Positions 1 to 64,000 of a stretch of 64,000 nucleotides of DNA are shown here, piece after piece (the stretch's first letter is position 1; the number at the start of each line of letters is the position of its first letter). The notes beneath the pieces are model-generated. The model was not told the DNA's origin and did not search any database. It saw only the letters and a list, made by a program, of their open reading frames with translations. The translations under genes and the position numbers were made by a program. Origin of the DNA: Podarcis cretensis (lineage: Eukaryota); assembly GCA_951804945.1 (NCBI GenBank), contig OX638154.1, positions 77,748,001-77,812,000 of the forward strand, given 5' to 3'.

Positions 1-2
1 TT

Positions 3-120
3 TCTTATACTGTGATTCACCTTCCAAGCCTGCATTGTCTACACTGGCTGGCAGCAGCTCTCCAGGATTTCAGACAGCGACCTCTCCTAGCCTTAACTGG
101 AGATGTCAGGGATTGACACT
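3..120 (-). mobile_element. Squam3-like squamate SINE fragment
   Basis: Motif tgtctacactggctggcagcagctctccagg...ggagatgtcagggattga recurs at 14.6 kb and, reversed, at 23.9 kb; family name from recognition. Confidence 0.55.
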
Positions 121-679
121 CATCTAACCTCCCTCTGGCTCAGATCTTGAGGTCTACCAGGACAGAGAACAGGAGGGGCAAGATAGTGGTGAGTTCAGCA
201 CAGTGCAAACACACCAGTGGAGCCAATTTGGTGCCCCTGCCTGTGTGTTTGCACTGCACTGACCTCCCCCACTTCTATCTCAGAATGCAGCAGCAACTCA
301 GCCAAAGGGAGATAAGTTCAACAGAACGTATTCCCAGGTAAGTATGTCTAGGTTTGAAGTCGCACTGCATCTTACACAGAGATGGACCAATTTCTCCTTT
401 CACTCAAAAACATTTTTGCATCAAAATTCTGCTCTGGCTGTCTGTAGGTAACTTTATATTTAAAGATGCAGCAATGCATGGGATTCATTAAATTTCCTGT
501 TTAAACAAATGTGAAACTTGAGAATGTCAGTGTCAGCAAAAGACGCCCTGAAATCCGGTTAGAGAAACACTCCCAAGAGAAACAAAGAACGGCTCAACAA
601 ATACGTTGTTATGAAATACAGCAAGGGTGGCAGGGACACAAGCACAAAGCAAAGGGGTTAGCAAGTATATAGACAAATA

Positions 680-931
680 CAGTGGTACCTTGGTTTAAGA
701 ACAGCTTAGTTTATGAACAACTTGGATTAAGAACGCTGAAAACCCAGAAGTAGGTGTTTTGGTTTGTGAACTTTGCCTTGGAAGCAGGACATGTTTCGCT
801 TCCTGTTGAGTGTGTTCCATTTGTAAACTGAGTCCCCCACTGCTATGGGAAAGCATGCCTTGGTTTAATAACGCTTTGGTTTAAGAACGGACTTCTGGAA
901 CGGATTAAATTCGTAAACCAAGGTACCACTG
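680..931. mobile_element. Tc1/mariner-pogo (Tigger-like) MITE
   Basis: TIRs cagtggtaccttggttta / taaaccaaggtaccactg, with TA on both sides. Confidence 0.85.
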
Positions 932-1302
932 TATATCTATTTCCAAAATGGGAACAAAGAACACACCATTCCTTAAGTCTCTAGTCCTTGATTTAAACTG
1001 AATGGTTTTTAATAGGAGTGATTAAAAGGTAAAATAGACATTTTTAGAATTTGATCAGCTCCTTATGCAGACAAAGTTCAAACTACCTTGCCAGTGCAAA
1101 ACCCATTCAATGAAGCACCACGTGTCCAAGAATGTCCAGAAATGTTCCATATCCTTCAGAATGAAGGCGCAGAATTTTTCCTCAAATGAAACTAACATAT
1201 GACATGATAAATAAGTATTAAAGCTAGGGCCTTGACTCTCATTTCTTCTACAGTGATTCCTTTTTAGCTCGCTCCCCCCCCCCATTTTTATTCATTCCTG
1301 CT

Positions 1303-4300
1303 GTTGTTTAGTCGTTTAGTCGTGTCCGACTCTTCGTGACCCCATGGACCAGAGAACGCCAGGCACTCCTGTCCTCCACTGCCCCCCGCAGCTTGGTCAG
1401 ACTCATGCTGGTAACCTCGAAAACACTATCCAACCATCTCGTCCTCTGTCGCCCCCTTCTCCTTGTGCCCTCCATCTTTCCCAACATCAGGGTCTTCTCC
1501 AGGGAGTCTTCTCTTCTCATGAGGTGGCCAAAGTACTGGAGCCTCAGCTTCACAATCTGTCCTTCCAGTGAGCACTCAGGGCTGATTTCCTTCAGAATGG
1601 AGAGGTTTGATCTTCTTGCAGTCCATGGGACTCTCAAGAGTCTCCTCCAGCACCATAATTCAAAAGCATCAATTCTTCGGCGATCAGCCTTCTTTATGGT
1701 CCAGCTCTCACTTCCATACATCACTACTGGGAAAACCATAGCTTTAACTATACGGACCTTTGTTGGCAAGGTGATGTCTCTACTTCTCAAGATGCTGTCT
1801 AGGCCTGTCATTGCCCTTCTCCCAAGAAGCAGGCGTCTTTTAATTTCGTGGCTGCTGTCACCATCTGCAGTGATCATGGAGCCCAAGAAAGTAAAATCTC
1901 TCACTGCCTCCACTTCTTCCCCTTCTATTTGCCAGGAGGTGATGGGACCAGTAGCCATGATCTTCGTTTTTTTGATGTTGAGCTTCAGACCATATTTTGC
2001 ACTCTCCTCTTTCACCCTCAATAAAAGGTTCTTTAATTCCTCCTCACTTTCTGCCATCAAGGTTGTGTCATCTGCATATCTGAGGTTGTTGATATTTCTT
2101 CCGGCAATCTTAATTCCAGCTAGGGATTCATCCAGCCCAGCCTTTCGCATGATGAATTCTGCATATAAGTTAAATAAGCAGGGAGACAAAATGCAGCCTT
2201 GTCGTACTCCTTTCCCAATTTTGAACCAGTCAGTTGTTCCATATCCAGTTCTAACTGTAGCTTCTTGTCCCACATAGAGATTTCTCAGGAGACAGATGAG
2301 GTGATCAGGCACTCCCATTTCTTTAAGAACTTGCCATAGTTTGCCATGGTCGACACAGTCAAAGGCTTTTGCATAGTCAATGAAGCAGAAGTAGATGTCT
2401 TTCTGGAACTCTCTAGCTTTCTCCATAATCCAGCGCATGTTTGCAATTTGGTCTCTGGTTCCTCTGCCTCTTCTAAATCCAGCTTGCACTTCTGGGAGTT
2501 CTCGGTCCACATACTGCTTGAGCCTTCCTTGTAGAATTTTAAGCATAACCTTGCTAGCGTGAGAAATTAGTGCAATTGTGCAATAGTTGGAGCATTCTTT
2601 GGCACTGCCCTTCTTTGGGATTGGGATGTAGACTGATCTTCTCTAATCTTCTGGCCACTGCTGAGTTTTCCAAACTTGCTGGCATATTGAATGTAGCACC
2701 TTAACAGCATCATCTTTTAAAATTTTAAATAGTTCAGCTGGAATACCATCACTTCCACTGGCCTTGTTATTTGCAGTGCTTTCTAAGGCCCATTTGACTT
2801 CACTCTCCAGGATGTCTGGCTCAAGGTCAGCAACCACACTACCTGGGGTATATGAGACATCCGTTTCTTTCTGGTATAATTCCTCTGTGTATTCTTGCCA
2901 CCTCTTCTTGATGTCTTCTGCTTCTGTTAGGTCCTTTCCACTTTTGTCCTTTATTATGGAAATCTTTGTACGAAATGTTCCTTTCATATCTCCAATTTTC
3001 TTGAAAAGATCTCTGGTTCTTCCCATTCTATTGCTTTCCTCTATTTCTTTGCATTGCTTGTTTAAGAAGGTCTTCTTGTCTCTCCTTGCTATTCTTTGGA
3101 AATCTGCATTCAATTTCCTGTATGTTTCACGATCTCCCTTGCATTTTGCTTGCCTTCTCTCCCCCGCTATTTGTAAGGCCTCATTGGACAGCCACTTTGC
3201 TTTCTTGCATTTCCTTTTCATTGGGATGGTTTTCGTTGCTGCCTCCTGTATAATGTTACGAGCCTCCATCCATAGTTCTTCAGGCACTCTGTCCACCAAA
3301 TCTAAATCCTTAAACCTGTTCCTCACTTCCACTGTGTATTCATAAGGGATTTGACTTAGATTGTATCTTACCGGCCCAGTGGTTTTTCCTACTTTCTTCA
3401 GTTTAAGATTGAATTTTGCTATAAGAAGCTGATGATCTGAGCCACAGTCAGCTCCAGGTCTTGTTTTTGCTGACTGTATAGAGCTTCTCCATCTTTGGCT
3501 GCAGAGAATATAATCAATCTGATTTCGATGCTGCCCATCTGGTGATGTCCATGTGTAGTCGTCTCTTGTGTTGTTGGAAAAGCGTGTTTGTGATGACCAG
3601 CTTGTTCTCTTGACAGAACTCTATTAGCCTTTGCCCTGCTTCGTTTTGATCTCCAAGGCCAAACTTGCCAGTTGTTCCTTTTATCTCTTGACTCCCTACT
3701 TTAGCATTCCAATCCCCTATAATGAGAAGAACATCCTTCTTTGGTGTCACTTCTATAAGGTGTTGTAAGTCTTCATAGAATTGGTCAATTTCAGTTTCTT
3801 CAGCACCAGTAGTTGGTGCATAAACTTGGATTACTGTGATGTTAAAAGGTCTGCCTTGGATTCGTATCGAGATCATTCTATCATTTTTGAGATTGCATCC
3901 CAGTACAGCTTTTGCCACTCTTTTGTTGACTATGAGGGCCACTCCATTTCTTTTACGGGTTTCTTGCCCACAGTAGTAGATATGATGGTCATCCGAACTG
4001 AATTCACCCATTCCCGTCCATTTTAGTTCACTGATGCCCAGGATGTCAATATTTATTCTTGCCATCTCATTTTTGACCACCTCCAACTTACCCATGTTCA
4101 TGGTTCTTACATTCCAGGTTCCTATGCAATATTTTTCTTTACAGCATTGGACTTTCCTTTCGCTTCCAGGCATATCCGCAACTGAGCGTCCTTTCGGCTT
4201 TGGCCCAGCCGCTTCATCAGCTCTGGATCTACTTGTACTTGCCCTCCGCTCTTCCCCAGTAGCATGTTGGACGCCTTCTGACCTGAGGGGCTCATCTTCC

Positions 4301-4517
4301 AGCGTCATAACTTTTATATGCCTGTTGTCTTTGTCCATGGAGTTTTCTTGGCAGGGATACTGGAGTGGCTTGCCGGTTCCTCCTCCAGGTGGATCACGTT
4401 TGGTCAAAACTCTCCACTATGACCTGTTCATCTTGGGTGCCCTGCTCGGCATAGTTCATAGCTTCTCTGAGTTCTTCAAGCCCCTTCGCCACGGCAAGGC
4501 AGTGATCCATGAAGGGG
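1303..4517 (-). mobile_element. Full-length Bov-B (RTE clade) LINE, ~3.2 kb
   Basis: APE domain (IGTWNVRT, LGISELKW, IIGDWNAKVG) and RT domain (FIDYAKAFD, GVRQGCILSP, LRYADD). Bov-B-type 5' UTR and short 3' repeat tail. 11-bp TSD tcattcctgct at 1292-1302 and 4518-4528. Confidence 0.97.
1308..4338 (-). pseudogene. Bov-B endonuclease/reverse transcriptase ORF, disrupted
   Basis: Three ORF pieces (3514-4407, 2643-3332, 1308-2546) join into one ORF. Breaks are a 2-nt frameshift near 3557 (KRRL-YTWTSP lost) and a TGG>TAG stop at 2643-2645 (WPED*RRSVYIPIPKKG). Confidence 0.9.
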
Positions 4518-6337
4518 TCATTCCTGCTACTTAGACAAATTTGCTTTCTTTAGATTAGAGGTGAGGAATCTCAGGGCTGGGGGCTAAATGTGGCCTTCCA
4601 GGGCCGTCAGAACTCCCTGAATCAAAGTGTTTTTGCTTGGCTATAATGTATTTGGAATGCCTGGCCAGAATTCTGATAATGCCTCTTGCTTGTCTGGATG
4701 GAGAACAAATAGGTGTGTGAAGAAACTAGATAAGGGTAAAATTTACATTTGTTGTTTCACTCACTCTCTCCTTGCCCTCCACTGGCATGTAACCCTCAAA
4801 AGGCTTTCCAGAAATTAATGTGGCTCTTAGGTTGAAAAAGATTTTCCCTCTTTTGCTTTAGATCATGCATTTCTCCAATGTTTCTTAAAATAATATTCCG
4901 TTTGTGGGGTACTAATGCCACTTGCTTCTGAAGCCACTTGCAAGACAGACTATAATGAGTTGAAAGAATGCAGTGGATAGCAGGCAAAGAGAAGCCTTCA
5001 GCTAAGATGCAGCTACCATGTGAATGTTGTAACAGTGTGGTGGTTACAAAGACACAAATCTGTAAAATGTTGGAGGATATTAAGGATCAGTATCTGGGAA
5101 GGCAGATTTTGCAGCTAGCAAATGGGGATGAAAAAGCTAAGCAGGTCTGAACTAGTAGCAATGGTATCAGCAGCAGAACATCTCACAGCACATGACCTTT
5201 TTGTTGAGCATTTTTCTCAATTTGTTTGCAGATGGATTAGTAAACACTGGCTATTTAAGAAGCATTCTGATCTGTTTGTGGGGAGGTTGGATGATCCCAC
5301 ACTTTCCAGTGCACTGTCCTCTCACTTTCCTGATAACAAAAAGTCCAATCTGGGGGGGGGGTGAATTTGCTATGCAAGACCTCCTAATCGTCTATAAATG
5401 TGCAATTTGCTGCTCTCCAACTGAGTCCCAGACTCAGAATAGTAACAATCTGAAAGAGCCCCAGGACAAGGGCTGTTCATACAGCCCAAGATGTTCATAC
5501 AGGTTTTTCTTTGCATATAGTGCCAAACTAGAAGCAGATACTATAGTTGCATAACATGAGAGTCTTTGAGTTGCAGAACTATAATCATAAATCTAAATAC
5601 AATAGCGATTACGCTAACAGAGCAACTTCTAAATCAGCAACAGAGAAACTGAGATCAATATGAGATCAAGACCTGAGAAACAAGAATATTAATGCATGCA
5701 TTCAGTACACACAGAAATCATGTTCGGCTCCTGCAAAAGATCAAATGAATTATTATAACACACCTAGGTTGCTTCACTGATAATCTGCAATATGTTGCAC
5801 AACTATACTTTCATTTTATGACTGCTCACAGCATCTGTTTTTAACATCGCCATAGCACACAGCAATAAACTGTGTCATTTCCTTAATAAACCCTAGGTGT
5901 TTACACAGTCTGCAAGTTCGCCAAGTAAACAGACAGCATAAGGAGGAACTTTAAACATAATTATTTTAGCTTTCAAGGAAACATGAGCTTCAAAATGCAT
6001 TATTTAAAAATAAAATTAAATACCTAAAATTGCATTTAACATTCTACATACAAGTGATTTGTCGAAGACATATGTATAAAAAGGAAAACCCCGCATTTTG
6101 CATTTCAGGTTTTCAACAGATCACTAGATACTGGATTAAGAAACAGAAGGCAATATGGCTTCACCCCCCATCCCTTAAGTTTGGTTGCCCTTCATCAGAG
6201 ACAAGCCTTTCGTGTGGCAGGCCCTATGCTGTAGAACTCCCAATCTGTACAGGTTTGGCAGTATCTATGCCTGCCTTATTTGAGACATCTTCTGAAAACT
6301 ACATTGTTCAAACAGGTCTTTTTTTAAAACAAACCAG

Positions 6338-6900
6338 TACATAAGTACACAATAATCACCTGCTGGATGAGGCCAATGGCCCATCTAGTCCAGCATCCTG
6401 TTCTCACAGTGGCCAACTAGATGCCTGTGGAAAACCAGGGAGCAGAACATGAGCATGAAAGATTCCTCTCCAGCCATTGGTATTTGGGAGCATGGCTGCC
6501 TCCAGCTGTGGCAGCAGAGTGAAGCCATCATGGTTAGTAGCCATTAAGAGTCCTCTCCGTGAATTTGTCTAATCCTCTTTTAAAGACATCCAAGGTGGAA
6601 TCTACACACATATTAAAAACGTTCTGAAAATGCTTTTTTAAAGCATGGTACATTGAATTTTCCATCGTCATCCAGTGTCACATTGTATATTGAACTTAAA
6701 ACACACTAAAAATGTTTTATTTGCTGCTGTATAGCTGAGTGTCAAGCTGATGGCCGTCACTGCATCCTGGGGGACTGAGCTCCATAGTTTGACCCTGTGT
6801 TTGGTGGCTGGGAAGAAGGTAAATTCCATGCTATGGATCATTAGGAAATAAAACTGCCAATATCATAATGCCATTATACAAATCTATAGTGCAACCACAT
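6338..6900 (-). mobile_element. CR1 LINE 3' fragment(s), interrupted
   Basis: ggccaatggcccatctagtccagcatcctgttctcacagtggccaa is the reverse complement of a sauropsid CR1 3' end; boundaries approximate. Confidence 0.55.
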
Positions 6901-7344
6901 AGGGACAAGTATCATTGCCCTTCCATAGGTTCTCAAAACCTATTGCTGTATTAAGCTTGCTTTGTTGCCAGCTCGATTTTTCATTTATTTAAGCCTGAGC
7001 AGTTTTGCCTTAGGCTGCAAACCAATTCACACTTGAAGTGATTCCCTAAGTGGCTGTTAATTGCGGACCCAAAGCTGCTCAAGTGCACATTTAATCCAGA
7101 TTTCCCATTTAATCCAGATTTACAATTTCTGCAGAAAATCCAGCAATTAAACAAAACCCATGGAAAGAGTGGATCTGAATTTAAATGGGGAGGGATATGG
7201 GAAAGCATTTTGATGATGATAATGATGATGATGATGACAATGATGTTGTGTAGAATATGCAGAAAACTTGCAGGCACAAGCAGCACTGAGTGCACAGTAA
7301 ACTGTATTGTGGAAGTGTTCTTACTTGCAAAGGAATGTGCATAA

Positions 7345-10300
7345 GACTGGGTTCTAAGGGGACAAATTTAATTCAGTTCACATTTAAAGGTGAGCCTACA
7401 TAATTCACACTTTCTGAAACAGTATGCGAACTGAAATGCAGCTGTCCCTTTGAAATTCATACTTATTTAAATTTTGAATAGCAGTTCTCCAGTTCTCTTG
7501 TGGGCAAGAATGATATACTGGGGTGAAGTGCCCATAAAAACTCATATAAATGAAAATAACACAGAAAAATGCATTATTTTAGGTGAAACTGCTTTGCAAA
7601 AGTGTGTGCATTTGGTAAAATTGCATATCAAAATGTGTATGTTAGGAGACTAAACTGCTGGTGAATGTTCATGAAGACTTGAAAAGAAGGCATGTTGATG
7701 ATGTAATGCAAAAAAATTAGAAACAGTGATAAATGAAATGGACAAATCTGCCCATCCCTAGCTGTAAGTGGTTTCATTTCTTTAAAACATTGTCCCTCTG
7801 CCCTCTGCCCAGTGTACAGCTAAACAATTTCCCAGAATAGTACCCTGCAAAGAGGAAAATCAGACAAGAGGAGCCTAGGAATACTGACTCCACAGTGGGA
7901 GTGCGTATTAATCAAAAGGAGCAATGTAATAAGGAGAGAGAGGGGAAACAAGAAAAACACTGCAGCCACTGTTGTATTCTTGGCATCGAGCCCACATGGA
8001 CACAATTTCACAAGACAACATTTTTACTAATGCTGGGCTCCAGCTTTTGCCGTGTCCACAAAAAAGTGATGCCAATTCACATCCGTTTCTGAAAAGCAAA
8101 TTACCTAGGATGTCACAGGTTTTCAAGCATTTCAGAATCCTGCAACTGGATTAAAGCAAGCAATAGATCATTTGGCATGTTCTATCTATGTATCATATTC
8201 ACAAGACCACATTCTGCCTCTTGGGTACCATAGTCAAACCAAACAACAAGCAGCATTATAAAATGGTGACTATAAAGCCTTTGCAGCTAAATAAATTAAA
8301 TTTTCACTCCTGTACTGGAAAAGGTTGATAATTCTAGAAGGAGGGTTATCATTTTTGTTGTTACTATGTTATGTATTTTTGCGTTTTTTATATTGTAAAC
8401 CAAATTACTCAAACAAGGCAAAGTGCTCCTTGCATGAATATTTTCAATACACTGTAATTTACAGGAAGTCTTTTCAAAAAGGGTAGCTAAGCAAAGAAGA
8501 AATGAACTTGTATGCAGAATACATTGTGAAAAGAAAAGGAAAAAAGCTCCAAACCACAAAGTATTCAGTGACATGAAAAAATGCTGAGGAAAAGGGCCAA
8601 GGGATTAGACTAAAGAGAAGTGGCTTTCAAGCACTAGGACATAGTTTTGCACATATTAGAGATAACTAGTCTAGACAGGAGTAGGGTGGTGTGGATTCCA
8701 AGTGCTCCTTCAAAACCAGACCCTGAGTGGTAGTGACACTTTCTGGTCAATATTAAAGGGCAAATGCATATTTCCAAGTTTGTTCGTGTTTAAGGGAACT
8801 CCTTCTGTTTTCTTTTTCTTTTTAGTATTTTAAAGATCCAAAGGAACAGCAATCTGAACTGAAGGACACATTAGAGTATGCATTCCCTATTGTCAAGCAC
8901 CTTCTTTCGGTGTATCAGTGACCAAGCACTTTAGCCTGAGGAGCTGTATTCTGTTAGCATTCAGATGTTCAGATGCTACTCAAACACTACAAATGGCAAG
9001 GCTTTTTCCCAGAGCAGCTTGGTAATTACCTGTAGGTCTGTGAAAGGTGCCAACAATTTCTAAGTGATTTTTCAACATCTACAGCAAATGTCAGTTCCCA
9101 TAATTATTTGGGGGAACCCATGACAATTACTCTAGTATGATTAAAAAACCCAAAAGTGTGTACCGTATTTATTTTATTTTAAATATTTATAAACTGGACC
9201 AGCAGTATAACAATAAAACATAAATCACATTGCATATCATTATGTTACAACATATAATCTAAAACTAATAAGAAAGCCCCTGCAAAATCCTATAATACAT
9301 TACAATTTAATTTAGCTAGCATAAAACCATTTCCAAAGCTGAAGAAGTAAAATAATAAAATAGTACCATGTCTAACAGACACACTGCTGTAGATATGCTA
9401 TGAGAGAAAAATGCAAATAGTAGTTTCTAATTAAAAACAAAGGTGGTTGTGTTGGTCCATAAGAAAAAGCTGCAGTCCATAGTGGGTAATGCCTTTATTA
9501 TAAGTAGGGATGGAAGAGGAATTTGTACTTTTTGAAATGACAAGCAAAACACAATCATCCTTCAAAATTCACATTCCTCTGAATTTTGTGATGAAGTCCT
9601 CCAGCCAAACAATATTTACAAGAGAAAATGCATATATTAGGGGAAAGTGTGGACAAAAATATATTTATGAAAATAACATAGAAGATGCATTATATCAGAG
9701 AACATTAGTTGTAAAAATATGAAAATTAGTCAAATTGCATACAAAAGTGCTGATGTATTTTTGTGATGATTTTTTAAAAGTAAAAAGCTGCAGAAATGTG
9801 ATTTAGAACTGAATTTCAGATTGGAAATATGAGAAACTGAGAGAAACAAAATTGGCAAACCATTCAACTCTTATTATGACCGACCAAAAAGTCACAAAAA
9901 TAGGACTTGAAAATAGAAAACTTGAGTTTTCTAGATCACTTCAATGGTCAGGATGTTACTCAAAGCAAGGAGTGACAGAATGAGAAAAGACAACAAAATA
10001 ACAAAGGTACAAAAATAAAGTTAGATGTTGTAGCAATGAGGTCGGTTTGTTCTCAGGCCTATGACATCTAGCCTAACTGTTATATTTCCTTTCTTCTCAT
10101 TCCATCACCTCCTGCTTCACATAACATCTTGCCTGATTAGGACTTCTGTCACATTTTTGTGACTTTTGGTTGGTCCTAATAACTGTATCTTCATCTAACT
10201 GTGGACTTCATAGTAAATTCTAGGGACCGCAGGTGGTGCTGTGGGTTAAAGCCTCAGCGCCTAGGGCTTGCCGATCGAAAGGTCGGTGGTTCGAATCCCT

Positions 10301-12103
10301 GTGGCGGGGTGTGCTCCCGCTGCTCGGTCCCAGCGCCTGCCAACCTAGCAGTTCGAAAGCACCTCCGGGTGCAAGTAGATAAATAGGGACCGCTTACCAG
10401 CGGGAAGGTAAACGGCGTTTCCGTGTGCGGCTCTGGCTCGCCAGAGCAGCGATGTCACGCTGGCCACGTGACCCGGAAGTGTCTCCGGACAGCGCTGGCC
10501 CCTGGCCTCTTAAGTGAGATGGGCGCACAACCCCAGAGTCTGTCAAGACTGGCCCATACGGGCAGGGGTACCTTTACCTTTACCTTTAATAACTGTATCT
10601 TCATCTAACTGTGGACTTCATAGTAAATTCTACCCTGCTAGCCACCCTGAGAATATAAACGCATGTTGACAGTGTAGGATATAAAATAAATAACTAATCT
10701 TTGCTGGTATTCTTGACTTTGACTAAATATTCACTCTACTTCTTTTATTCTCATGATGGAACTTTGTGGTCAGAAACCACATGAAATCTTGTTCTGAATG
10801 TCTCTTTATATTCATGTCCTTTTATTGTTGAGGCTAGATAGGAAACAATATTGGAACATAGTGCCAGGAGAAGCTTGATCAAATAGCTGCTATTCTCTTT
10901 CAGTAGGTACCTAAGTAGCTAGGAAAGAGTTAGAAGAATGGCTAACTGTATACAGATTAATGTGGATGTGTTTGGGTAATTTATGGGGTATCACGTCTAT
11001 TTTTATTTTTGTAAAACTGAAAGAGCAATTAGTAATAATCACAAGGAAGATTACAGCTGTTGGAGAAACCACAATGTGGGTTGATTACTTCCTTCAAGAC
11101 TGCATATCTTTAAACTCCCAATCTGTGTGTAAACCTTTGAAATAGTCCTCATGAAAACAGCATTTTACAGGATTCTTTTAGAAGAAAGAAAATGCTTCTT
11201 TCATCAATTTATTTTCCTGAGTCTTTATTTGTGTGCACCAGATTATTTTGTATTAGTCATAAGGTTGAAGAGAGAAAACTACAGGTTGTAACAGTGGAAT
11301 AAATATTTTGTTTGGTGCCCATGAGCATTTGGGTAGCATGTTACTTTGGGAAGCACACTATGAGTGAAATATTTTTAAAACAGTGATAAGGCTATCACTT
11401 TAGGTAGCTGTCCTATTTTCTCTCTGCATCATTCCTTCAACTTTTCCAGTTTATCTACACCTATAAACATTTCTGAAAAACCTAAAAGCACAAACTTTCC
11501 ACAACCCAGCCTGGTTTATAGATGAAGGACAATATATGAACTAGAATAATAGAAAAAGCATTGCTCCATTTCTTCCATTGTCCCTACTATTACTGTTGCT
11601 CTCCAACTTTGAATACAGACACATTGCCCTCAATAGCCCTACTTTGCACATTTAGCATAATGGAACAGGTATGTTGGACTGGATGAAGGGGACGAATTCA
11701 ATTTTGTTCTATTTTAGTGAGAAAATCCCTAATCCACACTTTCAGAACCAATGTGTGAACCAAAACACAATAATTATTCAGAACTTGCACTTCTCTGAAT
11801 GCCTGATGCAGTGCCCATCTACATAATGACTACAAAATGCATATATTAGGGGAAAGTGTACAGAAAAATGCATGTATTAGTGAAAATTACATACAAACCA
11901 CATTGGATTAGGGGGATTTGCTTGCAAAAATGTGATAACATTCAAAACTGCATACATACAAAAATGCGATTTTTAGTAGAAATTTACACTTAAATGCTGG
12001 TGAATTTTCATGAGGATTATTGCAGAAATATGAAGAACTGGATTCAAGATTGGAAATATTAGAAACTGAGAGAAGCCAAAATGGACAGATTCATCCACCC
12101 CTA
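7345..12103. repeat. Three degraded copies of one non-autonomous DNA element (~7345-7760, ~9505-9870, ~11670-12103)
   Basis: Shared internal motif aatgcatatattaggggaaagtgt / gaaactgagagaa; TAGGGATG...CATCCCTA-like ends. Confidence 0.5.
10223..10586 (+). mobile_element. Sauria SINE (full length)
   Basis: tRNA-like head with B box ggttcgaatccc; (ACCTTT)n tail; 46-bp direct repeat on both flanks (10177-10222 and 10587-10632). Confidence 0.95.
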
Positions 12104-13537
12104 GCAAGTTTACAGTGCCACGATTCCTTCTTGGTATCACATATACAAGTGCACAGTCACACAGAGAAAGGCTAGCATTAACTAAGCCATATCATTTCAG
12201 GCATTTTATGTACACATTCTCCATGAGGCCTGATGAATGTGCACAATGGCTGGTTATGCACAGAGACCATTCAACTCACATTACCCCTAACATATACACA
12301 CATTTTGCTGGGCATGTTCACACTTGTCACTTTTCCAGAATGGTTGTAAAAAGCAGGTTATAAAGAACAACATTGATATATATATAGAGAGAGAGAGAGA
12401 CGGACGATTTCCTCTTTCATATCTGTGAGTTACGTGAGCAATTTCCGAGTCACAACTAAAGAATGCTTTCCTATTACGGTATATGGTCAAACCTGGAATG
12501 TTTATGAGAATGTAGTTTATCGTGCCAGCAATCCATACTCATGATTACTATATCATTGGAGAAACAAGAGCAAGTCCAGGCCTGAACAGTTTCTACCTGT
12601 GGGGCTGCCTGGATTTTGATAGCTATTACAGTATATCTTGTATGCGGAAAGAATCAGAAACATAGTAGTAGGAATTTGGCTAAGGGAGACTGCATCACAT
12701 GTTCATAACATTGCATTTAAAAATAATTAAGACAGAATATTTGCCACATTATCCTAACTCAATCACCAATCGTTTTGTGTTAATCAGTATGTATTTTCTG
12801 CTGGTACACACACAGCACTCAAAGACTTTGATATAGGTAAGGGATCAGACAATAGGAATAAGCTGTTCCTCCACTGTTGTTCAGAAAGGCCCCCCTTAAA
12901 ACTGCTTTATCCTCTGTGTTTTTAGCCACATTTTAACATTAAGTCTACACTGACATGAAAACTGGTAAATCCTAGCTCAGTTGGGCTTCAGACGTAGTTG
13001 CTGACTCGGATCTGTACTGGTACATGATAGGCTATGGACTGCAGCCTTAACTACATTATCTAAAATAAAAGAGCAGTCCAGACCCTTGATCCACTGTACT
13101 GGACTGCTGGAGGGAGTCCGGATGCTATAATAATAAGAAACAGAACTCATCAATCATTAACAGCACATAGAATTCACCATCCCTGTTAAAGGTAGACCTG
13201 CTCTCATAAGACTACTGTGGGCAGGGACAGAAGTTCCAGCTTTAAAAAACCAAAACCATTCCTTGTTATCTATAAGTGTAGGAAAGAGGGGAATGAGCAT
13301 CAGGTTTTAAAATTCAAACTAAGTGTCAGGGTCTGCTCCAGACAGTGGGTAAAGAATGCCCCAGATCTTATTTTTTGTACTACAGTAACATGGGTCTGGT
13401 AGTGCAGTAGTACCAACACTCCCATACACAGCTAAAGTGGCACAGGCATGTGGAAGAAGACATTATTGGCAATGTCAAAGACTACCCCATAGGAGTCCAT
13501 AAAACTTGATACAACTATATTACATTAAGTAATGTGG

Positions 13538-13973
13538 TTTTCCCAGTAGTGATGTATGGAAGTGAGAGCTGGACCATAAAGAAGGCTGATCGCCGAAGAA
13601 TTAATGCTTTTGAATTATGGTGCTGGAGGAGACTCTTGAGAGTCCCATGGACTGCAAGAAGATCAAACGTATCCATTATTAAGGAAATCAGCCCTGAGTG
13701 CTCACTGGAAGGACAGATCGTGAAGCTGAGACTCCAATACCTTGGCCACCTCATGAGAAGAGAAGACTCCCTGGAAAAGACCCTGATGTTGGGAAAGATT
13801 GAGGGCACAAGAAGAAGGGGACGACAGAGGACAAGATGGTTGGACAGCGTTCTCGAAGCTACAAACATGAGTCTGACCAAACTGTGGGAAGCAGTGGAAG
13901 ATAGGAGTGCCTGGCGTGCTCTGGTTCATGGGGTCACGAAGAGTCGGACACGACTAAACAACTAAACAACAAC
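13538..13973 (+). mobile_element. 5'-truncated Bov-B LINE
   Basis: Encodes the RT C-terminus, nearly identical to the 1.3-4.5 kb copy (VFPVVMYGSESWT...GVTKSRTRLN); (CAA) tail; TSD aatgtgg at 13531-13537 and 13974-13980. Confidence 0.95.
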
Positions 13974-14039
13974 AATGTGGGTGTACTAGTTGGAGGGTTC
14001 TCAAGGTGGGGCTGGTGGACTTTGTCACTGTTTGGATTC

Positions 14040-14600
14040 TGAGAACTACTTTGAATCAAGATGGCAGATCAAAACATGGTTATGTTGTGACCTCACATTT
14101 TTTTGGCATATATTTTGCCGCCTTTCTGAACATTGGTACCAAACTTGGTACAAGGTTATTGAAGTGAGGTGGCAAAGTTTGTTGATATTTGGTCAACAGC
14201 CACCATTCTGAATTAAGATGGTGCACTGAAAAATCACTTTGGTGTGGCTTTGCCCATTTTTCAGCATAGCTTCAATTTGCCTCATTGCCAAACTCAACAC
14301 AAAGGTCCCTAAGGCAGAGGCAGTGAATTCTGATACCATTTAGATTCCACATGCCATTTTAAATCAAGATGGCAGACTGAAGTTGACACTTTGCCTGTTT
14401 TTTTGCCATAGGTTCAGATGCCTCTCAAGATACTAGGCATGAGTTAGGGTGTGCGTGCTGGACTTCACGGACATTTGGATGCCAGGCACCAATTTGATTC
14501 AAGATGGTAGACTGAAATGTGACTTTGGCATGATTTAGGCATAGGTTTGATCACCTCTCGATATATTGTTGACAAACTCAACACAGGTTTTCCTGCCTGT
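14040..14600. repeat. Degenerate ~135-157 bp tandem array with (C)AAGATGG(C) core
   Basis: Core motif at 14057, 14215, 14365 and 14500, with similar flanks. Confidence 0.5.
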
Positions 14601-14624
14601 AGCTGCCATGGTAACTGAAGTAAA

Positions 14625-14810
14625 CATAGTAAGCTACCTTATAAAGAGTTGGGCCATTGGGCCATCTAACTCAATATTGTCTACACTGATTGGCAGCAGC
14701 TCCCCAGGGTTTCAGTCAAGAGTCTCTACCAGCCCTACCTAGTGATGCTAGGAATTGAACATGAGACTGTTTGCATGGAAAGCAGATGCTCTACTACTGA
14801 CTTACAGCCT
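14625..14810 (-). mobile_element. Squam3-like tRNA-derived SINE
   Basis: Reverse complement has a tRNA-like head (gtagtagagcatctgctttccatgc, gttcaattcc) and the body shared with the 23.9 kb copy. Confidence 0.65.
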
Positions 14811-16046
14811 ACAGCAAACTAAAGACTGACATCTCACAACTAAGTGACAATTTTGCATTCATAGTGTATTAAAAATATTTCTTAGCAAGACTCTGACTGA
14901 GCAATGCAGTGCAAAGCACAGTGTTTAGCTAACATACTGAAATTTAATCTCAAATTTATGCTAATTGGGATTATATTAAAATTTTATGCACAACTGAATT
15001 TATAAAGCAGTAAAATAAGAGCACATACCAAGACTGACCGGGCATGATCCATTAATGTTTTCTTTCCCATAAAATGATGCTGAAGTGACTATAAATAATT
15101 TTACATTAAAGAATGTGCTGAGCCTTCAAAGGAATGTACCAAACACTTGGAAGAATATATACCAAGAATGCAGATCTTTTCCCTACCTGTCTCCCTTTCT
15201 TCTCCCACACATACCAGTAATTAAACTTTACTTAACTCTACTTAACTCACTTTTTATTAGATTGGAATCTAAAGAAGCTTCCTATAATTATTTTGATTTC
15301 CCCTTTCCTTCAGCATAGGTTCTATGGTAAAGTGTTGCATTTATTTTAACTTTAACTTTTAACGAATATATGAAGCTGCCTTATGGTGGCACTTTATCTT
15401 CCACGCATGTACATCGTTAAACACCCATGTATCTTTTTAGCAGCAGCTGAGCTAAAATGATTATCTCAGTATTTTAAAGGCATTATTTCAATGAGGCAAT
15501 ATATAGGTATTCTATATATATAAATAAATAAATTCACAGACCTAATTCTTTGAATGAACATTCACTTGGAAATCTTCACATTTTCTCTACTTCTTTCTCA
15601 GAGGTCTTTTATTTCTGGAATGGCACCATATGAAATGAATTCAGCAAAGTTCAATAGGATTTCAGAAGCCACCTGTGTACTGGATTGAAACAGAAAATAT
15701 TTGCATCATAATTAGCCTGTTTAACGGATACTTATCTTCTATTACATCTCATAGTTTTGTGCAGCTAAAAAAAAATTGCAGTTTTTCTAGATTCACAGAC
15801 ATTGATATTTAAAGATAACACCTTACATGTTTGCATTTTTTATTATATTCAAATCAAATTTAACACCATCCTACTACCTATTCGCACAAAATCACAAACA
15901 AGTGTATGTCCCTTCCAACAATACTGCCAGATTTTTCTCCCCCAAATCCATGAAATAAATGCTCTCTTTACAAAGCCCTATAGGGAAGTCATGCCCTTAC
16001 TGGCATGAAATTTCAAGGGTTTGCCCAACAGGTACTGCAGTCCATG

Positions 16047-16386
16047 GCCTGACCATTAGGTCCAGTCACGGACGACTCTGGGGTTGCGGCACTCATCTTG
16101 CTTTATTGGCCGAGGGAGCCAGTGTACAGCTTCCGGGTCATGTGGCCAGCATGACTAAGCCACTTCTGGCAAACCAGAGCAGCACACAGAAACGCCATTT
16201 ACCTTCCCGCTGGAGTGGTACCTATTTATCTACTTGCACTTTGATGTGCTTTCAAACTGCTAGGTTGGCAGGAGCAGGGACCGAGCAATGGGAGCTCACC
16301 CCGTCATGGGGATTCAAGCCGCCAACCTTCTGATCAGCAAGCCCTAGGCTCTGTGGTTATTTAACCCACAGCACCACCCGCGTCCC
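16047..16386 (-). mobile_element. Sauria SINE, older subfamily, tail missing
   Basis: Shares ctatttatctacttgcac...ctgctaggttggcagg body and gggacgcggg head with the other Sauria copies. Confidence 0.85.
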
Positions 16387-16664
16387 AACTGGCTGCATAG
16401 TAGCGAGAAATTCCTCAGTTACTGCTTTTTGCAGCTTGGAGATACTGCAAGAAATGAAAAAGCACCTATGTACATACAGCCAAATTACCATTTGAGCGAG
16501 TCCTGAGAAAGTACAGGTACTTCCAGGTGACTGTTATTGTGGGGTTGGTGCTCCTCACACGTACAAGCTTGTTGCAGTGTCCACATGACATCATGGGTCT
16601 CAAAATGCCAAACTCTTTCCCCTTTCCTTGTACCACTTTTGATACTTTTTGTGATATAGCAGTA

Positions 16665-17540
16665 CAGTGGTACCTCAGGTTAAGAACTTAATTTGTTCTG
16701 GAGGTCTGTTCTTAACCTGAAACTGTTCTTAACCTGAAGCACTGTAGCCTTATGAGGCTTTGCCTTCGGGTGGGAAAAAGTATTGCACCCGGGAGAGGGA
16801 GTGGGAGTCAACAGACACTGAAGGAATAGTTTTGGAGAAAAAGCTTTATTTCTACCATCCATGAACTGGTAGAAGGAGCAAGTGTGACAGATTCACAAAA
16901 CAAGCACGGGTTCACAGTCATTTGCACAGAGCATGTACTGCCCTTCCAGTTCCCTCCCCTTTCTCCTCCTCTTCAGGAGTCCTGCCCCATGAGTTCCTCT
17001 GAGCATGAACAGAAAGCTCCTGTCTTGGACTCTTTTGGACTTTTCCCAGGAAAGGGGGTGAGAAGCCAAAGGGGGGTGGGTTGAGGAGCCTTGTGGTTCA
17101 GCATGTCCAAGATGTTGCAACTGAATGAGATAAGACTCAGTTCTCAGGCTTGCTTTGAACAGAGCCTATTCATTAGCCTTTTTGAAGCTCTCTTGTAGTG
17201 ATAAAAGTAACGGTTTGCCCTTGCACAGCATCTTGTGAGAAAACAGAGGAAAACTTTAGCTGTGGATTTTTAGAAGATAGAAAAGGAATTTTGGACAGTT
17301 TTGAGGCCTGGTTGGGGGGGTGACTTTGGGCCTAGGTGGGGTCACCTGTCCTCACCTCCTTCAGCACCACTTTAGCTAATGGGGTCGCTAAATGGGGTCA
17401 CTTTAGCTAATGGGATCGTGCACAATTTCTGTTCTTATCCTGAAGCAAAGTTCTTAACCCGAGATAATATTTCTGGGTTAGTGGTGTCTGTAACCTGAAG
17501 CGTCTGTAACCTGAAGCGTATGTAACCCGAGGTACCACTG
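16665..17540. mobile_element. Tigger-like MITE interrupted by a solo LTR
   Basis: TIRs cagtggtacctc / gaggtaccactg with TA flanks. Confidence 0.85.
16743..17363 (-). mobile_element. Solo LTR (ERV-like), 621 bp
   Basis: TG...CA ends (minus strand TGAAGG...GGCTACA); 4-bp TSD gcac at 16739-16742 and 17364-17367; minus-strand AATAAA at 16845-16850. Confidence 0.75.
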
Positions 17541-18505
17541 TATATAAATACTTTTATGGTTTCCCCCTCCCTTCTGTATTCTCATTTTATTATTCCATTT
17601 GGGGTTTTTTCCCTATTCATTAGTATTTCTGCATTTTGTATGTGCTTATGTCAATAACCTTTCTGTATGAAAAATGACCATAATAATAATAATAAAATTT
17701 CTTATTGAATTTAAAAAGAAATAAAAATAAAATAATTGAATCCAGATTTGCCCACCACAGAAAAATCCACATAATCACAGAATAGTAGAGCTGGAAGGAA
17801 CCCCCAAAAGTCATCGTCTCAACACACCGTCCCCGCTCCGATTTGAAACCATATCAGGCCCTTGCTTAGCTTCGCAAGTTGCACTAGCAAGTTTTATCGC
17901 TGCGCCCCTGGGTGAACAAAATACCTGCTGCCAACGACTCAGTTGCGCTATATCTGGTCAACAGGTTTCATTCATAAGCCTCTCTAGGGAGGAAAAAATA
18001 ATTATATGGAAAAGAAATTCTCCCTGGGTGCTGGACCCACTCGAGGGGAAGAAATTAGCGAGGGGAGGGTTGGACTAGATGTCTCCTCCCCCCTCCCCTG
18101 TTGCAGTTAATTTTAGGACTGCCTAAGCCGAAGATGCCGAGTGGCCGCGCCCGTTTCTATAGCGCCGCCGAGGTCGTGTCCTTCGCAGCTTGTTCAAGGG
18201 GAACTACAGGGGGCGGGTTGCTCCAGGCTAGGCAAAGCGCCCGGCCTCAGTCGGAAGTTCTCCTTCTCTTCCCTCAAAAAAAAAAAAAAAGGCGCCGCTT
18301 TACTTCGCTCACCCCCCCCCCCCCCCGCGCCATCTCCCTCAGCGCTTTCTTTCCCTTTTCGCCCGTCCTTGCCAAGGCACCTGGGCAGGGGAAAAAGGCG
18401 GGAAGCCTCGCTCGCGGCCTCTCCCTCACCTGGCCTACGCGCGGCGCGGGGCAGGGAAGGAAGGAAGGAGCGGCCCTCTCGTCTGCGCCGCGGGGGTGTG
18501 GGAGC

Positions 18506-18611
18506 TGAATCACAGCCAGCCAGCCACCGGGTGACTCACGCAGAACACACTCCAGCCAACCCTCCCCGTCTAACCCCGGACTTTCCCGAGGGGGGAGCCG
18601 GTACTATAAGA
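18506..18611 (+). promoter_or_regulatory. F3: F3 proximal promoter: AP-1 (TGAATCA), AP-1 (TGACTCA), NF-kB (CGGACTTTCC), TATA (TATAAGA)
   Basis: Motifs at 18506-18512, 18532-18538, 18577-18586 and 18605-18611; same order as the human F3 LPS-response element. Confidence 0.75.
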
Positions 18612-18741
18612 GAGTGAGGAGAAACTCGCTTCCGTGCCTGATTGTTTTTTGCTCGCGCGCGACACGGACACCACGCGCGTTTCGGTCGCGCAACGGTTTT
18701 TTGGGTTTTTTTCCCTCCCCTCTCGCCGGACGTTCGAAGGG

Positions 18742-18820
18742 ATGGCGGGCGCCGCCAATAGCAGCCGGGCGCTGCTGCTTCTCCTCTGCGCGCTGCTCTA
18801 CCTGGCGCGCCTCAGCTCAG
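18742..18820 (+). CDS. F3: F3 exon 1 coding part (signal peptide [26 protein letters not shown])
   Basis: Kozak gggATGG; donor CAG|GTGAGT. Confidence 0.92.
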
Positions 18821-21800
18821 GTGAGTCGAGGAAGGCGCGAGACCGTCGCAGCCTTCTCGCTCTTGCTCTCTCGCTCGTTCTCCTTTTTCTGGAACGCTTC
18901 GCCTCACCGGGTTGCGCGGGCGCGCAGTCTTGCGCCGCCGAGGGAGCCAGCCGGGACGCCGCTGGATTTTTGCGTGCATGGACTTGCATAAGCATGGGGA
19001 AGAATTTTTTTTCGCCGTTTTTCCAGCCGAGCTTTCCCCCTCTTGTTTATAGTACCTCGGACAGAGGGGGCTGTGCATTAAAGGGGTGCGCACTGTTGTT
19101 CTGGTTTGGGCAGACTGAAGCCACAATCCTATATGCAGATCGTAGAGTTGGAAGGGTCACCCAGGGTCATCTATTCCAACCTCCCTGCAATGGAAGAATC
19201 CAGGGGTGCCAACTTGAATAAAATATTTGGGGGCCCAGGTAAGCTGGGCCCCGCATAATCGATCACATGATGCAGCACACACACATACCTATTTGAATGG
19301 CAGTGCCCATCAACTTGGAGTGGAGCCTCTAATATTTTATAGGGGTGGAAGGGACCTCAGCCCCTAGGAGATGGACCCTGTGCACAAATTTCAACCCAAG
19401 CATCCGTGACATGATGGCTGTCCAATCTCTTGCTTTAAAACCTCCAAGGAAGGAGAGTCTGTTCTTGTGCGAGTGCATTCCACCGTCAAACAGCTCTTAC
19501 TGTCAAAAAGTTGTTCTTGGTGTTTAGTCCAAATCTCCTTTCTTGCAACTTGAATCCATTGGTTTGGGTCCTAGCCTCCCAAGCTGGAGCTACCTGGGTA
19601 CTAAGCTTAAAGGTAAAGGTAAAGGTACCCCTGCCCGTACGGGCCAGTCTTGATAGACTCTGGGGTTGTGCGCCCATCTCACTCAAGAGGCCAGGGGCCA
19701 GCGCTGTCCGGAGACACTTCCGGGTCACGTGGCCAGCGTGACATCGCTGCTCTGGCCAGAGCCAGAGCCGCACACGGAAACGCCGTTTACCTTCCCGCTG
19801 GTAAGCGGTCCCTATTTATCTACTTGCACCCGGAGGTGCTTTCGAACTGCTAGGTTGGCAGGCGCTGGGACCGAGCAGCGGGAGCGCACCCCGCCGCAGG
19901 GATTCGAACCGCCGACCTTTCGATCGGCAAGTCCTAGGCGCTGAGGCTTTAACCCACAGCGCCACCTGCGTCCCAGGGTACTAAGCTTAGGTTTTGGCTA
20001 AAAGATTACTCTTCCCAAAGTGGGAGGATGAAATAGTGTGAAAGGTATGGAGTGTGTTGGCTGTGTTTGGAAATATAGTCACTTTAAGTTATTACGAGGG
20101 ATGTTCATGATGCTCAAGGACAACATTTGTAGATATGCAAGCCTTTCAGTATTAATGTTTCCCCGGTAGAACCTTTAAAAGGAAAATAACAAAGAGGTAC
20201 AGGTTTTCAGGCATTTCTGATGGAGGCTCAAAACAGATTATTCATACATTGTAAATGGGTCGCTGGCAACAGGTGTTTTTTATTTCATTGGATTTTGTGG
20301 AAAAGGTAAATCCAGTTGGAGTGGGGAATAAGAGCTAGCATTTTGATGCTAATGTCACGTATAAAATATGCATGCATTAGCAGCACTGATCCCACAGTAA
20401 GCACCTGTGCTAGACATCTTCCTCCACCCCATTTCCCAACTTTTTTCTACAAGACCATATTCTGCCTGAAATCATTTGGCGATTCTGTGGCTTAATGGCA
20501 CTGTATTTGTCTAGTTCTATGTGATGTGTGAATTTGGTTCTTGTGGATATCACAGGAGCAGATATACTGGGGTACTATGCTATAAAATAAATGTATTGTT
20601 CAGACAGTGGAATGTGGAATTTTTGCAAATTTCATGGAATTATTAATTGTATACATCATACATCACAGACTGGAATTATGAACTGATTGTTGGATGCCTC
20701 AGAAGTGGACATTTTGAGCTGTTTTTGTTATAATGGGTTTGTCTGGAAATGATTAGTGAAATCTTGATATTGTAAGTCTTGAAATAAATATTCAAGATCA
20801 ATATTTTAAACAATTTGCACTGTTAGTTGCAACAATTTTATTGACAAAATATCTGTGCTGTCTTGCCTCACTTTCTAAAGCTAATTAGGTCACAGTGTTG
20901 TCGTCTTTAGCTGGATCTAATAAGGGTATTAGGAAACCATTCCTGCCAGTTCTCTAAACCTGAGGTTTTTTGTTCTTAATTACATAGCAATTTACTACAT
21001 TAAAAAACCCCAGTACAAAACACTTAAACTTGATCATTACCTCCTAATACCTTCCTCTTCATTTTCTGAATAGTGTATATGTTTGTTTGTTTTTATTTAA
21101 TTTTCTAATTTGGGTATTGATACATCTATTCTATAAAGAATTATTGTTAAGTGGATATACTAAGGAGTACATACTCATTGTAAACAGAATTCAGTTTATG
21201 TATAGTTTTAGTTTGTAGAATTACTTTTCTTACAATTTGTTTTTCAACAAGAATAGAAGCATGCATAACAAAATAAGATTGATGGCCCATATAGCTGAAT
21301 GTAATCTGCCAGTTTTTAATGACCAAAATCTAAATTATTGCTTCTGAAGCTTGGGAACCCTCTTAATAAAACATTTTTGTCAAGCATTAGAATGGGTTTA
21401 AAGCTTGAGGAAAATTACAGACTGTTCCCAGAATAATAAACAATGTTGTGAAGCTAAGGCTGTGAGGAGCATATAAATGTCCCTGAATAGAAAAGAAATC
21501 TGTCTGGAAGTGGAGCATAAGTAAATGAACCTTCTCTGCATATTCAGCATTGAAAAGGGGTTATTTTGCTAAGGTCCATTGATACTACCATCCTGTTCCC
21601 CATAGTGGCCAATCCGATACTACAGAGAAGCTCACAAGAAGCAGGGCATGAAGTCAATACCCCTCTCCCATTGTTTCTCCCCAACAGCTGGAGGCTCCAT
21701 ACATCCAGCCACTTATAAGACTAACTAACCATATATAGAAGGGTCTGGTGACTTCTGTTTCAGTGTATCTGAAGAAGTGTGCATGCACACGAAAGCTCAT

Positions 21801-24800
21801 ACCAAGAACTAACTTAGTTGGTCTTTAAGGTGCTACTGGAAGGAATTTTTTATTTTGTCATGAATAAATAGAATGAGAGTGTGAGTCCACATTTTCCTCT
21901 GCCAAAATTTCAGGTCAGAAATGAGAAACCTGTGGCCCTCCTGGTGTTGACTCCCAGTTCCCATCAGCACAGCTAGAATGGCCAATGGCGGGGGACTATG
22001 GGTTCTTCTGGCACAGCAGCACATCCTTTTTCTATTCTTCCCCCACATGCTCTCCAAAATCTTCTCCAGAGCTGATTTTGAGGGCACGTCAGGGTTGGGG
22101 CTTGGAGAGGAGGGGAGGGTCTCTTCTGCCAGCACAAATCTCTTGTGCCAGCAGTATGGAAGCATTGGACACTGCCCTGTGGAAGTTGTCACCCAGCAAA
22201 AAGACTACGGCAATACAGTACTTAGATATTTTGGGCATATCGACCATGCAGAATTGGACTGACTTAACAGTCACTCCTGTCCAACCCTGGAAACTAGTCA
22301 CGCGAGAGAGATTGGGACTCTTGGTGCCATCTATAAGCTTTGTGAGTGGCCATGAAACTGATAAACTGATACATTTTGTAGTTAAACCCTTAGCCATTTG
22401 TTGCACAGAAAGAACTGTGGGCCATGGGGTAAGCCATATATTGCCTGACTAATCCTTGTTCTATTTCTACTTTTAAAGGCAACTCTGAAGTAATGAAAGC
22501 AGTCAACATTACCTGGTCATCCATCAATTTTAAGACAATACTACAATGGGAGCCCAAGCCAGTCAACTATTTTTATACAGTTGAAATAGATGGGTATGTT
22601 GAACATAAACATGGAGATTGCTACCACACGTCTAGCCTGGTCTTAGTGTAGTTATTTGAAAGTAAGAACAATTGGTTTCACTGACTTTGCATGAGGCTGC
22701 AGTTTAATTCATTCTCTTACCACCCTTCGCCCCCCCAAAAGGAAAAGCAAAGCCACAGTTGAATGCAGATTTGAGAACGAAGACTTGAGATCTGAAGCTT
22801 TCTAGTCCCCCATTTAAAAAAGATATCCAGCTACATAGGCTTGAATTATGTTCCTCTTCTCCTGATTACCACAAGGCCTAATTAGTCTGTTTGCATATTA
22901 AGTAGAATTTGTTCCTAAGTAGACTGGTAATTTCTTTTTCTCTCCACATCCTCCTGTTGCCTCCAAGGCAAAAAAAAAAAGCAGTTTACATGGGATTAGC
23001 TTTAACAAGAGTGCTTGCACATGAAGGAAAGTCTACCATATGGTAATTGTAGTAGCTTTGTGCCAGTCTATCGCTGATCTGTGTAATATGCACTGTGCTG
23101 CGAGTAAGTTGTGCATGCTCTAACATAACTGAACTATGGTATCCCAGCAGCAGAACTGGGTACAACTGCTAATATTAGACCAGGAGTGGGAAACCTGTGG
23201 CCTGCCAGATGTTGCTGGACTACAGTTGCCATCATCCCTGACTATTGGCCATGCTGGCTGCGGCTGATGGGGAGTTGGAGTCAAACAACACCTTGAAGGC
23301 CACAGGTTGCCCAACCTTGTTCTAGACTCTGCATGAGTTTCAAAGTGCCTTGGGGAACACTGTTTTTCTTCTCCACTAGATCAGCTAAGCAAAGGGAGAT
23401 GATGAAGATCGATAAGTTTTAAAATGATTACTTTGGGTGCTGCTTTTGTTTTGTTTTTAAGGAAAGAGAGCTGGTCAGACAATACTGATGTAAATAGCAT
23501 TGTACTTTGTATCTGACAAGGACTGTATGGTGGTGCTTTCTGCTAACTTTCGGCAGTGATGAGGTGTACATTCTGATATTACTGCAGTTAGCCAGGTATC
23601 ACCACTTAACACACTGGTATATTCCCCACTGAAATAAAAAAAAAGGTTGCCCAGAATTGTGCCTTATGTAAAATAACTGTTTCATGATCAACATGGTATT
23701 TCTGGGGGGAAATGATCTAATTTTGATAAATACTGTGCTGCACTTACTTCAGACCTTTGTAGTTAGCTACCTGTCACTGCTAATATGCAATTTCATACTT
23801 AGTTATGTGTAATATCTAGGAATTACACTAAGGTTGTTAATGATTAACAATTCAGGAAGGGATGATAGCTCTGTGGAGAGTACACGGCTTGCATTTGAAA
23901 GTCAGATCCTGGTATTTCCAGGTAGAACTGAGAATATCACCTCTGCCACCCTGGAAAGCTGCTACCCATCATTGTCAACAAATACTGAGCTAGATGGACT
24001 GTTAGCCAGACTTGGTATAAGGCAGCTCCCTATGTTCCAGTATCAACAAAGATATCAAAGCTATGCATTTTCCCGCTACCTACTGTGTTTTAATTAACAA
24101 AGTTGTCCTATAAGTAAAGTTATTGGAAGTGGCTATTTCCTATTAATTCACAGGCATGAAACTTTTATCTCCCTAATTATACTCTTCATTGCATATTAAC
24201 ATACACAGACAAGCTCACAGCTGGTTTTGTTAATTTGATTGGACCTGTTTACAAAACAGACAAACTTCATTATAGTGAAATACATTCATTCTATGAAATA
24301 TTAGCTAATGCAGTATGCTCTTGATCTTTACAGGGACCGATTAGTTCGGAAGAAAATATGCATTCACACTTCAGCAACTGAATGCGACGTTACAAATGCA
24401 CTGAAGGATGTAAAAGATGTCTACGTTGCTCGCATATATTCCGAAGTGCCAAATAGGGACCCTGATGATTTTGATATCCCACCTTATGAAGTGTCTTCAG
24501 AGTTCATACCTTACGCCCAAAGTAAGTAAAAATATATTAGCTCTTCTTTGTTTTTCCCCCACAGCATGGGGCTCTGCACACAGATTCTAAGTCTTACAAA
24601 GTGTTGATATACTTGTCCGTGAACCAGACCTGTATAAAAGTTTATATAGAGAAGGCATCCTATCTGTCTGCTATGCAGCCCTGAAATTCACGGTTAAGGA
24701 ACAAAACATTAGTTGTGCAGGAAATCCATGCATTAAATGCAGCTGTAGGAAGGCAAGGCTAATTTGACTGGGAGCAGCAATGGTGAGAATATTTCCTCTG

Positions 24801-27800
24801 CACCATTTCCCCAGTCAAAATTGCCTTTTCCTTTGCTGCGGTTGCTGCTTGCACCATGGTAAGAAAAACTGAGGACAACCCTGTACCTCTTTCCTCCGTG
24901 TGTAGCACTATTGGTAGGAAAAATGGTGCAGCAGAGGGAAAGATTAAACATCTCCCCCCTCCTCTGCTTCAATTAAACTGGCAATGCCCTCACAGCACAC
25001 ACATATTGTTTAAATAATGCTGAGATACTAACTCGCGCAAGTGGCTGTATAACGTGTGCTTTCTCACTAGACCATCCTACCTGGGATACCATTTTGGTCC
25101 CTGCGTTTTGTACCATAGCTTGCAGAGTTTGTATCGTAGGATTCTTGTTGATGTACATTGGTTCTTACGCAGACAGGCATGCCAACCAACATGCTGGGCC
25201 CATGGAGCAAGGAGCCATAGCCAAGATCTCCCTCCCATACAAAAGACGCCAAACAGTGTCGCCTTTCATTTCTCTCTTTCTGTTGTTACTAATAACATTA
25301 TTATTTATGGCACACTGTGGTGCACTGCATTGTAAGTGCTTGTACGGCAAGCAAATCAGTCTTCAAGTCAAGTTTTGTGACAGGAGTGGGGAACCTCAGG
25401 CCCAGCGACCAAATGTCACCCTTTAGACCTAACTGCAGATTCTCCCCACACCAGCTCTGCTATGTACCCTCAAGTGCTTTTGCCTGGTGAAAATGTGTCC
25501 TTCAATTGTGATCATGCTTCTCACTTTCCTGAATGGGAGAGGTGGACAAGTAGAAACCTTTTATTTTTGTGTAGCTGAAATGTGGCCTACTGTGAAAAGT
25601 GAACACTGTTTAAATTGCTCTGCCTGCTCCACTTCCTGCTCCCCTGGAAGGCTGCCTATGATAAAGTGTGGCCCTCAAGCTGAAAAAAGTTTTCCCCTTC
25701 CCCTTCTCTATAATGCCCTAAGTCAGGGCTGTCTTAACTACCAAGAGACTGCGATCTACTCCCACTATAAAAAAACTGGCAGTGATCTACCCATTGGATG
25801 ACCAGAGTTGTTGAACTTTTTTTAGGAAGCAAAAGTTGAGATTTTTTTGGAAGCCAGAGTTGTTGAGCTTAGGCCTCCCCTAAGACATCTCCTTAATTAT
25901 GCCATGAGAATATAGCACAGCAAAGCTTTACAGCACAGTCCTGAAAGCTTACTGTGGATCTTTGGTAATAAAATCCGCTAGGATAAGGTTACCAGATTTT
26001 TTTCAATGAATCTGGGGACACTTTTCAACTTCCTACTAAATAGATGGATTTTGTCAGGGGACTGATTTGCAAATCCTGGGACTGTCCCTGGGAAATGGGG
26101 ACGTCTGGTAACTTTACGCTACGAAGTCCTTTCTGCTGGGGATAAACCGGACTGAAATTCCCAGGTGCCAGAAAAGGTTATTTATGTATGTAACAATTGA
26201 GGCCCGTGTTTTCTTAGCCCCAAAATGGAAAGTGAGCGAGGTAACTAAAGAGGATTGGCAACTTAAGTTGACAGAAAATGCACAACTTGCAGATCTAACA
26301 TACATAAAAAGAGAGCAAGAAGAGCAGATGTTTAAAGAAGACTGAAAAACATATTTTGAGTATATGGAAAGTAACTGTGTACAGTTGAAAACGCTGGCAG
26401 CATTAAAATAAATTCAACAGAGTAAATAATCCTTGATGGATGTAAAAGTGGAAAACTGATTTGAATGGTTACAGTAAAATATGCAGGGATGTATAATATG
26501 TAAAATGAACCATGGAAAGAGAAGAAGGGAAGTCATTGGATACTTTAAAGTTTGTAAAATGTTTATTTGAAATTGTAAAACAGAAAAATTAATTTAAAAA
26601 ATTAATTTTTTTAAAAAAGAACCCTGCTCGGAGTTGATTTTTAATCAGTACAAAAACCACTTCTCTTCTAGCTGAGATTGGCGTGCCAACAATCAAAAGT
26701 TTTGAACAAAAAGAGAAAACTTTGAAAGTGGAGATAGCAGATCCTCTAACGCCTTACAGATTTGAAGGAAATGGAAGCTTTCGAAGTATTAGGGACATAT
26801 TCAAAGATGATCTAGAATACACACTGTACTATTGGAAAGATCAAAGTACAGGAAAGGTGAGCATCTGTTTTCAATCTCCCAAGTCTTTAATTTCCTTAAT
26901 GTTTACAATAAGTACAAAGGACAAGCTTGCAATCTAAACTAAATTTCTACTTAAAAGAAATGAACTATAGCCTTAAAAAGAGTTCAGTACTTTAATAGTC
27001 TGGTCAGAGGCTGTTCTCCAGGTCCCCCAGCCATCTGAAGTGTGGTGCTATTGAAGAAAGGGGCTTTCAGCGGCAAAACCCTAATTTTTTGAATGCTGTC
27101 CCAAAAGAAGTTTTCCCGGTGCCTATTCTGGTGGAATTTGCTCCCACAAGTGGTAGTGATGACCCTTGACTTGCATGGCTTTAAAATATGGCCAGATAAA
27201 TTCCTGGAGGATAAGGCTATGTTCTTCCTCTGCAGTTGGAGGCAGTATGCCTTTGAATGCCTTTTGCTGGAAATCTCAAAGTGGGGGAGAGGTTCTGCTT
27301 TTGCGTTTCTCATAGATATAAGCTTAGAAAAGAATGCAGGACTAAATGGGTGCCAGCAGGAATCTTTTTAGGTTCTTATTATGCTTTTCTAGCCCTAAGT
27401 AAATACCTTCTTATCTTTACAGACTTTCAGATTAGTATTGGTCTGTTTTTATTTGGACACTACTTTTGCAGAGCTGCTGCTTTTAGCTTATTTCATATTT
27501 TATCGTGCCCTGATATTGTATTTGAATGGCATAACCCTGCAAACTCTATTATTTAATCCATAATGTTTATGCCTCTGCATAAAAAGTTAAAGGAGACCAA
27601 AGTTAACATATATTTATCTTCTTTTGTTTTTGATGTTAAAATTTTCATATTGCAAAAAGGTTAATGTTAGGTACTTAAAAGTAGAGGCTGATGCTAATAC
27701 TCTTCCTTAAATTTGTTATACATTTACAAACAGATCTATCTTTATCTTAACCTAGTTTATTTAAGTATTTGAAATATGTCGAAAGCTTCTTTCAAGAAAA

Positions 27801-29435
27801 TGGTGTTTCGAAGGCTACCTTCATTAGTAACAAATGCACAATTTTATGAACGTTAAACATTAAACATACAGTTCAATTTACAATGAAACAATCAGTTTAA
27901 ACAAACCCAGTACAACAAAATTCAACAGTCTCCAACCACCACCAGCATGCAACTATTAACTTCCTGTTCCTACAACCACTTTTTTAAATTTAATGATATG
28001 ACTATTAAGATGAAAGTACCTTTTCTCCTTTGAGCCTTTAACCTACTATGTACTTTGGACTTGCTTAATCTGTATTCAGAGTGAAGAACTACATTACTTG
28101 CAAATACATCTTCAAATACTTTTTTTCTGATTGTAGAAACAGGAAAACACAAAAAGCAACCTCTTTGAAATCCGTATCGACAAAGAGAAGAACTACTGCT
28201 TCTATGTTCAAGCTACTGTTCCATCACGCTCAACAGACCGTAGCAGTCAAAAAAGCAGTGTAAAATGTACTAGTGTTAGAAGAGATGAACTGGATGGTAT
28301 GTATCATGACACCACAAACTTTGGTATATAAATCATTCCTATCAAATTACTTTAAGCCCTTGCTGATGGATTTCAGTTTAGACTGCTTTCTGTGAAAGCT
28401 GTTGCCCAGTGATCTCTAGGTGCATTCAGGGTTTTACCTACTTCTTGCTGCTGCAAAGTTGGCACTGCAGATAGTCAGAAGTAGTTTCCTTTCCCAAAAT
28501 TGTGTTTTCATCTGGTCACTTTCTTTCTTTCACAAGGACTGTCCACTTTTCCCCTAAGAGCCAAATTCATATCCAGAAGTATCACCATCCCAGTATGGAA
28601 TTTTGTGGCATATATATTTCCCAATGCAAAACATCTAAGGCATACATATGTTAACTATGTAGCACAATTCTTTGTAAGCTTTAATCAGAAGCAAATCCCA
28701 ATCAAACTTGGCTGCCATGTCAATGTGCATATGGTTGAAGCCTTAAATGTGGAGGACCTGGAAGTCCTAGAAGGGCTGTATCACATCATTGTTCTGAATG
28801 CGTAGGTGGGTTCTAACGAACTTTTGAGTCCTGCATTGGAGCAAATCTATGTTGTTTGTTTGTTTAAGTATGAAGTAGTTTCATAAAAAATACATCATGC
28901 TTGTCAGAAGGACTGATTCCACATTAAAGGGATGTGGGCTTTTTTGAGGACTACAGACCAATTAGATGTCGCAAGAATGATGCGGGCTGCTTGGTTTAAG
29001 CAACAAACATAGGGAGCTATGTTAGAGAAGGGTTCAGTTCCATTGACCACATTGTGTATCCCAATGTTAAAACACCAGCCCTGCTTTATATATGATTGTT
29101 ACAGACATATAATTAAACTAATGTGATGCCCTGCTTAGGACTCTTAAGATTTTAGCCTTCAAGAGAAACAGCTCAACATATTTCAGGTTTGGAATCCAGA
29201 TTAGTTTTATTCTGAAAACATAGCCAATAGCTGTTGGGTGAAAAGCATGTCCTTGAACTGAATTTGTGTCTTTTCTTCTTCTTCTCCAGGTCTTGAATTA
29301 GAAGTAATTCTTATAATAGCAGCTGTTGCGGTTGGAGTCATCGCTCTAATTATTATTTTATCTGTGGTTGCATATAAATGCACAAGATCAAAGCCTGCAG
29401 CAACAAAAAAAGAGAGTGTGCCCCTAAATGCATAA
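18742..29435 (+). CDS. F3: Tissue factor (coagulation factor III), 6 exons, 290 aa: join(18742-18820,22479-22593,24334-24521,26672-26856,28137-28296,29290-29435)
   Basis: All introns GT-AG with consistent phases (873 nt). Signal peptide, [20 protein letters not shown]-x7-[28 protein letters not shown] helix, short tail KESVPLNA. Convergent with ABCD3 as in mammals. Confidence 0.97.
19138..19585 (-). mobile_element. CR1-type 3' fragment with an internal hAT-like insert (~19201-19380)
   Basis: gtagagttggaaggg...ctattccaac and cttgcaacttgaatccattgg are CR1 3' motifs; boundaries approximate. Confidence 0.5.
19610..19975 (-). mobile_element. Sauria SINE (full length, CpG-intact) in F3 intron 1
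   Basis: Near-identical reverse complement of the 10.2 kb copy; 14-bp TSD gggtactaagctta at 19596-19609 and 19976-19989. Confidence 0.95.
21740..21860 (+). mobile_element. Penelope-like element terminal (pLTR) fragment
   Basis: gaagaagtgtgcatgcacacgaaagctcatacc...ttagttggtctttaaggtgctactgg resembles sauropsid PLE ends. Confidence 0.6.
21765..21802 (+). ncRNA. Minimal type-I hammerhead ribozyme motif
   Basis: Stem I gtat/atac; core CUGAAGA 21769-21775; stem II gtgtgc-at-gcacac; GAAA 21791-21794; palindromic AGCU; UC cleavage site at 21797-21798. Confidence 0.6.
22479..22593 (+). CDS. F3: F3 exon 2
   Basis: [38 protein letters not shown]; AG/GT boundaries. Confidence 0.95.
23181..23319. mobile_element. 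hAT (Charlie/MER3-like) MITE
   Basis: Internally palindromic CAGG...CCTTG element; degenerate 8-bp TSD tattagac/ttctagac; related pieces at ~33.8, 37.2, 43.9, 58.9 and 62.4 kb. Confidence 0.6.
23858..24038 (+). mobile_element. Squam3-like SINE
   Basis: Degenerate tRNA head; tail tataaggcagctccctatgttcc. Confidence 0.6.
24334..24521 (+). CDS. F3: F3 exon 3
   Basis: [31 protein letters not shown]...[11 protein letters not shown]; AG/GT boundaries. Confidence 0.95.
26120..26620 (+). mobile_element. L1 LINE 3' fragment (ORF2 C-terminus, 3' UTR, A-rich tail)
   Basis: Reads as FLLGI...[10 protein letters not shown]...EDWQLKL...LADLT, similar to squamate L1 ORF2 ends. Confidence 0.55.
26672..26856 (+). 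CDS. F3: F3 exon 4
   Basis: [12 protein letters not shown]...[23 protein letters not shown]; AG/GT boundaries. Confidence 0.95.
28137..28296 (+). CDS. F3: F3 exon 5 (160 nt)
   Basis: [32 protein letters not shown]...VKCT; AG/GT boundaries. Confidence 0.95.
29290..29435 (+). CDS. F3: F3 exon 6 coding part (TM helix and cytoplasmic tail)
   Basis: [43 protein letters not shown]. Confidence 0.93.
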
Positions 29436-29477
29436 GGGGGAGAAACACTAAAGACAAATCGGCGTTATTGCTGCAAA

Positions 29478-29622
29478 GGTGACAGCTCAGTCAGTAGAGC
29501 ATGAGACTCTTAATCTCAGGGTTGTGGGTTCAAGCCCCACGTTGGGCAAAAGATTTTTGCATTGCAGGGGGTTGGACTAGATGACCCTTGTGGTTCCTTC
29601 CAATTCTACAATTCTACGATTT
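29478..29622 (+). mobile_element. tRNA-Lys(CTT)-headed SINE with CR1-type tail, in the F3 3' UTR
   Basis: agctcagtcagtagagcatgagactcttaatctcagggttgtgggttcaagccccacgttgggc is tRNA-Lys-CTT with CpG decay; followed by ggggttggactagatgacc...ttccaattcta. Confidence 0.8.
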
Positions 29623-30309
29623 TCCCTAAGAAATTCTCCTACCTGTGGAAGCAATGACCACAGACCCTTCACTCAAGGGGCATTTGTTGTTTCTGTGAAA
29701 CATTTATAGTTAAAACACTATTTTAAAAACCTGTTTTATTCGGCAGCAACTGTGATAACTTGTTTTAAAATGTGTTAACTGACAGATATGGTGAAAATAC
29801 TACTGTTTCTTTTGCACTTTGGGTGTATATTTAGATCGGTGGTTCTGGGTACATTAGCTGGTACGGGTTATCAGATGCTGTAAGTGTAAGGAAAGGGTTT
29901 TACACTCTTGCCAGACTTTATATAATGCGTTACAGTGTGAATCAATATAAAACATTAGAATGTGCCAGATCCAGGTACGTGCTGTAAAGTTTGAAAGTTC
30001 TGAAACTGACTTTGAAGTTCCCCAAAGTTGATGACCAACATTATCGGCATCCACCTTGAAATAACAATACGTACAGGATATCATACCTGTTATGTATCAG
30101 GATTTAGCACTTTAAATTTATACTGCTTATTAACTGCTGGACAGAGACAAAATTAACTATTTAAAGTGGCGTATGTCTATAAACAAAGTTGATGTAATTT
30201 GACATTCTTTGTGTTACTACGTACAATCAATGTTATATTTATGATTTTTATGAATGGGTGTTTATTTTTGTATATATTGCACTAACTTATTATATCTAAT
30301 TTTTACAGA

Positions 30310-30315
30310 AATAAA
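30310..30315 (+). terminator. F3: Probable F3 polyadenylation signal
   Basis: AATAAA after an AU-rich (ATTTA-containing) block, followed by a U/GU-rich tract. Confidence 0.6.
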
Positions 30316-30671
30316 GGTAAATGGGAATAATGGAAAATTCTTGTTTCTTGAATGGAGGGAGGGTTTTTCATCGCCAGATGCTAAATGATTATGGCTTAGC
30401 GGCATGCCAATAAACTACTCATTAGTGTACATTTAATCTCAACAATGGCTCCACTTGCAGGCTTACTGTGGAAATGCATGGGTTGTACACAAGTCTATTT
30501 CTACTCTGGGTAGACCTACTGAAATTAATGAACTGAAGTTAGTGATGCCCATTAACTTCAAAAAAGTAGGACTAGCATTGAATAGAACCACATATAATAA
30601 AAATAGAAAATAGAACAGAACCAGAATAACAAACCTGGCTGTGATATGATTAACAGATGGATTTTAGGTAC

Positions 30672-31430
30672 TGTCAGAGCTGCCTCCAGGTCCCAGCTCA
30701 CAGAGGACCAACGCTAGGCTGTAGTTATGTACAAAAGTCTTTATTGAGATTCAGTCTCCATTTTAAAGCCGCAGCGTGCAGCTCTACGTCCCGACCTTAG
30801 ACCGGCGAAGTCCTGTCTGAGTCTCCTCCCCCTCCACACCAGTTTAAGACTCTCGCTTTGCTCCACCTCTTCCTAAATTCCTTTCTCCTCTGGGCCCTCC
30901 TGCCCGCTAGGGTCTCATCCTTCCTGGACTCCTCTGACGCTGACCCTGACGATTCTTGCCCCTCCTTCCGGCGGGCTTTAGGACCTGGTTCCCTATCCGG
31001 GCTACCTTCTGTGCCGCTCGCCTGTACCTTTGAACTTGGCGCGCGCGCCCAGCCTGCAACTTTCCTCTTAACCGTTAACTCGCTCTCTGATGGAGGCGTG
31101 GTCCACCCTGACTCATCTTCTCTCGCTGGTGGTGCATGTGTGGGCTCTGACACCTGGAACTCCTCCCCCCCACTACGCTCTGGTGGGGAAGCTGGTCCTG
31201 ATTTGCAACTGCTGCTCTGGGAGTCCCCGCTGGCCCCTTGCTTCTGGGGTGTCCCCCTTGGGTCGCCCCTTGTCCTGCCCATCGGCGCCCCCTTCTGTGA
31301 ATCTTCCGATTCGCTGGAGAGGCTCATGGAATCTATCGAGCTGCTGTCATATTCTCCTACGCTGCCCTCGGATTGCTCCCCCTCGCTTTCCATCTCCTCT
31401 CCTCCCTGCGCTCCCGCTGAGTCCCTGACA
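30672..31430 (-). mobile_element. Solo LTR (Ty3/gypsy-like), 759 bp, with an internal ORF
   Basis: TGTCAG...CTGACA ends; 5-bp TSD ggtac at 30667-30671 and 31431-31435; minus-strand AATAAA at 30740-30745. Confidence 0.85.
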
Positions 31431-34400
31431 GGTACATTCTCCCTTTTTTAGTGGTACAGCAATAAAACTGCTGTCACATATGTAAAGCTAAGCAGGGTCC
31501 AGTAAGGTTTCAAATTGGATGGGGAATGCCGTGTTGAGATTCCTGCATTGCAGTGTGTTGGACTAGAGGACCCTTGTGGTCCTTTTCAGCTCTGTGATTC
31601 TATATCCTTGCACTATGAGCCACCTCTGCTTTTGGCACTGAAGCAGCACCAACCTGAGGTGCAGCAGGGGACACCACAGAGATTGGGAGAAATCATGCAC
31701 AGGCAAACAGATGTGTATATTTACAAATTATTTCTAGAGCAAAAAAAGAGCAAAGTGGAACAGCTCTTCCCCAGTTCCTCCCACTGACAATCCCTCCCCT
31801 TTTAAGCCTAGTACATCTGACCCAAAGGAACAGTTCCCCAAACCTTAACTACCCTGCAATAAAAATTTATAGAGTACCAACAATAAAATGCCAGAGGAAG
31901 CTGCCTTAAACAAAGTCAGGCCAAAGTACAAGTTCATCCAGCCACAGATCTCTCCTTGACAAGGGACACGTCCAGTCCTATTCAGATTTTTTAAAAGCAG
32001 GTTTTCCAGCTGCACAAATAACCAGGCAGTCACCCCACACTAAAAACAAATGGACACAAGCTTTGCTCCCTGCTTACACCCTGTATCAGTAGTGGTATCT
32101 CCATAGGAGACAGTAGTTCTTCTCTACTAACTATACTGTCACCAACAGGACAATCCATTGGCCACTGCGGTTTATAGCACTGCTGTAAATATTGGGCATT
32201 GAGTGTGTGTGCTCCATGGCCTTGAGGAACAAAGTCAGATTCTTTGCAGGGTTGCCAAATTACAAGAACACTGCTATGATTCTTGCTACCATAGTCCCAT
32301 TGACTGAATGGGACATCAGACCAACTGAGGCTTTGCACTAGTTATAGAAGGAACACAGGGTGCAAGATGGCCTAAGTTGCAAAACCAGGAGTTGTTTAAG
32401 GCTGTTTACAGAGATGTGACAAAGCATTACGTGCCTGAAGATGAAGTAGAGGAAGCAATGCATTAACAGCATATGCTTGCACCTGTTGATACAAAACACC
32501 CTAAACAAGCTATTTTACACCTATGTTTTGCAATGCTGAACTTTCTATTTCCTTGGATATGTTAAATAACTAATTGTTGCTTCCATGTTGGCATTCATAT
32601 AAATCTAAAACCTTGTTTAGGAGCAGGAGAGTTTAATTAGTGTGTCACTAGCACAGTTGATGAAAGACAGGCTGCTGCCAAAATGCATATAATGAAAAGA
32701 ATGTGATTATGAGCTTAAGTTGGAACATGGCTCATGTGACCATTTAGGACAAAGAGCTTATGGCGTTGCACAAACCTCTCTCACACACAAACATTTCAAG
32801 ATTAGAAGGCTACTGCATTTCTGTTGCTTAAATCTCTCACCTACCTCATAATCCTGATGCTGAAGTGATGACCAGTTCAGCCGGCGCATGGTACAGAAAA
32901 TGCTATTAGACCAAATAGTTTTGATTTGGTTGGGGCGATTCAAGTTTCACAGATCTCTCGTGACTTGGTACAACTGAACTGTTCCCTTGCATCAGTTGAA
33001 CTGGCTTTGCAGACAGCTCTTTGCCAGGTTGAAGCTCTCAAGCTGCACACGTAGTCTTCCTAATAAAATGAAAAAGGCAATCTCACCTACCTGGAGATTG
33101 AAGCCCTCTTCCTGCCAAAGGGGGTCAGCCAAACCTGGAGACTTCAGGTCAGCCCTGGAGGTATAGCAACCCTGTTTCTTGTACTGTAACTTTTATAGGC
33201 ATATTAGATCCCATTTTATTTCCTCGGTACTTTCTCTATGTTTGCGGTACTCAGATGAATGTTATGCCTCATTTTTCAGGGCAGATTCCAACTCTAAGAT
33301 GACAGAAAATATAGCACGGGTCCTTGTTGCAGCCATCAGAATAGGTCACAATTATTAAAGGGAAGATTTCTAAATTTCAAAGTCCATCTAAAAACAGAGA
33401 GTGTTCGACAGATTTTCCAATGAGAGTTAGTCATGGCATCACCACTAAGAAGACACTTTTTGGGGTGGGAAGTAGTTGAGGGATTGGGAGGCTACCCTCC
33501 CTCTCCCAATTATGCTGTCTCCAGGGCTCAGGGATGAGGAGCACAGAGGGGAGAAATTACCAGGGCCCGCCCTATGACCTCACCAGGGGTTGTCCCTAGG
33601 TCTTCTTAGGTGCAAGGCAACACAGTCAATTGACCTTCCGTAACTGCTCATGTTGAAGCTTTGAACATTAATATTTGTGGTCCCCCCCTTTAAAAAAAGC
33701 CATCAAGCTACTTTACAATGAATGTGTAGCTGTAGCCATATTATAGGTATATATCAGTTGAAAAAAATTTGGTCCTTTGGATACTGTTGGGACTATAGCT
33801 CGTACTCTTCCACACCGTTGTCCATGCTGTCTGCAGTGGATGGGAGTTGGCTTCTCACATCTAGCAAGAGCTGGGTTGGTAAGAAGAAGATGCCACGAGT
33901 TTCAGCCGCTTCTGTTCTAATATGGCAACATACTGAGCCCCCCCCCCCCCATTGCTCTAAGACCAGGCGTTCTCACAGCAATGGTAGAGGGCAGATGCTG
34001 TGGTTGTGTTTTGTGACTAGGCAGGAACCCTTTGGGAGCCTCATGGAAGCTACTCTGAATGCTCTAAAGGGTGAGTGAGATACAGTACACGTGGTAACAA
34101 ACAAACAAAGAAACAAAATGGCAGTATCTGAAGCAACATCTCCTTGCTGCAAGAAGTGGAATAGATGTATAGGTGCCATCTCTGCTGCTGCTTCCAGGAA
34201 AAATTATTTGCTGTGTGGGAAGTCTTGTATGCAGTTGTATCAGAGCAAGATCCAGATCCAGAATTCTCCAGTGTTAAGATGGATGGTGTGTGCTCACTGC
34301 AGCTACCCTTTGCTATCTTTTATCTGTAGCTAGATGTGTGTTCAGCAATCATATTATCCTTTGACTGTAGCCATTGCGTGCCTGAATCCTTGCTCCAGTA

Positions 34401-34898
34401 AAGTTTGAGTATACAATGCATTGCCCCTTTCCCCTTCCTGGCCCCCTCTCTAGAATTTAGATTCTGGGAATGTAGGCTTCACTTTACAAGCCGGAGGAAC
34501 TTTGGCGGGAGACAACAAAGAGTATATTAACATTCCTGTGGTCATTAGCAAAGATAATCTTGCCTTCATTTGCATGCCGAGGCTGATATCTGGAGAGAGA
34601 AAAGCCTTATTAAATTCCCTTTATAAACAAGGTATCTGGTTCCCGTCAATGCTTTAAACAAGGCAACCTTGTTGAAAAGGCAAATAATTGTGTCATGACG
34701 CTGGTATTTCTTAAACAGAACTCGTTGGCCTACAACTCCACAGCACATCAAAGCACACTCCACCTTGGGTGTTTTAAAATATCAGGCTATTTTATCACTA
34801 GCTCTTGGAAATCAAAATAGCAACTGCAATTGAAAAAAGTACTACTAAGCTGTACTTTTGTGCAAGTATGATTGAACTGAACCAATTACATCATCATC

Positions 34899-34929
<31 letters not shown>

Positions 34930-37900
34930 ACCTGCCCATCTGGCTGGGTTTCCCCAGCCACCCTAGCACATGTCCAGCAACAGGACAGGACAGGATGAGA
35001 TGGCAATGGGAGAGGTCCAATTTGGAGACAGGCAAGCACCTGTGAAACAATGATGCTGGCTGCTGCCTCACCCTACCACATCCCTGTCCTGGTGAGTGGG
35101 GATGTGGCTGTCATTCTGCCCATATCTAAGCCAAACCATGGTTAAGTGAGAAAGACTGGGTGTGTGGATAACTCACTATAAAAATCACAGCTCCTCATCC
35201 TCCTTCCCATATCCTGCTGCTGCACTACTTGGAAACAAGCTATGGTTTGGCTTAGCGCTACATCTGAACCAAGGTTCCTGGCTTGCCCTGTTCCAAACAA
35301 ACCATAAGCTGTTGCCAGTGTCTGTTCGTGGCTTGCAGCTCACTGTTCATCAGGAGTGAGACAAGCCACAAGCCCTGGTTTGTGCATAATGCTAAACCAA
35401 ACCATGGTTTGGCTCCAGAGAGCACAGTAGCAGGATGATCATGTGAACAGCAAAGCAGTTGCAATTTTTACTGCGAGGACTTGCATGCTCAGTTAGCTGC
35501 TAAGCCAACCATAGCTAATTGGGCCGTTGTCTGATGCATTGGTGGCTTTCTTTTAAAAAAATGCTTACAGGAGTATGTTGGTTTGGAAGAAATTAGTATA
35601 TCCTTATAATGACCATTTGAAAAAATGTACTCTAAGGAAGTTAGAAACTCTGCTGGAGATGGAAAGAGTACCAAGTTGGGAGAGCAGGCCAAACTTGTGC
35701 GCAGCTTGTAGCACCACAGAGCTGGCCTACAAATTGATGAGGTAGCAAGGAGAACATTACTAGAATACTCTTCATCATCCAGCACCAATAAGGTCTATCT
35801 TAAAAGAGGTATCTCTCCCCTTCTCGCTCACACCAATGAAGAAATACCATCATGCTCAATCAGATTTTTGAAAATCTGCTGCTCATAAATCACTTAAACA
35901 TTGCAACCTCTCTTCAAAGCAGAAGAAACCAAATTTGTCCTTGAAAAATCATGACTTTACAAACCAACTGGTTAGCCTTTGAGCCAACTTGTGAAATGGG
36001 AGCTACCATCTTAATCACCGCCACAGAAAATGGCTGCACATTTCATTTGGTGGAACAACAACTTTCAGAGATGACAAAAGGCTGCAAACATTTCTGTATA
36101 ACACTTTCGTTATAGGATGTCTGTCCTTTACAAATTACCCATTAAATGGAGGTCCTTTGTCCAATCTGTCTAAAATTTGGCAGATTCAATGCCTTGGAGC
36201 AGAATACTTGGATCAGACATTTCAATGGCACCCAGACAACCCTACCTCCATTAAATTACCAGCATTAGAAAACTAAAATCAACTGAAAAACTAGAAAATT
36301 ATAACTGAAAGGACAAATATAAAAATGATTTCTTTAATTATTTATTTGCTCTAGTCTAGTACATCCCTACACAAGATGCTGAGGATCAACCATGGCTTTA
36401 CCAAATTTACGCTTGACTTCAACAAATCCACTAAGATGTTTCCCAGCACAAGCCCCCTTTGAAGGAATGGGGAATATATTTGATGAGAAAACTACCATGT
36501 CATCCAATGTATTATGAGAATCTTTGAACAGCTGCACCCAAAGGAGGTGACATGACTGGGAGAGTGTGCTAGAAAGCTCAATTTTTACATACATTGTGGC
36601 TTCTGAAAATAACACCTCCTGGGCTAACAGCTGACATGCTCAGGGAAGAAGCCCCCCCCCCCCCGCCTTAGATCTGCAAGCTGCCCTGTTTCTCTGGCTT
36701 GCGCAAGCAAGCAGAAGGCACAGGTCAGCTTGCAGAGCTGACACGCAAGGAATAAGCTTCTCTGCAGGTTGGATCTGCCCGTCCACGGAGCTGCCCTGTC
36801 CCTCCTGCTTGTGCACGGAAGCAGGAGGGACAGGGCAGCGATCCTGCACCTTTTTTTTTTCTAGAAAAAAAGCACTGATTCTCAGTACCCTGATGGCTTC
36901 ATTGGGTGTAGATAAGATACACAAGCACCCCTTTCATGTATAAATTTTCTTTCCACACACACACACACACACACACACACATGGGGGGGGGAAGGGATTT
37001 TAACTCTGTGGTAGATGGAAGACATGCTTGCCATAGTAACATGGTAGCAATTCCGACTTATGAGTAATAGCTTGATTTAAAAGTATGATTGTTTGTGATT
37101 GTACCAGGCACCAGCCTCTTAAAATATGAGCTACTGATCCCAAATTTGTTGGGATATGGACACCTATCTGTAAAGCTTGGGTAGAGAACATGGTGTCCTC
37201 TAGAAGCTGTAGAGAACAACTCCCAACAGTCCCAGCCAGCATGGCCAACGGTAAGGAATAATGTTGCAGTCCATAACATCTGAAGAGCACCACCGCTGGC
37301 TGGCCTTGCTATGAGCTTTAAAAATGTTCAGAATGAGACCAGTTTTTTTCAAAAAGCCAAGGATCTTTGTCTCAGATTTATTATTCCAGAGGCACTTATA
37401 TAGAAAAATCTTACATTTAGATAGTGTCTTTCCTCTCAAAGGGCTTTACAAGCTACAATATATTAAAGTACAGCAATTATGTCCCATTAAAATGGGAGCC
37501 ATCTATGATCACCAGAGTACCAAATACCACCAGAATGAAGACATGGACCTGCTTCATTTGTGCTGACCTTCCCATCACCCCAACAATTCCAGTTCAAGCA
37601 ATCATAAAAGCAGCGATCGACATACAAGACTATAGCACAAATTCATAGCTGAACCATGTTTCTGAATGATTACTCACCACATCTCAAAAAAATTCTTCAA
37701 CTAAAAAGCATAATCTCAAACACTGCTTCCTTTGAGCACTGCTCTGGTTCATTTTGCATTCATATACTTACTATCTCATGAGGTCAGACTATTTTTGATG
37801 ACTTGATAAAAGTAGGGATATTGCAACTTGAGATGTCGCAAAAGCCAAGACCATTTCTGAATACAGACTTCCCCTGGACTTTGTATCTGGTGTTTAATTC

Positions 37901-38538
37901 AAAGAATCAGTTTTATTGGTTAATGGTTACTGAAGTTAATTTTGTCTATCAAATAGAGCAGATAAACAGCCCTTGTGCTCAGTGTTAAGTCTCAAACTGC
38001 AACGCCTTTTGGCTATCTGCAAAAGATGTTCTATAAATAATGGGTACTTTCTGCTAGTTAGTGACAAAAAAAACCAATATTCTTAAAAAAACCTCATCTA
38101 CTACTACTCAATTTTAGTGCGGACGTCTCTGAAAAAAGAATACAAATATTGAAAAAGCTGCATTTTCCATTCTAAAAAAATTATAGCAGTTCTTTAAAAA
38201 ACAGATGCATTCAAGAAAACCACTCCCTCTCAAGAACACCCACTACATAATATCAACTTGAAAGGCAGGTGTTATTTGGGAAAAGGAAGCTTCACTAACA
38301 GCAGAGCTACCTGATTCTCATAGGTTATATGTACCTCTGAATCAGATCATCACTAAGCTGAAACTGCTGGGCTAGAAGATCTATCTGTGGAATCAGTTTA
38401 ACATCAGCCTTTGCAACATGATCACCTTGCAGTAACCACATGTTGGCTATCACAACCAGTATCAGAAGCAGTCTGCCCAAGTTGTTCAAACAAACAAAAG
38501 TGGGAGTACAGAAGGGCAACTCCTTGCCATACAAAATA

Positions 38539-38788
38539 CAGTCGTACCTCGGTTTTCAAACAGCTTAGTTCTTGAATGTTTGGGCTCCCAAATGCCGCAA
38601 ACCCGGAAGTGACTGTTCCAGTTTGCGAACTATTTTTGGAAACCAAACATCCGATGGGGCTTCCACGGCTTCTGATTGGCTGCAGGAGCTTCCTGCAGCC
38701 AATCAGAAGCTGCGCTTTGGTTTCCGAACATTTTGGAAGTCGAACAGACTTCCGGAACAGATTCCATTCGACTTCCAAGGTACAACTG
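38539..38788. mobile_element. Tigger-like MITE
   Basis: TIRs cagtcgtacctcgg / ccaaggtacaactg; TA flanks. Confidence 0.8.
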
Positions 38789-40571
38789 TATGGAGAAAAA
38801 AATTGAAATGATGACAGATAAAGTTAGTTCAGTTTTTAAGCTGCTTCCAAGATCGATCCTTCTGTAGCTTTCCACCGATTATTCATATAAAATACATAAA
38901 GAAAAATGGCATTTATAAACAGTGGACTCAAGCACCGTATTGGGAGCAGGATGAGGAGAACAAAAATTTGGCAGGCGGTATCTTACTGTGAAAGGGGGAT
39001 ATTCAAGACTGGTGTGTGGTCACTGACAACTTATGTTGATTTTACAGCAAAGGGTGGAGGGAGAAAGACAGCGATCACATTTATTTGCATATGTAGTGCA
39101 TGCCTTCTTGTAGTGTATTTCTATGTTACATCACATGAACAAAGACACATACCTAGACCTGTGTCATACTCCATGGGTTTTCAGAAATTCCTATGGGCTA
39201 AATGGCATATTATTGATCAGCCAGACTAGTTAGGCACTGTCTTCCCAGCCCCATATACGGGGCCACCTCTAAGGAATGATCCCATAACATCATATAGCAA
39301 CAATAATCGCTTCACTTGGAAAATTGATACTCCTTAAAGCCTCAGTTATATGTGGTCTTGCCAGCATCTATAACTTTGCGATTGGCTTATTATCAGTTTG
39401 GGAACTGGTCATGTAACATTAAGCATTAGGTAGTTGGCATGGAAGTTATTCCTAAGAGGCAAACACACACAAAAATGATCACATAACAGGACACAGTTCT
39501 GAAAGGCTTTGAACTGCTGTGTCTCAGGCAATGAATGTGGAACATACACACACACCCCAGAAAGAAAAGCATATCACCCTGTAAAAGTAAATAAATCTGA
39601 ATTCATGGGGCAGGTGCCCTTGGCGTTTTATTAGGAACCTGTGCACAGCTTCCCAAAGCTATCAAATGGATCAGACCCACTTCTAAATATTAACATCGGT
39701 GATCTCTGTTTTGAAATACAGATGTGAGTTCCTATGTTTAACTTTTTATTTCTCTTTATTCTCCAACTTTCCCAGCTTCCTCATTCCTCTTCATTTCCCC
39801 CCACTTCCCTTCCCAGAAGTGCACGAAGCACAGGCAACAACAGAATAGAATTTTATTTTATTTTTTGAGCCGGATAGAAGACTGGGACCAAAAGAGCAGT
39901 GGGAAGCTGTGGACAGAGACTGAGAATGAGATCTTCACTGGAATAAACTCAGATCTTAGCAGTTAGAAATGTAGGTCCAAGGTTCACTTCTCTCCCACTG
40001 CTTCTGCAAAGAAGACTCACCCACCCTTGGCCAAAGGAAAAGCTTGCTGTCCTGTGTAATGATGAAATAGAACAGGCTAGTACTGCCCTGAAAAAAGGTA
40101 TGATATTCAGTACAATGAAATGATGCATCCGGATATGACACAGAAATTCACGTCTCTTTGCACTGGGAGCAGAGGAGGTAGCGACCCTAACTTTAATAAG
40201 GGTTCTTCCCCAGAGGAAGCAAAGGTCAAACAGAAGTCGAATTAGTTGACTTCAGAATGTTTACATCCCAGGATGAATCAAAGTTACAGTGATTTAAGCC
40301 CAATTTAATTTAGGCAGGTTTTAAAAACCACAAGAATAAGGACATTCTTAGTACATAGTAATATTTAAACCAACATATACACAAATTAGTAATATCCTAC
40401 ATTATAATAAATGCCTCGACAGCTTGTTTTGGACACTTTGTTATCCTACACTTAGTAATTGGTTTAAAGAATGAGCCATCTGTTAAATTACATTGTACTT
40501 TGTGCCTTTCTATGCCCCGTGCTGTTTTCAGTCACTGAAGTAGGTTGTAGATTTATGCATTATTGTTGTTT

Positions 40572-40649
40572 TTAAGAACCAAATTCAATTGTATCTTCAG
40601 TAATCCTCTTGAACTCATAGTTTCCTCTTCCATCCATGTGAAGGTAGAA
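40572..40649 (-). CDS. ABCD3: ABCD3 exon 23 coding part
   Basis: [25 protein letters not shown]. Confidence 0.93.
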   Translation of the reverse strand, partial: FYLHMDGRGNYEFKRITEDTIEFGS

Positions 40650-43600
40650 CTGAGGAGAAGGAAAAATACATATTAGCTAACTTGATTTTAATATATACTC
40701 TCTGTTTTAATAAGGGTTGTCTACAGAAACTCCTATCACCACATTGCTGCTTGGAAAGAACACTGTAAAATGTTGCATGTCTTATACCTCCATCTGGTGG
40801 CATTGACAGGAGCTCCAACTATTTATTTTGTGATGATAAAGTCATCCGGTTGCTGAAGTTTGGTCTCATAACTCTGACCACGTGTTCAACTCTTTACTAC
40901 TGAAATATGCAGACAAATGGCTAAAAAGAATGGTGAATTCTTTGCATATTTAAAATTGCTTATGAAATCCTGGAGGAATCTGCTTTGGGAAATTAGGTAC
41001 GGGATGAATGTGCTTATTGCCTTTTAAACTATGGTTTCATTTTAGCTATGTGCAACCGCCAACTATCACAGGAAAGTCATATAACAGTTCCTCAGAGCAG
41101 CTGCTTACCTGATCACCCTCACTGTGTCTCAGCTTCCTGAGCTGTGAGTAGGTTTATATAGCATACATGTATGTAGTGAAGGTGAAAACATTATCTGAAA
41201 CACTTCAAGCACTTAGGAGACCCAGCATTTTATCAGCCTTGTAACTAAGCCAGGGAAGTTACTAGCCTGATTTGCCTTTTGAACTACCCTGCTGAAAGTT
41301 ATCTTTTACCAGACAGATTTGCACAACCTCTCTGTTCAGCTTGGTTTTACCAGCTGAGTGCCTTCTTTTGCTGTCAGCATGGAAATGCAGCAGCCTTGCA
41401 AAGGATAAACAGAACCATTTCCCCCTCATCCACCTGTCTACACACTCACCTGCATAGAATTTCAAGTAAGTTATAGTAAGCGAGACAAGTAGCTGGAGAT
41501 AATGACTGTGTTATATAAAGATTACTGTCAGGTGTGTATATTTTCTTTTATCTTAATCATCAGGGTAGCCACAATGGAATGGGGACTCACTTTTTATTTG
41601 CAAGAAAGCTATCTGATTGGGATAGCGACAGCTCATCATTTTTTTATGGCTATTTTTAAAAATTTCTCTCTTTCCTCCTTTCATTTTTTAATGGCTTTCT
41701 TCATGTTTTTAAAACGGCTAATTACTATTTTAACTTACACTATTAACCACCTTGTGCTCACTGAGGAAAAGTGAGCTATAAATGTTTTAAACAATTAATA
41801 CGCTTCAGCTGGCACAATTATTTTGTAATTTTGCAGAAGTGCTGTGAAACTGTTTGTCTTATTATCGAAAACACTTGAGCTGGTAGGAACTCAAGGTATA
41901 TCTTAACGAGCGAGGTATGAATTTCAGACATCAAAACACGCAACTTATGTCTAAACAAGATAAATCTTACCTCATGGTGTTTCCAAAGTGATTTTCTGTG
42001 AGATACAGTGAAGAGGGTGATACCAACCTAGAGTGACAGAATGTAAGATAAAGTAAGCTTTAAGCTTCATCCAAAGAAACTAAACTCTCAAAAGCTCCAC
42101 ATTACATGGTACAGGGAAGCTGTGATTTGATACCCCAAAGTCTATTTCTGAAAGCAACTGCTGGGGCAGAGGGGGCGCAATTTGGAAGAGGGCTACGGTG
42201 TTGGAGGTCGGGGTGTGGACCCTTTTCGTTCCATACCAGCTCCCCACTGCAGAGTGCCCCTGCCTAGGTTATAACACATTTATTCTGCTGCTTGTAAATT
42301 TTCAGCTCCACAGCTAGTAGCTGCTCTAGGAAGGGGTTTGGGGTGCCAGATGGTTAAGCTCCCCTGTGACCCTAATGCAAAATGCATCCCCGTCCCCAGC
42401 TGCTTTCAGAAAATGACTCTCTGTTCTAATCATGGCTCTCATGCGGTTTGGTATCGCTATTAGACATATCACATCTCATATATGGACTCAATTTTTAAGT
42501 ACCATTCATTACAACTTGGGCGGGGGGGGGAGAATTAAAGATGCACACTATCTTTCTCACTGACAATCAACAGAATTTGATTTTAAGAGAGTTAAACTTT
42601 GACCTGCCTTCTAAGGAATTGTTTGCAACTCTACGTTGGCAAACTGACTTTTACTTATCACACAGTAGAATGTATACCATCGCGAATTTTGGTGCATCCA
42701 ATGCACCAAAAATGTGCAGAAAGTTCCAAGTAATAAATCTGCTAATTTGGATTCCTTCTTGCTCCAGGCATGTTTTGAGTATCCTGTGCTTTAGTCTAGG
42801 AGATGGTTGACCCAATCTAGGTATATGATCATAGGGCTACTATAGCAATAAAATCTTATTGATACTTCTTGTTAGAACAGTTCAAAGTTAGAGTTTAACT
42901 GACAATGCAAACAGCCAATGGAATCTGAACAACAGAAAGTATGAATGCATACATACTTTCCGACAATGGCTGTAGATGTAGCCTTCCACGTCAACGCTAA
43001 CAGCGCTGGTACATTCGTCCAGAATTGCAAACTGGGGCTTATGGTAAAACAATCTGGCCATCTGCAATGCAAAATCAAATGCAAAAGATCTAACACACGA
43101 TATTGTGACATATTTCTCATTTACATTTTTATTAAGCATGGTATACCCAAACTAACTTTTTGCATACAAGAGAACTTTTTAACTAGCCAAATAAATATGT
43201 CATGTTATATGGAAGAGATACCATATATACTAGACTATAAAGCCAACTTTGTCAGCACATTTTTTATGCTGAAAAAGCCCCCCTTGGCTTATACTCGAGT
43301 GAGGGTCCCACCCGAGTGCATTTCCAGTGGCAAAGGCTGTTGTGGGAGGAGGAGGAATGAGCAGCCCGAAAGCAGCCCTTTCAGGATGCTCCTTCCTCCT
43401 CCTCCACCTCTGCTGCTGTTGGTGGTGGCGACGGAGGAACGAGCAGCCCGAAAGCAGCCCTTTCAGGCTGCTTGTTCTTCCTCCACCTTTGCCGCTACCA
43501 GCCTCTGCCTCTCAGCAGCACCCTAGGTAGGCAGGAGGACAGGAGGGGCTTGGGGGGGGGAGAGACAAGCCCCCTTTGCCGTGTGTGCATGCGCGCATGC

Positions 43601-46600
43601 ACACACACACTCCGGCCCACCAGGAGGTTTGTGGTGTGCTGAACCGGCTTATACTTGAGTCAGTAAGTTTTCCCAGTTTTTTGTGGTAAAATTAGGTGCC
43701 TCGGCTTATATTTGGGTCGGCTTATACTCGAGTATATATGGTAATTCAAACTATAGCACTGGCATAGAACTACAAATTCATCCCACAACCCTCAAGACGG
43801 CATCAGCGTCCTTATGATCTTTGCATGTGGCACTCCAGTAAACACTTTTTGCATGTATAGCCAGGGTGGGGAACATATGACCCTCAATATGTTGCTGGAC
43901 TACAGCTCCCATAATCCCTGACTACTGGCAGTGTTAACTGTGGCTGATGGGTACTGGAGTCCAATACCATCTGGAGACCCACAGGTTTTAGGTTTCTCCT
44001 GCCGTTAAAAGGGTGAGAAAGCAGGTGATGGAGAGAACCTTGGTTGAGATCCTGGAGAGCCACTATCAGTCAGAGTAAATATTGGGCAAGATGCTCAACC
44101 GAGTCTCACATGGAGAAATAAACCTTCCTAAGCCACCGTTCTTTCAGATATGCCAAAAGAAAAACACAAGAACACTATCCTCTCCTGTGGTTTCCAGCAA
44201 CTGGCATTCAGAAGCACCGCTGCCTCCAACTGTATTCATATTTAAAACTGGACAATTTTGCTCATATTTAATATCGGACAACAGCTTTGTTGCTGCCAGG
44301 CCTGAGGAATTCCCCCGCTCCCCTCCCAATAGTTTCAAGGAGCCAAGAGGAAACAAGATAGCTTTATTATTTATTCAGTCTCTACGATAACAGACAAGAA
44401 TTCACGTCTTGCCACCATAATGACGTTGCTCACTCTGACTCCTCCTCCTTCCCTCTTTCCCAGCAACACGTGTGCTCCTACGGAGTCTTCCCTTGGACAA
44501 ATTCCTCTGCATATGATGCTCTTGTACCCTTAAAGACCTTCGTGTTCGAGGGGAATGTAGATCATCTATGCTGTCTAATGAAATGTCCGCAATCAGCCCC
44601 ATTTCTGTTCCTGCTTCTGTTAAATCCTCATAACTTGGCTGTTTGCTAGCCTCTGCCTGATTATCTTCCTCATAGCTTGGCTGTAAATCAACACTCTCTC
44701 CCTCTTCCCTGTCAGTGGCAGGAGAAGGGAGAGGTGATCTCACCCACTTTTCAGTCTCTGCATTCCTGTCCCTGACAGCTGTTCTTAAAACAATTGGTGT
44801 CTAGTCCTCAGTGTGGTGCTGGAAAATATAAACATTTTATAAAACAACAGTGTAAAGACCACATACGGCCATCCTCTGTTTCTCTCCTCCACTGAGAACA
44901 TCCATCCAGTCCTGAACACTATCCCAGCCTCCTTCACGGTCCAGGATCTGACCCAACTGGACATTGTCCAAGTACTCCTTTAACACCTGGAAGCAAAACA
45001 GCATAAGTCAACGGGCTTGAAAATGTACTTGTTTTATGACTTATTTCAGTTTTCTCCACTATTTCCACCTCCAAAGGATGTTGAGATGGTCAGGATCAAA
45101 ATGTTTGATCACATACTGAACAACACCAAGCCCTGCCAGCAAACTGGAGTGACTACTTTTCATTGCTGTCCATCCCATGCACTGAAGCTGAATGGAAGTT
45201 CACGCTGCTCATTATGCCAAAAAACAAAAACCAACCTCACAGTAGTTCTAAAAATTGTTCGGCCTTTAACACTACTGCCAAGAGGAAGCCTGGCCGCCAC
45301 TTTCTCCTGAACCTCCCCCCCCCCCACTCCCCTGAGATGGGCAAAGCCATTCGCACTGTGGAATGGCACTAAATCTCTCACCTTTTGGCATTGAGATAGG
45401 ACAGGAAGCAATCAGAACTTCTGCTTCACATGCATTTGGGCTCCCCAATTAGGGACGTAGCAGTGGGGAATCGACCCCTTTGTGTATCTTGACTCCCATC
45501 TTGAGTGGAAAGCAGAGCACAGGGACCACGAGAATAAAGGATGTAGCAGCAGCCATTATGCCACTACTAGTTTGGGCTGCATGTGGAGCTATCTTGCTTC
45601 ATCTGCCTTTAAGGCCCAATAGCGCTAAAGGAGATGTATTACACATGCCAACTACTATAATGGAACTTGCCTATCCATCTTTCCCCCTTTCTCATGTACC
45701 CTGTGTTTAACTTCAGTGGTGTTTAACTTCAGCCAGATGCTATAGTATTCACCACACTGCAACTACAACAAAATTGGTTGCATGAATTGGCCATGGCTTC
45801 AATCAAATGAAGTTTACTTACGAAAAAGAAGCAGCACAGCTATACTGTCAAATGCTGTATGAAAGTTTTGGTTTTCCTGCTGTTTCTAATGTTTACCTAA
45901 GTTTATAGTGAACTTCAGCTTTTACAGCAAAATAATAATAATAACTGGGACATTGTTTTACCTGGTCAGAAATTCCTTTCCTTCTCTGGTCATCTACGGT
46001 ATCTGGATAGATGACTTGGTCTCTGAGCGTTCCAAGAGTCATATATGGTCTCTGAAAGTAAATTGCCAGGAATCAGGGCAACTTGATACACATTTTTAAA
46101 AGCAACAAGAAATGCCAAAGGCTATGGCAGTTGGCTTTACCTGAGGAACATAAAACAGCTTTCCTCTCTCAGGCTTAGTCAGACAGCCACCAAACAGGGG
46201 CCACAACTGCAAAGATAAAACAAATAATAAAATTCAATGAATTGTGTTTTGCGCCTTTTGATGTTAAAGGTATACTTACTCCTGCATTTACTTACCTCAC
46301 CAAGGACACGGAAGAGAGAACTCTTTCCACACCCATTTGGCCCACAAATCAGAACATTTGCACCGGATCGTACCTGGAATGCAAATCATGTATTTAAATA
46401 TTTTGAAAAAAGGACTATGAGCAATATGGGTAACTGCTTAGTTTTTATTTGTATCTCAGCTCAACCTACTGTATTAACCAGGTCTCCTTATACTGTATTA
46501 ACCACTGAATAAAATTGTTGCTCCACAATGTTCTTTAAAGCGTGAGCACTCAAAATGGAAAACTTCAAATGAGTTGCCAAAAAAAAAATTAAAAAAAATT

Positions 46601-49600
46601 AAGACAAATTCCGAACCCACTGTGTTCTTTTAAGCTAAAAAGTCAAATTCCTCTGTGTAACCTTTGCTCGGTTTCAACAACTGGAAGTCTTTAGTTAAAC
46701 TTTAAAAGCTAGCAACTACTTAACTAGGAATCTGAGGATGCAAGAAATTACAATCAAATGAAGACTACTTCCCTAAGTGAACTTACTAAAAAGAAAATAC
46801 CACTAAATTCAGAGGACTACTGAGTATACACATTTTGGGTTGGTTTTAAGAAGAGGAGGCATATATGAAAGAATAAATTGGCTTACTTTCCCATTTTATA
46901 ATTAGTACAGCATCTCCTTATATCCAGGACTATTCTAGATGTTTAAGAAAATGCTTGAACTCCCATGTGATTATAATAAAGTTTCACTGTAGAGTCGCCC
47001 GACAGTGACACCTAGTGGTTTATTATTTGTTAATATGCAATATAATGCACATATAATCCCTGTGATTTGACTGGTGCAGCAGATTTGCACACAGAGCAGT
47101 CAATAATACTTACAGCCAACAACAAAAAACTTGTTAACTGTACAGAAACACTGTTAAAAACCATAGGGACTGGACTATAAGGTTAAAACTAAGGAAACCA
47201 TGAGTTGACCACATGGGTTCCTGATCAATATTGTTCTATTCTCACATGTTCTGATGAGAAAGTTTAGATTTTTCTACCCACCTACTGAATGCTTGAAGTT
47301 AGAACTAAACTCTATGTAAACAGGTAGCTGATAGTATATGGATCTTTACCATTCCTTCTTGCCCTTCCACAGCCCCAGAAAAGCTTCTCTGGTGGGACAG
47401 AGACGACATTGGGAGAGGAGGAATCACCCCAAATCAGGCAGAGCTCTGCTAGTGCAAAGTGCCTCCACCCAATTTTGGGTAACACAGGCCCTCTGACACT
47501 GTTTTATGAGAGTCCCCTGACCTGACCTTCCAGAGAAGTTTTTTAAGAGTAGGGGATGGGAAAGAAATTTGCTTCCCTCATGGATGTATCCCATTCTTTC
47601 AAGATGAAATCGCTCACGTCATGACATACCTCGAAGTTGAGGTCTCTAATCAACATATCGCCATTGGGTGTTGCCAATGGAACATGATCAAACCTGCAAG
47701 GAAAAAAACAGATACTTTGCTGTTAATACTAAGAGATCATACTTTCTGAAGATGCACAGACACAGCCCTACCATGAAACAAACAAAGTAGTGGGTGATGT
47801 AAAGTCGAACTACTATGCTTTCAATCAGATGATCAATGTGGGCAAGCGTGAACCTAGTCCAAAACTGCCTTACACAGATGATAATAATAAATAATATATT
47901 TATAATAATAAAAAATTATTGAATTTATAAAATCAAGATATAAAACCACAAAATACATAATGAAAATAAAAACAACAACCCAATAGCACGCCCCAAAAAA
48001 ACACATTTTAAAAGGGCATAGGATGTCAAACAGATCACACAAAGGCCTAGTTAAAAAGGATATAATGAAGGCGCCAGGCGAACCTCCCTGGGGAGAGCAT
48101 TCCACAGACAGAGAGTGACCAAAGAGAAGGCCCATTCTCATGTTGCCACCCTCCGAACCTCTTGAGGAGGAGGCACACAAAGGAGGGCCTCAGAAGATGT
48201 TCTCAGGGTCTGGGTAGGTACATATGGAAAGAGGCAGTCCTTGAGGTATTGCGGTCCTGAGCCATTTAAGGCTTTATAGGTCAAAACCAGCACTCTGAAT
48301 TGGGCCCAGAAACTAATTGGTAGCCATTGCAGTCGGACCAGGATCGGTGTAATATGCTCAAACCGTCTTGCTCTGGTGAGCAACCTGGCTGCTGAATTCT
48401 GCACCAGGGGAAGTTTCCGAACCGTCTTCAGAGGCAGCCCTATGTATAACGCATCGCAGTAACCTTGAGGTTACCAGAGCATAGACAACAGTAGTTAGGC
48501 TATCCCTGTCCAGATAGGGGCATAGCTGGGCCACCAGCTGAAGCTGATGGAAGGCACTCTGGGCCACTGAGGCCCCCTGAGCCTCGAGAGACAGCAAAGG
48601 ATCCAGGAGTACCCCCAAGCTATGAACCTGCTCCTTCAGAGGAAGTGTAACCCCATCAAGAGCAGGTGACTTCCCACTCATCTGGTCTAGGGAACCACCC
48701 ACTAACAGTGCCTCAGTCTTTTCTGGACTGAGCTTCAGTTTGTGGGCTCTCATTCAGTCCATTACCGAGGCAAGGCACGGGTCGAGCACTTCCACTGCCT
48801 CACTTGCAGATCATTGACTGGTAATTGCCTGTGCCAACTGGCTGCAGCTCTCCCAAGATCTCAGGCTATACACATTATGTAAGTTATCTGCAAGCTTGTA
48901 CAATTTGCATTCAAGTTCTCCTTTGGTATAATCTTACATGGTTAACATTTCTTTCTCTCTCTCTTTCTTTTTTGCCACAGCATGCCTGGTAATGACTGCC
49001 GAAATCTCTCCTTGCGGTTCTTTTTGCTCCCATGCCACACTGAACTAGGACAAGGTTAGCTCAGAACAAACCTCGGCTGCACAGGGAGTGCTCAACCCCA
49101 TGTCTGGGATTAGATAACGCTCTAAATCAAATATTGGTTTAGGTAACCATGGTCCGGAAATAAAAAACGATAATAAACAAGGGAAGAGCAAAGTGGTTGG
49201 GGGAGCTGCACATTCGCAGAGTCCTGCATAGTGGAAACAGACCGGTGAGCCTGAATTAAAAACAAAATTGTAAAAGTGTGGAGTGTGGAGTGTAGTGTAG
49301 TGGAAGTGTGTAGAACTGAAGAAGGCCAATGAGAGAAAATCTAACAAGAGAATAGATACTTTACATACTTGATAATATTATCTGCGATGACTATTCGTCC
49401 GGAGCCAGGTATCAGTGGCACAGCTTTTTCCAATTCTGAATCTTAAGTGAAAAAGAAAAGCATGCATTAGAAAGTGCACAAGTCTGACTATGAGTTTAAA
49501 GACACATCAAGTCCACCATTTACCCTTTTCTTGGGCTAACATAGTCCGCTGATATTTGCCACTGTTGAGCTCCTTCAGAACTTGCATTAATTCTGTAATT

Positions 49601-52600
49601 CGAGCGGTGAACCTAGAAGTTAAAAAAAGGACACCTTATTAAACTGAAAAGGCATTACTAAATATTCTTCAAAAAATAAAGTGTTTCAAAAAGCTAATTA
49701 AATTACCAAAACAGCTTAAAATGAAGGTGCAATAATGCAAGCAAGTTATATTTACAAATTAGACTAGTTCACAAATCACATTAAACTATTTTTTCCATTA
49801 ACTATGATTTACATGGTGAACAAGGAATATGCTAATGCATGCTGTTAAAAAGTTCTCTCTCCACTCCTCCCCACCCCATTGGGAAGAGGCCAGATCCTGG
49901 CTTGTAACGATGTCTGAACCTCGGTTCATGATTTGTTTCCTCCAAATAACCACAAGTGGTAAGCCAAAAAGAAACCTTGCTTACCATTCATGGCTTGCAT
50001 AGAAACAAACCATGAGTCCAGGTTCATACGTCACAACAAGCCACACCCTGACAGCTATACATTATTGGGAAGATAATGGCAATAGTACATATTAATGGTC
50101 TTACCCAGCCAACCGTGTCATTTCACGGCCTGCGAGAACTATCCTGCCAAGTGCTTGAGACATTCTCAGTAACATTCTTCCACTTTGGTAGTAATCCTTA
50201 AAGTGACAAAATGCGGGGTTGATCATGAGTAAGTGAGCAAATTGCATGCTGTCCACTGTAACTCAGCTCAGAAGCTTATTGCTTACCTCCAAAAGTTCCG
50301 CATGGGTACTATTCTGATGGCGAGGATGAGACAGGTTCAAAAACGGACGGCTAACAACCAGATAGCCAACGACAGTCGCAAGGTCTGAAATATTTTTTAG
50401 AAGTTTATTTCAAAGACAGCTATGAATACAAGGTTACAATGATTCTGAGGAAGATACATGGAGCCAACACTAAGCAGCAGCATGCAACTCTATTCTTCAC
50501 TTCTCGTCAAACCCACCTGTTAGACTCATTTCAGCTGGGTTTGTAGTTGTTTGGATCCAAGAAAGTGTGAGTGGAACTACGCTTGTGCTAGGCTACTTTT
50601 CCACACACCCACTCCTGACTAAAGAACCCCAAACATTTGTTCCGAGGGTTGGAGAGGACTGTCTTTGATGTGACATGATAGAGGTGCTACAAAGGAGTGG
50701 ATTATCTGTGGAAATGGGATAGCGGAGAAGTGCCCTTTGGCTTCTACAAGGTGTTTTTGGATCTAAGCTAACCAGTAGTCTTGTCAGGGCAGGACTTTGG
50801 GGCAGAAGTTAAGGGGATCTACTCCACAAAATGAGGAGGGTGCCCAAACACAGCAGAGTTGGCTGATGAAGTAAGTACCATCTAATTGAGTACACCACTA
50901 AGTGCACCACTGAAGTCAACAAATTAAGAGTGAGGTTATTATACTTCTTCTTCTTCTTCTTCTTCTTATTATTATTATTATTATTAATCATCATCATCAT
51001 CATTAAATAAATTTGTTAGTCGCTCTATCTTGCCAAGGACAACCTAAAGTGACTTCCAGCCAACTCCCCGCGCCCCAACCACTAATGCAATTGATTTTTC
51101 CTCCGGTGCAATTATCACACAAAAGGGCGAGGAGTGTTATGCACACTTACATTCGGAGAAGTTATGCACACTTACATTTGGCAACAATGGTATCTATGAA
51201 GCCCATAGTAAACCGGAACAAGATAAAATTGTGCAAGTGCTCTACCTATTGAAATGGGAAAAAGGGGGAGAATTATTTCAAGAGATTCTATATATTTAAA
51301 GCACTTAATCGATAGCTTCTAAAACAGTCTACTTCTCTGCCAAGCCAGCATTAAAATATATGTACATTTCTAGGAGCAATAAGAAAACAAATGTTGAAAC
51401 ACACTACAGTGCACAAGAGGGAATTGTTCCACCAAGGTTGGGCACTCCATATCCAATATCCCCCTTTTGGCAAGCTTGAAAATCCCAACTTCCGTTTAAA
51501 AAGGATGACTAGCCTTCTCACAAGTAATGCTAAGAAAACACATGGGAAAGGGTAATATGTATTTGCACGCACAATATTACGATAGGATTGTGCAGTGGAT
51601 TAAAAACAAACAAACCCAAATCCTTGGCCAAAGATAGGGTGCTTCAGAGGGATGTGTGAGCTGTATGAGGTACATTAAAGTGAATGGGTAAACACCTCCT
51701 GAAGCACTTTCTGGTGCCTTAGCAACTTGGATGCAAAAAACAAAAAACTGCTGCAGGCAACTTGTCTGCTAAAAGTAAAACTAATGAATCTAAGCATACC
51801 ACCTCAGAAAAAGGTCCGGGTGGAGTGAGGCAGTGCAGACACCGAGGTGGGGAGAGAGAGCACTGAATATCAGTGCGGCAGTGGGATGGCTGTGAGGAGC
51901 ATAATTTCCCATGGAGTTATGATGGGTGGGTGCTCAGCACTTCCTTAGCCTGCTTTCTTTCCAACTAGGCTCACTTCCACTCTTAAAGCCCAGCTGGGGA
52001 AGCAGCAAGCAGAAGGGCCCAGCACCCCGACTCATACCTTCATTGGGTGGAAATCTCACCCCTATCACTTACTGCGGTTGGGTGGTAATACATGTTTGAA
52101 AGCACAGGTCTGCCACTGTCTTGTTCAGTTCTGCCCATATTCCAATATACCGTATTTTTCACCCTATAGGACGCACTTTTTCCCCTCCAAAAATGAAGGG
52201 GAAATGTGTGTGCGTCCTATGGGGCGAATGCAGGCTTTCGCTGAAGTCTGGAGAGCGAGAGCATTCTCCAGGCTTCAGGAAGCTATCCGCAAGCCTTGGG
52301 AGCCCGCGGGAGTTCCCGCCGGGCTCCCACGGCTTGCGGATAGCAGCCTGCATCCCGAAGCCTGGGGTGCGCTGAACTCAGCGCGCCCCGGGCTTCGGGC
52401 AGATATCCGCAAGCCTGGGGAGACCGGCGCGACTTCCCGCCGGGCTCCCTAGGCTTGCAGATAGCAGCCTGTTCTGTGGGCTGGGGAAGCTCGGGCCTCC
52501 CTCGCCCCAGGGGGAAAAATAATTTCCCCCCCTTTATTTCCCCCCCCCCCAAAAAAACTAGGTGCGCACTATGAGCCGGTGCGCCCTATGGGGCGAAAAA

Positions 52601-55600
52601 TACGGTAACCCCCAAATTCCTGCAGCTTTTCTTTAAATCAAACATGTTTACAGCAAGTCGAAGGCCATACCATCCAAATGATAAAGATACACTATTCCTC
52701 CCCCCCCCCCCCCATTTATTCTTTTGTGGAAAACTTAATCCTCTTTCAAACCTTGCTAAATCCTTTGGGTACAAAGTCACTAAGCAACTTCTGCTTCACA
52801 ACATTCATTTATGTAAGCAACCTTGGGGTGGGTCACTAAATCGAACAGGATGATACAAAATGACTGCTTGGCAGATTGCATCCTTTTTAATGGTTACAGT
52901 GTTGGGTTAGGACTTGAGGGATCAGGAATCAACCCCTCATTTAACCATTAAGCTCAGTTACTGGGTAACCTTGCGCAGGTCACCATCTCTCAACCTGGCC
53001 TATCTCACAAGGCTGTTACAAGGACAGAATGGGCAGGGGGACAATCATATATGCCAAAGTGAATTCTATGGAAGGCAGGAAATACATGCAATACAATAAT
53101 ATAGCCTGTAGCAATATATGCCACAACGTAATTTATGCACTGTGTCTGGGGAAAATACAGATTTTTTTTAAAATGACATAATTTCATTAGATGATCATCT
53201 CATTAAGATATCCCTCTAGCTCTTCTGCAAAGAGCCATACACACACCATTCTGTTTCATGCTAACTTACCAGTTTGCGGAAAGCTTTGTGAATGGTTTGC
53301 TTTTCTCTTTGATTCCCATTATAGAAAGCAATTTCTTCACTGCAAAAAGGGAAATGAAAAGAAGAATGATGATAAAATGCAAGGACTACCTGCAACAAGA
53401 GCGACTAGAAATCAAACGTGAGCTACCTGTCCAGCAGAATGAGGCAGAAATCTAGTGAAAGAGTCAAGGGGCGACAGAAGGGACCACCCCCACCACTTCT
53501 GTCTGCAGGTAGGTGGTCACAATTTTGAATGCCCCCCCACACCAGTAAAAACACACACAAAACACTCACAAAAAACCTTGCAAGTCAAATATTAGAATAG
53601 AAAAGGGTGAACCTCTCTTCTTGCTAGGCTAAGTTTCTATGTGCAAGATTTACAAAAAAACAAATAGCACATGGGAGAATTCAAAAACATGATCCCCGCC
53701 ATTTGCATAGTAAAGCACTACTCTACCCTAACACTTCATTCTATGTAGACTATGCCATCTGTAAGCCACACTTCAAAGCTGCTACAATATCAATCCAGGA
53801 AAACTGTCTCTTCTTTGAAATGGCCCAATAATAAGCATTAAATAGTTCAGAATTTTTTAAAAAACTACAAGGAATTCAGGAGAACAGCTGATCTTGGGAT
53901 TGTGATAAGTGCAAGTTAACAATTTTTTGAAAATAAAGAAACACAGAAAGGATCTTATTTCTTAGTTGGTCTTTATGACCCCCCAGTTTGCCTTGAAACA
54001 AATGCATACCTATTGGTAATGAGCCGGGAATTGACAAATCTGTACTCTCCTTCATATTTTTGTTCCGTGATAGTCATTTTACCAATGGGCCTTCTTAAAC
54101 GTGTAAGGAAAAAGCCTGAAATAATCAGGTAGGCCATCATGGAAGCAGGGCCCTATAAATATGCAGGAAATACGACAAGAATTCCAGAACAAACTGGTTA
54201 GCAACCACAATTTTTTTAATTAACATTTTAGTTAACATTTTAATTAACATTAACATTTCACACGTACGTGTGAAAAAGACATTTATAAGCCCCCCCCCCA
54301 TGGACAATTATCTACAGAAGGATAAAACACACACTGTTCAAAGGGTATAACATTGAAGACATATTTGCACAGAAAATACTTAAGAACATTGCCTACAGTT
54401 GAAATCTCCAATGACACACAAGTTCCATGCAAGCAGACCTGTCCCATTCAATACTGGTGGATTAGCTGCATGCAAAGAGCATTTTGCAACCTTAACTGAT
54501 GAAGTAACATTTATTTACACAGAACCTCTCGATGAACTGCTGGAAAATCATAATAAAGGATTAAATGTGACATTTAGTACAATTTCCTAAGGAACATAAA
54601 GAACTCAGGTGTGCACACCTCATATTATGATTTATTAGATTAGAATAAATTAATAGCATAAAATAGTTTATTTACTTTATTTACTTCAATTATTATAATT
54701 AATGTCTAACAAGTGAGTGCACCCAAAGAGATCCAGTTCTATTTTTATGATTTACTAATGCCTATAAGAGATTTATTTCATGTCATCTTGTAAACCTTTA
54801 CTTTGTAAAAATTACCGTATTTTTCGCCCCATAGGGCGCACTGCCCCATAGGACGCACCTAGGTTTTTTTTTTGGGGGGGGAATAAAGAAAAAAAAATTA
54901 TTTCCCACCCAGGCGCAGGGCTGGCGCGGGGGAAGCCCGAGCTTCCCCCAACCCCAGCCCCGAGAGCAGCCTGCTATCCGTAGGCCTAGCGTGCCCGGCG
55001 GGAAGTCGCGCCGGTCTCCGCAGGCTTGCGGAGAGCTGCGCGAAGCCTGGGCGCGCTCTTCAGCGCACCCCAGGCTTCGGAATGTAGGCAGCTCTGCGCA
55101 GCCCTCGGGAGAGCGGTGCAACTTCGCGCCAGTCTCCCTAGGACCGCGCAGAGCTGCACGAAGCCTGGGGCTGCAGGCAGCTCTGTGAAGACCTCGGGAG
55201 ACCGGCCCGACTTTGCGCCAGGCCCTCTATGGCTGCGCAGAGCTGCCCCTGGCCCAGGGATGCAGGCAGCTCTGCGCAGCCCTCGGGAGACCAGCGTGAA
55301 GTTTGCGCCGGTCTCCCGAGGGTTGTGCAGAGCTTCCTGAAGCCTGGAGAGCGAGAGGGGTCGGTGCGCACCGACCCCTCTCGCTCTCCAGGCTTCTGCG
55401 AAAGCCTGCATTCACCCCATAGGACGCACACACATTTCCCCTCCATTTTTGGAGGGGAAAAAGTGCGTCCTATAGGGCGAAAAATACGGTGCATTGTCCT
55501 GGTTTGAGCATCGTGTTAAATCAGTTTAAAACAAGCTATAGTTTAATGTGAACAAATAGTATGCACTAGCATGCTGCTCATTTTCACCAAACAGTAGGTC

Positions 55601-58600
55601 ATTTTAATCTACGGTTTAATGTGATGAGCAAACTGGGCTACTACTGATCTCCAAACAGAGTTTTCCAAAGCTAAGCTATGCACAAGTCTTCCCTTTGAAG
55701 TCAATAACTAGGCAACTAGGTTTTTAAATCCTTATTCAAAGCTCAGCAAGACTAGTGTTCTCATTCAATTTACTGAGTTCTCCCCTACTTAAAATACTTC
55801 GAGGGAGCTATATACACAGATTCTTAAAAAACTTTCAAAACCCTCATTCAATTTCATTGAGTGCTCCCCTACTTAAGATTTTCCCTCAAGTATCTTAAGT
55901 AGAGGAGAACACAAGAAAACTGAATAAGAGTTTTGAAAGTTTTGAAAGTATCTGTATGTATGGCTCCCTGCAGTAAAGAAGACTTTAGGAATGCTAGGAC
56001 AGTATTATTTTATATTGACAACAATATATTCAAATCCTTCCTAACCTAAAGCTGAAATCCTATCCATGCTTAATGTGAGATTTACTTCTGAGTAAACATG
56101 TATTCAAGGAAAAAGTTAACTTTCTGGGGGGAAATGAACACTGCAGAAAACATTTCTCAAAGAAATATACTGATGAGACCAATAGATGCAGGACGGGCTG
56201 CAGGAGGCACTGGGAAAATTGGTAATATAATATAATATAAGCTGAACCACACACTGGAAAGAATGCAGACATGTGATAATTTCTTTTTTCACATGGTTGT
56301 ATCTACCTCAGACTGGATAAGGGATTTTCAGGACAAACACTTCCACAAAAAGTGACGTCGAACTATTGGCAAACCATTAGATCTGCTCAGAAATGGAAGC
56401 CAATGAAAATTCAACAGCTTGGCTATGATGCTATCACCTTCCAAGAGAGCATGGATTGTATACGCTGGTAACTTGTTTGTCTGTATGTTATAAAATTAGC
56501 CTATAAAGTTTCAACTGCAGCTTCCCCTCATCTTTCAACATATTTCCAGTGACGTCAGCATTGACTTGAGAAATTTTCAAGAGCAGTTGCATAATAAAAT
56601 GGCCTGGAGTGTTTGTGTTTGTGCTTTGGTTCCAAATGTTTCTGAATACTAGATCTATAGAAAATTCCCTGATAATACGTTGCTTGTGCAATGGAACAAA
56701 TGCGTCATTTGCAGAACAATTACTGTACATGGCGAAAAATGTGATCTTACCTGAGCTCCTATTGCACTTGTTAGCTTGAAGATATACAAAACGATATCCA
56801 AAAATGGCTGTTAAGAGAAGGTTTAATATTAGTTATCATGAGGCAAAAAAAAAAAAAAAACACACACACAACTTTCAAAAAGTACACAACTTCTAAACAA
56901 ACTCTCATGTTCTGCAAATAAACGTAGCTAAATTAGCCCACACAACACTGAAATATAAGATTTATATTCATTCTCCAAGAAATCAGACATTCCATTTATT
57001 AAGCAGTGGTTGGACATAGTTCAATACGTAACACCATTCGATTTACCGTAGATTCCGCTGTATTAGGCGACTGGGCGCATTAGACGACCCCCCAAATTGG
57101 CAGCTGCAATTTGGGGTTTCGTCTTCTAAGCCTAGTCGCCTAATATGCTGGGCAGCTCTGCACCAGGAGAAAGCCGCCCGGTGCAGAGCAGAGCCCGCCG
57201 CCCCTGCTGCTGCTTCCGAAGCAGTGCAGGGGGCGGGCTCCGCGCTGGGCAGCTTTCTCCTGGCGCGGAGCAGAGCCAGTCTCCCACTGCTTCCGAAGCA
57301 GCAGCAGGGAGGGGCGGACTCCATGCTGGGAGAAAGCCGCCGGGAGTGCAGCGGAGCCCGCCGCTGCTTCAGAGCCACCACAGCAGCAGCGGGGGGTGGG
57401 TTCAGCTCCATGCTGCCCATACCTGGCGTATAAGACGACCCCTGACTTTTTAACCTCTTTTCTGGGGTTAAAAAGTCGTCTTATACGCCGGAATCTACGG
57501 TAGGAAACGAAGAGTTCAAAACTTAAGACAATAACATGCATCAGCCTATCTATTCAGCCTATCTATTCAGTTTGTGTCATCTGCTCAACAGCTGTCTACA
57601 AACTGTCTCCGAGAAAGTCTTTCAAGTTTACGAGAGGACTGAAACAAGAGAGACAGCCGACTGGGCGTTGATGTGGCTTGGCAGACAAGAAGCTACAGAT
57701 TGCAAACATGGTGTTGTAAGCTGCTTAACAGAATGTGTGGAAAGAAGCAGCAGCTCAACTGAAACTACATGCCCTAAATGAAAGACACTGAAGACATTTG
57801 CAGTGTAGTACCTAATAATTTGTGGACTATAACTATCTTTGATGTGGCTGACTCAATCAGGTAATGCGCTGGACTTAATGCAAATGATTATGCTGGAATT
57901 AATGCAAATGATTATGCTGGACTTAATGCAAATGATTATGCTGGACTTAATGCAAATGATTATGCTGGACTTAATGCAAATGATTATGCTAAACAGTTAC
58001 ACGCTGATATTAATATACTTCTATCCTACAAATATTAAAATGATGTTTAATTATGCAGATTATGGGATTACCAAAGAATGGCTCCTCTTTAATCTTACCT
58101 TGCTAAGGTTTGAATACAGGTCTACTACACTGTTACAAAACTTTTCTACATCTTGTGTCAGCAGCTGATCTGGATTGGCTATTCTGTTGTCCAGATTCCC
58201 CATTTTGTAATAGGTATAAGTCCTAAAATGTGTGGAAAACAGCGAGTTAGATTAATGTGGCATTTTCTACTGAATCATGCATTTTATAAATAACTGATAG
58301 CATGTTTAACAATTAAGCACATGATTTAAGACTGGTTTAAATTTAAATTTATATTAAATCATTAAAAATATTGGAGGGAGGGAAATTAGTCACTTACTGA
58401 AGATATTGCTCATATAGGTACTTGGTGAGTCGAACACGGAAACACAACTTAAGCTCGTTTAGCCCGTACTTCAAGAAGTTGTTCACCAGGGAGATCTATG
58501 AACAGCAGCAGTACAATGTTACACAAACTCAAATAAGTTAAATAAGGATTGCTTCTTCGCATCAGTAAGAGGGCAAAGTCTAAGCTGCATGAAACCCTCC

Positions 58601-61600
58601 ACCTTAGATTAGCTCAGATGGCATGTTGAAAACCAGGATCATCGCCCAATTGAATAAATCTTGGGCTGCAATCCCATATAAGATTACTCAGAAGTATGCT
58701 TCAATAAACTCAGTAGGAATTACCTCTGAGGATCATGCATGGGATCGTGTTGTCAACCTACATAAATTTGTGTTCAAAATAGTTATAAACAACAACACCG
58801 GCTTGGATCCAGAGAACTGAGTGGAAGGTGTATTAGTGCCATTTCCACGAAATATCATGTAAGGAAATAGAAAACTTTCCACTGCCTATGTCTACTAGGG
58901 CTGATAGGAGTTGCAGTTCAGCAACATCTGGAGGGCCAAAGATGATCCACTCCTGGATTCAAATGGTGTTGTTTTGTTACCAGTGTGCTGCCAAAGCTTC
59001 CTGTGTCTGTTATGGGGTTTGTTTTGTTTTTATGATTTATTTATTTATGGTTGGTTGTGCAAGAGGTTATATTGGGATTTGGGGCTACATTTCTCATACA
59101 GCACTTTCCCCTAAGGTCAGAAACAGCTCTTTAATGAGCAGTGAAGTTTTCCACTAGTAGAACACAACCTTTGTATACAAGCCATGCTCTTTTATTTTAG
59201 ATGATGCACACAGGTGTCATTGAATCATCCCCTCTTCTCTCACATATCGGAGAGAACGGCTGTTTTAAGATGACACTTGCCATCTGCAAATGGCGAATCT
59301 GCTCATCTGTGAATTAGGGACACTATTTCAAGTCCAAGTACTCTTAAATATATTATTAAATTGATTAATCTGATCCATCAACTACATGTGGCATCCCTAG
59401 TCTAAATCCTGCAGCCACAAAGTGATATCACTTTTTAAAGGCTGAAAATGCATGTACTTCATCAGAAGGAAGGACTATTCAGTTATTTTTATGTTGGAAC
59501 ATATTCAGTTATATTTATGTTGGAACATATTACTTTAATGTTTTATCATAATATTCATATTATAATAATGTAGACCTCTTAAACAAGCAGATCAAACAAG
59601 AGAAAAGGTATATGGGTATTATCTTGATTTACAAATAAACTCAGTTTCTTGATAAGGGCTTATTGGATGTCATTCAGCTGTTTAATGGGGGGAGCTACAC
59701 ACAGTATGCTATTTATGAATTTTAGAAGGGTGGAAAGGTTGTTGAGGCTATCTACCAAGTTTGGGTTATTAATCTAACTGCTCTGTATACACTAATGCCT
59801 GTCTATATTTTTTGCAGTCACAACACTCTAGAACAAGAATGCATTTTTCTACAAAATGTTCTAACACTTGTAAAAAGCACTTTCTCATCTGACCTTGAGG
59901 CCAAAAATGCCAACAGAGTCATATGTTAGGAAAAAGATGAAATACACTTAAGAAGGTATCTATTTCTATTTCTTAAAAAAGAAAATTCATAAAGTTGTTT
60001 TTCTTTCCTGCCCCCCTTGGATCTCTAATGACCACTTCTCACCAGTTGCCAATACCATATTTATGTACATTTTTCTTTAACTAAAAATCTTGTAGAGGGA
60101 TGAATATAAACTAACATGAATAGCTAACATTTCTTCATCTTAGCTGCTGTCTGCATTTAAAAAAAATTACTTATACCCCTAAATACTCTGGATGTGGAGT
60201 ATTTCACACACACCCTCAACCTTTAAACTGGAGTCAAATTTATCTCACTGCCTTTAAATTAAAGCATTATATATTTCTTACAGCCCTTTGGTATTAATTA
60301 TGACCCTAGATGCATGTGCAAGTTTTTTTTTCTTTTTTTTTAAAAAACCCATGCCATTTCAATTTTTAAAACACAACAGCTAACTTTGGAGCTCATCTGA
60401 GAAGTTGGAATTGGTCACGTTTACAAAAGCGATGTCAACACTTACAGCAGGCATAGCAGCGATGAAGTTGAACAAGTACCTCTTGAAATCTTTTCTGCTG
60501 CGGCCAATGATAGCACTGCAAACCACCACATGCAAAATGTTAGGCGTAAGGGAAGCAAAGCCCATCCCACAATGGTTCCATGAAGGCAAAGTAGAAAGCC
60601 ATTTAAGGTGAACACAGGACAAGAAGTTCAACAAAGAAAGCAGCAGGACTCTAGTTCCACCATACAGGCATACAGATGCGCTTCCACATCTGCCAACAAA
60701 GCAACAGCTGGTCTACCGAAACCCTTCTCTGCGTTTCCACTGCAGCTCTAAAACAACTAACTATAGAGGCTGTTAACATGGGGAAGGCTGCGGGTCTTCC
60801 AGGAAGCTTTCTCTCTCCATGGAAGGAAACAATAGGGCTGTCACCAAACAAGCTCAGTGTTGAATTCCACCCCTCCACGATGTACAGGTGCCCAACTTAT
60901 CACTATGTCCTCATGTCCTCTCCTCATTCTCTATCGTTCAGCTTCTGTTCACAAAGAAATATGCATCCCAATGACCTCAGGACACCGGGATGGGGGGAGG
61001 AAGGAGCTATAATGGGCTACCACTTGAAGAGGCAGTTTCGTTTCCTTTGGAAATAAATAAATAGCATTTGGCCCACTGAGCCCAAACGTTTTGATTAGGA
61101 GGATTAGAAATGAAGAAAGGTGTGTTCCCTCCCCCCAAAAAATGTGAGGAGAAACCAAAAACAGTGGAGGGTGGGGAGAGGGCAAGGTCAGGAATGGGTA
61201 GGTGAATGGCGACAAGGGTTTAAAAATGTAGTGAGGACAGAGAAGTTCTGACCATTTGGTAATGCCTTCTCATCTAGAATGAGAATTGAAGAGAGCCTGG
61301 GGAATTATTTACTTTGTTCTCTCTTCTACCTAGGCAAAGGGGTTTATTTTGGAAGAGGTAGAAAGCAACAGTGAAGATAACCGACACCATTCAGTACAAC
61401 TTCTAAGACCATACATTCTGAAGCAATTAAAATAAAAAAATGGAAAAGCCACAGGAGCACCATAAACTGTACAATTTAGTTGACGTCATTCAAACTAAAT
61501 TTCAGAAGACATAAACTGGAAGGAAAAAGCTAATTGCTTCAGTTATGCATCAGTTATCACAGCATAAATGTAACAGGTGCATGCTAATATTAACAATATC

Positions 61601-63921
61601 TGTTTACCAGTGGAATGGAAACTACAAATTTAAAAAAGGATTTCTTGAATAGCGACAGATCCCTGCTTACGATTGCACTGCAAGAAAAAATGTACATAAT
61701 TTAACAGCTCTGCTAATGACTGAAGAGTTACCACCATTATATCTTTTTACAGTGTACAGTGGTACCTTGGTTTTCGAACGTAATCTGTTCTAGAAGACAG
61801 TTCGAGTTCTGAAACATCCAAAAACTGAAAACTCAATACAGAAGCCTCAATATGGAAGTTGCGTGGCATGACTTCCAAGGCGCGTTCAAAAATGGAAGCA
61901 TTTACTTCTGGGTTACGGCATTCAAAAACTGAAACATTCATCAATGGAGGCGTTCGAAAATCGAGGTACCACTATATCAACAATCATTACTGCTGACATG
62001 ACAGACATACAACCGATTTAGCAGAGAACTAAATGTGCAAGATAAAAATAATAAAGTCAAATGGTATTTTGTGTACAATTGGTTCATTTTTTGTATTATG
62101 AAACCCAAACAAGAAACCGAAACTCAAGCACATTCCTCTTCTTTTAAAACACAGAAAGTCTCTGAATATCACTTCTGCCTACAAGACTGCATTTTATTTG
62201 CAGATTATACCCCACAGAAATAAATTATCCTGGATTATATTTTGTACAACAGGAAATTTGCCACAAATTGGTCCCTCCCCACTACCAGTATCCTATCAAC
62301 TATCAGAGAAAACTAATTGTTTGCTTGGATTGAACTTTCACTTGTGACAATTATAACTACGTTGGCCTGGTTCACACATCACATTAAATCAGTAGCTAAC
62401 ATTCCACACACACACCCTTGAGATGTCACGGATCAGAACTTCCATTGACTCCAACCAGGCATAGTTAACAGCCAAGGATGATGGGAGTTGTAGTCCCACA
62501 TATCTGGGGAGGATGGACCATATTGGATATTGTTACATTAAACTATAGTTAAACTATGCTGTAATGCGAATGTGCAGCATGATGCTGAACAGTCTCCTGC
62601 TCATGCCATGTTGTTGGGAAACAAGATGGTCTGGCTTGTCATGACGTCCAAATTCAGTGTCGTAGTTTGTTCACGCTTTATTGCTCACACTTTGTATTTG
62701 GAGAAAGACAATCTAAGAAACCAGATTCAGACATCACAACAACCCTGACTCTCTACAACCCTGACTCTCTTCGCAGTGGTGTGGTGGCAGCACAAGTCGA
62801 TGAACGAAGATGAACGAGGGTGAACGGTTCAGCAGACACACACAGCATGCTACTCATTCCCATTAAGCATACTTAAGTTTTTAACAATGGTTTAATGAGA
62901 CGTATGAGCTAAGCCACTGACTGCATAATGGATGTATCAGTCCCCTTTGCGCAACACACTAAACCATGGTTTAGTGAGAGATGCATAATCTAGAACAAGC
63001 CTGAGCAAAGACTTGTGCTCCCCCAGCATCTGAAACAAGTACTTCTGCAGCGTTTAATTTCCCTGTCATGTAATCTCAGCTTGTGGTGTAGGAACTGGCT
63101 GTTGTGGTTTAAAACAAACTCTGTTTTGTATTCTTCAAAACAAGCCAGCTTCAAGCCACAGTGGATAAATCTGGAATATTTAATTAATATGTTTTAAACC
63201 ACAGTCTCTGATTCGTATGCAAAACCAGGTGTCTGAAAAAGTGAAACTAAACACACGAGAGCAGGAGATTATGCAAGCCAAAGTTTCACTCAGGTTCATG
63301 TGGGAGGGTGATGAAGCTGTGCTTAGTCTTGTTCCAGCTTGGAAATATAGCACTAAACAATGATAAGCTATTATATGCAAACAGGGCCAGAGGGAAGGCA
63401 TGGTTTCCTGCTACCAGAATGAGCTGTGACAAGTCTCGAGCCCAGGCATTCCCCTCCTCCATGTGAGAAGAACCTGAAAACATCTGCATTTGAATTTAAA
63501 CTAGTCACAGTTCCCCATGACTTCTGAACTCTGTAAACTGAGATTTATTTTAACTATTGTTAGTAAGAACAAGTCATGATCAAACTGTGGTTAATTTAGA
63601 ATTCACAGCTTCTCTCCCACACAGCTACAAGAGAGAAGGAGAAGAAAAATAAGAGCCAGAGGCTCTTTTTGGTTCATTCTCACAGCAGGAACAATAATTT
63701 ACCTCCCCATCCCATTATCTTTTTACATCTAAGTCAACTGCCAATCCATTTTATGCAACCTTTGTCCCTAGTTATTGCAATCTTATACATCACACGAGTA
63801 TATCATACAAGGAGCAAATATGAAATGCTTACCTTTCAATAACAGTTCCATTCTGAATCATCCAAATATCACAGTATGTGCGAAGTATCAGCATCATGGC
63901 AATAAGTACCAAATAACCTGT
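40572..63921 (-). CDS. ABCD3: ATP-binding cassette subfamily D member 3 (PMP70), exons 4-23; 5' end outside the window
   Basis: 20 GT-AG exons with consistent phases. They encode the TMD, EAA-like motif (NSEEIAFY), Walker A GPNGCGKS, signature LSGGEKQR, Walker B AILDE and the C-terminus EFGS*. Exon numbering follows the human gene from memory. Confidence 0.97.
41971..42027 (-). CDS. ABCD3: ABCD3 exon 22
   Basis: [19 protein letters not shown]. Confidence 0.93.
42957..43061 (-). CDS. ABCD3: ABCD3 exon 21
   Basis: [35 protein letters not shown]. Confidence 0.95.
43221..43741. mobile_element. TA-flanked Tc1/mariner-superfamily MITE
   Basis: TIRs ccatatatactagactataagcc / ggcttatactcgagtatatatgg. 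Confidence 0.75.
44294..44777 (-). mobile_element. Solo LTR (gypsy-like, related to the 30.7 kb LTR), 484 bp, in ABCD3 intron 20
   Basis: Minus strand starts TGTCAGGGAC like the 30.7 kb LTR; far end CCTGGCA; AATAAA ~69 nt from that end (44363-44368); TSD degenerate (gttgc/gctgt). Confidence 0.65.
44867..44986 (-). CDS. ABCD3: ABCD3 exon 20
   Basis: [40 protein letters not shown]. Confidence 0.95.
45962..46051 (-). CDS. ABCD3: ABCD3 exon 19
   Basis: [30 protein letters not shown]. Confidence 0.95.
46141..46206 (-). CDS. ABCD3: ABCD3 exon 18
   Basis: [22 protein letters not shown]. Confidence 0.95.
46296..46373 (-). CDS. ABCD3: ABCD3 exon 17 (Walker A)
   Basis: [26 protein letters not shown]. 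Confidence 0.95.
47630..47693 (-). CDS. ABCD3: ABCD3 exon 16
   Basis: [21 protein letters not shown]. Confidence 0.95.
47880..48810 (-). mobile_element. L2 LINE 3' fragment (degenerate RT C-terminus)
   Basis: Frameshifted pieces [14 protein letters not shown] and QNSAARLLT...[13 protein letters not shown]; (TTA)-rich tail. Confidence 0.8.
49369..49441 (-). CDS. ABCD3: ABCD3 exon 15
   Basis: [25 protein letters not shown]. Confidence 0.92.
49524..49612 (-). CDS. ABCD3: ABCD3 exon 14
   Basis: [29 protein letters not shown]. Confidence 0.93.
50105..50196 (-). CDS. ABCD3: ABCD3 exon 13
   Basis: [31 protein letters not shown]. Confidence 0.95.
50287..50384 (-). CDS. ABCD3: ABCD3 exon 12
   Basis: [32 protein letters not shown]. 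Confidence 0.95.
50944..51003. repeat. Compound microsatellite (TTC)n(TTA)n(ATC)n
   Basis: Seen directly; other simple repeats at ~7211 (ATG), ~12376 (TA/GA), ~34888 (ATC/ATT) and ~36955 (AC). Confidence 0.9.
51176..51245 (-). CDS. ABCD3: ABCD3 exon 11
   Basis: [23 protein letters not shown]. Confidence 0.95.
52150..52605 (+). mobile_element. GC-rich TA-flanked MITE (CCGTATTT TIR, pogo/Tc2-like)
   Basis: TIRs ccgtatttttcaccctatagg / cctatggggcgaaaaatacgg; TA flanks; internal GC-rich subrepeats. Confidence 0.85.
53270..53339 (-). CDS. ABCD3: ABCD3 exon 10
   Basis: [23 protein letters not shown]. Confidence 0.95.
54010..54152 (-). CDS. ABCD3: ABCD3 exon 9
   Basis: [48 protein letters not shown]. 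Confidence 0.95.
54815..55489 (-). mobile_element. Same MITE family as 52150-52605, opposite orientation, expanded internal repeats
   Basis: Its right end is the reverse complement of the left ~110 nt of the 52.1 kb copy. Confidence 0.85.
56751..56807 (-). CDS. ABCD3: ABCD3 exon 8
   Basis: [19 protein letters not shown]. Confidence 0.95.
57046..57500. mobile_element. TA-flanked MITE (CCGTAGATTCC TIR)
   Basis: TIRs ccgtagattccg / cggaatctacgg; TA on both sides. Confidence 0.85.
57868..57990. repeat. Minisatellite, 5 x 24 bp (gctggacttaatgcaaatgattat)
   Basis: Five near-perfect units seen directly. Confidence 0.95.
58099..58222 (-). CDS. ABCD3: ABCD3 exon 7
   Basis: [41 protein letters not shown]. 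Confidence 0.95.
58398..58495 (-). CDS. ABCD3: ABCD3 exon 6
   Basis: [33 protein letters not shown]. Confidence 0.95.
60446..60515 (-). CDS. ABCD3: ABCD3 exon 5 (canonical, '5b'), 70 nt
   Basis: [24 protein letters not shown]; matches the human sequence as recalled. Confidence 0.95.
61608..61677 (-). CDS. ABCD3: Putative alternative (mutually exclusive) ABCD3 exon '5a', 70 nt
   Basis: ttttttcttgcag| 70 nt |gtaaac; open in the same phase; [24 protein letters not shown] aligns without gaps to exon 5. Confidence 0.8.
61757..61974. mobile_element. Tigger-like MITE
   Basis: TIRs cagtggtaccttggttttcgaacg / cgttcgaaaatcgaggtaccact; TA flanks. Confidence 0.8.
63833..63921 (-). CDS. ABCD3: ABCD3 exon 4
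   Basis: [30 protein letters not shown]. Confidence 0.95.
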
Positions 63922-64000
63922 CTAGTAAAAGTAAAGTGAGTTGTCAGTGTTCACAGATGATCATTCCTTAATGAGTTTTCTGCAAACAGCCTAGAGTGTC

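Follow-up and report, generated by a model that had tools for sequence, protein, structure and literature searches.

The open reading frame that nearly fills a solo LTR in the window, the 64,000-nucleotide stretch of Podarcis cretensis DNA analyzed here, is the C-terminal tail of a Pol/integrase protein and not a separate gene. We base this assignment on full-length copies of the retrotransposon family to which the LTR belongs, which we denote family A, because in these copies the pol frame is continuous across the polypurine tract (PPT) into the 3' LTR. Purifying selection acts on the LTR frame (dN/dS ~0.3, with dS reaching 1.2), and the layout with an LTR-coded tail is kept in four related lineages, including family E, whose Pol is 61% identical to that of the window family. 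We are nearly certain that the frame encodes a functional Pol tail. Our model as a whole, to which we assign a probability of roughly 70%, is that of a selected, predicted-disordered integrase tail that is encoded in the LTR and likely gives nuclear import and chromatin tethering.

The window LTR occupies positions 30672 to 31430 on the minus strand. It is a 759-bp solo LTR of a young Ty3/gypsy family with TG...CA ends, and is flanked on both sides by the 5-bp target-site duplication GTACC (upstream copy at 31431-31435, downstream copy at 30667-30671, minus strand). The first-pass annotation had described this LTR as almost filled by a frame open from LTR nucleotide 2, with a product that is first acidic and then basic, and both descriptions hold: the frame runs for 210 codons without a stop (30797-31429 on the minus strand with its stop, which lies at 30799-30797; Pol residues 1354-1563), an AATAAA poly(A) signal follows at LTR nucleotide 686 (30740-30745, minus strand, in R), and the net charge of the product per 30 residues passes from -8 to +6. 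The mean longest ORF in dinucleotide shuffles of the LTR was 107 codons, and 210 codons or more were reached in 10 of 2000 shuffles when the three sense frames were considered and in 28 of 2000 when all six were. The GA-rich composition, which had been raised as a possible cause of the ORF length, thus lengthens ORFs in this LTR without explaining 210 codons. A Pfam scan of the ORFs of this LTR and of a second LTR at 44294-44777 matched no family, and a weak match to MTBP_C (E 0.15) was put down to composition. The antisense ORF of the family A LTR is also open for 210 codons, but in only one of eight related LTRs, and we rejected it as a candidate.

On the opposite, plus strand, the window contains a tissue factor (F3)-like gene at 18750-29435, with Pfam Tissue_fac and fibronectin-type exons at 24334-24521, ~26670-26860, and ~28140-28300. 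The solo LTR lies antisense to this gene, ~1.2 kb beyond its apparent stop codon and ~75 bp beyond the last of its three plus-strand AATAAA signals. Other repeats in the window include a near full-length LINE at 1308-4534 (minus strand), presumably RTE/BovB-like, whose endonuclease and reverse transcriptase (RT) frames carry at least one stop and at least one frame change, and a related 440-bp piece at 13535-13974. GC-rich MITE-like elements (long terminal inverted repeats, internal 82-120-bp repeats) and a 24-bp tandem repeat are found at 52143-52608, 54812-55515, 57061-57503, and 57844-58014.

When the 1.5-Gb genome was searched with the family A LTR, all 40 of the matches scored were ~100% identical, and many were paired 5801 bp apart. 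Ten full-length copies, 6559-6560 bp long, each have identical 759-bp LTRs, and nine of them have an exact 5-bp target duplication. Besides gag, they have a 1563-aa pol frame that ends in the 3' LTR, in which Pfam recognizes protease, RT, RNase H, integrase, and SH3 domains in the Ty3/gypsy order, with nothing matched beyond residue 1116. Neither a further long sense ORF 3' of pol nor an env ORF was seen in these copies. Family A thereby shows the paired TG..CA LTRs, target duplication, and gag followed by PR-RT-RNase H-IN without env that define Ty3/gypsy elements, and Pol proteins of this type are named in UniRef as Podarcis "Gypsy retrotransposon integrase-like protein 1". The frame from LTR nucleotide 2 is open upstream across the PPT in all ten copies, and in eight of them the pol frame has no interruption from the gag-pol overlap and its slip site onward. 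One of the two readings offered in the first-pass annotation, that the pol frame continues past the PPT into the 3' LTR, is therefore directly borne out. By our own tally across the genome, 93 of 137 scored integrase matches have a pol open frame of 1563 aa.

At G GGA AAC, gag and pol overlap in the -1 phase and a stem-loop follows (z -2.84); from this arrangement we infer that Gag-Pol is made by frameshifting. No tRNA primer site was found in family A, the tRNA-Met primer binding site (PBS) of the CRM type being absent. The 11 nt just 3' of the 5' LTR are complementary to LTR nucleotides 613-623 (30808-30818 in the window, minus strand), and complementarity of 10-11 nt between PBS and LTR segment is found with co-varying sequence in lineages A, B, C, and E. 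The same arrangement is described for Tf1, in which the PBS is complementary to an 11-nt LTR segment, in extracts from PMC7175516 and PMC4600332. This complementarity places the probable RNA start, and with it the probable U3/R border, near nucleotide 613, 29 nt after a TATA-like TTAAA (30843-30847, minus strand) that overlaps tail codons and may serve as a promoter element. Because the tail stop lies 19 nt past the inferred start, the ORF covers all of the inferred U3; and because the ORF lies upstream of that start in a 5' or solo LTR, the LTR's own promoter would not transcribe it. The R-U5-PBS fold of family A is no more stable than shuffles (z -1.17), and its minimum-energy structure includes the 11-bp priming helix. 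Family A is a very young Ty3/gypsy family of the self-priming Tf1/sushi type.

The family A Pol tail that follows the chromodomain is 360 aa long, including the 210 codons inside the LTR. Among integrase homologues the corresponding tail has a median of 15 aa (113 of 115 homologues aligned) and reaches at least 150 aa in 10, three of which are family E proteins. An alignment of nine natural tails reveals a conserved Ser/acidic run (SSESEDSQKGAP, 31283-31318, minus strand), possibly a phosphorylation-regulated motif, an SGPASPPE block (31178-31201, minus strand), an EPGxKARR block, and a basic segment with S-x3-[LV]L-x-W at its end; a basic tail end of the S-x3-LLxW type is also present in family E. 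A single-sequence AlphaFold2 model that includes the tail has a mean pLDDT of 41 and is of low confidence apart from one predicted basic helix near the C-terminus (model residues 488-506, with pLDDT ~86 for residues 491-500; 30854-30910 in the window, minus strand), which is a candidate nuclear-import or nucleic-acid-binding segment. We consider a role for the tail in nuclear import somewhat probable. A motif scan returned no motif specific to the sister lineage B, and the one [FYH]xLxP match was common to A, B, and C.

Most of the 120 integrase homologues among the matches listed contain the chromodomain family PF00385, and by its RT and integrase family A groups with elements that bear a chromodomain. 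Family E Pol keeps a Pfam Chromo domain (E 3.5e-11). No Pfam Chromo match was found in family A Pol. The region after its SH3 domain weakly matches CDYL2 (E 0.11), whose cage positions Y, W, and Y align with N, R, and A in family A; family B has the same non-aromatic pattern. Family A thus seems to have a degenerate chromodomain before its tail, with three aromatic cage residues lost, and this loss makes the tail the best candidate for a chromatin tether.

Identical copies dominated an integrase protein search of the genome, and subfamilies were found through PPT-LTR junction patterns, the first of which gave unrelated sequence in four of six matches. In the sister lineage B, the tail frame is open for 218 codons in 21 of 21 copies; in lineage C, the full frame of 232 codons is present in only four of eight loci, with locus L103 stopping at codon 194. 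The LTR-tail dN/dS is 0.34 (0.21-0.48) between A and B, at dS 1.20, and 0.31 (0.19-0.46) and 0.44 (0.28-0.69) between A and two C copies. Among seven open tails, 20 of 21 pairs gave values of 0.24-0.48; the outlier, A against a near-identical copy (L118/L143; 1.12), is due to an out-of-frame patch in that copy's 3' LTR. Copy L128, in which no LTR end was found, was left out of the tail comparison. Elsewhere in Pol, dN/dS is 0.03 in RT-RNase H and 0.27 in the part of the tail that precedes the LTR, the misaligned broken frames in the integrase-core rows of L139 and L140 and the SH3 row of L140 having been left out of the comparison by domain. Between A and B, divergence is greatest in the tail (48% identity); their integrase core, SH3, and chromodomain are 78-88% identical. 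Both of the measures that the first-pass annotation had pointed to, dN/dS and indel length, agree with coding: the A-C indels inside the ORF are +3 and +63, whereas those in the non-coding part of the LTR are +1 and -1. In addition, the third codon position was the most changed in eight of eight frame-blind alignments (p<0.05 in six), and in neutral simulations at 0.45-1.2 substitutions per site the tail frame stayed open in 0-2 of 1000 runs. Part of the conservation near the C-terminus may reflect promoter constraint, since the TATA-like box and the priming segment lie there.

The layout extends beyond these close relatives. In family E, with LTRs of 407-410 bp, pol reads 100 codons into the LTR in nine of the 12 copies parsed cleanly, the other three having mis-called LTR borders, and the tail frame stops 22 nt past that family's own priming segment. 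A solo LTR of the family E type (L210:384-720) has a stop inside the tail frame. In a Pol tree built from 27 of 33 rows, with six left out and without a named reference such as sushi-ichi, the A/B-type and E-type Pols form one clade (support 100/100). Three Podarcis muralis proteins, P0001, P0014, and P0041, terminate where the family A tail does.

Could the open frame nevertheless be a by-product of a GA-rich, T-poor LTR and a young family, without any protein function? The long ORFs of the shuffled LTRs lean that way, and the scored family A copies are near-identical and so non-independent; but this explanation is already contradicted by dN/dS values near 0.3 with intervals below 1, by the third-position excess and triplet indels, by frames still open at dS above 1, and by the shared layout of family E, and we regard it as extremely unlikely. 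The other reading in the first-pass annotation, an accessory protein encoded by the LTR and starting from the ATG at 31393, had been compared with MMTV sag and HIV nef, which are separate genes with their own starts that overlap U3. Family A has a U3 coding overlap in common with these genes, but its frame continues from pol without a conserved ATG. In most sister copies the ATG 31393 codon reads T, A, or V, and the ORF is upstream of the inferred start of transcription; we therefore do not uphold this claim in its original form. Broader versions would make such a protein from a spliced RNA or release it from Pol by protease. By its length the tail could be an independent protein, protease release is compatible with the sequence, and a donor-like GTAAG lies just 3' of the 5' LTR in A, B, and C. 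Yet no stop separates the tail from pol, selection is alike on the two sides of the LTR border (0.27 and 0.34), and the GTAAG overlaps the self-priming site and is replaced by GCAAT in family E; we judge a separate accessory protein quite improbable in any of these forms.

The second LTR in the window, an old solo LTR at 44294-44777 (minus strand) of what we denote family D, had been described as related to the first and of the same layout. It is a real LTR and does contain a 124-codon frame from nucleotide 2, but the description is only partly borne out: it shares only two 10-nt words with the LTR at 30672-31430, and the frame is mostly broken, with more than 100 open codons in only two of 14 other family D copies. 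Copies of this family are 65-83% identical to it. No matching pol adjoined family D LTRs at 30 loci, nor was there a shared internal flank, and the pattern searches for family D gave three matches without a PPT-linked internal region and, with a second pattern, only two copies. A third-position excess (504 against 406 and 436, in comparisons that are non-independent) is at most a hint of a past coding role for the family D frame. Exons at 44880-46206 (minus strand) read like those of a gene that we take to be the peroxisomal transporter ABCD3; the old LTR lies just past one of them in the same orientation, and a 30-aa exon in this interval has no Pfam match.

The related lineages have different insertion landscapes in one genome: E is dispersed, A is subtelomeric, and B is telomeric. 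Ten of the 21 B copies first examined adjoin telomere repeats. Genome-wide, 226 LTR ends are directly followed by two telomere repeats, compared with none for a reversed-pattern control, and among the matches listed 98 of 100 such ends are of the B type and two of the A/C type. In all, we counted 386 PPT-LTR junctions and 729 LTR ends for B, and 1979 ends of the A/C type. Of the first 100 B junctions, 50 lie within 100 kb of a chromosome end or in two internal arrays; internal arrays of B and telomere repeats were observed near C2:4.62 Mb and C3:121.8-121.95 Mb. In the 180 kb made up of the C6 left end (1-90000) and the C13 right end (57580598-57670597), B accounts for 154,980 bp (86%) and telomeric repeat for 16,236 bp, and both contigs end inside a B element. 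Within the telomere arrays B is found in both orientations with short TTAGGG spacers. Internally deleted variants of B recur (L257, L269, and L272), which suggests mobilized non-autonomous forms, and LTR pairs 3529 bp apart were seen at C1:3.70 Mb, C2:126.61 Mb, and C3:66.20 Mb.

Of 137 family A copies, 33 lie no more than 600 kb from an end, a 16-fold enrichment over expectation that holds for left and right ends. Several end-proximal copies lie in satellite arrays, and part of the enrichment may come from segmental duplication. Copies L187-L188 (C1:1-25000), L196, and L198 are embedded in a 46-bp tandem repeat and a ~250/490-bp subtelomeric satellite. At the C1 left end, a telomeric array directly adjoins the final 56 nt of a family A LTR in two places (L189:957-1012 and L193:974-1029), which may record a healed break followed by subtelomeric duplication. 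For family E, one of 150 scored copies lies within 600 kb of an end, these copies being older and picked by similarity to a P. muralis query.

B insertions in telomere repeats occur in a fixed GTTAG/CTAAC register. A weak preference for A at -3 and T at +3 of the insertion site is common to A and B and explains this register. With 8.4 of 25 positions matching, interstitial B sites resemble the telomeric site no more closely than A sites do (9 of 25). Since interstitial B sites are not telomere-like, and given the shared A(-3)/T(+3) preference, we do not favor an integrase that reads the telomere-repeat DNA sequence; tethering seems the more plausible route.

Two explanations compete with tail-directed insertion for these landscapes. 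The abundance of B in telomere arrays could reflect a handful of insertions multiplied by recombination, relaxed selection, or errors of assembly, for which one could cite the one-orientation runs of copies at some ends (C3 left end), a single internal deletion that recurs in three telomeric copies at two ends, the two contigs that end inside an element, and the existence of subtelomeric duplications (L189, L193). We examined 20 telomeric regions, of which 17 have a full element (L154, L158, and L161 being left out). These 17 copies and 20 full-length interstitial copies are just as different inside each group as across the two groups (means of 22, 23, and 23 substitutions, with none within 1) and interleave in a tree, which argues for independent insertions; 16 of the 17 have exact 5-bp duplications with repeats on both sides, the copies occur in both orientations, and the similarly sized and more numerous A/C LTRs make up only the two of 100 telomere-flanked ends noted above. 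Amplification is in our view improbable, if slightly less so than an accessory protein. The more serious competitor accepts the tail as a genuine Pol extension but confines it to nuclear import, particle assembly, or chaperoning, and leaves site choice to the degenerate chromodomain, the SH3 domain, or the integrase core. These domains, too, separate A from B at 12-22% of their residues and could hold the targeting determinant; family E has an LTR-coded tail and is dispersed all the same; and the basic clusters are the best-kept feature of the tail across lineages. Against this, the tail is the part in which A and B have diverged most while still under selection, the chromodomain cage is lost in A with the same non-aromatic pattern in B, and family E, which keeps its Chromo domain, has a much shorter tail. 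We put site choice outside the tail at somewhat below an even chance. That the tail itself is the targeting determinant is a tentative proposal drawn from these sequence comparisons, with the odds somewhat further against it.

Our preferred model, an LTR-coded integrase tail with roles in import and tethering, would work as follows. The RNA would start at LTR nucleotide 613 and prime itself, and a -1 frameshift at G GGA AAC, with its stem-loop, would yield Gag-Pol. The copy of U3 at the 3' end of the RNA would be translated as the end of Pol, such that U3 DNA would be promoter and coding sequence at once, and the tail would be a candidate tether that sends A to subtelomeric satellite DNA and B into (TTAGGG)n. 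The solo LTR in the window would be a passive copy whose ORF is not transcribed by its own promoter.

How does this compare with known systems? The vertebrate Tf1/sushi-group chromoviruses resemble family A in their gag-PR-RT-RH-IN order, GPY/F-SH3 region, chromodomain position, 5-bp duplication, and lack of a visible env ORF, but family A differs in its tail (360 aa compared with the homologue median of 15), in the 210 LTR codons that span the whole inferred U3, and in its degenerate cage. Extension of pol into the 3' LTR is already known in plant CRM/chromoviruses, and the case in the window is a dual-use LTR variant of it. We liken family A to plant CRM group A by this layout and not by the sequence of the CR motif; unlike that group, family A has an animal host, primes itself rather than using a tRNA-Met primer, keeps a degenerate chromodomain upstream of the PPT, and, with its sister B, shows telomeric or subtelomeric enrichment where that group is centromeric. 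Extracts on yeast elements describe a sizeable disordered module at the C-terminus of Ty1 integrase (PMC8487063), nuclear localization signals in Ty1 and Ty3 integrases (PMC7175516), and a short targeting domain that brings Ty5 integrase to telomeric heterochromatin through Sir4 (PMC7175516). In those extracts the integrase signals are not reported as LTR-coded, and Ty1 and Ty5 belong to the copia group. The target of Ty5 is silent chromatin close to telomeres; B, by contrast, lies inside the TTAGGG repeats in a fixed register. Chromosome ends dominated by retrotransposons, as with B, are described for TRAS/SART in silkworm and HeT-A/TART/TAHRE in Drosophila in parts of a review (PMC6719617), in which Ty5, HeT-A/TAHRE/TART, and TRAS/SART are the only telomere-targeting elements given. 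The TRAS/SART and HeT-A/TART/TAHRE elements are insect non-LTR retrotransposons, while B is a vertebrate LTR element inserted in both orientations with interstitial sites that are not telomere-like. Among the papers listed by literature searches, no title or abstract described a whole-U3 Pol tail in a vertebrate element or an LTR element inside vertebrate telomere repeats; for each, an earlier description in Repbase or Dfam is possible.

The boldest extension of this model is that a clade of self-priming Ty3/gypsy elements in lacertid lizards turned the whole U3 promoter into an evolvable integrase targeting tail, and that divergence of this tail redirected B into the (TTAGGG)n arrays, with A going to subtelomeric satellite DNA; we consider this speculative and rather unlikely. 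If it were true, chromosome ends in this species would consist mostly of LTR retrotransposon with short telomeric spacers, and B would stand beside TRAS/SART and Ty5 as their vertebrate LTR equivalent, carrying a small, portable telomere-homing peptide. The LTR is a clear example of promoter DNA on which selection also acts at the protein level, and the E, A, and B landscapes in one genome provide a natural comparison for how an integrase is aimed. The finding also bears on how telomeres function when they are interrupted every few hundred bases, on the measurement of telomere length in lizards, and on annotation.
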